Below the pieces are notes generated by a model. The model was not told the DNA's origin and did not search any database. It saw only the letters and a program-made list of their open reading frames with translations. A stretch of 62,836 nt of DNA, filler included, from an uncultured bacterium (GTDB lineage: Bacteria; DAOPZR01): the NCBI GenBank assembly GCA_964637655.1. It is 6 parts of 6 records of this genome, joined end to end, with 100 filler letters (N's around TTAATTAATTAA, not from the genome) between each part and the next. Parts side by side here need not be neighbours in the genome. Positions count along the whole stretch, not along the records: positions 1 to 10,514 come from CAZWUZ010000123.1; 5 more parts are not named here. One strand, given 5' to 3'. A program made the translations under genes and the position numbers. Positions within the stretch are counted from its first letter, which is position 1. The number at the start of each line of letters is the position of its first letter. Shown here one piece after another: positions 1 through 62,836 of the stretch.

Positions 1-55
1 CCCGCTCTATGGATGGTAGGATATAGTGACAATAAGTCGTTACGGGGAGGACGCC

Positions 56-2842
56 ATGCGTCTCATGCTCGCCTGTTGCATCATCCTGCTGCTTGCCGGT
101 GCTGCCGCCGCGGAGATTGTGCTTGACCGTTCGGGCACGCTGCAGGCGGGCGACCCGCAACTCGATGACGGCTCCTATTACGACCGCTACGTCATCATCG
201 TGAATGCGGGTGACCGGTTCCAGTTCGACCTTACCGGCAGGAATTACGACCCGTACCTGATTGTCACCGCTCCCGACGGCGCCCGCGAGTACAACGACGA
301 CATCGATGCGAACGACCGCAACAGCCGGCTGACGTTGACCTTCGCCACGGGCGGGCAGGTCATCATCTACGCGACCAGCTATGCGGGTAATGTGACGGGC
401 AGTTACCGGCTGCAGGCGCAGCGTCTTGGCAGCGGCGGCACCACCGTGACGGTTGCTGCTCAGCCCGCGGCGGGGTGGATTGCCGGCCGGCTCGAGTCAG
501 GCGACCGCACGCACCGCGACGGCTCCTATCTCGACTACCACGAGTTTGCCGGGCGGCGCGGCGAGCGGGTGACCATTGTGCTTGAGGCGGACGATTTCGA
601 CCCGTACCTCTTCCTCATGGGCCCGGACGACTGGCAGCAGTCGAACGACGACGATGGCGCCAGCCGCAACTGCCGCCTGGCGGTAACGCTCCCCGCCGAC
701 GGCACCTACTACGCCGTGGTCAACTCCTATGGCGAGGGTGCGCATACCGGCGCCTATCGGCTGCGTATCGACCGCGGCAGCGGCGGCACCACGACCGGCG
801 CCGCGGCCGCTGCCGGCGGTGCCACCACGTCCCTCAGCATCGGGCGCACAGTCGAAGGACGGCTCGCCGCGGGTGACCGCACACACCGCGATGGTTCCTA
901 TCTCGACTACTACACCTTCCGCGGGCGCGCGGGGCAGACCATCACCGCGACGCTGGAATCATCCGTTTTCGATCCCATCCTTTTTCTGCAGGGACCAAAC
1001 GATTTCAGCATGCAGAATGACGACATCGACGAGCAGAACCGCAACGCACGCATCGTCGCCACCCTGCCGGCCGCCGGCGAGTACCGGCTCATCGCCAACT
1101 CGTACGGCGAGGGTGCCCGCACCGGCGCGTACACCCTGACGCTGGCGGAGGGCGGAAGTGTCACCCCCGCCAACGCGCCGGCCACCGGGGCGACGCGCCT
1201 GCAGCCGGGCCGCAGCGTCAACGGCAACCTGCGCGCCGGTGACAGCACACTGCGCACCGGCGAGTTCTACGACATGTTTTCGCTTGAAGCGCGCGCGGGG
1301 CAGGCGTTCGCCGTCGACCTGTCCGGCGACGGGTTCGACCCGTACCTTTTCATCCGCGGCCCGGAGAACTTTTCCGAGGATAACGACGACTTCAACGAGG
1401 ATCGCACCCGCTGTCATATCGAGTTCTCCGCGCCGGCCGCGGGCACCTACCGCGTCTATGTCACCTCCTACCGCCCCGCGGAGACGGGCAGTTACCGGCT
1501 CGCGGTGAGCGATCCCGCTGCCGGGCGCGTGACCGTCGCGGCGCCGGCCGCCGGCACCACCGTGCTCGCTTTCGACCGTCCGGTCAGCGGCACGCTCAGC
1601 CCGCAGTCGGGCACCCTGCGCTCGGGCGAGTACCGCGATGTCTACACCTTCCGCGGCACCGCCGGCGAACAGGTCGTGCTGGACCTGTCGTCCGCCGATT
1701 TCGACGCCTACCTCTGCCTGCGCGGGCAGGGGCTGAGCGAGGACAACGACGATGCGCGCGAGAATGCGCGTGACGCGCGGCTCGTCTGCACGCTGCCGCG
1801 CACGGGCGAGTACCAGGTCTTCGCCACCACCTACCAGGCGGGAATGGGCGGCACCTACCGCCTGCTGCTCAGCCGCGGCACCGGGGCGCCGCCGGTCGTC
1901 ACGCCACCGGTTGATCCGCCCGTGACCACCGACGACCACAGCGAACAGTGGTCCGTGCCGACCTCCGTCGACGGCGGGCGCGTCTTCGGCATCTTTGTCG
2001 GCATCAGCGACTACCCGGGCGACGGCAACGACCTGCCGCTCTGCGCCGACGACGCGCGCAAGTTCGCCGACGACCTGCGCCAGGCGCGCGTTTCCTCCGC
2101 CGCCGAGCAGGTGGTGCTGCTCGACCGTGATGCCACCACGGGCGCCGTGCGCCGCGCGTTCGCCCGACTCGCCCCGCGCGTCGGGCCCAACGACCTGTTC
2201 ATCTTCTTCTACTCGGGACACGGCAGCCAGTCCGAAGACAACCCGTCATCACCCGAGCGCGACCGCCGCGAGGAGTCGCTCTACCTCTACGACGGCGAAC
2301 TGGGTGACGACGAGATGGGGCAACTGCTCCGGCAGGTCAACTGCCGCATCGCGGTGCTCGCGCTCGATGCCTGCTTCTCGGGCGGCTTCCGCGACGCGCT
2401 CACCCAACCGGCACAGCTCGGGCTCTTCTCCAGCGAGGAGGACCTCACCTCGGCGGTGCCCGACAAGTTCCAGGCGGGGGGCTACCTGTCGCACTTCCTG
2501 CGTGTCGGGCTGCTCGGGGCGAGTGACAGCAACCGCGACAACCGCGTGACGGCGGGCGAACTGTGCGAGTACCTCTACCGCCAGTACGCGCAGGAGGTGA
2601 CCGGGGTCTCCTCGGAGACACTGGAGGGGGCGGAATCCTACCAGCATCTCGTCGTCGACCGCGGCGGGGTCAAGGTCAGCGACCTGCTGCTGTCGCTGGC
2701 GCAAGTCGAGCAGTCGCTCAAGTATTCGCCCGGATCGAGCGCGCGCGGCGCGGGGCGCCGCCTGCAGGTGGCAGTGCCGGCCAATTCGCCGGCCGCCGTC
2801 GTGCCGAACGCGCTGCCGCCCGCCTCGTCCGGCAAACACTAA
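56..2842 (+). CDS. Secreted caspase-family (clan CD, C14) peptidase with five N-terminal PPC-like beta-sandwich repeats
   Basis: ATG at 56 after GGGGAGG; signal peptide MRLMLACCIILLLAGAAAA; five ~105-aa repeats (G.L..GD....G.Y.D.Y.F...FDPYL...NDD...Y.L); C-terminal caspase fold with FFYSGHG (His) and LDACFSG (Cys). Confidence 0.85.
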   Translation: MRLMLACCIILLLAGAAAAEIVLDRSGTLQAGDPQLDDGSYYDRYVIIVNAGDRFQFDLTGRNYDPYLIVTAPDGAREYNDDIDANDRNSRLTLTFATGGQVIIYATSYAGNVTGSYRLQAQRLGSGGTTVTVAAQPAAGWIAGRLESGDRTHRDGSYLDYHEFAGRRGERVTIVLEADDFDPYLFLMGPDDWQQSNDDDGASRNCRLAVTLPADGTYYAVVNSYGEGAHTGAYRLRIDRGSGGTTTGAAAAAGGATTSLSIGRTVEGRLAAGDRTHRDGSYLDYYTFRGRAGQTITATLESSVFDPILFLQGPNDFSMQNDDIDEQNRNARIVATLPAAGEYRLIANSYGEGARTGAYTLTLAEGGSVTPANAPATGATRLQPGRSVNGNLRAGDSTLRTGEFYDMFSLEARAGQAFAVDLSGDGFDPYLFIRGPENFSEDNDDFNEDRTRCHIEFSAPAAGTYRVYVTSYRPAETGSYRLAVSDPAAGRVTVAAPAAGTTVLAFDRPVSGTLSPQSGTLRSGEYRDVYTFRGTAGEQVVLDLSSADFDAYLCLRGQGLSEDNDDARENARDARLVCTLPRTGEYQVFATTYQAGMGGTYRLLLSRGTGAPPVVTPPVDPPVTTDDHSEQWSVPTSVDGGRVFGIFVGISDYPGDGNDLPLCADDARKFADDLRQARVSSAAEQVVLLDRDATTGAVRRAFARLAPRVGPNDLFIFFYSGHGSQSEDNPSSPERDRREESLYLYDGELGDDEMGQLLRQVNCRIAVLALDACFSGGFRDALTQPAQLGLFSSEEDLTSAVPDKFQAGGYLSHFLRVGLLGASDSNRDNRVTAGELCEYLYRQYAQEVTGVSSETLEGAESYQHLVVDRGGVKVSDLLLSLAQVEQSLKYSPGSSARGAGRRLQVAVPANSPAAVVPNALPPASSGKH

Positions 2843-2849
2843 GGAGCAC

Positions 2850-3512
2850 GTGCGACACATGGTGCGCCGTGCCTTCACCGGGTGGCGTGGATGGGTGTGG
2901 GGACTGCTCGGCATCGTCGCCGTCGCCACCGGTTGGTATGTACAGCAAGTGCCGCCGCCGGCCACGATTCCGCTGGACGATGAACAACAGTCCCTGGTTC
3001 TCGCCTATGAGCCACGCTATTCCTTTCTTGAAATTCTCGCCCTCGGTCTGTTCGAAAAGGCGCTTGCCCGTTCAGATCCGGACCGTTTCCTTGAAGCGGT
3101 TTGCATACTGTATCAGGATGAGAGCGCGCCGTATATCGAGCAGCAGCATATCCCCCGCCTGGTCCGTCTGTATACCGGGCCTCCCGACTACTACACGGAC
3201 TCGGCCGACGTAGCACATGTGGCGTTTCGCCGGAATGCACTGCAGGATACACCCGACCAGCAAATCAGCATTATTGCCGCTGCCACCGGTAGACGTTTCG
3301 CCATAGCGCACCCGGAGAAGGCAGCGTCATGGCTCATCCGCCATAACACCGTAAACCGCTTATTTGGAGAGCCGGAACTCCCTCTTGCTGCTATAAGCGG
3401 GAAACTTAGGGAACGCGATGAGCGGCTGGTGCCGTTTGCCGACGCACTACAGGTCGATATTCAACCGATAGCGGAACGCTGGCTCGCTGATTTCAATGCG
3501 CGAAATGATTGA
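2850..3512 (+). CDS. Hypothetical protein with N-terminal transmembrane anchor
   Basis: AAGGAG RBS overlapping the caspase stop; hydrophobic WVWGLLGIVAVATGWYV segment; start GTG 2850 or ATG 2859. Confidence 0.65.
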   Translation: MRHMVRRAFTGWRGWVWGLLGIVAVATGWYVQQVPPPATIPLDDEQQSLVLAYEPRYSFLEILALGLFEKALARSDPDRFLEAVCILYQDESAPYIEQQHIPRLVRLYTGPPDYYTDSADVAHVAFRRNALQDTPDQQISIIAAATGRRFAIAHPEKAASWLIRHNTVNRLFGEPELPLAAISGKLRERDERLVPFADALQVDIQPIAERWLADFNARND

Positions 3513-3544
3513 ACGCCATCGCGCGAAATAGCCCGGACAGGAAA

Positions 3545-4603
3545 CTACAGCAGTTTGGTGTAGGCAGCGAGGAAGGCATCCATTTCCGCGTCGGTTCCGA
3601 TGCTGACGCGCAGCCAGTTGCTGATGCGCGGCTTGCTGAAATGCCGCACCAGCACCCCGCGTGCGCGCAGCCCGGCAAAGAGTTCCGCAGCCGGGCGCGA
3701 CGGGTGGCTGATAAAGATGAAGTTGGCGGCGGACGGGATGACCGTCGTGCCCGCCTGCTGCAGGCATGCGACAACCCGTTCGCGTGTCGCGATAACTTTC
3801 GCCGTCGTGGCCGCGTAGTAGGCGGTATCCTGCAGCGCGGCCGCCGCCCCCGCCAGCGCCAGGCGGTCGAGCGGATAGGAATTGAACGAGTCCTTGATGC
3901 GCACCAGCCCGTCGATGAGTGCCGCACTCCCCAGCGCATAGCCGACACGCAGCCCCGCCAGCGCATGCGATTTTGACAGAGTGCGCACCACCAGCAGGTT
4001 GGGATGTTCCCCGCTATGCGCGGCCATGCTCTCGCCGCCAAACGCGACATACGCCTCATCACAGATAACCGCACGAGTGCGGTCCGCCGCGGCGATGCGC
4101 GCGATGGCCGCCGCCGGCAGCGCGCGCCCGGTTGGCGCGTTCGGGTTGGCCAGCGCCACGCCCCGTCCCGGGACGCAGAGCGCGTCTACCGGCACGGAAA
4201 AATCCTCCGTCAGCGGCACTGTCGTATAGGGGATGCCATACAATTGCGCGTAGACAGAATAGAAGCTGTAGGTGATATCGGGTGCCAGCAGCGGGCACTC
4301 CGCGGAAAAGAACGCGGCGAACGCAAAGGCGAGAATCTCGTCCGAACCGTTGCCGACAAAGACCTCAGCCGCGGTCACCCCGTGTTGCGCGGCAATCACC
4401 TCGCGCAGCGCCAGTCCTGTCGGATCGGGATAGAGCCGCAGCGTGTCGTCTGTTGCCGCGCGGATGGCGGCAAGCGCCGCCGGTGACGGCGGGTAGGGGT
4501 TCTCGTTGGTGTTGAGCTTGATGTACGCGCGGTCGCGCGGCTGCTCGCCCGGCACATACGGGACGAGCGCGCGCGTGCGCGCATTCCAGCAGGGTGACGC
4601 CAC
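3545..4603 (-). CDS. hisC: Histidinol-phosphate aminotransferase
   Basis: PYVPGEQP, IKLNTNENPYPPSP, GNGSDE, NPNAPTG, DEAY, RTLSKSHALAGLRVGY (PLP Lys). Confidence 0.95.
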   Translation of the reverse strand: MASPCWNARTRALVPYVPGEQPRDRAYIKLNTNENPYPPSPAALAAIRAATDDTLRLYPDPTGLALREVIAAQHGVTAAEVFVGNGSDEILAFAFAAFFSAECPLLAPDITYSFYSVYAQLYGIPYTTVPLTEDFSVPVDALCVPGRGVALANPNAPTGRALPAAAIARIAAADRTRAVICDEAYVAFGGESMAAHSGEHPNLLVVRTLSKSHALAGLRVGYALGSAALIDGLVRIKDSFNSYPLDRLALAGAAAALQDTAYYAATTAKVIATRERVVACLQQAGTTVIPSAANFIFISHPSRPAAELFAGLRARGVLVRHFSKPRISNWLRVSIGTDAEMDAFLAAYTKLL

Positions 4604-4608
4604 GGGGA

Positions 4609-4812
4609 TCAGGCTTCGGCGTGCGGCTCGACCGCGACGACCTGCACCATTTCGGGCGTCAGCAGGTAGGTTTCGTGGTAGTCGCGCGGCTCGCAGAGCA
4701 GGCGCACGATGTTCTCCGCCGTCACCGGCAGGTCGTACTCGCGGCTCTGTCCGCGACTCCCCCCGATGCGGTGTTTCACCGTATCCGGCAGCAGGAGCGT
4801 CACTTTCTTCAT
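4609..4812 (-). CDS. Small hypothetical protein (67 aa)
   Basis: GGAGG RBS before (GTG)ATG AAG AAA; exactly fills the gap between the PHP-TPR gene and hisC; MKKVTLLLPDTVKHRIGG... Confidence 0.7.
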   Translation of the reverse strand: MKKVTLLLPDTVKHRIGGSRGQSREYDLPVTAENIVRLLCEPRDYHETYLLTPEMVQVVAVEPHAEA

Positions 4813-4822
4813 CACGGTCCTC

Positions 4823-6505
4823 CTATTCCTGCAGGTTGGCCAGCAGGTCGCTGACTTCGGCATACTGTTTGCCCGGGGTCGCCAGTTCGAGGTAGCGGCG
4901 CAGCGCCACGCGCGCCATCCCGTACTTGCGCTGCTTGTAGCCGAGCGTCCCCTTGGCGTAATGCGGCGCCGGGTTCCCCGGTGCCAGCGCGGCGGCGCGG
5001 TCGAACTCCTCCGCCACCACCTCGAACGGCTTGCGCAGGTGGAACAGGTTCCACGCATGCTGCAGATGCACCTCGTAGCGCAACGGATGCTTCGCGTCGA
5101 GCCGGTCGAGCAGGCCGCGAAAGAGTTTCTCCGCCTCGTCCGGCTGCCGCAGCCGCTGCAGGGCCAGCGCGCGGTACAAATCGCGCTCACCCTCACCGTC
5201 GTCGCTCATCTGCACCGTCAAATCGAGCAGCGCGCCATGCGCGCGGCTCTTCCACAGGCGTTCCGCCTCGAGCAGCTGCTGCGCGCGCTTTGCCCGCTGC
5301 GCGGCAGGCGTGCCGTCCTTCGCCTTCTCCACCGCGTAACCGAGCTGCCTGAGTTCCGTTGCGTCCCAGTGCGCATAGGCCATGCCGCCGCTGACATGAC
5401 AGGGCAGTGTTTCCGCCCCGGTCACCAGCGTCTGCGGGTCGGGCTCGACTCCGCGCGCGATGCCCACGAGTCGCGGAATGGCGAAGTTGAGGATGGGATT
5501 GCTCAGCGGCGGCAGCGCCGCCAGTTCCGCCGCGCTTTTGCCCGTCAGTTCTTCCGTCAGGCGTGCGCGTTCCGCTTTCGGCAGGTGCAGGACGAGACCG
5601 GCCGCCTTGACCGCGTCGGCAACATCCATCACCTGCAGATGGCCCGCCGCGGCCACCGTGGTGCCGGTATCGCCCGCGGGCGTAAGCGCGTCAGCGCAGT
5701 CGTCGTCAATACGTTCCGCCACGCGCACCGTCTCGTCGTAGGTCTCCGCCGGGAAGCCGAGATGCTCCATCTCAGCGCGCGACTTGAGGTAGCATTCCTG
5801 CGACTCGATGCCGTAGCCCGTCAGTTCCCCGTACAGCGTCTTCATGACAATCCGCTGCAGGTACCACTCAGGCTGACGCGCGAAGTGGCAGTCGTTGACC
5901 GCCAGCACCTTCACCCCCTGCGCTTTGCCCAGTTCGAGGATGGCGCGGTTCGCCATCTGCTGTTCGGGGAAGAAGTGGTCGGCGACTTCGAGATAGAAGT
6001 CATCGCCGAAGATTTCGCGGTAGCGGCGCAGCGTCGTCTCCGCCTCTTCCTGCCGCCCGCGCCAGAGCGCGTCGGGTATGCGCCCGAAGATGCACGCCCC
6101 GGTGGCAATAAGTCCTTCGCGGTGCTCCGCCAGCAGGTTGAAATCGACCAGCGACACGCGACTGTCGACCGCGTACTTCGCCGTGCTCGCGCTCTGCAGC
6201 GCGATCAGCGAGCGCACGCCGGCTTTATTCTTCGCCAGCAGGATGAGGTGATATCGGTCGTTGCGGTGCTGCGCGCAGGCCTGCGCGGCATCATCGACAA
6301 AATAGGCCTCGAGCCCGAGAAGGGGCTTGACGGGGTGGTCGCGGCAGGCGCGCACGAATCGCGGCCAGAGCGCCAGCGAGTTGTGGTCAGTGACCGCCAG
6401 CGCCGGCTGTCCGAGTTCCGCGATGCGGGCAACACCATCCTCCACCCGCATCCCGCTGTCGAAGAAGAAGTGGTTGTGAAGGTGGACGAACGCTTCGCGC
6501 GCCAC
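4823..6505 (-). CDS. DnaE-type PHP domain + degenerate DnaE-like segment + C-terminal TPR repeats (no polymerase catalytic motifs)
   Basis: GTG start 1 nt after the secG stop; FVHLHNH, ALAVTDHN, GLEAY, HLILLAKN, ATGACIFG, FYLEV, VNDCHF, YLKSRAEM match the Pol III alpha PHP domain; C-terminal TPR-like helices (AAALAPGNPAPHYAKG...LRRYLELA). Confidence 0.8.
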   Translation of the reverse strand: MAREAFVHLHNHFFFDSGMRVEDGVARIAELGQPALAVTDHNSLALWPRFVRACRDHPVKPLLGLEAYFVDDAAQACAQHRNDRYHLILLAKNKAGVRSLIALQSASTAKYAVDSRVSLVDFNLLAEHREGLIATGACIFGRIPDALWRGRQEEAETTLRRYREIFGDDFYLEVADHFFPEQQMANRAILELGKAQGVKVLAVNDCHFARQPEWYLQRIVMKTLYGELTGYGIESQECYLKSRAEMEHLGFPAETYDETVRVAERIDDDCADALTPAGDTGTTVAAAGHLQVMDVADAVKAAGLVLHLPKAERARLTEELTGKSAAELAALPPLSNPILNFAIPRLVGIARGVEPDPQTLVTGAETLPCHVSGGMAYAHWDATELRQLGYAVEKAKDGTPAAQRAKRAQQLLEAERLWKSRAHGALLDLTVQMSDDGEGERDLYRALALQRLRQPDEAEKLFRGLLDRLDAKHPLRYEVHLQHAWNLFHLRKPFEVVAEEFDRAAALAPGNPAPHYAKGTLGYKQRKYGMARVALRRYLELATPGKQYAEVSDLLANLQE

Positions 6506-6506
6506 G

Positions 6507-6881
6507 CTACTGCTGCGCCGGAGCCGCGGGCGCCGCCGGTGCTTCGGCCGGTGCTGCCGCGGGCGCTTCGGCTGCCGGTGCAGGAGCCGCGGCCGGAGCC
6601 ATGTCACCCGGCAGCGGAATATCTTCCACCGGCGTGCTGCGGATTTCCGACAGGCCGCCCAGCCCGTACAGGTTGATGACCACCGACCAGACGACAAAGG
6701 CCAGCGCCAGTCCGATGGTGGCGCGCGTCAGCACGTTGCCGCTCGTCGCCCCGAAGAGCGTGTTGGCCGACCCGCCGCCGAATATGGCGCCCAGTCCCGC
6801 GCCCTTGCCCTGCTGCAGCAGGACCACGACCATCAGCGCCACGCAGATGAGCACATGTACCGTGATGAGAAAATAAAACAT
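6507..6881 (-). CDS. secG: Preprotein translocase subunit SecG
   Basis: VVVLLQQGKGAGLGAIFGGG...LFG...NVLTRAT; two TM helices; follows the tpiA/gpmI genes. Confidence 0.93.
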   Translation of the reverse strand: MFYFLITVHVLICVALMVVVLLQQGKGAGLGAIFGGGSANTLFGATSGNVLTRATIGLALAFVVWSVVINLYGLGGLSEIRSTPVEDIPLPGDMAPAAAPAPAAEAPAAAPAEAPAAPAAPAQQ

Positions 6882-6933
6882 GGTGTTCTCCTCGCTTTCC
6901 TCTACCGGCGGCCGTACCGCCGTCTCTCGTTCG

Positions 6934-8487
6934 TTATTCCGCCAGCAGCGACTGCGCCGTCATCTCCGCCGGGACCTTCAGGCCCAGCAGCTGCAGCACC
7001 GTCGGCGCGATATCCGCCAGTTTGCCGCGCGGGACCAGTTTCTTCCCCGGCGCGTCCGTTGCCACCCAGATGCAGTCGACGGGGAAAAGCGTGTGGCTGG
7101 TCTTGGTCATCCCCGTTTCGTAATCCACCATCTGCTCGGCGTTGCCGTGGTCCGCGGTGATCAGCACGTGCCCGTCAAGTTCCAGCATCCGCGCGACCAC
7201 CTTCCCCACGCACTCGTCCACCACTGCGACCGCTTTTTCCGCCGCGGCGAAATTGCCGGTATGCCCGACCATGTCGCCATTGGCAAAATTCACCGCGATA
7301 AACGCGTACGGGTTACTTTCCAGCCGCTTGAGCAGTTCTTCCGTGACGCGATACGCTTCCATCTCCGGATGACTGGCAAAAGTCGCCGGGTCGAACCGCC
7401 CCTCGATCTGCACGTCGTCCTCGCCGTTATACGGGGTGGTTGCCTTGCCGTTGCAGAAGCTCGTCACGTGGCGGAATTTCTGGGTTTCCGCGATACGCAG
7501 CTGACGCAGCCCGGCTTTGCTGATAACCTCGCCGAGCAGGTTGTCCATCGCCCCGCCTTCGCCCATCGGCCCCATGAGGTACTCGGTGAATTCGTCGTAA
7601 TAGCGGGTGAAGCCGAGGTAGGTAACCTGCGGCTTTGCCTGCAGTTTCCCGGGGTAGGCCGCGTCGACAAACGCCTTCGTCAGCTGGATGGCGCGGTCCT
7701 GCCGGTAGTTGGTGTGAAAGACGCAATCCCCGTCCTTGATGCCGGCATAGTCACCGACGATATGCGCCGGGATATACTCGTCGAACATTTCCACGCCGTC
7801 GGGGGTTTTGTCCTGCGCGTAGGACGCCTCCACCGCCTGTTTCGCCGACGCGGTCTTCCGCCCCTGCGCGCAGACAATGGCATGGTATGCCTCGTCGGTG
7901 AGTTGCCAGTTGGCCGAACGGTCCATCGCGTAGTAGCGCCCCATCACCGTGCCGATGCTGCAGTGGCCGAGTTCCTGCATCACCTTTTCCAGCTTGAGCA
8001 GGTACTCGAGGCAGCTGCGCGGGGGCGTGTCGCGCCCGTCGAGGAACGGGTGGAACACGATACGCCCCTGCGGGTGTTCTTTCCGCGCCTGCCGCGCGAG
8101 CGCAAACAGCTGTTCGCAATGCGCGTGCACTCCCTCGTCCTGCAGCAGTCCGAAGAAATGCAAAGCGCCGTTGTTCTTTTTCCACTGCGCCATCAGCTGC
8201 TGCCACTTCGCCTCGCGGAAGAGCGAGCCGTCGCGGAACGCGTCGTCGATGCGCTTGAGTTCCTGGATGACGATGCGTCCCGCCCCCATATTGAGATGCC
8301 CGACCTCGCTGGAGCCCTGGTAGCCGTCAGGGAGACCGACCGGCTCACCCGCCGCGTCAAGCAGCGTGCGCGGATAGCGGTAGCAGTAGCGGTCGAGGTT
8401 CGGGGTGGCCGCGGCAAACGCCGCGTTCCCCTGCGGGCTGGGATTGTACCCCCACCCGTCACGGATGATCAGGCAGACAGGACGCAT
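6934..8487 (-). CDS. gpmI: 2,3-bisphosphoglycerate-independent phosphoglycerate mutase
   Basis: LIIRDGWG, GSSEVGHLNMGAGR, DGRDTPP, GRYYAMDR, AETQK, NGDMVGHTG, TADHGNAE, LADIAPT. Confidence 0.96.
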   Translation of the reverse strand: MRPVCLIIRDGWGYNPSPQGNAAFAAATPNLDRYCYRYPRTLLDAAGEPVGLPDGYQGSSEVGHLNMGAGRIVIQELKRIDDAFRDGSLFREAKWQQLMAQWKKNNGALHFFGLLQDEGVHAHCEQLFALARQARKEHPQGRIVFHPFLDGRDTPPRSCLEYLLKLEKVMQELGHCSIGTVMGRYYAMDRSANWQLTDEAYHAIVCAQGRKTASAKQAVEASYAQDKTPDGVEMFDEYIPAHIVGDYAGIKDGDCVFHTNYRQDRAIQLTKAFVDAAYPGKLQAKPQVTYLGFTRYYDEFTEYLMGPMGEGGAMDNLLGEVISKAGLRQLRIAETQKFRHVTSFCNGKATTPYNGEDDVQIEGRFDPATFASHPEMEAYRVTEELLKRLESNPYAFIAVNFANGDMVGHTGNFAAAEKAVAVVDECVGKVVARMLELDGHVLITADHGNAEQMVDYETGMTKTSHTLFPVDCIWVATDAPGKKLVPRGKLADIAPTVLQLLGLKVPAEMTAQSLLAE

Positions 8488-8497
8488 GTGGTTTCCC

Positions 8498-9262
8498 CTA
8501 CTTCCGCGTGAACTTGACGATGCGCGCGAAGGACTCCGCCTCGAGCGCCGCGCCGCCGACCAGCGCCCCGTCGATATCGGGCTGCGCCATCAGTTCGTCG
8601 ACATTGTCCGGCTTGACACTGCCGCCGTACTGGATACGCATCTCCTCGGCAACCGCGCCGAACAGTTTGCGCAGCTCGCCGCGGATGAACGCGTGCACTT
8701 CCTGCGCCTGCGCCGGGGATGCCGTCTTCCCCGTGCCGATGGCCCAGACCGGCTCGTAGGCGATGGTGATGCTCTTCGCGTCGTCCGCAGTGAGGCCCGC
8801 GAGTCCGCCATGCAGCTGCGCCTCGATGACGCTGAAGGTGGTGCCGTTCTCGCGCTGCGCCAGCAGTTCGCCCACCGCAACGATGGGGAGCAGCCCCGCC
8901 TTGAGCGCGGCTTTCGTCTTTTTGTTGACCGTCTCGTCGGTCTCGCCGAAGAACTGCCGCCGCTCACTGTGGCCGATGACCACACACGCGCAGCCCGCGT
9001 CCTTCAGCTGGTTCGGGGCCACCTCGCCGGTGAACGCCCCCTTCTCCTCCCAGAACACGTCCTGGGCGCCGACCATGATATTGCTCTCCTTGAGCGAATC
9101 AGCCAGCGGCTTGAGCAACGTGAAGGTCGCGCAGATGGCGATGTCCGCATCCTTCACCGTCATCACCGCGGGTTTCAGCTTCGCCGCCGTCTGCAGCGCC
9201 TCGCTGATCGTCTTGAACATCTTCCAGTTGCCGGCCAGGAACGGCCTGCGTTCTTTGCCCAT
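8498..9262 (-). CDS. tpiA: Triosephosphate isomerase
   Basis: AGNWKM, GAFTGE, IGHSERR, AYEPVWAIGTG, YGGSVKP, LVGGA; ATG 6 nt after GGAGG. Confidence 0.97.
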   Translation of the reverse strand: MGKERRPFLAGNWKMFKTISEALQTAAKLKPAVMTVKDADIAICATFTLLKPLADSLKESNIMVGAQDVFWEEKGAFTGEVAPNQLKDAGCACVVIGHSERRQFFGETDETVNKKTKAALKAGLLPIVAVGELLAQRENGTTFSVIEAQLHGGLAGLTADDAKSITIAYEPVWAIGTGKTASPAQAQEVHAFIRGELRKLFGAVAEEMRIQYGGSVKPDNVDELMAQPDIDGALVGGAALEAESFARIVKFTRK

Positions 9263-9289
9263 CGTCATCCTCCGTGTGTGCAGCAGAAA

Positions 9290-9316
9290 CCGCGGCGGGC
9301 TCAAGGCCCGCCGCGG
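9290..9316 (-). terminator. Perfect 11-bp GC stem-loop between pgk and tpiA (weak terminator or mRNA-stabilising hairpin)
   Basis: CCGCGGCGGGC-tcaag-GCCCGCCGCGG; only a short TTTCT tail on the minus strand. Confidence 0.45.
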
Positions 9317-9328
9317 GATAGTGTGCTG

Positions 9329-10514
9329 CTACGCCTTATCGAGCGCCGCGGCGCCCGGCAGCGTCTTCCCCTCGAGAAACTCGATGGAGGCGCCGCCGCC
9401 CGTCGAGACGTGCGACATCTGCTTTTCCAGCTTCAGTTTGCCTACCGCCGACGCCGAATCGCCGCCGCCGATGATGGTGATGGTCCCCTTCGCCGTCGCC
9501 GCGGCCAGCGCCTCGGCCACCGCTTTCGTCCCCGCGGCGAAATCAGCCGCCTCGAAGACGCCCATCGGGCCGTTCCAGACGACCGTGCCGGCCGCCGCGA
9601 TCACGGCGCTGAACGCCGCCACCGACTTCGGCCCGATATCCATCCCCATCAGCCCGTCGGGGATGTCCGCCCCGTCGGTCGGCTGCGGGATGCCGCCGGT
9701 CATGGCGGCAAAATCGAACGTATCGACGCAGACATGGTCGACGGGGAGCAGGATCTTGTCGCCCGCCTCCGCCAGCAGCTTCTTCATCGCGTCGACCTGG
9801 TCCGCCTCGACCCGGCTTTTGCCGACCTTGACGCCCTTCGCCGCGAGCAGCGTATAGGCCATCGCCCCGCCGATGAGAATGCGGTCGACCTTGCCCAGCA
9901 GGTTGGAAATCAGCAGGATCTTGTCCGACACCTTGGCGCCGCCGAGGATGGCGACGTACGGCCGCTTCGGGTTCGTCACCGCCTGCCCGAGAAACTTCAG
10001 TTCCGCCTCCATCAGCAGCCCCGCCACCGCCGGCTTGACCGTTTCGCCGAGCAGCGCCGTCGAGGCGTGGGCGCGGTGCGCCGTGCCGAACGCATCGTTG
10101 ACGTAGCAGTCGCAGAGTTTCGCCAGCTGCGCGACAAACGCCTTCTGCTTCTCCTTCAACTCCGCCTTGGCCGCCTTCTTGACGTCCTCGGGCGCATCCT
10201 TGGGGAGTTTCGGCTTGCCTTCCTCCTCGGGATAGTAGCGTAGGTTCTCCAGCAGCAGCACCTCGCCATCCTTGAGGGCAGCGACCGCCGTTTCCACCTC
10301 GGGGCCGACGCTGTCAGCGACGAACTTCACCTCGCAGCCGAGCACCTCCGACGCCTTCTTTGCCACCGGGGCGAGCGAGAATTCCGGCTTGCGCTGCCCG
10401 TCCGGACGCCCGAGGTGCGAGCCGAGGATGATGCGTGCCCCCTTTTCCCGCAGCAGGGTGATGGTCGGGATGGTGGCGCGGATGCGCTTGTCGCTGGTCA
10501 CCACCCCGTCCTTG
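9329..10514 (-). CDS. pgk: Phosphoglycerate kinase (5' end truncated by contig break)
   Basis: [58 protein letters not shown]. Confidence 0.97.
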
Positions 10515-10614
10515 NNNNNNNNNNNNNNNNNNNNNNNNNNNNNNNNNNNNNNNNNNNNTTAATTAATTAANNNNNNNNNNNNNNNNNNNNNNNNNNNNNN
10601 NNNNNNNNNNNNNN
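10515..10614. other. Artificial contig linker
   Basis: 44 N + TTAATTAATTAA (stops in all frames) + 44 N. Confidence 0.99.
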
Positions 10615-10869
10615 TTCAGCCACACGGGCTGCTTCCGCCACGCGCGCCGCTTCCGCCACGCGTGCCGCTTCCGCTTCGGCCTGTGCCACAGCGGCCACTC
10701 TGAGCGTTTCCGCCTCGACCTGAGCCGCCGCCGCGTTCGTCGTCGCGGCACTACTCATTCCGTCCGCGGTTATCGGACTCGCTGTCGTATCCGCCCGTAC
10801 GGGGACAACCGCAACGAGCCCGACGAGCAGCATCCCGATTCCCAGCATCGACACCAGTTTTACCTGCAT
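10615..10869 (-). CDS. Secreted protein with AEAARV repeats, 3' end truncated
   Basis: Signal peptide MQVKLVSMLGIGMLLVGLVAVVPVRA; 18-bp tandem repeats at the contig end; alternative start 10965 overlaps the GT2 stop. Confidence 0.6.
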
Positions 10870-10961
10870 ACGTCTGTTCTCCCTGTGCTGCTTATGGCCC
10901 GGCATGCTGCTCACCGGACTGTTAGCCATTCGTGCAACTTCGTGCTCCGCCTGAGGCATGG

Positions 10962-13900
10962 TCATACCGCCATCGCCACCGGCTCAGCCGGTCCCTGGCA
11001 GGCCGCGACAAACAGGGCGGCAGTAGGCGCGTAATTCTGCAGCTGCACCCATTCTTCGCGACTGGCGAGCCAGATCCAGTCATGGGGTGAGGCCTGATAG
11101 GCGCGCACCAGTCCGTTCAGTTCGTGCAGGGTCGCAGGCCCGTATTGCTGACCGGCGAGATTGAAATAGCACGGGGTTTCCTCTGCTCCGGGCTCGGCCG
11201 GCAGGATAACATCCGTGGCGGGCGCTGATTCAGCACCCGTCACCTGCTCCTGCATTCTTCCGCCCCGTGCCGCCTGCATGGCCGCGCATTCATTGCGCAG
11301 GCGGGCCATTTCCGACGCGAGCATGGTTTGCGCCGTCGCGGTCTGTTCCTTGCGCAGCACCGCATTTTCCTGGCGCAGGCGGGTCATCTCCGCCGTCAGT
11401 ACCGCCTGTTCCGCGTGCTGTTCCGACAGCGTCAGTGCCGCCCGGGCCAGTTCGTCACGCTGCGCCGCCAGGATAGCCGCCCGTTCCTGCCGGGCCAGCG
11501 CGGCGCCGGCCTGTTCCCGCTGCTCCTGTTCCCGCAGTTCCAGCAGGGTTTGCTCGCGCTGCGCCAGTTCGCCGGCCAGCGCTTCGCTCCGCGCCGTGGC
11601 CTGCGCCAGTTCCTGCTCGCGCTGCGCCAGTTCCTGCAGTTGTTCCTCCGCCAGCACCACCTGCTCCTCACGCCGGCGCGCTTGCGCGACGCGTTCCTCC
11701 TCGGCCGGCTGCGCCCGGGTCACCACCACGCGATTCTGCAGTTCCTGCCGCTCCCCGCGCAGGCGTGCCATTTCCTCATCCAGCGCCGCCCGCTGCTCGG
11801 CATCAGCCGCCATCGCCAGCGTCAGCGCCGTATGTTCCGCCCGCTGCCGTTCCAGTTCCGCAGTCAGCCGCGTCTGCACCACGACCGTCTCTTTCCGCTC
11901 CGTGCCCACCCGGGCCAGTTCCGCCGCCAGCGCCATCTGCTCCGCCGGTTGCGCCACCGTCACCCGCTGCCGCAGCCCGTCCTCCTCCGCCCGCAACCGT
12001 TCCAGCACCGCCGTGAGTTCCGCCTGCTGCCGTCGTGCCGCCGTCATGGTTTCCTGCCATTCCGTCTGTTCCCGGGCGCGCAGTGCCGCCAGTTCATTGG
12101 CCAGGGCGAGTGCCGCCGCTGACCGTTCCGCCTGTTCCCTGACCTGCGCCTCGGCCAGTTCAGCGGCCAGGGCCTCGGCCGCCGCCTGCTGCGCTTCCTG
12201 CTCCTGTGCCCGCAGTGCCGCCAGTGCCTGCTCGCGCTGTTCACGTTCCTGGCGCTGCTGTTCCTGCACCGCGCGCCGTGCCGCGTCAGCCGCCAGTTCC
12301 TGCATCAGCGCCGCGTGCTTGGCCCGCTGCCGGTCGAGTTCCGCCGCCAGACGCGACTGCACCGCAAGCGTGTCTTCCCGCGCGTTGCTCACCCGGGAGA
12401 GTTCCGCCGCGAGTGCGGCCTGCTCCGCCTCCTGCGCATCAATCAGGTAGAGGGTGGTCCCGTTCCTGGTCGCCGCCCCGATGGCGCCGGCCGGCGGGGC
12501 CGGGGCATGCGCATGCGCCGGCTGCTGCCTGGTTTCCTCCGCCAGGGCCTGTTTCAGCATGGCGTGTTCCGCGCGCTGCCGCTGCAGTTCGGCCTGCTGC
12601 GCCGCCACCAGCAGCGCGGCCCGGGCCGCCTCGTCGGTTGCCGGGCTGGTCACCTGCTGCGGCAACCGCGGCTCTGCCGGCACCTCGATCCGCGCCAGTG
12701 GCACTGCTGCTCTCGCCTGTTCCTGCTCCACGTTATCCTCCCGCACCGCGTTACCGTCCGGCTGCTGGTCATGCGCCTGTTCCTGCGCCTGCGCTTCCGC
12801 GAGTTCCTCTTCGCGCTGCACCTTCTCACCGTACACGACCGCACGCCGCGCGGTGTCCTCCGCCTGCATCGCGTAGCGCGCCGCATCATGCGCCAGCGCC
12901 TGCGTCAGCACCGCCTCCTGCGCCTGCCGCCGTTCCGCGTCAGCCGCCACCAGCGCCTGCAGGGCACCCTGTTCCTCGCCGGCCGTCAGCACCCGGTCCA
13001 GTTCCCTGGCGACTTCCTGATACTCGTCCACTGGTGTGGCCGTCAGGCACACCACCTGCACCAGTGCAACTGTTTCCGGCGTCGCCGCCGCCGCCACGAT
13101 GGCGGGCTCCGGCAGCGGGATGGCTGCTGACGGCACCGGCACGACGGTGCGCGGGGCGAACGTGGTGCGCTTCTGCCGCCCCCACTGCTTGTGGCGGAGG
13201 AGCGCGGAGAGCATCCCGCGGATGCGGTAGAAGTTGACCAGCTGGCGATAGCCGAAATTCTCGATAACCGCCAGCAGGAACAGCATCAGCAGATCGCGCC
13301 GCCGCGCGTAGCGGCGGAACGAGATCTCGCCCAGCCCGACGGACGAGAGCGACAGCGATACCCCGAGAAAGAAGGCAACCATGATAAAGGCCACGGCAAA
13401 GAACGGATTGATGATCTGCGCCAGGGCGTACGCCACGAACACGAAATAGCCGCAGAACTCGATTACCGGGCCGAACATTTCGAGCAGGTAGAAATAGGGG
13501 AACGCGAGCATCCCGATTTTGCCGTAGCGGGGATTGAACAGCATGCCGCGATGGCGGGCGAGTGAATCGGTCAGACCGCGCTGCCAGCGGTCGCGCTGGC
13601 GGCCAAGCGTGGCCAGCGTTTCCGGCGCCTGCGTCCACGCCACCGGATCGGGCACAAACCCGATGCGCAGGGGAATCTTCTCCTGCCGGCAATGACGGTG
13701 GAGCCGGATCACCAGTTCCATGTCTTCGCCGACGGTGTCATGCCGGTAGCCGCCGGCCTCGACCACCAGTTGCCGGCGGAAGACCCCGAAGGCACCGGAG
13801 ATGATCAGGGTCGAATCAGCCGCGTCCCAGCCCATGCGCCCGGAGAGGAAGGCGCGCATGTACTCGATCGCCTGGAACCTGGCCAGCCAGCTCCTGGGGA

Positions 13901-14555
13901 GTTTGACCTCGGTAACCACCCCGTCCCTGACCGTGCAGCCGTTGACGATGCGGATGATGCCGCCGACGGCCCCGGTGCGCGTATCTTCGAGGAACGGGCG
14001 GACGATGCGGGGCAGCGCGTCCCGTTCGAGCAGCGTGTCGGCATCCATGGCGGCGAACAGCGGGGTCCGGCAGCAGTTGATCCCGGCGTTGAGCGCGTCG
14101 GCCTTGCCGCCATTCTCCTTGTCGATCACCCACAGTTTCGGGATGGTGCTGCTCCGGTAGATGCCGCGGACGGGCTGCGTGGGAATCATCGCCGTCGGGA
14201 AGCGCACGGCCGGCACGAGCTGATAGGCCAGGCGCAGCCGGGTCAGCGTCTCGTCAGTTGACCCGTCGTTGACCACCATCACTTCCAGTTCGGGATAGGA
14301 GAGGTTGAGGAACGAGCGGATGCTCTCGACGCAGGTATCCTCCTCGTTGAAGGCGGGCGCGATCAGGGTGATGGGCGGTTCGATGCCCGCCGTCACCTGC
14401 GCGGCATCGAGCGCCTTGAGCCGCCGCGTATAATGGAGCATGGCGCGAAAGGCGAAGATGCTGGTGACTAAGTACACGCCGTTGATGGCGATGAAATAGC
14501 CGAGCAGCACCCAGTTGAATATTTCCAGGATGGTCCAGGCGAGCGCGACGCTCAT
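10962..14555 (-). CDS. Processive GT2 glycosyltransferase (PgaC/IcaA/cellulose-synthase-like) with long coiled-coil tail and C-terminal GYF_2-like domain
   Basis: VVNDGSTD, KENGGKADALN, MDAD, GEDME, QRDRW, TM helices; then ~600 aa of A/E/Q/R heptad-rich sequence; ends YFNLAGQQYGP..L...L.......WIW......W; ATGA overlap with the upstream gene. Confidence 0.88.
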   Translation of the reverse strand: MSVALAWTILEIFNWVLLGYFIAINGVYLVTSIFAFRAMLHYTRRLKALDAAQVTAGIEPPITLIAPAFNEEDTCVESIRSFLNLSYPELEVMVVNDGSTDETLTRLRLAYQLVPAVRFPTAMIPTQPVRGIYRSSTIPKLWVIDKENGGKADALNAGINCCRTPLFAAMDADTLLERDALPRIVRPFLEDTRTGAVGGIIRIVNGCTVRDGVVTEVKLPRSWLARFQAIEYMRAFLSGRMGWDAADSTLIISGAFGVFRRQLVVEAGGYRHDTVGEDMELVIRLHRHCRQEKIPLRIGFVPDPVAWTQAPETLATLGRQRDRWQRGLTDSLARHRGMLFNPRYGKIGMLAFPYFYLLEMFGPVIEFCGYFVFVAYALAQIINPFFAVAFIMVAFFLGVSLSLSSVGLGEISFRRYARRRDLLMLFLLAVIENFGYRQLVNFYRIRGMLSALLRHKQWGRQKRTTFAPRTVVPVPSAAIPLPEPAIVAAAATPETVALVQVVCLTATPVDEYQEVARELDRVLTAGEEQGALQALVAADAERRQAQEAVLTQALAHDAARYAMQAEDTARRAVVYGEKVQREEELAEAQAQEQAHDQQPDGNAVREDNVEQEQARAAVPLARIEVPAEPRLPQQVTSPATDEAARAALLVAAQQAELQRQRAEHAMLKQALAEETRQQPAHAHAPAPPAGAIGAATRNGTTLYLIDAQEAEQAALAAELSRVSNAREDTLAVQSRLAAELDRQRAKHAALMQELAADAARRAVQEQQRQEREQREQALAALRAQEQEAQQAAAEALAAELAEAQVREQAERSAAALALANELAALRAREQTEWQETMTAARRQQAELTAVLERLRAEEDGLRQRVTVAQPAEQMALAAELARVGTERKETVVVQTRLTAELERQRAEHTALTLAMAADAEQRAALDEEMARLRGERQELQNRVVVTRAQPAEEERVAQARRREEQVVLAEEQLQELAQREQELAQATARSEALAGELAQREQTLLELREQEQREQAGAALARQERAAILAAQRDELARAALTLSEQHAEQAVLTAEMTRLRQENAVLRKEQTATAQTMLASEMARLRNECAAMQAARGGRMQEQVTGAESAPATDVILPAEPGAEETPCYFNLAGQQYGPATLHELNGLVRAYQASPHDWIWLASREEWVQLQNYAPTAALFVAACQGPAEPVAMAV

Positions 14556-15853
14556 GACGGTATCCTTTCCGTGAGAAACTGGCGGACGAGTTCCGCCCGC
14601 GGATGGGCAGTCGCCACCAGCGCGGTCATGCGCGCGCGACCGCCCGCCAGCACGAGCGCGCCGACGGCCTGGATCGCCACCCAGATCGAGTTGTCGTTCA
14701 GGCAGGCCTCGAGCCGGTCGAGGTCGGCCGGCGCCGCCGGCTTGACCACCGCCCCCAGTGCCGTGGCGGCATGCGAACGCAGGATGGGGTCGGCCGACTC
14801 GAGTTCGGCGCGGATCACGGGCAGGTGGCACGGGAGTCCGACCGCGGTAATCAGCCGCAAGGCCGCCGCCCGCAGATTGACATCATCTTCGCGCCGGGTG
14901 AGCACCGCCGCCGCGGGGTCTGTCGCCCGCCGGTAGTTGCCGGGTGCCAGGAATTCGCGCACGCTGAGCAATGCCGCCGCGGTGTCAGCGCCCGGAAGAT
15001 CACGGAGTTCGATCAGCACCTCGAGCGCGACCAGCCGGGCGAAAACAGGTATTCCCGGATCGGCTATTTTTTCCCGCAGCAGGGGCGCGACCCCGACACC
15101 CATCCCGACAAACATGGTCGCGAGAAATTTCGGGCTCCAGGTTTCGAACCGGGCGATGCGGTCGAACAACGCGGCCGCATGCTCAAGATTATGCGTGCCC
15201 GCCAGTGCCCGGGCGGCAGTCAGCGCCACCAGGGGTGACCGATCGTCAAGCGCGCGGATGAATTTGTCCTGATAGTGATCAGCCGCAAACAGGCCGAAGG
15301 TGTGGAGCGACCGCGCCCGCTGCTCGTAATCCTTCGCGGTAAGCCGTTGTTCCAGCAGGGGGAGATACGGCGCGGCCAGGGCGTTGATAATCCGCAGCTC
15401 TTTGCCGGCCACCCGGCTGGCGTAATGGGTAAGGTAGTCGAGAAAAAAGAGCCGGTCATGGGCCCCGATCTGGTCGAGCAGCGAGGTTGGGGTGGTTTCC
15501 CCGGCAAGGACCGCAAGCAGCAGCGGCTGCCACACCTTTTCCAGTTTCGCCCAGCGCTCTGCTTTCCGCGTATTACCGATACGCAACCTGATGGTAACCA
15601 GCGCGAAGATGACCGTGAACACCAGCGAGACCAGCACCGTCAGGATGAGCAGGAAAAACACCCGTTCGGACGTGCTCAGCCCGAGGAACCAGGCGAGCAG
15701 CTGCCCATCCATGATATGAAACCGCAGCCCGGCCACTTCGTGCAGCACCTGCCCGACCGTCGCGACGAAGCCCTCCGGGCCAGCGGCCTGCGCGTTTCCG
15801 GCCGGCCAGCCGGTCAACACAGCGATGATGATGGTCAATAACAGAATTTTCAT
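14552..15853 (-). CDS. Membrane-anchored HEAT-repeat protein
   Basis: N-terminal signal/TM segments; HEAT-like repeats (ALDDRSPLVALTAARALA, LESADPILRSHAATALG, LNDNSIWVAIQAVGALV); coupled to the GT2 gene. Confidence 0.82.
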   Translation of the reverse strand: MKILLLTIIIAVLTGWPAGNAQAAGPEGFVATVGQVLHEVAGLRFHIMDGQLLAWFLGLSTSERVFFLLILTVLVSLVFTVIFALVTIRLRIGNTRKAERWAKLEKVWQPLLLAVLAGETTPTSLLDQIGAHDRLFFLDYLTHYASRVAGKELRIINALAAPYLPLLEQRLTAKDYEQRARSLHTFGLFAADHYQDKFIRALDDRSPLVALTAARALAGTHNLEHAAALFDRIARFETWSPKFLATMFVGMGVGVAPLLREKIADPGIPVFARLVALEVLIELRDLPGADTAAALLSVREFLAPGNYRRATDPAAAVLTRREDDVNLRAAALRLITAVGLPCHLPVIRAELESADPILRSHAATALGAVVKPAAPADLDRLEACLNDNSIWVAIQAVGALVLAGGRARMTALVATAHPRAELVRQFLTERIPS

Positions 15854-16056
15854 GGTGCCCTTCTCGCATGCCGGATTTTATTCCGTGCCGTCTCTACGCA
15901 GACAAGTATACCCGCGGTCAGCTCCGTCGCACATTGGCAATTGCCGCTTTCCTTTGACCTTTGTCCGCATGATCCGCCACCACGCCGGTCGCGCCTGACA
16001 GACGGAGAAAGCCGTTGCCCCGGCCGGCAAGGCGGGCGGGCGATGGTCGTCTGCGC

Positions 16057-17034
16057 TTAGCGTGACGTGCGGACCAGCACCAGCGCACGCGCCTTGTCCG
16101 GCGTGGCGCCGTCGAGCAGGTGCCGGATGGTGGCGAACTGCTCCGGTCCGCGTTCATGCTGCCAGACGAACGCCTGGCCGCCGGTACGCCAGGCCAGGTC
16201 CTGCAGCGTCTGCCGCCCGGACCCGGTGGCCGGGCGGAGGGCGACGGTAATCAGCGTAACCCCGTTGGCGTTCGCCGCTGCGACTGCCTGCCCGATGGTG
16301 GTGGTGTCGGCGGGAATCCCGCCTGTCGCCGTATTCGCGGCATTACCGTCACTGAAAATGATGAGATACCGCGGCCTGAGTTGTGACGCCATGTGTCCGG
16401 AGCAGGACCGGGCAATCGCGGCGAAGAGCGGCAAGCCGCTTGCGCGGGAGAGGCGGCGATCATGGTACCGTTGGTTCGGCTCGGTCTGGCTGAGATACTG
16501 ATGCACCGCCGCGCGCAGGTCGTCCGGGTTGGTGCTGTTGTTGATGTCCATGAGCAGCACCGCCGCGGTAAACGACGGCGCCGGCACAACCCCGACCGCG
16601 CGGCCCGCGTCCGGCGCGGCCTGTTCCATCAGCGACACTACCACCCGCCGGTTCATGGCGCGGTTGTCTTTGCCGCTGTTCGGGTACCATGGTTGCTCCT
16701 CGCCACGGCTGAAGCCGGTCAGCCGCTCCCGGGCGATGCCTTCGCTGACGGTCAGGTAGCTGATGGCCTGGTCAGCCCGCCGGCGCGCCAGAACCTGATT
16801 GTACTCGTGCGACCCCAGGTCGCAGGTGTGGCCGACCAGCTGGAGCATCAGTCCGGGCTCGGCGCGGAGCAGTTCCGCCACCTCGTGCAGCACCCGCTGC
16901 GCGGCCGGGAGGAGTTCCGCCCGGTCGATGGTGAAATAGATGCGGCGGACGTCCTGCGGTTCAGCCGCGTGCGCACTCCCGAGCAGCATACCGAACAATA
17001 TCACGGTGATCATTCCCCACTGCCGCATGCGCAT
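16057..17034 (-). CDS. OmpA-family peptidoglycan-binding domain protein with C-terminal vWA-like domain
   Basis: Signal peptide; IYF, GHTCDLGSHEYNQVLARRRA, RGEEQP, NRRV; C-terminal LLMDINNS / IIFSDG / LAWRTGG. Confidence 0.8.
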   Translation of the reverse strand: MRMRQWGMITVILFGMLLGSAHAAEPQDVRRIYFTIDRAELLPAAQRVLHEVAELLRAEPGLMLQLVGHTCDLGSHEYNQVLARRRADQAISYLTVSEGIARERLTGFSRGEEQPWYPNSGKDNRAMNRRVVVSLMEQAAPDAGRAVGVVPAPSFTAAVLLMDINNSTNPDDLRAAVHQYLSQTEPNQRYHDRRLSRASGLPLFAAIARSCSGHMASQLRPRYLIIFSDGNAANTATGGIPADTTTIGQAVAAANANGVTLITVALRPATGSGRQTLQDLAWRTGGQAFVWQHERGPEQFATIRHLLDGATPDKARALVLVRTSR

Positions 17035-17239
17035 AATCGCCGCTCCTTGCCGGCCGGTGCCGGTCGGTTTTATTACGGGAAACCATTTCCTTTCCCGCCG
17101 CCACCTGCGGGCGAGGGTGAATAGTTCCCATTACCGAATCATTGTACCCCTGACAGAAGCAGCCGGCCATGGGCTGTTTCCGCTATTTCCTGACTGCTAT
17201 CCGCAGTCCCGATCCGGCCGGCGGTGAAACCGGGTGCCG

Positions 17240-17665
17240 TCACGCGGACGCCGGCGCGGTGGTTTTCGCCGGCGCGGTTTCCGCCGGATGAATGCCGGCA
17301 AGCCGTTCGATCCTCGCCATAAGTTCAGCCGGCGCAAAGGGCTTTTTCAGAAAGTCGTCCATCCCGCAGGCGCTGGCCATCTGCCGCGCATCACCATCAT
17401 GGGCAAACCCCGAGATGCCGATCAGCGGGATGGTCGCGGTGCCCTGGAAGAGACGCAGATACCAGGCCACCTGCTGACCGCTGCAGTTCTCCATTTTGAG
17501 ATCGAGCACGACCACGTCGGGTTTCACCCGCTGCATGTCGTTGAACGCGGACACGCCGTCAACAAAGGTGGCAACCTCGTAGCCCGCATGCTGCAGCAGG
17601 GCCGCCAGTTCTTCCCCGAATTCCCGATCATCATCAACCAGCATCACTTTGATCGCCACGAGCAT
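17240..17665 (-). CDS. Single-domain response regulator (receiver)
   Basis: VMLVDDD, PDVVVLDLKM, ISG, FLKKPF. Confidence 0.88.
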   Translation of the reverse strand: MLVAIKVMLVDDDREFGEELAALLQHAGYEVATFVDGVSAFNDMQRVKPDVVVLDLKMENCSGQQVAWYLRLFQGTATIPLIGISGFAHDGDARQMASACGMDDFLKKPFAPAELMARIERLAGIHPAETAPAKTTAPASA

Positions 17666-17743
17666 CTCTCCTTGCTGCCGGTGCGCCTGCCGCCGCTGCG
17701 GCCCGGTCCGCCTGCGTCCATTGTACCCGCCGGCCGGGCCGGT

Positions 17744-17870
17744 GCCCATTGGCGGCAAGCGCATTTGTCTGTCCGTTATGCGCATCAGGTGGCGCGGCGG
17801 CAGCCGTGACACCGGCCCCGGCCGGCCACTGCGGATAATGGTCAGACAAATGCGCTTGCCGCCAATGGGC
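17744..17870. repeat. 28-bp perfect inverted repeat (extends imperfectly to 41 bp) in a divergent promoter region
   Basis: GCCCATTGGCGGCAAGCGCATTTGTCTG at 17744-17771 and its exact reverse complement at 17843-17870. Confidence 0.95.
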
Positions 17871-18016
17871 GGATCCCCGTCAGGCGGGTATACTCTGAAC
17901 AGCGGGGACGATCATCCCCCGCTGGACAGGCGCTGCACACCGGCTGCGGCCGGAGAGGGTCCGGGAGTGGCGATGAAAAACCGTATGGGTATAGGTACCG
18001 GTCAGGCCGGCCGACA

Positions 18017-20191
18017 GTGAACTTTTCACCGCTGGCGGTGCGCGGGCTGACGTTCCGGTACGCGAGTTCGCTCCTGATCTTCGCCATGCTGCTGGTGATC
18101 GCCTATTTCGCGCGGAGCGCGGTAATCGCGGGTGATCAGGACGCTGCCACGATACTCGACCGCAGCGGGCGACAGCGGATACTCAGCCAGCGGATTGCCC
18201 TGAACCTGGTGCAGCTGGTGGGGACCGCGGACCCCGCCGTGCGCAGCGAGAGCCGCCGCCAGCTGCTGGCCCTGCTCAATTCCCTGGCCCTGTCCCATGA
18301 CGCGCTGACCGGTGGTCCGCGCGGCAGCGATTTCACCGGCCGGCTCTCCGCGGGTGCCGCTGCCATCTACTTCCATGCCCCGCATCAACTGGATGCGCGG
18401 ATGCGGGAGTTCATCACCGCGGCACAGCGACTGGCCCTGCTGGACGACGCGGCGCTGAGCGCGGCCCATGCCGAGGCCGGCCGGCTGATCGCCAGTGCCG
18501 ACGGACCGCTGCTGGTCGGTCTGGAAGCGGTGGTGCGCGGCTACGAGCGGGACAGCCGGTCCAATCTCGCCCAGTTGCGCCTGACCGACGAAATCTTCCT
18601 CGTCATCGCCCTGCTGCTGCTGCTGTTTATCGGCCTGTTTGTCTTCCGGCCGCTGGCCGCAGCCATCAGCGCGGAAACCGGCCGCCTGTGCACGGCGCAG
18701 ACCGAACTGGCCGGGATCATCGAGACGGTGGCCGAAGCGATCATTGTCTTCGATGCTGACGGGATTATCCGCCGGGCCAACGGCGCGGCCGAGCGGCTCT
18801 GGGGCAGTGTGCCGGGCGGCCTGCTGGGCACAACCTTTTCCGGACTGCTGGCGGAGCAGCCCAACCCGGCAATCAAGACCGACGCCTCCGCCGCCGGACA
18901 GCCGCTGGAAATGTCCGGGCAGCGCTGCGATGGCAGCGTGTTCCCGCTCGAGGCGACCTTCGCCCGCAGTCGCATCGGTGCCCGCGAGTTGACGGTGGTG
19001 GTGGGCGTCGACCTGACCGCCCGCCGCCGCGCCGCCGACGCCGAGCGCCTGCAGGCCGCGGCACTCAATGCCGCCGCCAACTCGATCATGATCACCATGG
19101 CCAGCGGCACCATTACCTGGGTCAACCCCGCGTTCACCGGCATGACCGGCTACACCACCGGCGAGGCGGTCAACCGGACGCCGCGCCTGCTCAGCTCGGG
19201 CAGGCAGGACCCCGCGTTTTACACCGCCATGCGGACGACCATCGACCGGGGCGAGGTCTGGAACGGCGAACTGGTCAACCGCCGCAAGAGCGGCACCCTG
19301 TATACCGCTGACATGACCATCGCGCCGGTCCGCGACACCACCGGCATCATCACTCATTTCGTAACCATCTGCCAGGATATCACCGGGCGCAAGCAGACCG
19401 AACTGCGTCTCCGGGAATATGCCAACGCCCTGGAAGTGAACGCGGCACGGCTCGATCAGGCCCTGGAAAAGAGCCAGCAGGCGACCGTGGCCAAGAGCCA
19501 GTTCCTGGCGACGATGAGCCACGAGCTGCGCACCCCGCTCAACGCGGTCATTGCGTTTGCCGGCCTGCTGCTCAAGAACCGGCGGCAGCATTTCATCGCC
19601 ACCGAACTCGATTATCTCGAACGGATCCGCAAGAACGGCAACCACCTGCTGGGCCTGATCAACGGGGTGCTGGATCTCTCCAAGATCGAGGCGGGCAAAC
19701 TCGAAGCCCAGTTCGAGCCGGTGGACCTGGCCGGACTGGTGCGCGAAGTGGCCAGTCAGCTTGAAGCATCGGCTAAACTCAAGGGGCTCACGCTGCAGGC
19801 CGAACTGCCGGACGCCATGGCCCCGCTGACCACCGATGGCCCCAAACTCAAACAGGTGCTGATCAATCTGGTCGGCAATGCCCTGAAGTTCACCGGGCAG
19901 GGCGGCATCACCATCACCGTCGCCGGCGGCACCGGCGGGCAGCCGCAGCAGCTCGCGGTCAGCGACACCGGCATCGGCATCCCCGCTGACAAACTGGTGC
20001 AGATTTTCGCCGCCTTCCAGCAGGCCGACACCAGCACGACCCGCCGTTTCGGCGGGACCGGGCTCGGCCTGGCCATTTTGCAGCAGTTATGCCAGTTGCT
20101 GGGCTACGATTTGCGCGTGACGAGCCGGCTGCAGCATGGTTCGACCTTCACCGTCGATTTCGCCCCGGTGGCGCTGGTGGCCAATGGCTGA
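18017..20191 (+). CDS. Membrane sensor histidine kinase with PilJ/NarX-like periplasmic domain and two PAS domains
   Basis: TM-ILDRSGRQRILSQRIA-TM; two PAS/PAC domains; H-box MSHELRTPLN, N-box NLVGNALKFT, DTGIGI, GGTGLGL. Confidence 0.92.
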   Translation: MNFSPLAVRGLTFRYASSLLIFAMLLVIAYFARSAVIAGDQDAATILDRSGRQRILSQRIALNLVQLVGTADPAVRSESRRQLLALLNSLALSHDALTGGPRGSDFTGRLSAGAAAIYFHAPHQLDARMREFITAAQRLALLDDAALSAAHAEAGRLIASADGPLLVGLEAVVRGYERDSRSNLAQLRLTDEIFLVIALLLLLFIGLFVFRPLAAAISAETGRLCTAQTELAGIIETVAEAIIVFDADGIIRRANGAAERLWGSVPGGLLGTTFSGLLAEQPNPAIKTDASAAGQPLEMSGQRCDGSVFPLEATFARSRIGARELTVVVGVDLTARRRAADAERLQAAALNAAANSIMITMASGTITWVNPAFTGMTGYTTGEAVNRTPRLLSSGRQDPAFYTAMRTTIDRGEVWNGELVNRRKSGTLYTADMTIAPVRDTTGIITHFVTICQDITGRKQTELRLREYANALEVNAARLDQALEKSQQATVAKSQFLATMSHELRTPLNAVIAFAGLLLKNRRQHFIATELDYLERIRKNGNHLLGLINGVLDLSKIEAGKLEAQFEPVDLAGLVREVASQLEASAKLKGLTLQAELPDAMAPLTTDGPKLKQVLINLVGNALKFTGQGGITITVAGGTGGQPQQLAVSDTGIGIPADKLVQIFAAFQQADTSTTRRFGGTGLGLAILQQLCQLLGYDLRVTSRLQHGSTFTVDFAPVALVANG

Positions 20192-21112
20192 ACTGGACGA
20201 TTTCGCCGCCACCTACCGCGAACAGATGCCGGGCAAGTATGAAGCGGTCCGGCTCGCCGCGCTGAACCTGGCGGCAGCTCCGGCGGAGGCGACCGGCTCA
20301 CTGCACCGGCTCGCCCACTCGCTCACGGGCACGGTCGGCAACTTCGGCTACCCGCAGGTAAATGCGCGCGCCGCCGGGGTCCTGGCGGCCAGTCCGCACG
20401 AACTGCCGGCGGCTGCCGCCGCGCTGCTCGCCGCTCTCGCTGAAGTCGTTGCCGGCGGGGTCAGGCCCGACACCACCATCCTGCTGATCGACGATGACGA
20501 GGATTTCCGGATCCTGCTCGCGGCGGTACTGGCCGGCGCCGGGCGCCTGATCATCGAAGCGGAAAACGGCACGGTCGCGCTGCAGCGGCTGTCTGAACAG
20601 CCGGTGGCGCTGGTGGTACTCGACCTGACGCTCGGCGACACCGACGGGCGCAACCTGCTGATCAAACTGCGCGAGAACCCGCGTACGGCGACCACCCCGG
20701 TGATCGTGGTGTCCGGCAGGTTCACCGAGGCGATCAAGGCGGAATGCTACGCGCTGGGCGCCGACGGCTACTTTGAAAAGCCGTTCGCCCCGGAAGTGCT
20801 GGCCGCCGCCGTCACCGCCCGGCTCGACAATTCGCGGCGCCTGGCCCGCGAAGCGCGCAGCGACGCGCTGACCGGCCTGCCCAACCGGGCCGCGTTCATC
20901 GAGGCCTTTGCCCGGGCGCATGCCCACGCGCGGCGGAGCGGCCGGCCGCTGGCGGTCGTTATTCTCGACCTCGACAAATTCAAGACCATCAACGACACCT
21001 ACGGCCATGCCGTCGGTGACGAGGTGCTGCGCCGGTTGGCATGCGTGCTGCCCGGCACCCTCCGGCAGACCGACTTCCTCGCGCGCTGGGGTGGCGAGGA
21101 ATTCGTCCTGCT
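20184..21112 (+). CDS. Hpt-REC-GGDEF diguanylate cyclase (3' end truncated)
   Basis: LHRLAHSLTG (Hpt His); LLIDDD...VLDL...KPF receiver; DALTGLPNR, DLDKFKTINDTYGH, RQTD I-site, GGEEF. Confidence 0.92.
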
Positions 21113-21212
21113 NNNNNNNNNNNNNNNNNNNNNNNNNNNNNNNNNNNNNNNNNNNNTTAATTAATTAANNNNNNNNNNNNNNNNNNNNNNNNNNNNNNNN
21201 NNNNNNNNNNNN
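21113..21212. other. Artificial contig linker
   Basis: N44-TTAATTAATTAA-N44. Confidence 0.99.
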
Positions 21213-22999
21213 TACTGGGCGAGGGCAGGTCCCTGACCCACTACGTGCATCCGGGCGCAGCCCGCGGCTGGCTGCTGCTCGACCCGCTGGCGGCGCTTTT
21301 CCTTGTGCTCATCTTCGCGCTCGGGGCGCTGGCCGCGGTCTATGGCGCCGCCTACTGGCGGCACGAGGCGTCGGCGCGCCCCGCGGGCGCGGGCTGGTTC
21401 TGGTGCAACCTGCTCATTGCCGCGATGGCACTGGTGGTGACGGCAGCGGACGGCATCCTGCTGCTGGTCGGCTGGGAACTGATGACCTTTGCCTCGTTCT
21501 TTCTCGTCACGCATGAGCGCACTGACGATGCCGCCCGGGCGGCTGGCTGGCTCTATCTGACCGCGGCGCAGTTCGGTGCCGCATTCCTTATCGCGCTCTT
21601 CTGCCTGGGCGGATTCTCCTTCGCGTCATTCGACGCGGGCGACCGGGCCGGGTTGCTCTTTCTGCTCGCGCTCGCCGGGTTCGGCACCAAGGCGGGCATT
21701 GTCCCGCTGCATGTCTGGCTCCCCGAGGCGCACCCGGCCGCGCCCAGCCATGTCTCGGCACTGATGTCGGGGGTGATGATCAAGACGGGCATTTACGGCA
21801 TCCTGCGCCTGCTGACGCTGCTCCCCGTGCCCGCCCCGTGGTGGGGCTGGACGCTGCTGGTGCTCGGACTGCTTTCCGGGTTGTACGGCATCATGCTGGC
21901 GCTGGCCCAGGACGACCTCAAGCGCTTTCTGGCCTGCAGCAGCATCGAAAACATCGGCATCATCGTCACCGGCCTCGGACTGGGCGTGCTCGGGCAGGCA
22001 TACGGATTGCCGCTGCTCGCGGCGCTCGGGTTTGCCGGCGCGCTGCTGCATTGCGTCAACCACGCGCTGGCCAAGGCCCTGCTCTTTTTCGGCGCCGGCG
22101 CGGTGCTGCATGCGACGGGGACGCGGTCGATGCACCGGCTGGGCGGCCTGCTCAAGGCGCTGCCGTGGACGGGTGCGACCTTTGCCGCCGGCGCCCTGGC
22201 CCTGTCGGGCCTGCCGCCGCTCAATGTCTTTGCCGGCGAATTCGTCATCTACCTTGCCGCCCTGCAGGCGGGGATGGCGCCGACGGCGGTGGCCGGTGCA
22301 GGGGTGGCGGTGCTGGTCGGCCTCGCCCTGACTGGCGGCCTGGCGGCGGCGGGGTTCACCATGGTCTTCGGCAGCGTCTTTCTCGGGTCGCCACGGCAGG
22401 AGCAGCGCGCGCATGAGGTGGCGTACGGGATGCGGTTCACCATGGCGGTGCTCGCACTCTGTTGCCTGCTGTTCGGGGGGATGGCGCCGCTGGTGCTCTG
22501 GCAGCTGGCGCCGGTACTCGGGGTGGTGGCCGGCCCGGCGGCAGCGGCGCGCGCGCTGGCGACGGCGAGCATTCCGCTGCTGCACCTGACGCTGCTCGCG
22601 GCCATCCTGCTGCTGGGTGCGGGCGCGCTTGCCTGGTGTGTGCGGCGCATGCTGGCGCGACGCAGCGTGCGCGTGGCGCTCACCTGGGACTGCGGCTACA
22701 CGCGCCCGGCGGCCCGCATGCAGTATACGCCCGGGTCGTTCACGCAGCCGCTGACCGCGATGCTGGCGCCGGTGCTCGGACGCACCGTGACGGGTGAAGC
22801 GGTGCGCGGCCTGTTTCCCGCGCACGCCGCGCGGCACACGCAGTCGTCAGACGTGTGGCTGACGCGGCTGTATGCGCCGCTGTTCAGCGCGTTCGAGCAA
22901 CCCTTCGAACTGGTGCGGCGCCTGCAGCAGGGGCGGGTGCAGCTCTACATCCTCTACATGGTCATCGCGCTGGTGGCGCTGCTGCTGTGGAAACTCTGA
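21213..22999 (+). CDS. HyfB/NuoL-like proton-translocating membrane subunit of an Ehr complex (5' end truncated)
   Basis: WELMT, GFGTKAGIVPLHVWLPEAHPAAPSHVSALMSG, KRFLACSSIENIG, TWDCGY...RMQYT. Confidence 0.9.
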
Positions 23000-23901
23000 C
23001 CCGGCTGCTGTATGCGCTGCTGCCGCTGCTGCTGGCGCCCCTGCTCACCGGTAGTATCAACCGCACCAAGGCGGTGTTCGCCGGGCGCAATGGACAGCCG
23101 CTGCTGCAATCCTACTACGACATTCTGAAACTGCTGCGCAAGGGCGCGGTCTACAGCGGCACCACCACCTGGGTCTTCCGCGCGGGGCCGGTCGTCGCGC
23201 TGGCCGCGGTGGCGACGGCCTCGCTGCTCGTCCCGTTCGGCGGCAGTGCCGCCCCGGTCGCCTGTGCCGGCGACTTCATCCTGCTCGCGTATCTGCTCGG
23301 ACTGGCGCGCTGGGTGACCACGAACGCCGCGCTCGATACCGGTTCCGCGTTCTGCGGCATGGGGGCGAGCCGCGAAGTGCAGTTCGCGGCGCTGGCGGAA
23401 CCGGCGCTGCTGCTCGGACTGGGCGCGGTGGCGTGGCAGACCCGCCACCTGTCACTTTCGGAGATGTACGGCAGCATGACGGCCGCGGCGTGGTGGCAGC
23501 AGGGGCCGGCGCTGCTGATGGTGGCGGCGGCGCTGGCGGTGGTGGTGCTGGTCGAAAACGCGCGCATCCCGTTTGACGACCCGAACACGCACCTCGAGCT
23601 GACGATGATTCACGAGGTGATGGTGCTCGATCATGGCGGTCCCGACTTCGCGCTGGTACAGTACGGCGCGGCGCTCAAACTGTGGGTGACGTCGGCGCTG
23701 GTGGTCGGACTGCTGCTGCCGGTACAGACGGGCAGCGCGGCGCTCGACCTGCTCATCGCGCTGGCGGGGATGGCGGCGCTGGCCATCGCCATCGGCGTGG
23801 TCGAATCGGTCATGGCGCGCGTGCGTCTGCTGCGCGTACCGCAACTCCTCGCGGGGGCCGGGGCGCTGTCGTTTCTCGCCCTGCTCCTGGTGCAGCACTG
23901 A
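22987..23901 (+). CDS. HyfC/HycD (NuoH-like) membrane subunit
   Basis: GRNGQPLLQSYYDILKLLRK, GASRE, ENARIPFDDPNTHLELTMIHE; GTG start overlapping the upstream stop. Confidence 0.9.
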   Translation: METLTRLLYALLPLLLAPLLTGSINRTKAVFAGRNGQPLLQSYYDILKLLRKGAVYSGTTTWVFRAGPVVALAAVATASLLVPFGGSAAPVACAGDFILLAYLLGLARWVTTNAALDTGSAFCGMGASREVQFAALAEPALLLGLGAVAWQTRHLSLSEMYGSMTAAAWWQQGPALLMVAAALAVVVLVENARIPFDDPNTHLELTMIHEVMVLDHGGPDFALVQYGAALKLWVTSALVVGLLLPVQTGSAALDLLIALAGMAALAIAIGVVESVMARVRLLRVPQLLAGAGALSFLALLLVQH

Positions 23902-23902
23902 C

Positions 23903-24565
23903 ATGACCGCCTGGATCGACGCCACCACCGTCGCGGTGATGCTGCTGACGCTGGCGGTGCTCGGCGCCAGCCGGCTGCGGCATGTCAACCGCCTTATCGC
24001 CGCGCAGGGGATCACGGTCAGCATCCTGCCGCTGCTGGCGCATGCGGAGAGCATCCCGCTGCGCGCGGCCCTGCTCGCGGCGTTCACCATCGCGCTCAAG
24101 GGGTGGGCCTTCCCGCGCCTGATCGACCGCGCTATCCTGCAGAGCGGGACGAAACGCGAGATGCAGCCGTTCATCGGGCTTACCGCCTCGACGCTGGCCG
24201 GGCTGGCGCTGCTCGCTGCCGCCTTCTGGCTGGGGAGCCGCCTGACCCTTCCCTTCCCGGCGGCCTCGGCGCGCGTGGTTCCGGCGGCGCTCTTCATCAT
24301 TTTTGCCGGCCTGCTGCTGATCGTTTCGCGCCGCACCGCTATCGCCCAGGTGCTGGGTTACCTGCTGATGGAGAACGGCATCTACGTGTTCGGCATCGCC
24401 GCGGTGCCGCACCAGGAGTTTCTCGTCGAGGTGGGCATGCTGCTCGATATTTTTGTCGGGGTCTTCATCTTCGGCATTACGATCTTCCGCATCAGCCGCG
24501 AGTTCGATCATATCGAGACGGACCGCATGCACCTGCTGCGCGACCGCGCGCGGAGCTGGCACTAG
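23903..24565 (+). CDS. HyfE-like membrane subunit
   Basis: Hydrophobic; QVLGYLLMENGI, VEVGMLLDIFV; position in the operon. Confidence 0.87.
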   Translation: MTAWIDATTVAVMLLTLAVLGASRLRHVNRLIAAQGITVSILPLLAHAESIPLRAALLAAFTIALKGWAFPRLIDRAILQSGTKREMQPFIGLTASTLAGLALLAAAFWLGSRLTLPFPAASARVVPAALFIIFAGLLLIVSRRTAIAQVLGYLLMENGIYVFGIAAVPHQEFLVEVGMLLDIFVGVFIFGITIFRISREFDHIETDRMHLLRDRARSWH

Positions 24566-25969
24566 ATGCTTGCCGCGCTGCTGCTCCTGCCGACCCTCGC
24601 GGGGCTTGCCTGTTTCGCGCTGCCGCGCCGCCGCGCGCTGCTGTTGCTGGTGGCGGTGGCGCCGGTGCACCTGCTGCTGGCGCTGCTGCTGCCGGTTGCA
24701 ATCCCGCGGCCGGAACAATGGCTGGCCGGCGACGCGCCGGGCAAACTCTTCCTGGTCATCGCCTCGCTGCTCTTCACCGCGGCTGCCTGCTATACCATCG
24801 CCTACCTGCGGCGGGTGGAGGATGAGCAGGAGGAGCCGGCCCCGCTGTTCATCGGTTGTCTGCTGCTCTTCCTCGCGGCGATGACGCTGGCGACGCTCAG
24901 CCAGCACCTCGGGCTGTTCTGGGTGGCCATCGAGGCGACGACACTGGCCAGCGCGCCGCTCATCTACTTCCACCGCTCGGCCCGCTCGCTCGAAGCAACG
25001 TGGAAATATCTGCTCATCTGCTCGGTGGGTATCGCCCTCGCCCTGCTTGGCGTCTTTTTCCTGGCCGTGGCGTTCGGCGGCGAGGCGACGCTGACGCCGA
25101 CGGCGCTGCAACTGGCGACGGCACAACCCGAGTGGCTCAAGGCGGCCTTCATCCTCTTCCTCATCGGGTTCGGCACCAAAGCGGGACTGGCGCCGCTGCA
25201 TAACTGGCTGCCGGACGCGCACAGCGAGGCGCCGGCCGGGGTCTCAGCGCTCCTCTCCGGGGCGCTGCTCAACTGCGCGCTGCTCGGCATCCTGCGGGTG
25301 CACGACCTCTGCGGCAGTGCCGGACTGGGGGCGTTTTCCGGCGACCTGCTGGTGCTGCTCGGCCTGCTGTCGCTGGCGGTGGCCGCCGTCTTTCTCGTCC
25401 GCCAGGCGGAATACAAGCGCCTGCTTGCCTATTCCAGCGTCGAGCATATCGGGCTGATCGCGCTGGGGACCGGAGCGACGGGGACGCCGGGGGGGGCAGC
25501 GCTGCTGCACGCGGTCAACCACTCATGCACCAAGGGGGCGCTGTTCTTCCTCGCGGGGAACATCCTCTACGTGATGCGCACGCGGCGCACCGACCAGGTC
25601 AGCGGGCTGCTGCGCGCGCTGCCGGTCAGCGGCATCCTCTGGTGTGCCGGTTTCCTCTCGCTCATCGGCGTGCCCCCGTTCGGCACGTTCTTTACCAAGC
25701 TCGGCATCCTCATCGCCCTGTTCCGCTACAGCCCGGTGGCCGGGGGTATCGCGCTGCTGCTGCTGGCGGTCATCGGCATCGCCATGGCGGACATCTTCCT
25801 GCGCATGTGTTTCGGGCGTCCGCAGACCGCGACCGTCACGGCGGGCGAACCGCGCACCTCGGTCTGGCCCGCGCTCATGCTGCTCGGTATCGTCCTGCTC
25901 ATGGGCCTGCTGCCGCCGGACACGCTGCCGCGCCTGCTGGGACTGCCGTTGACGTGGGGGATATTCTGA
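24566..25969 (+). CDS. HyfF-like proton-translocating membrane subunit
   Basis: WVAIEATTLASAPLI, EATWKYL, GTKAGLAPLHNWLPDAHSEAP, KRLLAYSSVEH. Confidence 0.9.
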   Translation: MLAALLLLPTLAGLACFALPRRRALLLLVAVAPVHLLLALLLPVAIPRPEQWLAGDAPGKLFLVIASLLFTAAACYTIAYLRRVEDEQEEPAPLFIGCLLLFLAAMTLATLSQHLGLFWVAIEATTLASAPLIYFHRSARSLEATWKYLLICSVGIALALLGVFFLAVAFGGEATLTPTALQLATAQPEWLKAAFILFLIGFGTKAGLAPLHNWLPDAHSEAPAGVSALLSGALLNCALLGILRVHDLCGSAGLGAFSGDLLVLLGLLSLAVAAVFLVRQAEYKRLLAYSSVEHIGLIALGTGATGTPGGAALLHAVNHSCTKGALFFLAGNILYVMRTRRTDQVSGLLRALPVSGILWCAGFLSLIGVPPFGTFFTKLGILIALFRYSPVAGGIALLLLAVIGIAMADIFLRMCFGRPQTATVTAGEPRTSVWPALMLLGIVLLMGLLPPDTLPRLLGLPLTWGIF

Positions 25970-27429
25970 TGCTGAATCTCGCCCCCGGTACCGCCGGCAG
26001 CCGCTGCGACATTCCCGTCGTGCCGCCGCCGGTATTCCGCCGCACGGTCATCGACGCGGTCAATGGCGGCATGCGCCTGTGCGCGCTGCCGGCGGAAGCG
26101 CTGGATGACGGCGCGGTACGCGTCTGGGCGGTGCTGGCGGATGCCGAGACGGCGGAGGTCAACCTCCTCGGCACGGAAGTGCGCGGGCGTTATGAGGCAC
26201 TGACGCCCGACTGTCCCGCGGCGCATATGTTCGAACGGGAACTCTACGAGGATACGGGCATCGTTCCGGAAGGTCACCCGTGGCTCAAGCCGGTGCGCGC
26301 GCCGCGCGGCGTTGCCGGGGAGACGGAATTCTTCCGCGTGACGGGCGAGCAGGTGCATGAAGTGGCGGTCGGGCCGGTGCATGCGGGGATCATCGAACCG
26401 GGGCATTTCCGTTTCCAGTGCGACGGTGAGGAGGTCATGCACCTCGAGATCGCGCTTGGCTACCAGCATCGTGGTATCGCGCGCGCGCTGCGCGGCGGCC
26501 CGACCCGGCGCAGCATCCATTACCTGGAAACCATGGCCGGGGACACGACCATCGGGCATACGCTGGCGTACGCGCAACTACTGGAGGCGCTGACCGGGTG
26601 TCAGGTGCCGGCCGGTGCCGATGTGCTGCGCGGCATCATGCTCGAACTGGAACGTTTAGCCAATCATACCGGCGACCTCGGGGCGCTGGCGGGGGATGTG
26701 GGTTTCCTGCCGACGTCCTCCTACTGCGGCCGCATCCGCGGCGATTTTCTCAACATGACCGCACTGCTGTGCGGCAACCGCTTCGGGCGCGGGATGGTGC
26801 GCCCCGGCGGCACGGCGTACGGTATCGAGCCGGAACGGGCAGAGGAGCTGCTGCGGCGGATCAACGCCGGGGAGCGCGATACCACTTCGGCGGTGGAACT
26901 GCTCTGGCATGCCACCTCGGTCATGGCGCGTTTCGATGGTACCGGCACGCTGACCCGCGAACAGGCACTGGCGCTCGGGCTGTCGGGCGTGGCGGCGCGC
27001 GCCTGCGGACTCGAGCAGGATATGCGGAGCGAATTTCCTGCGGGGGTGTACCGTTTCGCGCAGGTGCCGCTGTCGACCTGGGACACGGGCGACGTCTTCG
27101 CCCGCGCCTACGTGCGGTGGCTGGAAATACAGCAGTCGCTGGCGTTCATCCGCACCGAGGTGCAGCGCCTGCCGGAAGGCCCGGTCCGTGTTCCCTGCGG
27201 CGAACGGAAGAAGGATGCCGTGGCGGTGGCGCTGGTGGAAGGGTGGCGCGGCCGCATCTGCCATTGCGTGCTGACCGACGCGGAGGGCAACTTCCGCACC
27301 TACGCGGCAGTCGACCCGTCGGTACAGAACTGGACGGGGCTCGCGCTGGCCCTGCGCGGCGAACAGATTTCCGATTTTCCGCTCTGCAACAAGAGTTTCA
27401 ACCTCTCCTATTGCGGATTCGACCGGTGA
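25969..27429 (+). CDS. Ehr large subunit (HyfG/HycE-like NuoCD fold lacking Ni-binding cysteines)
   Basis: FERE, VGPVHAGIIEPGHFRF, GYQHRG, ELERLANH, EGWRG, DFPLCNKSFNLSYCG; ETMAGDT replaces the RxCGxC motif. Confidence 0.88.
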   Translation: MLNLAPGTAGSRCDIPVVPPPVFRRTVIDAVNGGMRLCALPAEALDDGAVRVWAVLADAETAEVNLLGTEVRGRYEALTPDCPAAHMFERELYEDTGIVPEGHPWLKPVRAPRGVAGETEFFRVTGEQVHEVAVGPVHAGIIEPGHFRFQCDGEEVMHLEIALGYQHRGIARALRGGPTRRSIHYLETMAGDTTIGHTLAYAQLLEALTGCQVPAGADVLRGIMLELERLANHTGDLGALAGDVGFLPTSSYCGRIRGDFLNMTALLCGNRFGRGMVRPGGTAYGIEPERAEELLRRINAGERDTTSAVELLWHATSVMARFDGTGTLTREQALALGLSGVAARACGLEQDMRSEFPAGVYRFAQVPLSTWDTGDVFARAYVRWLEIQQSLAFIRTEVQRLPEGPVRVPCGERKKDAVAVALVEGWRGRICHCVLTDAEGNFRTYAAVDPSVQNWTGLALALRGEQISDFPLCNKSFNLSYCGFDR

Positions 27430-27436
27430 GGAGACC

Positions 27437-28195
27437 ATGCTGAGGATACTCGCCGCGCGCTGGTGGCAGCGTCACCGTACCATTGCCTTTCCGCAAGGGG
27501 ACCTGCCGGTGCTGCCGGACCGCTACCGCGGCCGTCCGGTGGTCGACGTGACAAAATGCGGGGCGGGATGCCCGGAGTGCAGCAGCATCTGCCCGACCGG
27601 TGCGCTGCAAATGCAGGGCGACGCTCCCCATCTCGATCTGGGACGGTGCCTTTTCTGCGGCGCCTGCGCCGCCGCCTGTCCCAACGGCGCGATCAGTTTC
27701 ACGCGCGATTTCCAGCTGGCGGCGCGCACGCGCGGCGATTTGCAGGTGCGCGACGCGACCTGCCGCTGCGCCGAAGCGCTCGACCGCCGGGCGCGGCAGC
27801 TCTTCGGGCATTCACTGAAACTGCGGCAGGTGAGCGCGGGCGGCTGCAATGCGTGCGAAGCGGACTGCAACGTGCTCACCACGGTGGTCTTCGATCTCGG
27901 GCAGTTCGGCATCCAGTTTGTCGCTTCGCCGCGGCATGCAGACGGGGTGCTGGTGACCGGGCCGGTGACGGAGAACATGCGGCTCGCCCTGCTGAAGACG
28001 TATGCAGCGATTCCCGACCCGCGGCTGGTGATTGCGGTGGGCAGCTGTGCCATCAGCGGCGGGACGTTTCGCGATCACCCGGAACAGCATAACGGGGTTG
28101 ACGGGCTGCTGCCGGTCGACCTCTACGTCCCCGGCTGCCCGCCGCATCCGCTGACTATTCTCGACGGCCTGCTGCGCCTGCTCGGTCGCCGCTGA
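27437..28195 (+). CDS. Ehr small subunit: 2x[4Fe-4S] ferredoxin fused to a NuoB/HycG-like domain
   Basis: CGAGCPECSSICP, CLFCGACAAACP; GGCNACE, SPRHAD, GSCA, PGCPP. Confidence 0.9.
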   Translation: MLRILAARWWQRHRTIAFPQGDLPVLPDRYRGRPVVDVTKCGAGCPECSSICPTGALQMQGDAPHLDLGRCLFCGACAAACPNGAISFTRDFQLAARTRGDLQVRDATCRCAEALDRRARQLFGHSLKLRQVSAGGCNACEADCNVLTTVVFDLGQFGIQFVASPRHADGVLVTGPVTENMRLALLKTYAAIPDPRLVIAVGSCAISGGTFRDHPEQHNGVDGLLPVDLYVPGCPPHPLTILDGLLRLLGRR

Positions 28196-28204
28196 AGCAG
28201 CTGC

Positions 28205-28233
28205 TTGACGGGGATGCCGGACGGGCGTATACT
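28205..28233 (+). promoter_or_regulatory. Sigma70-type promoter of the beta-barrel gene
   Basis: TTGACG-17 nt-TATACT. Confidence 0.75.
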
Positions 28234-28263
28234 GCCGCCACTTTATCGACGGGGAGGACAAGC

Positions 28264-29022
28264 ATGGTACGGATACTGACGGGACTGGCGGTGCTGCTGC
28301 TGACGGCCGGGGCGGCGGTGGCGGAATCGCCGACGCTCGAACTGGATGCGCGCTACTGGCTGACCAACCTGACCATGAAGGCGAAAGTGACGCAGAACGG
28401 GGTGGGCACGGACATCAACTTCGTCGATCAACTCGGGCTTGGCGACGAGAATTTCGCCGATGTGCGCCTGCTCTGGTATACCGGCCCGGAAAGCAGCATC
28501 CGGCTTGCCTACAACAAGATCGGGTTTGACGGCAGCCGGAATATCACCGAGCAACTGGTGTTTGACGGAAAAACCTACACCATCAATACGCCGGTCAGCA
28601 CCAGTGTTGACGTGGAAAACTACCGGCTCGGGTGGACCTGGCAGTTCGTGCAGGCGGACGAAGGCCGGTTCCGTTTCGGGACCGTGCTGGAACTGAAGGG
28701 CTTTGTGGTTGATGCCCGCCTGGCGGCACCGGCCCTCAACATCAATGAGGCGGACAAGGTGGCGGGCGCCCTGCCGACGGTGGGACTGGCCGCCAACTGG
28801 CAGGTCCATCCCATGGTCGACCTGTTCGGCGAAATCGGCGGTATTTCCGCCGGCAGCTACGGCTACTTTCTCGATGGCGAAGCAGGGGTGAAGTTCGTCC
28901 CGGTCGAGAATTTCAGCATCATCGGCGGCTACCGTGTATTCGACCTGAAGGCGGAAAACAACAACGACTACGCGCGCCTGAAGTTCGCGGGTCCGTTTGT
29001 CGGCGCTACTGCCTGGTTCTGA
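28264..29022 (+). CDS. Outer-membrane beta-barrel protein
   Basis: GGAGG RBS, signal peptide, alternating amphipathic strands, C-terminal GPFVGATAWF. Confidence 0.82.
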   Translation: MVRILTGLAVLLLTAGAAVAESPTLELDARYWLTNLTMKAKVTQNGVGTDINFVDQLGLGDENFADVRLLWYTGPESSIRLAYNKIGFDGSRNITEQLVFDGKTYTINTPVSTSVDVENYRLGWTWQFVQADEGRFRFGTVLELKGFVVDARLAAPALNINEADKVAGALPTVGLAANWQVHPMVDLFGEIGGISAGSYGYFLDGEAGVKFVPVENFSIIGGYRVFDLKAENNNDYARLKFAGPFVGATAWF

Positions 29023-29079
29023 CGGAAGTCAACCGGCGGCACCGGGCGGCGCTGTTCCGGTTGCCCGGCGTCGTGACGG

Positions 29080-30015
29080 TCAGGCCGGTACGGTCAGGCC
29101 GAACGCGGCCGCCTTTTCCCGGTTGTAGACCATGCGCGTCTGCGGGTGCGGAACGATGGGAATGGCGGCAGGCGGGGTGCCGGCAAGAATCTGCCGCGCC
29201 AGCCCGGCCGCATCGTACCCGCATTGCCGGAAATCGATGAGCAGCGAGGCGACCGCCTCATTCTGTGTTTCGTCAAGAAAACCGAACAGCGGTTTGCGTG
29301 ACTGACGCGCGGCGGCAATAACGCCGGCCATGCCGGCCCCGACGCAGTTGTCGGCAATCTGGCAGACCGCGTCGATATCGCGACTGCAGAGCGCGGTGGC
29401 CGCATCGGCAATCTCCGCCGAGGTGCTGACCGGGACGCTGACGAGGGTCAACCCGGCGGCGCGGCAGGCGGTGTCGAGCGCGTCGCGGTAGGAGACGGAA
29501 TTGACCTCGGTGGGGACGAAGAGTGTGCCCAGCGTGCGACATTCCGGCATGACCCGGCGGATGGCGGCGACCATCGGGGCCATGTCGACCATGCTGCAGA
29601 TGCCGGTGATATTCGGCTGATGGTCAGTGAAGGTGCGGCCTGCCCCCGCTGCCAGCGGCGTGGCGGAATTGGTAAAGACCACGGGCGTCGACGTAATGCG
29701 CTGCGTTGCCGCCTGCAGGGCGGGCGTTGACGAAATGAAAATCAGGTCGTAGCCGGCGGCATCAGCGGCGGTGACCATGGTGGTGAGCGTCGCCATGTCA
29801 CCCTGCGCATTGCTGACCGTGAGCGTATAGTCGCGGTCGCGCACCATGCCGGCGGCAGTCAACCCGTCGCTGACCCCGGCCAGGGCGGCTTCGGTGAGCG
29901 GATTGTCCGACAGCCCGATGAAACAGAATTTTTTTGACCCGGGCATACCGGTCCCGGCGGGCGTGCCGCAGGCGGCGAGCAGCAGCAGGAACAGCAGCGG
30001 GATGAACCGGCGCAT
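29080..30015 (-). CDS. ABC-type substrate-binding lipoprotein (ABC_sub_bind family)
   Basis: Lipobox LLAAC; NAQGD, STPALQA, PVVFT, NITG, EVNS; no permease adjacent. Confidence 0.85.
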   Translation of the reverse strand: MRRFIPLLFLLLLAACGTPAGTGMPGSKKFCFIGLSDNPLTEAALAGVSDGLTAAGMVRDRDYTLTVSNAQGDMATLTTMVTAADAAGYDLIFISSTPALQAATQRITSTPVVFTNSATPLAAGAGRTFTDHQPNITGICSMVDMAPMVAAIRRVMPECRTLGTLFVPTEVNSVSYRDALDTACRAAGLTLVSVPVSTSAEIADAATALCSRDIDAVCQIADNCVGAGMAGVIAAARQSRKPLFGFLDETQNEAVASLLIDFRQCGYDAAGLARQILAGTPPAAIPIVPHPQTRMVYNREKAAAFGLTVPA

Positions 30016-30050
30016 GGGAATCTCCGTGGCCGGTAGAGGCCGGCGCGGGC

Positions 30051-30079
30051 AGCATACCAGCGGCGGGAGGGCGGGTCAA
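30051..30079 (-). promoter_or_regulatory. Sigma70-type promoter of the ABC binding protein gene
   Basis: TTGACC-17 nt-TATGCT with TG extension, minus strand. Confidence 0.6.
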
Positions 30080-30116
30080 CTGCCGGCTGCCGCCGATTCT
30101 GCTATACTTGGCGCCT

Positions 30117-31652
30117 ATGGCACAGGACTTCGACATTATTGTGGTCGGTGGCGGACACGCGGGCTACGAGGCGGCACAGGCGGCGGCGAAACTCGGCGCG
30201 CGGACGCTGCTGGTGGCACTCGACCTCACGAAACTGGGTGAACTGTCGTGCAACCCTGCCGTCGGCGGACTGGCCAAGGGGCAGATGGTGCGCGAAATCG
30301 ACGCGCTGGGCGGCCTGATCGGGAAACTCGCCGACCGCAGCGGCATCCAGTTCCGCACGCTCAACCGCGGCAAGGGGCCGGCGGTGCGCGCCACGCGCAC
30401 GCAGAACGACCGCACCCGTTTCGTGCAGGAGACGATTGCCGCGCTGGCAGCGACGGAAAATCTGACGTTGCAGGCCGGAGAGGTGACGGGTATTACCGTC
30501 GACCGCGGTGCGGCGCGCGGCGTGGTGCTGCGCGACGGTACGAGCATCAGCAGTCGCGCGGTGATTCTCGCCTGCGGGACGTTTCTCAACGGGCTTATCC
30601 ATATCGGCATGGAGAGTTTTCCGGCAGGAAGGATGGGGGAACCGGCCGCCTGCGGATTGACGGAATGTCTGCAGGGGCTGGGCATACGCAGCGCGCGACT
30701 CAAGACGGGAACCCCGGCACGACTCAACCGGCATACCATCGATTATGCGGTGATGGTCGAACAGCGGGGAGAAGTACCGCCGCCATTCTTTTCGCTGGAG
30801 AGTACGCAGGTGCTGCTGCCGCAGGTCTCCTGTTTTCTGACCCATACCACGGAAGCAACGCACAGGATTATCAGGGAGAATCTTGACCGTTCGCCGCTGT
30901 TCAGCGGGAAGATACAAGGCACTGGTCCGAGATATTGCCCGTCAATCGAAGATAAAGTGGTAAGATTCTCGCAAAACCTTACACATCAGGTATTTATAGA
31001 ACCGGAAGGAATTAATTCACATCTGGTTTACCTGAACGGGGTGTCAAGTTCATTGCCAAAAGACGTGCAGGAAGCGATGATTCCGTCGATTACCGGACTG
31101 GAAAAGGCAAAGATAGAGCAGTATGCCTATGCGATAGAATATGATTTTTTTCCACCGGTACAATTGCTGCACACCCTTGAGTCGAAGATTGTTGAAAATC
31201 TGTATTGTGCCGGGCAGATCAATGGGACATCAGGATATGAGGAAGCAGCGGCACAGGGGCTGGTTGCCGGGGTGAATGCCGCGCGGAAAATTGACGGGAA
31301 GGGCGAATGGATCCTTTCCCGTGAGGAAGCGTATATCGGGGTGTTGATCGATGACCTCGTAAGCAGGGGGACTGAAGAACCATACCGTATGTTTACTTCG
31401 CGGGCTGAACATCGCCTTACCTTGCGCGATGACAACGCGTATTTCCGCCTGACTGATATTGGGCATGTGTTGGGGATGGTTGGCGAGGAAAGAATAAGAG
31501 CAGTGCAAAAAATGAAAGAACTGTCAGACACGACCATCAGGTACATGCGCGCAACCAGGGTTGACAGTACGATGCAGGAAGCACTCTGCAAGGCATGGGG
31601 CAGAAAAGAACAGGTCAAGGGTATGCTGCTTTATGATGTTGCTAAGCGTGCT
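30117..31652 (+). CDS. mnmG: tRNA uridine-5-carboxymethylaminomethyl modification enzyme MnmG (3' end truncated)
   Basis: VVGGGHAG, SCNPAVGG, KGPAVRA, RLKTGTP, GPRYCPSIEDK, AGQINGTSGYEEAAAQG, EPYRMFTSRAE. Confidence 0.97.
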
Positions 31653-31752
31653 NNNNNNNNNNNNNNNNNNNNNNNNNNNNNNNNNNNNNNNNNNNNTTAA
31701 TTAATTAANNNNNNNNNNNNNNNNNNNNNNNNNNNNNNNNNNNNNNNNNNNN
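31653..31752. other. Artificial contig linker
   Basis: N44-TTAATTAATTAA-N44. Confidence 0.99.
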
Positions 31753-34603
<2,851 letters not shown>

Positions 34604-34607
<4 letters not shown>

Positions 34608-36130
34608 GCCGCTCCGGCCGGTACCAGCGGAAAGGTCAGGGTAAACCGTGTGCCGCTGCGCGGCCGGCTGCTCACCGCAATGCTGCCGCCATGTTCGCTG
34701 ACAATGCCATGCACCACCGGCAGCCCGAGCCCGGTGCCGCGTCCCGCCTCCTTGGTGGTGAAAAACGGGTCGAAAATGCGCGACAGTATTTCGGGCGCAA
34801 TGCCGCTGCCGGTATCACTGACGGTCAGGGTGATTCCATCCGCGGTGCGGCGCGTCGCCAGCGTCAGCGTCCCGCCGTCCGGCATCGCCTGCAAAGCGTT
34901 CACCGCCAGATTGGTCAGCACCTGCCGCATCTGTACCGCGTCCGCCGGCAGTACCGGCAACGCCGGCGCCAGGTCGCGCACCACCGTCACCGCCTGCCGC
35001 ACCGCCAGCTGTTCGATAAAGTCGAGTTCGCCGGTCAGCAGAGCATTGAGGTCAAGCGCGGTTCTCTGCGCCGGCAGCTGCCGCGCGAACATCAGCAGGT
35101 TCTTGACAATCTGCCGCGCGTGCATCGCCGCCCCGACAATGCGTTCGAGGTCGTGCGCCGCCTGCCCGGGGAGCGGCCCGCTCTTCTGCACCAGTTGCGC
35201 GAACCCGAGCACCGCGCCCAGCGGCTCGTTGAGTTCGTGCGCCACCCCCGCGGCCAGCTGCCCGATGGTCGCCAGCCGGTCGGCATGCCGCAACTGTTCC
35301 TGCACCGCCGCCTGCTCCTCCTCCGCCTCGCGCTGCTCGATGAGCAGGCAGAGTTGCCGGGCGACAGTTTCCAGCAGCTGCCGCTCCTCGGCGAGAAACG
35401 GGCCCTCGTCTAGTTCGATATGGGGCCGGCGGTACCCCGCCGTCAGCGCGCCGCGCACCTGCCGGCCGAAACGCAGGTCGGCAGTCAATGCGGCTGCCGG
35501 GGTTGCCGTCGCGTCACCATACACCGTGCCATCCAGTTCCAGGCGCACCAGCACATCATCGGCATGCAGCCACGCGGCCGCAATGACCGGCAGCGACGCG
35601 GTCAGCAGGTCCGGCAGCGGCTGGCCCGGCCGGGCCAGTCGCGCCAGTCCGTTGAGACAGGCCAGTTCCTTCACCCGTTCGCGCAGCGTCAGGCGGCTCC
35701 AGAACAGCATCACCGCCAGTTCGAGCCACGCCCCCAGTTCGCGCCAGGCCGCAACCGTGCGCATGCCGGCTGCAGCCGGTACCTGCCGCACGCAACACCA
35801 GCCGGCAGCCCGGACACCGCTGCGCAGGCGCACCTGCCACCCGTCGGCCTGTCGCGTCACCGACGCCCCGCCGCGCGGCTCATGCCAGGGAGCCACCGCA
35901 ACGGCGCGCCGCCGCTGCCGGGCACGGTCGCTGAAGCAATACTGTTTTTCCCCGCGCCGCAGGCAGAGTTCCACTTCGCTGCAGGCGAGTTCCTGACGGA
36001 TGTGCCGGGCGGCCAGCGGCAGGAAATCCGCCAGCGAACCGATCCGGTCCATCCGCAGCGTCAGTTCATTGAGCAGGGTGCGGCCGATACTGCCGGGCGC
36101 CACCGCTGTTGTCTGCCGTGCCGGTGTCAT
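34604..36130 (-). CDS. Sensor histidine kinase (NtrB-like core)
   Basis: AGVAHELNEPL, NLAVNA, DTGSGI, FDPFFTTK, GTGLGL; start ATG 36130 or GTG 36181. Confidence 0.9.
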
Positions 36131-36177
36131 GCCGGACAGTATAGCACCGGCCGCACCGGCGAACAATCCGCCGTCCT

Positions 36178-36810
36178 TCACGCCGGATGGGCCACCGCCA
36201 CCCCTGCCCCGCCGGCCATGCGGGCAAGCAGCACCTCCCCCTTCGCCCGGCAGCGGGTGAAGATTTCCTCAACCTCGGCCGCGGTGAGAAAATCCCAGTA
36301 GTCGACGTGGTAGGCGCGCTCCACCATGGCGCGGTAGGCGGCAAAATCCGTCGCCGCTCCGGTCTGCAGCGCCCGCACATACTCGGCATACTCGCGGGCC
36401 GCCAGCAACGGCACGCCCTCGCTGTCCTCGTAGCCGAACATGCGCATCCCCGCAAACAACGCCTCCGCTTCGGTACCGCCGGTAATCACCAGCGGCAGCA
36501 GCGTGCCGCAGTGCATCACCACCAGGTACTCGAGATAGCGTACGAAACCCGGCCAGTCATGCCGCTGCAGCACCGCGTGGTTGCTGAGAAACCCGCTCCC
36601 CGCCAGCAGGGTGGCGCGGCTGATGCCGTCCGCGATATCCGCCTCCCCCGTGACGCAGAAGACCGTGCGCCGCGGCGCCACCTCGCACTGCAGGTTGACT
36701 GCCGTTGCCAGCGTGCGCAGGCAGGCGGCCGCGTCACGCGCCGGGTCGTGCAGGCAGGCATGTACTGCCCGCCGGATGAGTTGCCGCTGATAGGGTCGGC
36801 TGTTCTGCAT
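36178..36810 (-). CDS. Hypothetical protein
   Basis: GAGG RBS; fills the gap between the hydrolase and kinase genes; no motif recognised. Confidence 0.65.
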   Translation of the reverse strand: MQNSRPYQRQLIRRAVHACLHDPARDAAACLRTLATAVNLQCEVAPRRTVFCVTGEADIADGISRATLLAGSGFLSNHAVLQRHDWPGFVRYLEYLVVMHCGTLLPLVITGGTEAEALFAGMRMFGYEDSEGVPLLAAREYAEYVRALQTGAATDFAAYRAMVERAYHVDYWDFLTAAEVEEIFTRCRAKGEVLLARMAGGAGVAVAHPA

Positions 36811-36828
36811 GATACGCCTCGCTTTCCG

Positions 36829-37677
36829 TTACGTCCGCAGCAGGTACGGACGGTAGCTGTCGACATTGCGGTCGCCCAGATGGTCAACCAGGCGCGGCAG
36901 CGGGCAATGGGCCGTGCCGCGCTGCAGCAGGCGCGGCGCCAGTCGGGCATAAATGATTTCCTCGCCGCCACGCGCCAGCGCCAGTTTCTCCGCGGCCGGT
37001 GAGACGATCATGCTGTGCCCGTAGTACTGGTTGCCCGCCGCGTCCGTGCCCACCGCGTTTGCCGCGACCATGTACAGATTGTTCTCATACGCCCGCGCCC
37101 GGTTGGTCAGGTCCCAAATCTCGAAGTTGCGCAGGAAGGCCGCCGGGCGGGCGACGATTTCCGCCCCCTGCACCGCCAGTGCGCGCGTCAGTTCGGGAAA
37201 ATCACCGTCGTAGCAGATGATCATGCCGATGACCCCGAGCGCCGTGCGGAACACGGGAATCGTGTGCCCCGGGGTGGTCCAGCCGCCGTGCCGCGCGCTC
37301 TCCGTCGGGAACGGGTGGGTCTTGCGATAGACGCCGATGATGTCACCCGTCTCCCCGATCAGCAGCGCACTGTTGTAAACGCGCCCGACGCTGCGCCCGC
37401 GCTCATAGGTGGGCAGCACGCAGTAGCTGCGCGTCGCCTTGGCCAGCCGCCGCAGCGGGCGCAGGTAGCCGCCCATATCCTTCGGGATGCGCTGGTAGAA
37501 CGCGCGCGCGCTCAGGGCCGGGTGAAAGCCGCTGGTCACCGATTCGGGAAACACCACCAGCGAGGCATGGCATTCACGCACCGCCCGCTCATGCCACAGA
37601 CAGAGCTTTTCGAGGTTGTCGCGAAATGCCAGCGGCTGTACCGTCACCTGCACGCTCGCCGCGATGAATTCCCGCAT
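36829..37677 (-). CDS. Carbon-nitrogen hydrolase (nitrilase/amidase superfamily)
   Basis: Catalytic triad motifs VFPES, YRKTH, ICYDGDFPE; RARAYEN; GGAGG RBS. Confidence 0.92.
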   Translation of the reverse strand: MREFIAASVQVTVQPLAFRDNLEKLCLWHERAVRECHASLVVFPESVTSGFHPALSARAFYQRIPKDMGGYLRPLRRLAKATRSYCVLPTYERGRSVGRVYNSALLIGETGDIIGVYRKTHPFPTESARHGGWTTPGHTIPVFRTALGVIGMIICYDGDFPELTRALAVQGAEIVARPAAFLRNFEIWDLTNRARAYENNLYMVAANAVGTDAAGNQYYGHSMIVSPAAEKLALARGGEEIIYARLAPRLLQRGTAHCPLPRLVDHLGDRNVDSYRPYLLRT

Positions 37678-37925
37678 CGGTTGCCCTCCGTGCGCACCTG
37701 CCGCGCGCCACGTCACACCGTAAAGCAAGCGGCGCGCCAGATGGACCATCAGCCCGCAGCGCCTCTGCTGGTGCCGTTTACACACGGCCCGCGCGACCGG
37801 CACCGGGAGCTTATACCCCGGCGGGGTGTTTTACCCCGCCGGCAGAAATTGTCTGCCGCACGCAGCGCAGCCGGTTGGCAGTGGCAGGATTATTGCTTCC
37901 TCTCAGCAGAGGACAGGAGGAATCC

Positions 37926-39563
37926 ATGCACACACACCGCAGGGATGAATATCAGGCCCGGTTGCAGGCCGGGTCAGCCGCCGCCGCCGCACAGGGAAAA
38001 CTCGTCGCCCCGGACGCGGCCACACGCCTGCTGGCCGCCGTCATCCGCAGCGGCGACCGCGTCTGCCTCGAGGGTGACAATCAGAAGCAGGCGGATTTTC
38101 TTGCCCGCGCACTCGTGGCGCTCGACCCGCAGCAGGTGCACGATCTGCATATGGTGCAGTCATCGGTGGTGCTGCCGGAACATCTCGAGGTGTTCCGCCG
38201 CGGCATCGCCCGCCGTCTCGATTTCGCCTATGCCGGCCCGCAGAGCAAGGCGCTGGCCGCACTGGCGGCGGACGGCACCGTGGCTATCGGCGCCATCCAC
38301 ACCTACCTCGAGCTCTACGGCCGCTACTTTGTCGATCTCACCCCGCACGTGGCGCTGCTGGTGGCGGAGGCCTGTGATGCGCAGGGCAACCTCTTCACCG
38401 GCGCCAACACCGAGGACACCCCGACCATCGCCGAGGCGACGCATTTTTCCCGCGGCGTCGTCATCGTGCAGGTACAGGAACAGCTGACGACGCTGCCCCG
38501 CGTCGATATTCCCGCCGACTGGGTCGATTTCATCATCGTCACCGGCGAGGAGTGCCGCCTGCAGCCGCTCTTCACCCGCGACCCGGCAAAGATTTCGGGA
38601 CAGCAGGTGCTGATGGCGATGCTCGCGCTCAAGGGCATCTACCAGCCCTACGGGGTGCAGTCACTCAATCATGGCATCGGCTATGCCACTGCCGCCATCG
38701 AACTGCTCCTCCCCACCTACGGGGTCGAACTCGGGCTGCGGGGGACGGGCTGCACGCACTGGGTGCTCAACCCGCACCCGACGATGATTCCCGCCATCGA
38801 GGCGGGGTTCGTGCAGCGCATCCACAGTTTCGGCGGCGAGCCGGGCATGGAGCGCTACGTGCGCGCGCGCAGCGACATCTTTTTCATCGGCAGCGACGGG
38901 CACCTGCGTTCCAACCGCTGCGCCGCGCACTTTGCCGGCCTGTATGCCATCGACCTGTTCATCGGGGCCACGCTGCAGATCGACCGGCACGGCAACAGTT
39001 CCACCGCCATCCGCGGCATGCTCGCCGGTTTTGGCGGCGGCCCGAACCTCGGGGGCACCGCCCCGGGGCAGCGCCATTGCAGCACCGCCAACCGCCGGGC
39101 GGGACGCGAGGAAGACGGCATTTTCCACCCGCGCAAGCTGGTGGTGCAGATCACGCCAACCGTCAGCGAAAAGAAGGGCATCCCGGTCTTTGTCGATGAA
39201 CTCGACGCCGTGGGGCTTGCCCGCGACGGCATTTTCCCTGCGCCGCCGGTGATGATTACCGGCGATCAGGTGACGCACATCGTAACCGGGCAGGGGATCG
39301 CGTTTCTCGACCGCTGCCCGGACGCACGCGTACGCCGGCAGGCAGTGGCTGCCGTCGCCGGCGACACGCCGGTAGGCCGCACCATGACGAAAACCGTGTT
39401 TGACGAATTGCGACGGAAACAGGTGGTGCAGACCCCGGCTGATCTGGGCATCGACCCGGCCACCGCCACGCCGGACCGGCTCGCGGCGCGCAGCATTGCT
39501 GACCTGGTGCGCCTCTCCGGCGGCCTGTACGACCCGCCGCCACCATTCGACCGGCTGGTCTAG
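37926..39563 (+). CDS. mdcA: Malonate decarboxylase alpha subunit (malonate:acetyl-ACP transferase)
   Basis: GDRVCLEGDNQKQADFL, IGAIHTYLELYGRYFVDLTP, TGANTEDTP, SLNHGIG, WVLNPHPT, AGFGGGPN. Confidence 0.92.
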   Translation: MHTHRRDEYQARLQAGSAAAAAQGKLVAPDAATRLLAAVIRSGDRVCLEGDNQKQADFLARALVALDPQQVHDLHMVQSSVVLPEHLEVFRRGIARRLDFAYAGPQSKALAALAADGTVAIGAIHTYLELYGRYFVDLTPHVALLVAEACDAQGNLFTGANTEDTPTIAEATHFSRGVVIVQVQEQLTTLPRVDIPADWVDFIIVTGEECRLQPLFTRDPAKISGQQVLMAMLALKGIYQPYGVQSLNHGIGYATAAIELLLPTYGVELGLRGTGCTHWVLNPHPTMIPAIEAGFVQRIHSFGGEPGMERYVRARSDIFFIGSDGHLRSNRCAAHFAGLYAIDLFIGATLQIDRHGNSSTAIRGMLAGFGGGPNLGGTAPGQRHCSTANRRAGREEDGIFHPRKLVVQITPTVSEKKGIPVFVDELDAVGLARDGIFPAPPVMITGDQVTHIVTGQGIAFLDRCPDARVRRQAVAAVAGDTPVGRTMTKTVFDELRRKQVVQTPADLGIDPATATPDRLAARSIADLVRLSGGLYDPPPPFDRLV

Positions 39564-39603
39564 AACAGGCCCGGTGCAGGCGCCGCGGTCAGCCGCGACG
39601 CAT

Positions 39604-40572
39604 TCATTTTCCGGCCAGCAGTCCTTCCGCCAGCGCCAGCGCGCGGGCGGTCAGTCCGGCAACTGTTCCGCTGCCGGCGAACCCGGCAGCGAATTCATGG
39701 CCGCCACCGCCCAGTTTCTCCGCCAGCCGCACCACCGGCACGGTGCCACGGCTGCGCACGCTCCCCTTGACCACGCCGGGTGCCGTCTCGAAAAAAATGA
39801 GGAATATTTCCGCGTCGCGCAGCGTGCGGATGACATCGATGAACCCCTCGAGGTCACCCGCCGTCACGCCGTGCGCCTGCAGGTCCGCCTGTGTCAGGAA
39901 GGTGTGCGCAATGCGCCCGTCCGCCGCCGTGCGCAGGCGTTCCAGCGCCCGCCCGATAAGTTTCAGCCGCGGCAGCGTGCTGCGATGGTAGATGCGGTCG
40001 TCGATGCCACGCGCGTCGATGCCGGTGGTCAGCAGGTCTGCCGCAACGCGATGCGCGCGCACCAGCCCGTTGCCGTAGCTGAAGCGCCCCGTGTCGGTGA
40101 CAATGCCGACGTAGAGTGGTTCGGCGATGGCCGCGGTCAGCGGCACGTCCAGTGCGCGCAGCAGGTCAGCCACCAGTTCCGCGGTCGACGAAAACTCCGT
40201 GTCGATAACCGCCACCGTTGCCGCCGGGTCGGGCACCTGCGGATGATGATCGATGATGAGCCGCCGCGCCCCGGCGCGTTTCAGCGCCTCGGCGTGTGTC
40301 CCGATGCGCCGCCATTGCGCGATGTCGAGCACGATGACCGTGTCCGCCGCCGGCAGCGTTGCCGTGACGGTTATTTCACCATGATCGAGAAAAGCGTATT
40401 TTTCCGGTGGGGGCGCATCCGCCAGTGCCACCGCTTTCTTGCCGAGCACGCGCAGCGCGCGCAGCAGCCCGAGTTGCGACCCGAGGGCGTCGCCGTCCGG
40501 CGTGACATGCGTGCAGACGATGAACGACTGCCCGGCGCGGATGGCGTCAACAACCGCCGACCAGTCGGGCAT
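39604..40572 (-). CDS. DHH/DHHA1 phosphoesterase (NrnA-like oligoribonuclease/PAP phosphatase)
   Basis: HVTPDGDALGS, IIDHH, GIVTDTG, GGGGHEFAAG. Confidence 0.92.
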   Translation of the reverse strand: MPDWSAVVDAIRAGQSFIVCTHVTPDGDALGSQLGLLRALRVLGKKAVALADAPPPEKYAFLDHGEITVTATLPAADTVIVLDIAQWRRIGTHAEALKRAGARRLIIDHHPQVPDPAATVAVIDTEFSSTAELVADLLRALDVPLTAAIAEPLYVGIVTDTGRFSYGNGLVRAHRVAADLLTTGIDARGIDDRIYHRSTLPRLKLIGRALERLRTAADGRIAHTFLTQADLQAHGVTAGDLEGFIDVIRTLRDAEIFLIFFETAPGVVKGSVRSRGTVPVVRLAEKLGGGGHEFAAGFAGSGTVAGLTARALALAEGLLAGK

Positions 40573-42092
40573 CAGGCGTTCCCCGCCGCGCGGTACGCGG
40601 CATACGCGTAATAGCCGCCCGCCAGGTTGTATACCCGGGCAAAGCCGTGCTGCATGAGGATACGGCAGGCCAGATACGAGCGCTGGCCCACCGCGCAATG
40701 CACGATGTACTCAGCTGCCGGGTCGAGTTCACCGAGCCGCACACGCAGGTCGTCGATGGGAATATGCACCGCCCCGTCAAGCTGCCCGCGCCGGAACTCG
40801 CCCGCCGTGCGCACATCCAGCACCAGCGCCCCGGCTGCCGTCCGCGCCGCCACTTCCGTGCAGGAAACACTCTGCAGCATTCCGGTCAGCTGGTTTTCCG
40901 CCACCAGCGCCGCGACATTGACCGCATCGCGTGCCGACCCGTAGGGCGGCGCATACGCCGATTCGAAACGCACCAGATCGGCAACCGTGCCGCCCATGGC
41001 GAGGTAGGCAGCGAGCACATCGAGCCGCTTGTCCGCGCCGTCTTTGCCCACCGCCTGCCCGCCCAGCAGTTTCCCGTCAGGCGCGTATACGAGTTTGACG
41101 CTCAGCAGTTCCGCCCCGGGATAGTAGCCCGCGTGGCTGTTGGCGTGGATCAGCGCCGTGCGGCAGTCAATGCCCGCGCGCCGGCAGGCGCGCTCACTGA
41201 GCCCGACACACCCCGCTCCGAGCTCGAACACCCTGGCGATGGCCGTGCCCAGCGCCCCGGTATACTCCGTCGGGCGCCCCGCGATGTTGTCGGCAATAAC
41301 CCGCCCCTGCTTGTTGGCCGGGCCCGCCAGCGGGATGAGCGCCGGCGTGCCCGTCACGCGATTGACGATTTCCACCGCGTCACCCGCGGCATATATGTTC
41401 GGATCGCTGGTGCGCAGGTGTTTGTCCACCGCGATGCCGCCCGTCGGGCCGAGGGCAAGTCCCGCGTCCCGCGCCAGCGCCGTTTCCGGCACCACCCCGA
41501 CCGCCAGCAGCACGGCATCAGTCGTCAGTTCCGCGCCGGTCGACAGCGACAGCACCGCGCGCCCCTGCTCTTCCCGCGCCCCGGTCACGGTCGTCCCGCA
41601 ATGGCATGCCACGCCGCAGCGCTGCACTTCCTGCTGCACCAGTGCCGCCATCTCGACATCGAGCGGCGCCAGCACCTGCGGTGCCGCCTCGATCACCTGC
41701 ACCTGCAGGCCGCGCGCGTGCAGATTTTCCGCCACTTCGAGCCCGATGAACCCCGCCCCGACCACGGTGAACGTGCGCGCCGCAGCAACCGCCGCGATGA
41801 TGCCGTCCATGTCACCCAGCGTGCGCAGGCGGTGCGCCCGCGCCGGGGCAAGCCCGTCGATAACCACCGGGCGCGGTTCCGCCCCCGGCGTCAGCACCAG
41901 CGTGTCGTACGTTTCGGCGTACGTGCTGCCGTCGGCACGCCGCACCGTCACGGTTTTCGCCGCGCAGTCGATGGCGAGCACCGTGCTCTGCAGCCGCACC
42001 CCGATGTTGAGCCGCGCGCGAAAACCCTCCGGGGTCTGCAGCAGCAGGTCGTCGCGGTCAGCGATCACCCCGCTCAGATGGTACGGCATGCC
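40572..42092 (-). CDS. CoA-disulfide reductase/NADH oxidase-family flavoprotein with C-terminal rhodanese domain (5' end truncated)
   Basis: VVGAGFIGLE, IYAAGD, PLAGPANKQG, HAGYYPGA, AYAPPY; rhodanese LDVR...CAVGQRS...NLAGG. Confidence 0.9.
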   Translation of the reverse strand, partial: GMPYHLSGVIADRDDLLLQTPEGFRARLNIGVRLQSTVLAIDCAAKTVTVRRADGSTYAETYDTLVLTPGAEPRPVVIDGLAPARAHRLRTLGDMDGIIAAVAAARTFTVVGAGFIGLEVAENLHARGLQVQVIEAAPQVLAPLDVEMAALVQQEVQRCGVACHCGTTVTGAREEQGRAVLSLSTGAELTTDAVLLAVGVVPETALARDAGLALGPTGGIAVDKHLRTSDPNIYAAGDAVEIVNRVTGTPALIPLAGPANKQGRVIADNIAGRPTEYTGALGTAIARVFELGAGCVGLSERACRRAGIDCRTALIHANSHAGYYPGAELLSVKLVYAPDGKLLGGQAVGKDGADKRLDVLAAYLAMGGTVADLVRFESAYAPPYGSARDAVNVAALVAENQLTGMLQSVSCTEVAARTAAGALVLDVRTAGEFRRGQLDGAVHIPIDDLRVRLGELDPAAEYIVHCAVGQRSYLACRILMQHGFARVYNLAGGYYAYAAYRAAGNA

Positions 42093-42192
42093 NNNNNNNN
42101 NNNNNNNNNNNNNNNNNNNNNNNNNNNNNNNNNNNNTTAATTAATTAANNNNNNNNNNNNNNNNNNNNNNNNNNNNNNNNNNNNNNNNNNNN
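42093..42192. other. Artificial contig linker
   Basis: N44-TTAATTAATTAA-N44. Confidence 0.99.
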
Positions 42193-42566
42193 CTTTCTTC
42201 TCGCGGCCACCTTTCCGTGCTGCGCACGGGCCCGGCCGCTCACAGTAGCCAACAGGGGCGGAGAAGGTATGAAAAAAACGATTTATCGGTGAGATCCGCA
42301 AGGAAACCAAAAAGTTTTTCCGCTAACCGTTTGGCTACCCGGTTTTCCGCCACTGGCGAAGGAATAATCGCATTATGAAGCCGGCTGTTGCCCGCACCTC
42401 CGTGTTACTTTATTTCATGCGTCAGCAGTCTCGTGGTCATTGCCATTCGCCTATGCCATTCGCCTATCCAACTCCTGCTGCACACCGTAGTCGCCACGAA
42501 AGCCCAATCCAATGTTGAATATTGCAGGTGATGGGCTGGAAAGTGCTAAGTGTCCCGCCTTTTTCC

Positions 42567-43355
42567 TCAGAGCAGCGGCACAATTTCACGTTCGATGACG
42601 GCGAAACCGTCGGTATAGTCATAGTCAACCCCGGCCGGCAGCAAATCCCCGAGGTCGGCGACGAATCCCTGGTGCAAGCGTTTCGCCGCCAGGTTCTCGC
42701 AGAACTCTGTCCGGCTGACTGCGTGCCCGGATAATTCCATGTATTTCCGGAAGATGCCGACCAGCCGTCGCGGCTCAGCCTTCCCTGCGGTCAGGCCAAG
42801 CCACAGATCGAACAGGTCGCGTCCTTTCCTGCGCTGATACAGCGCGCGCAGTTTGGTCGCCAGCAGTTCTTCCAGGCAGAAAGTCGGGATGTCACACTGC
42901 CCGGTGAACCACGGCGAAACTATGGCGAACGGCATCTGCTGCACGCCCTGCACGGCAAAATGCTCACGCGAGTTTATTTCCACCTTCAATTTCAGGGGAA
43001 TGGCCGGCGGAATCTCGGACACCATACGATACGTCAGTGTGACCACGCCCGGTCCCTGCTTCCGGCGCGGTATACCGAATATGGGCCGCAAAACCTCCCG
43101 CAGCGCGTCAAAGAGCGGCCCGACGGGCCCGGCCGCAAGCTGCACGAGGTCGATATCTTCCGAATAGCGGCGCGACGGTTTAAGAAACAGTTTATGCAGC
43201 GCCGTACCGCCGCGAAACGCCAGATGCTTTGCCAACACGGGATTGCTGAAAATCGCTACCAGCGCCCGGCAAATCAGCAGGTCCTGCTCGACCTGCGCGT
43301 CGGACCGCCATGGCGCATGCGACCGCCAGGCGTCTATATAGGCCCGCGGAATCAC
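42567..43355 (-). CDS. AbiEii/AbiGii nucleotidyltransferase toxin (type IV TA)
   Basis: QVEQDL, FRGGTALHK, RYSEDIDL, KLRALYQR.K.RDLFDL. Confidence 0.92.
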   Translation of the reverse strand: MIPRAYIDAWRSHAPWRSDAQVEQDLLICRALVAIFSNPVLAKHLAFRGGTALHKLFLKPSRRYSEDIDLVQLAAGPVGPLFDALREVLRPIFGIPRRKQGPGVVTLTYRMVSEIPPAIPLKLKVEINSREHFAVQGVQQMPFAIVSPWFTGQCDIPTFCLEELLATKLRALYQRRKGRDLFDLWLGLTAGKAEPRRLVGIFRKYMELSGHAVSRTEFCENLAAKRLHQGFVADLGDLLPAGVDYDYTDGFAVIEREIVPLL

Positions 43356-44167
43356 GGCAAATCGCCCTTGATTTCAGCATTTATCCAGAGGTTCCAGCGC
43401 TGATTGAATGGTGAACCCTTGATTGGAATTGCCGGCACGAGTTTCGCCGGCAGGGGATGCTGTCCGGAAACCCACTGTGCCAACCGGACTGCCTTGGCGG
43501 CAAAACCGTTCTGCTCAAGCAGCCAGCCCAGGCGCTGCGCGTAGGCGAGGTTGCCATCGAGTTTCGCCGCCGCCGCCAGTTTTGCCGGGTCAAGCGCCTC
43601 GCCGAGTTCCTGCAATACGGTCGCCACCCCGTCCAGTCCACCCACCCTGCGACTGAAGCGGATAAGGTCGAGCGCGGTCGCCTCCGGGGTCGAAACCGGG
43701 ATATAGCCGGCAACGCCCTTGACCCGCTGCACCGGGGTCTTCCCCATATCCTTTTTGACAAAAAAGCGGATACCGACCCCCCGGCAGACGATATCGCGCA
43801 ACGGTCGGTCGGTGACCACCTGATAGCGCTGCGGGCGCTGATGCGCGGCACCGTGATATTCAGCCGCGCTGAGCATACCGGTATAGAACGGTTGCTTGAG
43901 ATGCTCCAGCAACTGCACGATAAACCAGTCGGCGGGAATCACGCCGGTAGCGGCATGCTCCAAAGGCACGACAACATAAAACTGGCCGCGAACCCGGGCA
44001 ATCATCCTGCCTGCCGCCAAACGTCCGGCCGTGCGATTGAAGGCCTTATGCTTGAGGCCGAGAGCGCGCATGGCCTCGTCCCGGCTAAAGGCATAACGAC
44101 CACTTGCCGGCAGCGCCTTTACCCACTTTTCCAGGAGGCCATAGCGTCTGCGACCGGCCATTTTCAT
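43352..44167 (-). CDS. AbiEi antitoxin (type IV TA)
   Basis: FYVVVPLEH, YTGMLSAAEYHGAAHQRPQ, STPEATALDL; coupled to abiEii. Confidence 0.9.
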   Translation of the reverse strand: MKMAGRRRYGLLEKWVKALPASGRYAFSRDEAMRALGLKHKAFNRTAGRLAAGRMIARVRGQFYVVVPLEHAATGVIPADWFIVQLLEHLKQPFYTGMLSAAEYHGAAHQRPQRYQVVTDRPLRDIVCRGVGIRFFVKKDMGKTPVQRVKGVAGYIPVSTPEATALDLIRFSRRVGGLDGVATVLQELGEALDPAKLAAAAKLDGNLAYAQRLGWLLEQNGFAAKAVRLAQWVSGQHPLPAKLVPAIPIKGSPFNQRWNLWINAEIKGDLP

Positions 44168-44540
44168 ACCCTCGCGCGCAAATCGTTGTTTTCATATGGA
44201 TACATTATATGTAGTTATTTGTCAATTATAACTTATGGCTATAGTCGCGCATTCGTTGTTGGTCACGCCGCTACTTGCCCTGCTTATTCAGGCAGTAGCG
44301 AATGGCGCCATAGCCGGGCGACTTCGTCGCGACGCGCAGGTTGCCGTTCGCCGCCGCGATCGCCTCGCTAATTTTCTGTTCTTCCAGCGCCTTGAGCCCG
44401 CCACCCGCCGGCCTGACCGGTTCACCGGCCGCCCACAGAAGGACGCGTTCAGCAGCAGAAAAGGGCGCGGAGGCGGGGATTGAATGTCCTTCTATGGACT
44501 ATTGAATGTCCGACGCACTGCCCAGAATTACAGAAGGGCA

Positions 44541-44569
44541 TTGACGGCATGCGTGGTTGGTGGTACCAT
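44541..44569 (+). promoter_or_regulatory. Sigma70-type promoter of the DUF433-DUF5615 pair
   Basis: TTGACG-17 nt-TACCAT with TG extension. Confidence 0.65.
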
Positions 44570-44599
44570 AGTGTTGGCAAAAGGCTGAAGGGGGCGAAT

Positions 44600-44830
44600 A
44601 TGACCTTTACGCGGATTACCGTCGAAGCGGATAAGATGGGTGGGGTTCCCTGCCTGAGAGGTTTCCGTATCCCGGTAGCAACGGTCGTCGGCATGCTCGC
44701 TGACGGCATGGCGGAAAAGGAAATTCTGGCGGAATACCCGGACTTGCAGCACGAAGACATCAGCGAAGCCCTGCGTTATGCCGCGGCCGCAGTAGCAACG
44801 CGCGATCTGCCCATCGTAACCACGCAGTGA
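44600..44830 (+). CDS. DUF433 family antitoxin-like protein
   Basis: RIT....[14 protein letters not shown]...G....EIL.EYPDL..EDI.EALRYAA. Confidence 0.9.
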
Positions 44831-45201
44831 AATTCCTTATTGACAACGCGTTATCACCGACAGTGGCCGGTGTGCTTTCCGCCGCCGGTCATGACGCGGT
44901 GCATGTCAGGGAGTACGGCCTGCAGCAAGCAGCTGATGACGCGATATTTCAGCGCGCGGCGGCGGAACAGCGCATTATTATTTCAGCCGATACTGACTTC
45001 GGCACCTTGCTGGCCCGCCGCAATGAGCGGCAGCCATCGGTAATTCTCCTGAGGCGCCAGACCGGGCGAAGGCCGCAACAGCAGGGTGATCTGATCCTGG
45101 CTAATCTGAAAAGCATGGAGGCCCCGCTGGCCACCGGGACCATCGCCGTTCTTGATCAGGACCGTTTGCGTTTGCGCATGCTGCCCATTACCGGGAACTG
45201 A
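44827..45201 (+). CDS. DUF5615 PIN-like toxin
   Basis: [30 protein letters not shown] overlap with DUF433. Confidence 0.9.
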
Positions 45202-45289
45202 TAAATCGCGAGAATACTGACCGGTGTTCACTGTTGTGTTGAACGCAATTTCCTGAACAGCAAGCGGAAGTTGCGAAGGAGAACGGCCG

Positions 45290-45598
45290 ATGACCATAAA
45301 GGGAGCCGCCCTGTTCCTGACGGCCGGTTTTGTCTGTGCGCTCGTCAGCGGATGGTACTCGTCCCCGTTTTGCTCCGGGGGGGAAGGCTACGGCTGGCCT
45401 CTGGCTTGGCTCCATCCGACCCATTATGAGCGCGGGGTAATCACACTGAGCCGGGATGGATATGCCTTTGACCCGATGCGGTTCGCGGGTGTTATCCTTG
45501 TATGGGGAACGGCCTGGACCTTGTTGTGGGCGGCCGGGCGATGGACGTGGTGCAAGACGCGAATCCCGCCAGGCGAGACAGAGCGGCAGGGCGAGTAG
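45290..45598 (+). CDS. Small membrane protein
   Basis: AAGGAG RBS; two hydrophobic segments, YGWP motif. Confidence 0.55.
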   Translation: MTIKGAALFLTAGFVCALVSGWYSSPFCSGGEGYGWPLAWLHPTHYERGVITLSRDGYAFDPMRFAGVILVWGTAWTLLWAAGRWTWCKTRIPPGETERQGE

Positions 45599-45648
45599 CA
45601 GCACCTCACCTTCATACAACTCAAGCGTGAGTCAACCAGCAATTTCAA
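45599..45648 (-). pseudogene. Stub of a DUF5615-like PIN toxin N-terminus
   Basis: TTG start overlapping the DUF433 stop gives MKLLVDSRLS, like [10 protein letters not shown], then loses similarity. Confidence 0.45.
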
Positions 45649-45896
45649 TGCTGGGTTCCGGTCAGAAGCGGTTCGATAGCTTCATTGCCCACCATGCGTG
45701 CGGCATAGAGCAGGCAGGCACGAACATCGTCATTTTCCAACCAGTCGAATTGCCGCACGATATCAGCTTCACTTGTGCCAGCCGCCAACATATCGAGCAC
45801 ATGCTCGACCGCCAGCCGTCGCCCGCGTATAATCGCCTTGCCACCGTATATCTCGGGATTAAATGTGATGCGTTCAAGCAATTGCTGTTCGGTCAT
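45645..45896 (-). CDS. DUF433 family antitoxin-like protein (second copy)
   Basis: LLERITFNPEIYGGKAIIRGRRLAVEHVLDMLAAG...DVRACLLYA. Confidence 0.9.
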   Translation of the reverse strand: MTEQQLLERITFNPEIYGGKAIIRGRRLAVEHVLDMLAAGTSEADIVRQFDWLENDDVRACLLYAARMVGNEAIEPLLTGTQH

Positions 45897-45910
45897 GACG
45901 TCACCTCGCA

Positions 45911-45939
45911 ATCATAGCGCGACGGACAACAACCGTCAA
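45911..45939 (-). promoter_or_regulatory. Sigma70-type promoter of the second DUF433 gene
   Basis: TTGACG-17 nt-TATGAT. Confidence 0.65.
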
Positions 45940-46055
45940 GTACCAACCCCCAAGGCAGCCTTTTTCCGAGTATAGCAGCAGGGAAATGGCGCGGCGGCGG
46001 GGATTGAATGAGGAGACGACATATCACGACGGCAGTACGGCAAAGCGTGGGCGAA

Positions 46056-46217
46056 TTAGACGGAAATTTGCTTCGGAGTGAGCCTGACGACCCTGCCGTT
46101 GCGGGAAACATAGATGCAGCGTCCGGCGCGCTTGTGTTCGCGCAGGGCGTCACGCACACCTTTGCGGATGCCGCGTAGCAGAATCTTTTTTTCTTCAGCT
46201 GCCGTTCGTGGTCCCAT
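46056..46217 (-). CDS. Small basic protein resembling the partner encoded next to zeta-toxin-like ATPases
   Basis: GAGG RBS; GVRDALREHKRAG..I.V.RNGRVV.L.P pattern recognised by eye. Confidence 0.55.
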   Translation of the reverse strand: MGPRTAAEEKKILLRGIRKGVRDALREHKRAGRCIYVSRNGRVVRLTPKQISV

Positions 46218-46314
46218 TGGTTCCTCGCTGAATCCTTTGCCAGAGTATAGCATCATGCACGGCAATTGCGGGGGAAGGTGTCGAACTTCCACATTGCCAC
46301 ATTCGCGTATGGGG

Positions 46315-46527
46315 CTATCCGCGCCAATTCTTCGCCGCACGCGCATATATCTCGTCCAGGCCCTGTCCCTGATACAGGCGACGGGACGCCTTCACATAGT
46401 CAACTTTATCGCCACGAAACAGAGATAGAAAGCGCGCGGCATTGGCAGAACCCAATGCCTTAGCCAACGCCTCCATCCCGCGCATTTTTATCGTCGTATC
46501 ACTGTTCGTCACGCGTCGTGTCATCAC
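46315..46527 (-). CDS. Small putative antitoxin downstream of the PIN gene
   Basis: GMEAL..ALG...A.RF......DY....R; ATGA overlap with the PIN gene. Confidence 0.75.
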   Translation of the reverse strand: MMTRRVTNSDTTIKMRGMEALAKALGSANAARFLSLFRGDKVDYVKASRRLYQGQGLDEIYARAAKNWRG

Positions 46528-46979
46528 ATTACCTCCCGCCTGAAATATTGTATTGGATCAACACATGCCAGCGGCAGGCGCAACCGATTTGCCCTCCGCA
46601 GCAGCATATCATCACACGATATAAAAAACGCCGCCTTCTCCACCACCGCAGCCGCCAAGTGCAATGCGTCTTTGGGCGATAACAATGCCTTTTGGCAATA
46701 TTCCTGTGCCAGCGTGTGTATCCTCTGCTTCGGCCCAACTCGTACCCGGCACAACCGCGACAGCCAGAAAACCACCTGTCGCCGGTCTTCAATCGGGCAT
46801 AACGCCGATTCATCCGCGTGCATGAACGACCAGATTAAGCGCACACGCCGCAATTCCGCCAGATCGAATATTTCATGGCAAGCCGTTGTTTCCATGCGGA
46901 TCCGCGCCTGACTCTGGTCATCCATCCCGCGCTGAAAACAATTTTAGTCAAGGTACAGGACTACGACTTTATGAGGCAT
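46524..46979 (-). pseudogene. PIN-domain toxin interrupted by an in-frame TAA
   Basis: AGGAG RBS, ATG 46979: MPHKVVVLYLD*NCFQRGMDDQSQARIRMET...DALHLAAA...FISCDD; TAA at 46944-46946. Confidence 0.85.
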
Positions 46980-47196
46980 CAGTCAACTCCTGTTTACAAT
47001 ATACCATAATTTCAATACCGCCCGGTGCGATGCCAATCCCGCCTTTTCGCTCGCGAGGTATTGCTGTTTCTTCATATCGCTATATTCTTCGTTGAAACCA
47101 GATTACCGTTTTCCAATTTCCACTCGCCAATACTGTCCTTGTATCCGTTGGTTTGCGTATAACCGAGTAGAGCAGTACTCCGCTGTCCACAAAGTT

Positions 47197-47225
47197 ATTG
47201 TACCACCGCTGCTGGCAGGCGTCAA
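47197..47225 (-). promoter_or_regulatory. Sigma70-type promoter without an adjacent recognisable ORF
   Basis: TTGACG-17 nt-TACAAT with TG extension. Confidence 0.6.
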
Positions 47226-47550
47226 CGGATATTTTGCTGACGGGCGGTACAGTGAAAAAAGCACCCTCCTGCGCCATACGTCTGGTATAATTGTATGGTC
47301 GGGAGGGAAGCCAACCGTCACTGTCGTTCCGGTTGCCCTTGCGGGGCGCGCGGCCGGGGTTGATGGCGGCCCTCCCCCACACAGCTTGTGCGGGAAGCGT
47401 TGCTGGCCGCATTCGTGGTTGTCGAACCGGGGCGCATCCGCTGCCGCAACCTGAAACCGAAGAAATAAGCATCTAAAGCAACGTTGTGGCATACTGGCAA
47501 AAGAAAGACCAACAGTCGCCCGGCCTTTACCCGGTGTCACTTGCGAGCAG

Positions 47551-47579
47551 TTGACAGGTGGCGGGGCGCCCGCTACAAT
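47551..47579 (+). promoter_or_regulatory. Sigma70 promoter, probably giving a leaderless mRNA
   Basis: TTGACA-17 nt-TACAAT, 6 nt before ATG 47586, no SD sequence. Confidence 0.75.
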
Positions 47580-47585
47580 CCGCTC

Positions 47586-48029
47586 ATGGAAACGCAACCG
47601 GACAATCAGGGCGTGCAGCCGATGCAGGTGGTGGCCGTCGTTGCCGGCTGGGCCACGGACATCGTCAGTACGCAGGTGTTCGGGGTTGCGCTCGGCCTGC
47701 TGCTTGGTCTCATCGCCGCGCTGAACAGCGACGTACTCGACATCGAAGCTCTGGCTGAATCGACGGGATTTTTGCTCTTTCTGCTTCCCTGCGGTCTTGC
47801 CTTTACCGTGCTGGGCGGCGGCATAGCGGGTGTCGTCGCGCGGCGCGACCCGGTCTGGCATGCGCTGGCGGCCGGCATCCTCTCGCTGCTGACGTCGATT
47901 CTCATGCTGCTGGGCGGTCATGAGCAGCCGTTCTGGTTCACGGTCACCGGCATCGTGCTGACGCTGCCGGCGGCGCTGCTGGGCGGTTTCTTCGCCGGGC
48001 TCATCAACCGCAAATTTAATCGCGCATAA
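47586..48029 (+). CDS. Small integral membrane protein (~4 TM)
   Basis: Four hydrophobic segments; GG..AG..ARR...HA; consensus promoter upstream. Confidence 0.75.
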   Translation: METQPDNQGVQPMQVVAVVAGWATDIVSTQVFGVALGLLLGLIAALNSDVLDIEALAESTGFLLFLLPCGLAFTVLGGGIAGVVARRDPVWHALAAGILSLLTSILMLLGGHEQPFWFTVTGIVLTLPAALLGGFFAGLINRKFNRA

Positions 48030-48041
48030 CGTCCCGTTTCT

Positions 48042-48086
48042 GAAAGTGTGTGTCCCCTTTTTCGAAAGTGTGTGTCCCCTTTTTTC
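48042..48086. repeat. Tandem 22-bp direct repeat GAAAGTGTGTGTCCCCTTTTT x2
   Basis: Two near-identical adjacent copies between convergent genes. Confidence 0.85.
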
Positions 48087-48828
48087 AGGAGACGTGTTCG
48101 CGGGGGCGGCGCTGCGGGTGGCGGGGCTGCAGCCATGACTCGAGCCGCGCGCGGTCAGCATTGAGCACCAGCTCCTCCGGGAATCCCGTCTCTGCCAGTG
48201 CGGCCATGCTCCCGCTGAAACAGCCGATCTGCCCCTGATGGTGCGCATCGCTGGTCACGATGACCGGCACGTCATGCTGCCGTCATAGCGCAAGCATACG
48301 GTGTAACTCCGCGCGGCAGTCGCCGCGATTGGTGAGGAAGGAGCGGTTGTTGAGTTCGCAGGCAACATTGGCGCGTGCGGCAGCGGCAATGACTGCCTCG
48401 AGGTCGACGGGAAAGTGCGGGTTGGCGACATGCGCGAGGCAGTCGACGGACGGGCGGGCGAGCGCGGCGAGTGTCGCCGCGGTGTTGGTCGCGGAATTAC
48501 CTTCACCATAGACGGTGTAGGGATGCAGCCCGATCAGGACGAAATCGAGTGCAGCGCGCAGGTGGTCATCGAGATCGAGCGTGCCCGCCGCATCGGTGAT
48601 ATTGACCTCGGCCCCCGCGAGGATGCGCACCCCGCTCAGTTCCTCGGGGACCAGCGAATTGCAGCGGAAGTAGAGGAAGGAGGGGGCGCCCGGGATGGCG
48701 GGCCCGTGGTCGGTGACCGCCATGAGTTCGAGTCCGCGCGCGGCGGCGGCAGCGGCATTTTCCGCGAGCGAGCCGAAGGCGTGCCCGCTGGCAATGGTAT
48801 GGGTGTGCATATCGGCAATGATGCGCAT
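48085..48828 (-). pseudogene. YcdX-like PHP phosphatase with an in-frame TGA (nonsense, sequencing error or recoding)
   Basis: DMHTHTIASGHA, TDHGP, GAEVNI, LAH..NP, ELNN, then MLAL*RQHDVPVIVTSDAH in the same frame; TGA at 48283-48285. Confidence 0.8.
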
Positions 48829-48902
48829 TATCGTCTCCCGCTTGTCTTTATCCGCTGCGCGGTGTATACACCCTGCAGGACAGGTCGTCAAGGAGCGGAG
48901 CA

Positions 48903-50087
48903 GTGCACACAGACATCGCGGCGCTGGCACAGCGGCTGGTGCGTGTGCCCGGCGTGACGGGGCAGGAAGGCGATATCGCGCGCGAATACTGCGCGGCGGC
49001 GCGAGCACTTGGGTTGCAGGCGGAGACGGATGCCGTCGGCAATGTCATCGTGCGCAAGCCGGGCCATGGCAGCGGACCGCGCCTCGCGCTGAGCGGGCAT
49101 CTCGACACGGTGCCGGCCGACCCGTCGCGCTGGACGGTCCCCCCCCACGCGGGACTCATCCGCGACGGCATGCTCTACGGGCGCGGGGCGGCGGACATGC
49201 GCGGCATGCTGGCGGTGCTGCTGGCGGTGGCGGCGGAGACGAAACGTGCGGGGGAGACGGTGATCATCGCCACGGCCGGCGAGGAGTTGTACGAAGGGGC
49301 GACACTCGGCCCGGCGCTCGACGCGGCAGCTCCGGATATACTGATCATCGGCGAGGCGACGGAGTGCGAACTGGCCATCGCGCAGCGCGGGCGCGCGGAG
49401 TACGACGTGCGCGCCTACGGGGTGCCGACCCACGCGTCACACGGGAAAACCGCGGCCAATCCGGTGGAACAACTGGCGGCGCTGGTGTCGCAGCTGCGTG
49501 AATTGCCGGCCACCGCGCGGCATCCGCTCTGCGGCGAGCGGGTCATCGTGCCGACCGATATCGGGATTGTCGCCGGGGGCGGACTCGACGGGCGGGGCGG
49601 GAACTCGACTGTGCCGGCGGAAGCGTATCTGACGGTGGAAGTACGGACGTTGCCGGGCGACAGCGAGGAGATGCTGACGTCGCTGCTGCAGCAGCAGGCG
49701 CAGGCGGCGGTGGCCGGACTCCCCGCGCCACCGCGCGCGCTGCGTGTCGCGATAGCCGAAACGGAGTTTCTCACCTGGACAGGGGCACGTCTGGCAGTGC
49801 GCAAGCATGCCCCGGCCTGGGAAACGGCGGCGGACATGCCCGCTATCGTGGCGGTGCAGCAGGCGCTGCGTGCGGCGGGGCAGGCCGGCACACTGCGCGC
49901 CTTTTCCTTCTGCACCGACGCGAGCGCGGCAGTGGCCTACCGGCAGCGTCATCCGGAAGCCCGACTCACGGTGTTCGGCTACGGGGCGGGACGCGAGGAT
50001 GCGGCGCATCGCGACGATGAGCATATCGCCATCGCGGCATTGCAGCAGGCGGCGCACGGGCTGCTGGCAATCAGCAACGCCCTCTGA
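48903..50087 (+). CDS. M20/M25/M40 metallo-hydrolase (ArgE/DapE-like)
   Basis: GHLDTVP, GRGAADMRG, GEE, IIGE, HAS, AHRDDE. Confidence 0.88.
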   Translation: MHTDIAALAQRLVRVPGVTGQEGDIAREYCAAARALGLQAETDAVGNVIVRKPGHGSGPRLALSGHLDTVPADPSRWTVPPHAGLIRDGMLYGRGAADMRGMLAVLLAVAAETKRAGETVIIATAGEELYEGATLGPALDAAAPDILIIGEATECELAIAQRGRAEYDVRAYGVPTHASHGKTAANPVEQLAALVSQLRELPATARHPLCGERVIVPTDIGIVAGGGLDGRGGNSTVPAEAYLTVEVRTLPGDSEEMLTSLLQQQAQAAVAGLPAPPRALRVAIAETEFLTWTGARLAVRKHAPAWETAADMPAIVAVQQALRAAGQAGTLRAFSFCTDASAAVAYRQRHPEARLTVFGYGAGREDAAHRDDEHIAIAALQQAAHGLLAISNAL

Positions 50088-50103
50088 CAGCGTGCGGTTG
50101 AGG

Positions 50104-51201
50104 TCAGGCGGCTGAGGCGAAAACCAGCGCGAGCCCGGTGGTGACGAAGATGACCGGCACGGCCCACGAAATGAAGTGGAAGAGCTGTTCCTGAACGAAC
50201 GGGCCGAACCAGCGGGCCGGGAGCCGGTAGCGGTAGAAGGCGACGGTGATGAGCAGGCCCGCCGCGAGGGCAACGTAGTTGAGGGCGATGAGACGGGTTA
50301 CCGTGTTGTCGACGGCGGCAACCGCAGGATACGCGGCCCCGATCGAAAAACTGAGGGCAATGACGGCGAAGAGCCCGCCAATTACGACGTTGGCCAGTTC
50401 AAAGGCCTCGACCGTGAACCCGCCTTCGCTGTCCGCCCGGTTCATCCAGGTGGCCATGAAGGGGATGAGCAGCGAGGCGAAGAGCGGGATGAAGATGGTA
50501 TAGATCGTACTGACTGCCTGACGCTGCACATCGAGCGTCGCGACGACGGTGGCGTAGCGGTCGCCATTCCACCCCTTGATCACATCCTTGCGCAGGTTGG
50601 CGAGACCCGGCACCCAGCCGTCAAAACTCAATTCGCGCGCCGCGCGGGTGAAATCCACGTCGGCGCGCCGGAAGCCGAGGTCGACGGCTTCGACTGCCTG
50701 TTCGTTGACGGCGATGGAGACCTGCAGTGGCTGATGGTCGAAAGGAAAACGCGCGACATCGACCGGGGTCTTGTACACGGCGGTGGTGCGCACGATCAGT
50801 TCGACTGTGCCGTCCGGCATGATGCGCAGACGGCGTTCGGTGAGTGACGGTTCACCGGTGCGGTTGAGGAAGCGGACCGGCGGCGTCCAGATCCGGGCAA
50901 TCCGGGCTTCGGCCGCGGACATGCGGTATTCCTTGTAGCCGTGCAGTCCCTCTGCGGCGGGATACCTGAGGCGCGGATCCTCCCAGGTGAGGCGCAGGTC
51001 GGTGGTCGCCTCGAACGTGCCCTGGTTGTCGTCGAAATATTCGACGTGATTGAAAAAGAGCGCGGTGCGCACGAGGACCGGCAGCCCCCGGCCCGTGGGG
51101 ATGGACTGCAGGGCGGCGGCGGTATCGGCCGCGGCGACAGCTGCCGGCAGCAGGAGGAGCGCAAGGCCGAGGAGAACCGGCCGGGCGAACAGGCGACGCA
51201 T
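50104..51201 (-). CDS. Prokaryotic pentameric ligand-gated ion channel (Cys-less Pro-loop receptor, ELIC/GLIC-like)
   Basis: Signal peptide; P..V, L.W.DPRL, IWTP....N, DG.V, RFPFD.Q (Pro-loop), W, QR pre-M1, four TM helices starting YTIFIPL. Confidence 0.85.
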   Translation of the reverse strand: MRRLFARPVLLGLALLLLPAAVAAADTAAALQSIPTGRGLPVLVRTALFFNHVEYFDDNQGTFEATTDLRLTWEDPRLRYPAAEGLHGYKEYRMSAAEARIARIWTPPVRFLNRTGEPSLTERRLRIMPDGTVELIVRTTAVYKTPVDVARFPFDHQPLQVSIAVNEQAVEAVDLGFRRADVDFTRAARELSFDGWVPGLANLRKDVIKGWNGDRYATVVATLDVQRQAVSTIYTIFIPLFASLLIPFMATWMNRADSEGGFTVEAFELANVVIGGLFAVIALSFSIGAAYPAVAAVDNTVTRLIALNYVALAAGLLITVAFYRYRLPARWFGPFVQEQLFHFISWAVPVIFVTTGLALVFASAA

Positions 51202-52328
51202 CAGCGTTCCCCTCCGGTTTTCTCCGTTCCGTGGTCGCGGGTGCGCAGGCGTTCGCACGCTTCGGCCAGTTCCCTGATCTCGGCGCCGGCTGACGGCGGC
51301 GGCACGATCGGCTCCCCGCCGGCGTCAACCTGCCGGCTGAGCGCGGCCAGCGGCTGGAGGAGCATGCCCCGGATCACGGTGAGCATCACGCCGATGAGAC
51401 CGATCGCGGCGAGGATGCCGAGCAGCGTCTGCCAGACGAGCGCGGAACGGTCCGCGGAGCGGAGCGCGCTGAAATCGCCGGCCATGGCGATGACTCCGAT
51501 CTGTTTGCGGGCGTAGTTGTAGACCGGGAAGAGGAGGACGCCGTAGGGGACGCTGGCGCTCTCCCTGAGCACGTGGGCCTCTTCCGTGACGGAGAGATCC
51601 GCACCGGTGACGAGAGAGCGCAGCAGCGCGGTATGGGTCGAATGGAAATTGATGAAATCGCCGCAGCGGTTCTGGTCGTTGAAGACCTCGCCCGTGAGCG
51701 AGGTGGCGGTCTCGCGGAGCAGTTTCTCCTCGACGAAGAAGGCCAGTTCGAACCCGTAGGCGTTTTTCAGTTCGTCGAGGAGCGGGGCGAACTCGTAGGC
51801 GATCTCGCAACTGCCGTTCGGCTGGCCCGTCGCATCGGTCATCGGCAGCGTGCCGAAAATACCGATGCCCGAGGTGGTGATCTTCGCCCCCTTGCGGATC
51901 GCGTGCTCCCGGTTCACCTCGACGACGATGTGGCGGTAGGCGGACTGGTCCTCACCGAACTTGGCGGGATTGTGGACGCGGAGGAAGGAAGTCGCTGGCG
52001 GCAGGTGGAACTGGGCCTGGCTGACCCCGTATTTCTCCTGCTGGACGGTGAAGGCCGCCCGGGTCGCGGCGAGGAGCGCCGCGCGGTCGCGCGCGGCAAA
52101 GGCCCGGCGTACTTCCGGCATGGCCGCGAGCAGCTCGGCCGTGGCGATGGCTTTCCCCTCGGCCCCGCGCAGTTTCGACTGGAGGATCCGGGACATCAGG
52201 GTGTACTGCGTCTCCGCAAAGGAACTGGCCATCTGCCGGGAGATGGCGATGCTGACGCAGGAGACCACGGCGGTGACGATGAGTACGGCGGCAGTCAGTA
52301 CTGTCGTGGCGCTGGTGCGGAAGGTCAT
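51201..52328 (-). CDS. Membrane-anchored Cache-domain sensor with short HAMP-like tail and no output domain
   Basis: TM; AFAARDRAALL, QFHLPPATSFLRVHNP.KFG.D.S..R (dCache_3-like); second TM, then PL..L...EIRELA. Confidence 0.8.
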   Translation of the reverse strand: MTFRTSATTVLTAAVLIVTAVVSCVSIAISRQMASSFAETQYTLMSRILQSKLRGAEGKAIATAELLAAMPEVRRAFAARDRAALLAATRAAFTVQQEKYGVSQAQFHLPPATSFLRVHNPAKFGEDQSAYRHIVVEVNREHAIRKGAKITTSGIGIFGTLPMTDATGQPNGSCEIAYEFAPLLDELKNAYGFELAFFVEEKLLRETATSLTGEVFNDQNRCGDFINFHSTHTALLRSLVTGADLSVTEEAHVLRESASVPYGVLLFPVYNYARKQIGVIAMAGDFSALRSADRSALVWQTLLGILAAIGLIGVMLTVIRGMLLQPLAALSRQVDAGGEPIVPPPSAGAEIRELAEACERLRTRDHGTEKTGGER

Positions 52329-52386
52329 GGGACGTTCCTCTGTATTTTGGTGCCTGCGGCCCGGTGCGGGGCATCAGGGTTGGCGT

Positions 52387-52449
52387 ACTGTAGCACCCAG
52401 CCACCTCCGTGTCAAAAACATTGACGGCAGACAGGCAGGGTGCTACGAT
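52387..52449. promoter_or_regulatory. Back-to-back sigma70 promoters
   Basis: Minus: TTGACA(52415-52410)-17-TACAGT; plus: TTGACG(52421-52426)-17-TACGAT; both have TG extensions. Confidence 0.65.
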
Positions 52450-52494
52450 ACGGTGGCACGCAACGGTGCCGCGGAGGCGAATTGATGAGCATCA

Positions 52495-52594
52495 NNNNNN
52501 NNNNNNNNNNNNNNNNNNNNNNNNNNNNNNNNNNNNNNTTAATTAATTAANNNNNNNNNNNNNNNNNNNNNNNNNNNNNNNNNNNNNNNNNNNN
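52495..52594. other. Artificial contig linker
   Basis: N44-TTAATTAATTAA-N44. Confidence 0.99.
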
Positions 52595-52908
52595 CGCTGA
52601 AACTTTCTCTCGGTGCCTGTTTGCGCGAGCGACAGGCTGCGCTCGGGCTGTCGCTCGATGCGCTCGCTGCACACCTGCAGCTTACCCCGCCGCAGCTCGC
52701 CCTGCTCCTGACCGATACGTTTCCTGCCGCCGACTTCACCCCCGCGCTCCAGGCGCGCCTGCGCGAGACGTTTGCCCTTGCTGACGAAGAGCTCGCTGCG
52801 CTGATCGGCGTATCCGCGCCGGCAGCGCCGGCTGTCGTCCCCCTCCGCAGCGATGCAACCGCCTACGAAACACTCTGGCAGCGCGCGCGCGCCCGCCTGC
52901 ATCCGTGA
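52595..52908 (+). CDS. 3' part of a protein with an XRE-like helix-turn-helix (5' end truncated)
   Basis: LRERQAALGLSLDALAAHLQLTPPQLALL; GTGA overlap with the CHAT gene. Confidence 0.55.
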
Positions 52909-55067
52909 CCGATTCCCGCCGCAGCGACCGCGCTGCCGCCGCCCCGGACGATCCGCGCGCCGCGCTCTTCGAACAGTTGTGCAGTGACGCCCGCGGCGAG
53001 CTCTACAATGCCGCCCGTCCCGATCTTGCCCTGCCGCTCTTTGAGGCCGCGCTGACGCTCTACGATCCTCCCGAAGCCCATCCGCAGCGCACGTACAAGG
53101 TGGTGCGCGAACTCATCACCGTTTATCAGAAACTCGGGTTCCGCGACCGCGCCCACGCCTTTGCCGCGCGGCTGCAGCAGATGGCGCCGGCGCTCGACGA
53201 CAATCCGAAGACCGCGCTCAAGGCCTGCTACAACAGCATGTACCTGCAGGCGGAACTGCAGCGTTATCCGGATGCATGGCATGCCGTGCATGCCGCCCTG
53301 CCGCTGCTCGACCGCATCCACAGCGGCCGCCATGCCGTGGCGGAAGAAGCCAAAGACCGCGCGGCACATCAGCTGCATATCGGCAACCTGCACCGCGACT
53401 GCGGCAAGTATCGCCATGCCGTGCGCGCGTACAGCCGTGGTCGTCGTTTTCTCCGGCAGCTCAAGCCGGGTATCACCAATGACCGCCTGCAGCGCAAGTA
53501 CTGTCTGCTGATGATCGCCGCCCTGCAGTCTGCCGGCCGCCATCATACTGCGCTGGGCGCGCTCGACCGTCTTGCCAGCAGCGGCGAGGGTGATGCCGCC
53601 GCCATCGGTTTTGCCCGTGCCATATCGCTTGCCGCAGTGGGCCGCGCGCAGGAAGCGCTGCCGCTGGCGCAGGCGGCAGTCGCGCATTGCGAACAGCAGC
53701 GCGCGCGCCTGCAGTCTGACAGCATCGAGCGCGGGGTCAGCGAATCACATGCCGACAAATACGATCTGGTGATCAGCCTGCTCGCCCGCACGCAGGCCAG
53801 ACCGGCCGTCATCCTGCAGGCCATTGCCGCTGCCAAGGCGCGCCTGTTTAGCGGCAAACTTCTCGGCCGCGAGCGCACCGCCGGCACCGCGGCAGACGAA
53901 ATGTCCGCCTACCGCTGGCGGGCCGGATATGATGCCGCATTCAGCGCCGCCCAGGCCGTCCATGACGCGGCCGGCGCGACACAGCAGCGCGATCTCGTCG
54001 CTGCCCTGCACCGCACCATCAGCGACATGCTTGCCGCCACTGCCGGTGACACACCGCAATCCATTCCGGATCTTGGGCAGGTGCAGGCCGCCATACCGGA
54101 CAACACGCTGGTCCTTGAGCTGTTTCAGTTGCAGGATGAATTGCTGGTCGTCGCCCTGACCCGTACGGATGCCCGGCTCCATTCGTGTCCGCTCACGCTC
54201 AGTGCCGCGCGCGATGCTGCGTTCGCGCTGAACCGCACCGCGCAGGCCATGCAGCAGCGCCTGCAGCCGAGCCCGCAACTGACCAAGTTATTCTACTGGC
54301 AGACCGCCGACCTGTACCAGCGTATCTTTTTGCCGCTCGCGCCGATGCTTACCGAACATGCGCACTTGCTCATCTGCCCGCATCGCGCCCTGCATCGCGT
54401 GCCGCTCGCCGTACTGCGCAAGCCGGACGGCACACTGCTGGGCGAATCACATACCGTTGCCTATCTGCCGTCGCTGGCCTCGCTGCTCAGGAATGTTCCG
54501 CCACCCGCCGGTACGCAGGCGCTGGTCATCAGCAACAGCACCGGCGAATTGCGTCATGCCACCGCCGAAGGGAAAGCCGTTGCCGCTCTCTTCTCCGGCG
54601 CCGTCCATGCGGATAACGAAAAGGCCACGCTGGCTGCCGTCACTGAGCATATCGGCCGTGCCGATATCATCCATATCGCCTGCCATAACCGTTTCGATCC
54701 GCACGGCATTGTCCACACGCATATCCCGCTTGCCGACGCGCCCCTGACCACCGAGGTCATCTTCCGCTGTGCGCTGCCGCGCGCCCCGCTGGTCGTCCTC
54801 TCCGCCTGCGATTCCGGGCTGGCCGAAGAGCGCCGCAGCGACGAGCTCGATTCCTTTGCCCACGCCTTTCTGCTTGCCGGCGCCCGCGCCGTGCTCGTCA
54901 CCCTCTGGCCCATCGATGACGCCGGCGCCCCCATCCTCGTGCGCGAGTTCTACGCCGCACTGCGGCAGTCTGCCGATGCTGCCGCCGCCCTGCATACCGC
55001 CCTCAAGCAGGCTCGGGCCGCCGGTCTTTTGCCGCACCATCTTGGCGCGCTAAAGTGCACGGTATAG
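52905..55067 (+). CDS. TPR-CHAT domain protein (clan CD caspase-like protease)
   Basis: N-terminal TPR-like helices; ICPHRALHRVP, YLPS, IIHIACH (His), LVVLSACDSG (Cys), FLLAGA..V..TLWPIDD. Confidence 0.9.
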   Translation: MTDSRRSDRAAAAPDDPRAALFEQLCSDARGELYNAARPDLALPLFEAALTLYDPPEAHPQRTYKVVRELITVYQKLGFRDRAHAFAARLQQMAPALDDNPKTALKACYNSMYLQAELQRYPDAWHAVHAALPLLDRIHSGRHAVAEEAKDRAAHQLHIGNLHRDCGKYRHAVRAYSRGRRFLRQLKPGITNDRLQRKYCLLMIAALQSAGRHHTALGALDRLASSGEGDAAAIGFARAISLAAVGRAQEALPLAQAAVAHCEQQRARLQSDSIERGVSESHADKYDLVISLLARTQARPAVILQAIAAAKARLFSGKLLGRERTAGTAADEMSAYRWRAGYDAAFSAAQAVHDAAGATQQRDLVAALHRTISDMLAATAGDTPQSIPDLGQVQAAIPDNTLVLELFQLQDELLVVALTRTDARLHSCPLTLSAARDAAFALNRTAQAMQQRLQPSPQLTKLFYWQTADLYQRIFLPLAPMLTEHAHLLICPHRALHRVPLAVLRKPDGTLLGESHTVAYLPSLASLLRNVPPPAGTQALVISNSTGELRHATAEGKAVAALFSGAVHADNEKATLAAVTEHIGRADIIHIACHNRFDPHGIVHTHIPLADAPLTTEVIFRCALPRAPLVVLSACDSGLAEERRSDELDSFAHAFLLAGARAVLVTLWPIDDAGAPILVREFYAALRQSADAAAALHTALKQARAAGLLPHHLGALKCTV

Positions 55068-55129
55068 CTGTTCTATTAGATTGTCTCTGGTTTGGAAAAC
55101 ATCGCTGGCATTAAATAACCTGATGTGTA

Positions 55130-55840
55130 TTACCCTAATTCCATACAACTCCTATGCGAGCTGTCACCGATAACCAGATGGTCCAGCACGCGAATGCCCA
55201 GCGGCTGCGCCGCCGCCGTGACCTCGCGGGTTAGACAAATATCGTCTGCCGACGGCTCCGTGTCGCCACTCGGATGGTTGTGCACCATAATAACGCTCTT
55301 GGCATGGCGCTGCAGCGCCTGCTCGATGATCTGGCGCGGGTAAACCGCCGCACGGTCAACCGTCCCCTCTGCCATTGTCAGCACATCAATCACCCGATTC
55401 TTATTGTTCAGCAGTATCACCAGAAACACTTCATTGCTCAAGCCGCCCAGCTTCGCCCGGGCATACTCGACCACCGCCGCCGGCGTCGATAATTGCGGCG
55501 CCGCCCGCAGCTTCTCCCGCGCTGTCGCGACCTGCAACTCCTTCACCAGCCGCAGTAGTGCCGCTGCCGACTCTCCTATCCCCTCCACCGCCGTCAGTTC
55601 ACTTACCGAAGCGGCAAACACCGCCTGCAAATTGCCGAATTGCCGCAGCAATCGCTTGGCTATGGGTTTCACATCGCAGCGTGGGATGGCGTAGGTCAGC
55701 AGCAGCTCCAGCAGTTCGTAATCCGGCATCGTCTCACCACTACCGGCGATAAACCGCTTACGTAACCGCGCCCGATGCCCAATGAAATCCGACGCAGCTT
55801 TGCCCGGTGTCGTGGTACGTCGTTGTAATCGTTTGCTCAT
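55130..55840 (-). CDS. radC: RadC/JAB-domain protein
   Basis: GHRARLRKRF, DYELLELLL, HhH GIG, VYPR, HNHPSGD..PS..D, VLDH. Confidence 0.93.
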   Translation of the reverse strand: MSKRLQRRTTTPGKAASDFIGHRARLRKRFIAGSGETMPDYELLELLLTYAIPRCDVKPIAKRLLRQFGNLQAVFAASVSELTAVEGIGESAAALLRLVKELQVATAREKLRAAPQLSTPAAVVEYARAKLGGLSNEVFLVILLNNKNRVIDVLTMAEGTVDRAAVYPRQIIEQALQRHAKSVIMVHNHPSGDTEPSADDICLTREVTAAAQPLGIRVLDHLVIGDSSHRSCMELG

Positions 55841-56562
55841 AGCCAGTATGCCGCTCCTTCACGGCGCAATTGTGCGCGCCGCGCTTCGTAATCAGGCATA
55901 ACCGTACCCAAATGCCGCCAGAATCGCGCTGAGTGATTAGGGTGCAGCGTATGGCACAGTTCATGCACCACCACATAATCAACCAGCCGCATAGGCGCCA
56001 GCATAATCCGCCAGTTCAGCCGCACTTCATGATGCCGGTTGCAGCTTCCCCAGCGCTTGCGCTGATCGCCAATGAACAACCGCGGCGGCTGGATTGCCAT
56101 CTTCTTCGCCCACCAACGCAACCGCAACGCCAGCACGGTTTTCGCCCGTCGCTGATACCATGCAGTAAGCTGCCGCCTGACTTCGCGGCGACGAGCATCA
56201 GGCTCTCCATCGCCAACCGTCACGCACAACCAGCCGCCGCGCAGCGCGGCCCGCGCCTGCCGTTTATTACCCGTGCGTATCAGGCGCAAACGATACCGCC
56301 GTCCCAGATAGGCATACGTTTCGCCGGCAACGTATTCACGCCGCGGCAAATGTTCAGTCAGTTCCGCCAGTTTACGCGTCTTGCCGACTATCCATTTCGC
56401 CTTGCTGCGCACCAGTTCAGCCACCCGTGCCTCCGGCAGCGACTGCGGCGCGCGTGCGTACACCCCTTCCACCGGATCGACGAATATGCTGACCGTACGC
56501 CGCTGCGCACTGCGATAGACACGATACGGTATCGTTGTGCGCCCGAATTCGACCGTCGGCAT
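55837..56562 (-). CDS. YgjP/DUF45 (M48/SprT-like) zinc metallo-protein associated with type I RM
   Basis: RWGSC, LNWR, DYVVVHELCH..H.NHS..FW. Confidence 0.9.
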   Translation of the reverse strand: MPTVEFGRTTIPYRVYRSAQRRTVSIFVDPVEGVYARAPQSLPEARVAELVRSKAKWIVGKTRKLAELTEHLPRREYVAGETYAYLGRRYRLRLIRTGNKRQARAALRGGWLCVTVGDGEPDARRREVRRQLTAWYQRRAKTVLALRLRWWAKKMAIQPPRLFIGDQRKRWGSCNRHHEVRLNWRIMLAPMRLVDYVVVHELCHTLHPNHSARFWRHLGTVMPDYEARRAQLRREGAAYWL

Positions 56563-59500
56563 CACGCGTTGTCGTCCCCGGTCGAACCGTGCCGCAGCCG
56601 TACACGCGCCAGGTCGATAATCTTCGCGGTCATCGCCTCAATTTCCTCAAATGACATGCCGGAACTGCGCAGCAGCCCCTTGACCTGTCGGCGCATCTCC
56701 CGCTGCACATCGTCCTTATGCACCCAGTCGATGACCGCCAGCTTTTCCAGAACGCTGAATATCTCGCGCGTCAGCTGGTGTGGATCGCCGCCCGCCGCAC
56801 CGTAGGGTTCCGGCCGTTCCCGCACTTCGTTGCTGCTGCCGCCTTGCAGCAGCTGATGCAGGGCGTATTCCGTTTCCGACAGGCCAAGCTGCTGCGCCGC
56901 CTGACCGAGCCCGCGCAGTTCATTCACCATCTGCTGCAGATGCCGCAGCGCCTCCGCCGCATCAATGCGCGCCTGCCGCTTCGCGGCAATCAGCTCTTCC
57001 AGCCGCTGCCGCAGCGATTGATAGAAAACCGGGTTTTCGCTCAGCCGACAGTGGATCTCATGGCGTATGGCATGTTCGATTTCACTGGCGCGCGCCTCGG
57101 GCGTGGATAACGAATCGACATAATCATTGAACTTTTGTGAAAATATCGATACCGGCTCCAGCAGCCGCACTACTCCGTTAGTATGGATATGCTCCTCAAT
57201 AAGCTGTTTTACTTTGGCGCCGCAAGCCGACAGGTCAAGCGTCGTGTCGCGATAGCGCACCTTGGCGGCATTCCGCACCTTCCCCAGCCACTGCAAATCC
57301 GCACGATAGGGGAGCGCCGCCGGATCGGGGAGGACCATATCCATGCTCTGCGCGAAATTGCGGAAGGCCAGATCAAAGTCGGCGCGCACATCTTCCGCTT
57401 CAAGCACCTTCAGGCACGCCTCCAGATCGTTGCGGTCGATCCCATCGAAGAAGCGCAAGGCCGATCGATGCCGTACCTGCAGACGCGGCAGTTCATCGGA
57501 CTTGGGTGTTAGGGCCTGATAGATGTCCTCTGGATTGAACACCCCCAGCGCCTGCTGCAATTGCTCCGATATGCCCCAATAATCGATGATTAGGCCATAG
57601 GTTTTTTTGTCCGCGGTCCGATTCACCCGCGCAATTGCCTGCAGCAGGTTATGCTCTTTGAGCGGGCGGTCGAGATACATCACCTGTTCCACCGGGGCGT
57701 CGAACCCGGTCAGCAGCTTGTCGCAGACCACCAGCAGCGCCAGTTTGCTCACTGAATCGTTTTTGAAACTGTCGATAATCTCCTGTTCCTGCGCCTTCAG
57801 CTTGTGATGCACCGCCAAATGCCGTTCGTCGTTATGGCTGGCGGAGATGAGCACCGCCGACGGCGGCGCGTTCAGCCGGTCAAGCGTCTCCTTGTAGGCG
57901 ACCGCTGCTTCGCGGCTGGTCGTCACCACCTGCGCCTTGAATCCGTTCGGCAGTATGTATTCCTCATAATGTTTGATCAGGTCGAGGCATATCGCCTCGA
58001 TCCGACTGGGGGCCTGCCCAATCGCCTCTTCCGTGGCAAAGCGTTTTTTTATCTCTTCGCGCTCCGTTTCGCTGTACTCGCGGAAATAACGGTCGAAGAG
58101 CGCATCGAGGTTCCGGCCCGATACGCGCACATCCGGCAGTCGGCTCTCGTAATAGATCGGCACCGTGGCGCCGTCACGCACCGCCTGTTCGATGGTGTAG
58201 GTGTGGATATACGAGCCGAAGGTACGTACCGTGCTCTTGTCCTGCTTGTCAATGGGAGTACCGGTAAAACCAATGAAACAGGCGTTGGGCATTGCCTGCC
58301 GCATATTCGCCGCCAGATTCTTTTCCTGCGTGCGATGCGCTTCGTCCGCCATGACAAAGACATTGTTCGCTTCCGTCAGAACGGGATGCTCGCGATCCTC
58401 CGTCAGCTCCTGAAATTTCTGTATGGTCGTCATAATCGTTCGGCCATTGCCGGAGGCGATCAGCTCACGCAGTTCGCGCACGCTACGCGCCTGCACCGGA
58501 TTGGGGAACCCGCAGCGGTTGAAGGTACCGGCTATCTGATTGTCCAGATCCGTTCGATCCGTCACCACAATCAGCGTCGGATTGTCGAAGGCGCGATAGC
58601 GCCGCAGTTTCACCGCCAGCCACAGCATGGTCAGCGATTTACCCGAGCCCTGCGTATGCCAGATCACCCCACCGCGCTTTGCGGGCGACTTGGCGGCGCG
58701 TATCCGCTCGAACGCGCGCTGCACGGCGATGAACTGCTGATAGCGCGCAAGTTTCTTTCGCGTTATCCCGCTTTCCACCTCAAACGCCGTGCAATTGCGT
58801 ATCAGTTCGAGAAGATTCTCCTTCTGCAGCACCCCCGCCAGGAGTCTGTCCTGATTTGTTGGCGGCTTTGCGAACAGCCGCATGGTGTATTTGCCGCTCA
58901 ATTCGTCGAGGGTGAGCGGGTACGGCTCTTTCCATTCCGAATAATGCCGCGCCGGCGTCAGCACTGTTCCGACCTTCGCCCGCTCCCCGCAGGCGGCGAT
59001 CAGGAGCTGCACCGATTCAAACAGTCGCGGCGCGCCGCGATCCCTGAACTTGTCCGTCGTTTCCTGATAGCGAAACAGTTGCGTCAGCGCCTTATCGATC
59101 GGCTCGCGTATCGTCGGGCCTTTACATTCGATCACCACCAGAGGAATCCCATTGATAAAGACAATGATATCGGGAATGATATTTTCTTTCAGCCCCGCGA
59201 CTTTGAACTGCCGCGTGAAGATGAACTCATTGTTTTCGGGATGGTCATAGTCGATGAAGAACACGTCGCGACTTCTGCCATCCTGCTCTAATGTCAAACT
59301 GTGCGTCAAATATGTGTGGATCCTCTCGTTCGCTTCCAGCAGATTGGTCGCACCAACTGTCGTCAGCGCCCGCACCGCCTTCCGCCGGTTTTCTTCCGAC
59401 AGCCCGGGGTTGAGCTCTGCCAGTTTCCTCTCCACACGGTCGGCAAGCACAACATCCTTCAGCCCTTCCCGCTCGCTGTCCAGCACCTCCGCCGGGACAT

Positions 59501-59579
59501 AGGTATATCCCAACGCTTCCAGCATCTTCGCCGCCGGCTCTTCCGACAGTTGCAATTCGTTCCAGTCAGTTCCGCTCAT
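56562..59579 (-). CDS. hsdR: Type I restriction endonuclease subunit R
   Basis: PDIIVFINGIPLVVIECK nuclease motif, WHTQGSGKS, DEAHR, FTGTP, LLTGFDAP, QAIARVNR. Confidence 0.96.
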   Translation of the reverse strand: MSGTDWNELQLSEEPAAKMLEALGYTYVPAEVLDSEREGLKDVVLADRVERKLAELNPGLSEENRRKAVRALTTVGATNLLEANERIHTYLTHSLTLEQDGRSRDVFFIDYDHPENNEFIFTRQFKVAGLKENIIPDIIVFINGIPLVVIECKGPTIREPIDKALTQLFRYQETTDKFRDRGAPRLFESVQLLIAACGERAKVGTVLTPARHYSEWKEPYPLTLDELSGKYTMRLFAKPPTNQDRLLAGVLQKENLLELIRNCTAFEVESGITRKKLARYQQFIAVQRAFERIRAAKSPAKRGGVIWHTQGSGKSLTMLWLAVKLRRYRAFDNPTLIVVTDRTDLDNQIAGTFNRCGFPNPVQARSVRELRELIASGNGRTIMTTIQKFQELTEDREHPVLTEANNVFVMADEAHRTQEKNLAANMRQAMPNACFIGFTGTPIDKQDKSTVRTFGSYIHTYTIEQAVRDGATVPIYYESRLPDVRVSGRNLDALFDRYFREYSETEREEIKKRFATEEAIGQAPSRIEAICLDLIKHYEEYILPNGFKAQVVTTSREAAVAYKETLDRLNAPPSAVLISASHNDERHLAVHHKLKAQEQEIIDSFKNDSVSKLALLVVCDKLLTGFDAPVEQVMYLDRPLKEHNLLQAIARVNRTADKKTYGLIIDYWGISEQLQQALGVFNPEDIYQALTPKSDELPRLQVRHRSALRFFDGIDRNDLEACLKVLEAEDVRADFDLAFRNFAQSMDMVLPDPAALPYRADLQWLGKVRNAAKVRYRDTTLDLSACGAKVKQLIEEHIHTNGVVRLLEPVSIFSQKFNDYVDSLSTPEARASEIEHAIRHEIHCRLSENPVFYQSLRQRLEELIAAKRQARIDAAEALRHLQQMVNELRGLGQAAQQLGLSETEYALHQLLQGGSSNEVRERPEPYGAAGGDPHQLTREIFSVLEKLAVIDWVHKDDVQREMRRQVKGLLRSSGMSFEEIEAMTAKIIDLARVRLRHGSTGDDNA

Positions 59580-59685
59580 CTTTGGGTACCCCTATTCTCC
59601 TGCATCAACCAGATATTATTGTTCTGTCAACTTGTTCTGGTCGATGCCAATCATCATATGCTGGCATATTCACGATAATAAATGA

Positions 59686-60795
59686 TTATGGTTTGAGCAG
59701 TTCCTTTAAATGCTCGATATATTTTAGCTGAATCTCGATGCATTTACCCTTGCGTTTATCTGCTTCTGCACTTGTTTTATACTGTTCGTTGAAGCGCTCT
59801 ATTTCCATCCGTCTTTCCTCTGCGCTCATGTCACCACTCAGCCGTTTTGTACCATACATCGGCTTAGAGAATTCACAAAGGCCTTTATATAGGTTTTCGT
59901 CAAGAGTGAATGGGATTGACGCAGGATAGTAAGTCCCGTTGGATTGGGATTGATATTGTTGTTGAATATTGCACAAACCGAGGATTTCAATATCTGCAAG
60001 TCCAGTAACTACATTTCTCTCGCTGTTAATGCACAGAATCTCCTTTAATGATAAGTCGGCAAATTGAGAATACTTACTAATCACTTGCTGATCATTATTG
60101 GGATTGTTTGAAATTATGTGCGCAATGTGATGCATAAAAAAACCTTTTACTAATGCATAGTCATAATATTCAAATTTAATTACTGGGCAAAGTGTTTCAG
60201 CTGCTGCGATTGGAGGGATTTCAAGTAATCCGTCTTTTCGCGGGAAAGATATTCTCTCAATTAGTTCGGAATGTGGTTTTACAAGTTTAACATTATAATT
60301 ATTAGCACATATCTGCGCAATATTTTGCCTGATAATCTCTTGATCTTTCTGAATCAAGGCACACTTTTCCTGCGCAATTTCAAATGTTTCTATACCCTCA
60401 GTCAATAAACGAATTCCTGTGGTTCTATAGAACGTTTGATAAACCGTTTTTAAATGTTCCCAATGCTGCACCCTATCTTCTACTTTATTTTGCCCTATAA
60501 ATTCGTAAAATACGGAAGGGCATACGACTATTGATAATTCCGCATTATTGGCGACTAGATATTGCAAAAATGTGATGATTGCCAATGTGCCTTCCGTAAT
60601 CTCTCGTTTTACAATATAACGTTCTAAACGAATTAAAACGTTTGTATCCACAATATACTTATACGGTCCTCGCAATTCCATGGCCAATATCTCGAGGTTA
60701 AATAAAATCCTGGAGTTCATCCAAAATCGATCTTTCTGCTTAACACTGAATCCTGTGTAGTGTTTCTTAATATTTTCAGTAGTCATATCGTTCAT
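59686..60795 (-). CDS. Low-GC hypothetical protein with PIN-like nuclease motifs
   Basis: GGAGG RBS; YIVDTNVLI, VCPSVFYEF, LADIEIL, FTLDENL resemble the four acidic PIN positions. Confidence 0.65.
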   Translation of the reverse strand: MNDMTTENIKKHYTGFSVKQKDRFWMNSRILFNLEILAMELRGPYKYIVDTNVLIRLERYIVKREITEGTLAIITFLQYLVANNAELSIVVCPSVFYEFIGQNKVEDRVQHWEHLKTVYQTFYRTTGIRLLTEGIETFEIAQEKCALIQKDQEIIRQNIAQICANNYNVKLVKPHSELIERISFPRKDGLLEIPPIAAAETLCPVIKFEYYDYALVKGFFMHHIAHIISNNPNNDQQVISKYSQFADLSLKEILCINSERNVVTGLADIEILGLCNIQQQYQSQSNGTYYPASIPFTLDENLYKGLCEFSKPMYGTKRLSGDMSAEERRMEIERFNEQYKTSAEADKRKGKCIEIQLKYIEHLKELLKP

Positions 60796-60819
60796 ATTTG
60801 TCCCTCCAGTTCGGAACAA

Positions 60820-62836
60820 CTAGCGACCGGTAAATTCGTCCTCCGCTTCTTCACGTTGCTCCCTGACGATTTGTTGATTCAAGTAATCGATGACATCGTT
60901 CGCCCATATTTTTACATTTGGATTAGAGTGTTGAAGAAAACGAGCGAATAATTCAATCTTTTTCTGATAAATTGGAATACCAGATCCACTATAGATGTCT
61001 GGTCCCATGCTATAAAACAAAGTGCCTAACATTTCCTTATCGTTTCCATAATTATCTATCATATGAAGAGCATATTCGTGCCATTCATAGTCGTTATCAT
61101 TTTTATAAAGGATGGGAATGAAATGAGCAAATATTTTCGGCGCTACATCAGCATTATCTGTTAACCAATGACAAAAGAATTCACGTGGCATTGACGCAAT
61201 AATTCTTTTGTCCGATTCAAATCCATCGATATGCCCCTTGAGCATGTCGATAACATTATGTTTGAAACGGTAATCTTCTGACGTAAGCCCTTTCCAAAAC
61301 TCTCGCCATACAATATGTGAATATTCTTTCATTAAAACGCACAATACCGCATGAAACGTCGAGTCGAAATGCGAAACCAATCTATCGCAGTTGCCTGACT
61401 GTACGATTTCACTTGCAGCATGAAGGGCAAGTTCATCATCTTTTGTTGTCAACAAATCGGTACAGACTAATTGCCAGTGATAATAGTCCCTGACAACAGC
61501 ATTTTCATCTTGAAAAATATCTTTAATCATAATGATTGCACGGAAAGTTGGCATACATTCACGATAACGCTCTTTATTACGAAAGCTGTACATATAGAGA
61601 ATGTCCAGAACTATACGAGATGAATTCGGGTGTGTATTTATTGCCGTCATGCAGAATTCGCAAACCACAGAAACAGGTAACTCGTCAAACATGCAGCCGT
61701 AAGTAAATTTGTTCAGTTCTTCTAAGTCGATTTTACTATTCTTTAACCGAGCTACTATTCGCCCGATGAGTATTTCGTCCGTACGTAACACGCGGAGGAT
61801 TTCATTCACATACCTATCTAACCGGCTATTCGCCTCCATTCGATCCAGTGTGCTATACAGTAATTCCGGGGTCATCTCACGGACAATAGATAGAAACCCC
61901 GTCAACACAATTGGCTCACCACCATTGCCAGATAACGATTCCAATACCCCTAACGATTCATCAATAAATTGTATTTTGTTACTAAGCGCCCGACCAAGTG
62001 AACGTCCAAACGAATATCCTGAATTTTGTTCACCAGAATACACAATTCGAAGGTTCCGATAGAACACATCCGTGCTAGCAGCACATTCGTTTGCTAGGTT
62101 ATCCGCTCGGATCTCGGTGACATTTCTGCGCTCCCCTTCCGCAATCGTTTCCATATCATACTGCGCTCTACTTACGAACATTTCAAGCTTGCCAGGCAAT
62201 GTCGTTGGTTCAAATAGATTCAGCCAACGCTTGACTTGCAGCAATTGTAGCTCCGTTAAATGCCCGTCGGCTCGTTTAATTATTTCCCGGATCATAAAAT
62301 ACATTTCAGGACAATATCCATCAACAGCATTACTGATCTGCGAAAGAGCCGTTTCCACTTCGTTTGCCATACCTTTGAAAGTCAATCCAAATATTCTTTT
62401 CGATATTTCCAAACGAGCCTTAATTGCGTGTTCGCTCGTCCCGATGGCGATATTTGTCAATCGGTTTAAACAACCACGCAGATATTCGTAGACTTCTTTA
62501 TTGGTCTTAGGGTAGTATTCCTCCAATTTCTGCCCAGCTCCCTGATATTCTGGCCCATTTATTCGGTGAAATGGACCGGTTGCCAGTGCTTCCCCCAATA
62601 CTTTAATTATGACATTGTTTTTATGGACACACGTTGTTTGCAAGGCGTCACTAAGAAAAGTGGTGCGTTGTTCTAGGTTCGCCTCTGTCCCGGAAAGTAC
62701 TACATGAAACAATTGCAATAGCTGCCCGGTAGCGCTATTTCCCCAACTTTCATTCTCCGCTGATGCGAATGACAATAGAACCATTGCAGCTTGGGAAAAG
62801 GTCTTTTTTCGGAACGCTAACTTTTCAAGTGCCCAT
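60820..62836 (-). CDS. C-terminal part of a large low-GC helical protein (5' end beyond the window)
   Basis: Frame is open to the window edge (WALEKLAF...AAMVLLSFASAENESWGNSATG...SGTEA); C-terminal YSGS...HSNPNVKIWA; AT-rich codons. Confidence 0.8.
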   Translation of the reverse strand, partial: WALEKLAFRKKTFSQAAMVLLSFASAENESWGNSATGQLLQLFHVVLSGTEANLEQRTTFLSDALQTTCVHKNNVIIKVLGEALATGPFHRINGPEYQGAGQKLEEYYPKTNKEVYEYLRGCLNRLTNIAIGTSEHAIKARLEISKRIFGLTFKGMANEVETALSQISNAVDGYCPEMYFMIREIIKRADGHLTELQLLQVKRWLNLFEPTTLPGKLEMFVSRAQYDMETIAEGERRNVTEIRADNLANECAASTDVFYRNLRIVYSGEQNSGYSFGRSLGRALSNKIQFIDESLGVLESLSGNGGEPIVLTGFLSIVREMTPELLYSTLDRMEANSRLDRYVNEILRVLRTDEILIGRIVARLKNSKIDLEELNKFTYGCMFDELPVSVVCEFCMTAINTHPNSSRIVLDILYMYSFRNKERYRECMPTFRAIIMIKDIFQDENAVVRDYYHWQLVCTDLLTTKDDELALHAASEIVQSGNCDRLVSHFDSTFHAVLCVLMKEYSHIVWREFWKGLTSEDYRFKHNVIDMLKGHIDGFESDKRIIASMPREFFCHWLTDNADVAPKIFAHFIPILYKNDNDYEWHEYALHMIDNYGNDKEMLGTLFYSMGPDIYSGSGIPIYQKKIELFARFLQHSNPNVKIWANDVIDYLNQQIVREQREEAEDEFTGR

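Follow-up and report, generated by a model that had tools for sequence, protein, structure and literature searches.

A DnaE relative that lacks the polymerase core, keeps the PHP metal site and carries TPR-like repeats in an uncultured bacterium

The window, a 62,836-nucleotide stretch of DNA joined from six parts of the genome of an uncultured bacterium (DAOPZR01; assembly GCA_964637655.1), contains a gene for a 560-aa protein that is very probably a relative of the replicative polymerase DnaE without the polymerase core, with the metal site of the PHP domain kept and TPRs added. A first-pass annotation made from the sequence had proposed this reading, and the profile, structure and tree tests described below bear it out. 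The product of the open reading frame is identical over 100% of its length to the gene caller's protein from the same contig (P0002). Our literature searches did not find a published description of an architecture that combines a PHP domain, a thumb remnant and TPRs, in line with the first-pass annotation, which knew of none. The layout of the protein and of its gene neighbourhood is given in Table 1.

Table 1 Coordinates in the window of the polymerase-less dnaE derivative, its parts and its neighbours
Feature	Positions	Strand	Evidence and remarks
Polymerase-less DnaE derivative gene (PHP-TPR gene)	4823..6505	(-)	560 aa; GTG start at 6505, TAG stop at 4823-4825
Residues 1-270, DnaE-type PHP domain	5696..6505	(-)	Pfam PHP, partial TIGR00594, 7pu7 alignment
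Residues ~283-395, DnaE thumb remnant and flanking palm strands	5321..5659	(-)	hhalign, AF2 and structure matches
Residues ~400-560, TPR-like helical repeat domain, nine predicted helices	4826..5308	(-)	weak TPR_2 match, homologues, model
secG	6507..6881	(-)	TIGR00810, 73 bits vs cut-off 30.85
gpmI, cofactor-independent phosphoglycerate mutase	6934..8487	(-)	TIGR01307, 504 bits vs cut-off 331
tpiA, triose-phosphate isomerase	8498..9304	(-)	TIGR00419, 202 bits vs cut-off 131
pgk, phosphoglycerate kinase	9329..10504	(-)	pgk half of NF010569, E 3.7e-140; 5' end cut by the contig end at 10514
Conserved 67-aa ORF (P0150)	4609..4812	(-)	directly downstream of the PHP-TPR gene
hisC, histidinol-phosphate transaminase	3545..4603	(-)	TIGR01141, 287 bits vs cut-off 277; starts 5 nt past the 67-aa ORF

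Anatomy of the window protein

The N-terminal region is recognized by Pfam PHP (PF02811) over residues 8–177 (E 3.2e-35; 122.3 bits against a gathering cut-off of 26.4), while the NCBIfam model of the Pol III alpha subunit, TIGR00594, is matched only at model positions 1–269 of 1022, with 187.1 bits against a cut-off of 434.35. The 15 NCBIfam hits recovered at E-values up to 1 include no PolX, HisJ or RNase AM family, and the polymerases among them are all DnaE or PolC. The closest solved structures are those of M. tuberculosis DnaE1 (E 9e-32) and Thermus DnaE (E 2e-29). The first-pass annotation had pointed to DnaE-specific PHP motifs with candidate metal ligands, and all nine ligands, H10, H12, D16, H41, E66, H86, C138, D205 and H207, indeed match the aligned residues of M. 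tuberculosis DnaE1 (7pu7); the HxH named there corresponds to H10/H12, and H8 is also conserved. According to the portions of the source consulted (PMC5636811), three Zn ions are bound by the nine residues in M. tuberculosis DnaE1, and mutation of D23 or of D226 abolishes its exonuclease activity. The equivalent positions in the window protein are D16 and D205. The window protein reads HHDHEHCDH and so fits the motif HHDHEH[C/H]DH, which is the criterion for an ‘active’ PHP subtype in the consulted part of PMC12926913. No family row that covers these positions has lost any of the nine ligands (8/8 or 9/9 in one alignment and all covering rows of a 14-row alignment), and this holds despite an overall identity of 25–33% between the window protein and the rows from other lineages.

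What the next segment preserves of DnaE is the thumb, together with the second palm half behind it and the final strand of the first palm half in front of it. When residues 276–400 alone were compared by hhalign with a profile of 14 DnaE sequences, they aligned to residues 428–561 of the genome's own DnaE1 with a score of 59.0 (E 1.4e-7, probability 94%), against 14.8 for the reversed control and a maximum of 17.5 in 30 column shuffles, which confirms the by-eye alignment of the first-pass annotation; smaller family alignments gave E-values of 7.2e-6 (with controls run) and 0.0024. Structural comparison also placed DnaE and other C-family polymerases on top. The AF2 models used here rest on shallow alignments of 6–7 sequences. 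A model of the middle part by itself found DnaE in each of its first 14 Foldseek rows (TMq 0.60–0.73). The best 6 of 48,161 PDB chains were all C-family polymerases, and 121–122 of the 125 residues aligned to DnaE chains, at a modest structural Z of 6.4. In the whole-protein model residues 4–395 align to residues 5–619 of Thermus DnaE with a Z of 42.6 over 381 residues, compared to 28.6 for the PHP-only chain. A profile built from the middle part only (A5) matches aa ~450–550, the thumb, of ordinary DnaE frames in two other genomes. An hmmsearch of A5 against PDB sequences returned no DnaE (best match delta-crystallin, E 0.34), and a Pfam scan of the middle part alone returned no family at E-values up to 10. 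The controlled hhalign result and the structure matches establish homology to DnaE for the thumb and the second palm half. The DNA-contact residues of the thumb are poorly kept: read by eye in the hhalign register, R442, R444, R448 and R452 of the own DnaE1 have a basic counterpart at one position of four (K300), and the thumb remnant may therefore be a scaffold only.

The catalytic parts of the polymerase are missing. Approximately 147 residues that carry GRGS and PDxDxD in the genome's own DnaE1 are absent, and the hhalign gap covers the columns of the invariant R367, G368, G372 and S373 and of P405, D408 and D410. The third catalytic Asp, D565 of the own DnaE1, falls on K394 in an ungapped by-eye extension of the hhalign alignment, in a stretch that is not conserved in the family; the catalytic Asp residues of M. 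tuberculosis DnaE1 are 421, 423 and 587. Pfam DNA_pol3_alpha (PF07733), finger (PF17657) and HHH_6 (PF14579) do not match the window protein, while the own DnaE1 shows PF17657 and PF14579 in a comparable scan. These Pfam and hhalign results agree with the first-pass view that the GRGS/PDIDxD palm, the fingers and the OB domain are absent, to which the loss of the third catalytic Asp is now added. With all three polymerase carboxylates, the fingers, the HhH/clamp-binding region and the OB domain absent, the protein cannot synthesise DNA.

The C-terminal region scores below threshold in its own Pfam matches (TPR_2, E 0.03, 14.8 bits against a cut-off of 27). The homologues P0004 and P0094 pass the Pfam TPR cut-offs in the aligned region, with 61.6 and 54.2 bits, and the model of the C-terminal region has nine helices and resembles the TPR domains of SycD, PcrH and IpgC with a Z of ~13 over 123–127 residues, a value that helical repeats reach easily. 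The homologue matches and the nine-helix model point to TPR-like repeats after the DnaE segment, where the first-pass annotation had placed TPRs. In a long variant of the family (772–860 aa) most of the TPRs are replaced by another tail, which is probably STAS/PilZ, the Atlas leads lying below the 0.9 bar with TM scores of 0.35–0.48; a search of the long-form C-terminus against PDB sequences gave no match.

Family, selection and genomic context

The searches yielded at least 14 relatives. Full-length homologues are present in 5/5 genomes of one small phylum, in the same-family genome and in a Candidatus Auribacterota MAG. The window sequence occurs in wastewater or groundwater habitats. In the PHP tree all 11 polymerase-less rows fall into one group with an SH-aLRT of 100, distinct from the hosts' own DnaE1, and the family has one origin. 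It is old, with members in several candidate lineages, and is not a recent local duplication; the descent from dnaE proposed at first pass is upheld. Compared with the same-family orthologue, dN/dS is 0.19 for the PHP domain, 0.34 for the middle part and 0.28 for the TPR part, and all three are under purifying selection. Several short PHP-only database proteins (P0015, P0028 and others, 295–408 aa) and P0012 (503 aa, PHP with a weak AMP-binding-C match) look like truncated DnaE pieces.

The genome carries a separate full DnaE1 (1177 aa, 1234 bits), as the first-pass annotation had suggested checking, together with PolC, and the same is true of the genomes G001 and G061. In our reading of the alignment the host DnaE1 appears to have an intact PHP site of its own, and a DnaQ-type exonuclease is normally part of PolC, so that no obvious proofreading gap is left for the window protein to fill. 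The genome also encodes an 827-aa DnaE paralogue, whose PHP domain has lost several ligands as judged by eye, and, elsewhere, two further proteins, of which one is HisJ-like (258 bits, cut-off 117) and the other resembles pAp-phosphatase/RNase AM.

Upstream of the gene NCBIfam confirmed the order pgk, tpiA, gpmI and secG that had been read at first pass. The stop codon of secG lies a single nucleotide ahead of the GTG with which the PHP-TPR gene begins, and no terminator-like site was found between the two genes; the spacing suggests that the gene is co-transcribed with pgk-tpiA-gpmI-secG. This glycolysis/secG context was not found around relatives in the other lineages examined and is specific to the lineage of the source genome. 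The neighbourhoods of the relatives differ between lineages and name no pathway, and an Rfam scan over the contig gave no match. A link to phosphoglycerate mutase, raised by gpmI upstream and by a His_Phos_1 gene near the relative in 3/5 genomes of the other phylum, was rejected, since the His_Phos_1 neighbour scores below every NCBIfam cut-off and is a histidine phosphatase of a generic, CobC/GpmB/PspA-like kind. Downstream, the AGGAGG ribosome site of the 67-aa ORF overlaps the PHP-TPR stop codon, and the same-family genome has a counterpart of the ORF in the corresponding place, with 71% identity. The ORF has no Pfam match and Atlas scores of at most 0.76, and with it as query no homologue was found in G061, G063 or G064. 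Its product is a possible partner of the PHP-TPR protein.

Proposed function and alternatives

The ancestor was very probably a DnaE1-type (C-family) replicative polymerase. An internal deletion of ~147 residues would have removed the first palm half with the nucleotidyl-transfer motifs, and the fingers, the HhH and clamp-binding region and the OB fold, all of which lie past the second palm half, would have been exchanged for the TPR domain. The part of the polymerase that survives is the one for editing: the PHP domain, whose trinuclear-metal site is complete with nine residues, and the thumb, now diverged, on the palm strands that support it. The most likely role of such a protein would be that of a zinc-dependent phosphoesterase trimming nucleic-acid 3' ends, either as a 3'-5' exonuclease or in 3'-end cleaning, and the TPR domain would bring it to its substrate via a partner protein. 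In DnaE of both M. tuberculosis and Thermus, the PHP domain has an activity of this kind. With anatomy, origin and 3'-end nuclease weighed together, we lean towards this account as the best explanation as a whole. The nuclease activity taken by itself, which the conservation of the ligands suggests, is in our judgement an even call, and the nucleic-acid substrate and the TPR-mediated targeting of the window protein are likewise inferred.

The substrate could instead be a small molecule or a very short oligonucleotide (pAp, pGpG, nanoRNA, histidinol phosphate), as for RNase AM/TrpH, the 3',5'-bisphosphate phosphatases and HisJ, an option we hold to be unlikely. The PHP superfamily includes enzymes of this kind, and the next-best structures after the polymerases (2yb1, 3o0f, 9etk, 7ug9) have Z scores of 16–17, but the 42.6 obtained with DnaE marks the PHP domain as specifically DnaE-type, in keeping with the lack of HisJ and RNase AM among the NCBIfam hits. 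The position of hisC, 5 nt past the 67-aa ORF, is suggestive of a role in histidine metabolism only at first sight: the adjacency is absent in the same-family genome (L008) and in the other lineage, where the aminotransferase near the relative is BioF-like, not HisC. Since the adjacency is not conserved and a HisJ-like gene lies elsewhere in the genome, the idea of a histidinol phosphatase was dropped. A GGDEF gene adjoins one relative, and the probable PilZ-type tail of the long variant, a lead only, hints at a c-di-GMP link. Against a small-molecule enzyme, however, the genome already has its HisJ-like and pAp-phosphatase/RNase AM-like proteins, and the selected thumb and palm remnant would be left unexplained.

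Somewhat less probable still is a non-catalytic adaptor or decoy, with the PHP-thumb surface and the TPRs as docking sites for proteins of the replisome or of repair; the metal site would then be structural only. The consulted part of PMC7584608 describes a precedent in the E. coli PHP domain, which is catalytically dead yet structurally needed and docks epsilon together with the thumb. TPRs are protein-binding modules, and most of the DNA-contact residues of the thumb are lost by eye, as an adaptor would allow. Inactive PHP domains, however, lose several ligands, as the genome's own 827-aa paralogue does, whereas no covering row of the present family lacks any of the nine, even between lineages with just 25–33% identity, and the dN/dS of the PHP domain is the lowest of the three parts. 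An artefact, either an assembly chimera of a dnaE 5' end with a TPR gene or a decaying dnaE pseudogene, is highly improbable: the MAG is fragmented (485 contigs, 3.64% contamination) and databases do hold chimeric or truncated PHP proteins, such as P0064, in which a PHP domain runs into the tail of an aminotransferase, but the frame is intact with dN/dS of 0.19–0.34 throughout, contigs of three studies bridge the domain junctions (X1 4517–5563, X2 5211–5719 and X7 5611–6527) and the same architecture recurs in independent assemblies (P0003, G001, five other-phylum genomes on contigs of up to 386 kb, and P0094 with six cluster members), so that the chimera named at first pass as a possible refutation was looked for and not seen.

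Relation to known systems

The 3'-end nuclease reading can be extended, as a speculation that we think has a minor chance of being right, to an ‘editing-only’ offshoot of the C family, in which a PHP exonuclease and a thumb wedge are combined with TPRs in the short form or a probable STAS and PilZ in the long form. In several candidate phyla whose replisomes combine PolC with DnaE1, it would work in trans, either in proofreading or as a nuclease for the repair of 3' ends, with the long form under c-di-GMP control. Proofreading by a PHP domain is considered ancestral in bacteria and, to our knowledge, has been studied only within full polymerases. A naturally excised PHP and thumb module would be a minimal system for the transfer of the primer end from a C-family polymerase to the PHP nuclease, and a genuine PilZ domain in the long form would connect the processing of DNA ends with signalling by a second messenger. 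As described in the parts of the sources consulted, surveys of the C family discarded sequences without an intact polymerase site (PMC3919608) or truncated sequences (PMC12926913), and a PHP-thumb-TPR family would therefore have been filtered out.

The nearest known proteins are M. tuberculosis DnaE1 (7pu7/5lew) and Thermus DnaE (2hpi/4iqj), which have the same nine ligands and a homologous thumb and second palm half in the same order, residues 1–395 of the window protein superposing on DnaE residues 1 to ~590/620. The window protein differs from them in having TPRs in place of the fingers, the HhH/clamp-binding region and the OB fold, and in the loss of the first palm half and of the third catalytic Asp. 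The stand-alone PHP phosphoesterases (RNase AM/TrpH, the Cv1693-type bisphosphate phosphatase, YcdX and HisJ) share the PHP fold and the trinuclear metal site and likewise need no polymerase, but they lack both TPRs and a middle domain derived from a polymerase and are much more distant from the window protein (Z 16–17 vs 42.6). A possible functional analogy is E. coli Pol III epsilon (DnaQ), an exonuclease apart from the polymerase chain; epsilon has an unrelated DEDD fold and a known partner and role, whereas those of the window protein are putative.

The ‘PolX-like’ proteins of Actinobacteria offer a parallel in evolutionary history. They are described, in the part of PMC12926913 consulted, as PolX1 homologues without the polymerase domain in which the PHP domain is kept, so that here too synthesis was given up in a paralogue whose PHP nuclease site stayed conserved; the same text describes neither a thumb remnant nor a TPR fusion for them. 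The window protein differs in that it comes from the C family and not from the X family, and the PHP lineages differ. It would be the C-family counterpart of the polymerase-less PolX-like proteins described recently, and would strengthen the idea that the nuclease can outweigh the polymerase.

Anatomy of the PHP-TPR protein

The GTG start of the PHP-TPR gene sits 1 nt past the secG stop codon, and its product is identical (100% over the full length) to P0002, predicted by a gene caller on the same contig (10,514 bp). This contig, window positions 1–10514, belongs to a MAG of 485 contigs with 90.6% completeness and 3.6% contamination. The assignment of a PHP domain, a DnaE remnant and a TPR-like domain is solid. 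Pfam places the PHP domain at residues 8–177 (E 3.2e-35), and matches to the Pol III alpha models of NCBIfam are confined to the first ~270 model positions (TIGR00594, 187 bits vs a cut-off of 434). M. tuberculosis DnaE1 and Thermus DnaE come closest among proteins of solved structure. Nine residues hold the trinuclear zinc centre of the M. tuberculosis enzyme (PMC5636811, accessible text) and in our alignment H10, H12, D16, H41, E66, H86, C138, D205 and H207 are identical to them; the nine also match HHDHEH[C/H]DH, the motif termed 'active' in the accessible text of PMC12926913. TPR matches in the protein itself are sub-threshold in Pfam, homologues aligned over the same C-terminal columns exceed the TPR cut-offs, and the model of this domain contains nine helices resembling those of SycD/PcrH-type TPR domains, with a Z of ~13 that helical repeats easily reach.

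The first-pass annotation had aligned the middle segment with DnaE by eye, which profile–profile comparison, AF2 modelling and a genome profile search proved correct. With hhalign, the whole family and 14 DnaE sequences gave a single colinear match (query 1–395 on template columns 47–597, E 4e-59). Because the PHP domain could carry this score, residues 276–400 were compared on their own; the 14-sequence family alignment matched residues 428–561 of the genome's own DnaE1 with a score of 59.0 (E 1.4e-7, probability 94%), against 14.8 for the reversed control and at most 17.5 for 30 column shuffles. A 6-sequence alignment gave E 7.2e-6 (reversed 16.3, shuffles at most 22.1) and a 9-sequence alignment E 0.0024. 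In the whole-protein AF2 model (pLDDT 82.5), residues 4–395 superpose on Thermus DnaE 5–619 with a Z of 42.6 over 381 residues, vs 28.6 for the PHP-only chain, and residues 1–394 superpose on E. coli alpha 1–555. When the middle part was modelled alone (pLDDT 85.7), the top 14 Foldseek rows were all DnaE (E 1.4e-4 to 3e-2, TMq 0.60–0.73), followed by PolC and then noise. When 48,161 chains were scanned independently of Foldseek, C-family polymerases took all top six places (Z 6.4 down to 4.7); the DnaE rows aligned 121–122 of 125 residues, vs 57 residues at Z 4.4 for the next row after the six. Moreover, a profile built solely from middle parts of polymerase-less proteins matched ordinary long DnaE frames of two other genomes at ~aa 450–550, the thumb. 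The middle part alone found no family in Pfam, and a profile-to-sequence search of PDB sequences did not find DnaE.

By the M. tuberculosis domain limits (PMC5636811, accessible text), the retained piece comprises the thumb and the second half of the palm, preceded by the final strand of the palm's first half. The hhalign gap takes out ~147 residues of the own DnaE1, including the invariant R367/G368/G372/S373 and P405/D408/D410, while on by-eye reading of hhalign K394 stands where the third catalytic Asp would be, within a stretch lacking conservation. A Pfam scan found neither fingers nor an HhH or OB domain. The protein cannot act as a polymerase.

Coordinates of the features discussed
Feature	Location	Strand	Remarks
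PHP-TPR gene	window 4823–6505	minus	open frame, 560 codons
67-aa ORF	window 4609–4812	minus	directly downstream of PHP-TPR gene
67-aa ORF counterpart	L008 337–531	minus	same position in same-family genome G001, 71% identical
secG 3' tail	window 6523 region		
Stem-loop	window 9290–9316	minus	between pgk and tpiA
938-aa protein	window 26–2842	plus	
1289-aa ORF	window 10962–14831	minus	next contig
Third DnaE-type gene, 827 aa	L002 1441–3924 (contig C67 of this genome, G000)	minus	PHP, palm, fingers; without HhH or OB region
Long form	L053 208–2721	minus	genome G104
Long form	L054 646–3228	plus	genome G271
DnaE1 + PolC-type pairing	G000 C177, C193/C216; G001 C26, C64; G061 C20, C18		3/3 genomes examined

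Distribution and origin of the family

Relatives of the same design are P0003 (65% identical), the G001 copy (71%), P0004 (on a contig of 386 kb) and P0094, which comes from a Candidatus Tritonobacter (Candidatus Auribacterota) MAG and has six cluster members. All five genomes of the small phylum of P0004 carry a full-length copy, 51–55% identical to P0004. An exhaustive phmmer search with residues 271–560 against 1.84 billion representatives recovered P0094 in addition to two close relatives, all remaining hits being generic TPR proteins; judged by this search, the family is rare.

The middle-domain profile matched 10 genomes among 300 relatives of G061, a genome from the phylum of P0004. Eight of these are polymerase-less (five of that phylum, one that shares contig and coordinates with G001, and two new) and two are the ordinary DnaE frames noted above. 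The new members, of 837 and 860 aa, are part of a five-protein set (P0156–P0160, 772–860 aa) that represents a long form, which keeps 9/9 PHP ligands and the thumb remnant. For its C-terminal ~300 residues the nearest Atlas protein clusters were all STAS and/or PilZ (scores 0.80–0.85, under the 0.9 bar) and structure rows were of the PilZ/PilZN type (TM 0.35–0.48); these are leads only to a tail resembling STAS plus PilZ/PilZN.

In a PHP-domain tree of 40 rows, a quick search with the root not inferred, the polymerase-less proteins, 11 in all (8 of the short and 3 of the long form), fall in one group (SH-aLRT 100) within DnaE1-type sequences and separate from the DnaE1 of their own genomes. 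This points to one old event as the source of the family rather than to a recent duplication of dnaE in this genome.

Gene neighbourhood

The order pgk, tpiA, gpmI, secG, PHP-TPR gene, 67-aa ORF, hisC lies on one strand with gaps of 1–52 nt, and no terminator-like site was found between secG and the PHP-TPR gene; co-transcription is therefore likely. A strong AGGAGG site of the 67-aa ORF overlaps the PHP-TPR stop codon. This ORF had no match in Pfam or Atlas, could not be located in three other-lineage genomes and has no detectable relative beyond G001; its product may be a partner of the TPR domain. As hisC is not downstream of the G001 copy and relatives in the other phylum have different neighbours (SpoU methylase, RmlC/RmlD-like genes, a generic histidine phosphatase and glycine-cleavage genes), the neighbourhood names no pathway.

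Several other features were noted. In contigs of one groundwater run, the Ala/Pro-rich C-terminal tail of secG is shortened in frame by 9 nt; the length of this tail appears to vary between strains. The stem-loop has an 11-bp all-GC stem and a weak T tail and may act in processing or attenuation within the operon. In the 938-aa protein, a ~120-aa module with recurring 'NDD...N/D...R' and 'GxYxL' motifs is repeated about five times and is followed by a caspase-like domain (NF047832, E 3.6e-12, under its cut-off); the C-terminus of a protein of this type adjoins the 67-aa ORF in G001. By eye, the 1289-aa ORF starts like a family-2 glycosyltransferase with transmembrane segments and ends in a very long, repetitive, Ala/Glu/Gln-rich, coiled-coil-like tail.

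Proposed function and comparison with known polymerases

On the best-supported reading, the PHP-TPR protein would be a stand-alone metal-dependent phosphoesterase that descends from a C-family polymerase's proofreading half. Its most likely task would be to trim the 3' ends of nucleic acids, with the TPR domain recruiting it to where it acts. One rival is a phosphoesterase acting on small molecules or oligonucleotides. A nucleic-acid substrate is favoured by the DnaE type of the PHP domain and by retention of the thumb, the thumb of C-family polymerases serving to wedge strands apart and guide the primer end (PMC7584608, accessible text). In the PHP-TPR protein, however, most of the thumb's basic positions for DNA contact are lost (hhalign, read by eye), which counts against this reading or at least not for it. 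Host polymerases also seem to carry proofreaders of their own, a point that likewise speaks against this reading or fails to support it. A non-catalytic adaptor is less favoured: the ligand set is complete at 25–33% overall identity and the PHP domain is the most constrained of the three parts (dN/dS vs the G001 orthologue of 0.19, compared with 0.34 for the middle and 0.28 for the TPR part), both of which suggest catalysis. The gene is no artefact: relatives of the same design occur in other genomes, dN/dS is low in all three parts, and contigs of public runs from three studies bridge the domain junctions, dispelling an early concern about an assembly chimera. The habitats of the sequence are wastewater, groundwater and a biogas fermenter.

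The genome was confirmed to encode a separate, full DnaE1 of 1177 aa (1234 bits) that comprises PHP, palm, fingers and HhH, and it also encodes PolC and three small PHP enzymes. The 827-aa DnaE paralogue, seen in this genome only, has intact palm motifs and largely lost PHP ligands (HxQ, TDT) on by-eye reading; with its polymerase kept and its PHP domain dead, it is the mirror image of the PHP-TPR protein. G001 and G061 likewise combine DnaE1, a PolC-like gene and the polymerase-less protein. The accessible text of PMC12926913 describes the DnaE1 and PolC pairing as mainly clostridial and fusobacterial; these three genomes represent uncultured candidate lineages.

Consistent with the initial statement that no such architecture was known, full-text literature searches turned up neither an account of a DnaE derivative lacking its polymerase nor one of a fusion between a DnaE-type PHP domain and TPRs; the supplements of two surveys may include such proteins. 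According to their accessible text, a C-family survey removed fragments without an intact polymerase site (PMC3919608) and PMC12926913 discarded truncated sequences. The closest analogy is provided by the 'PolX-like' proteins described in the accessible text of the latter, which are also polymerase-less but belong to family X.
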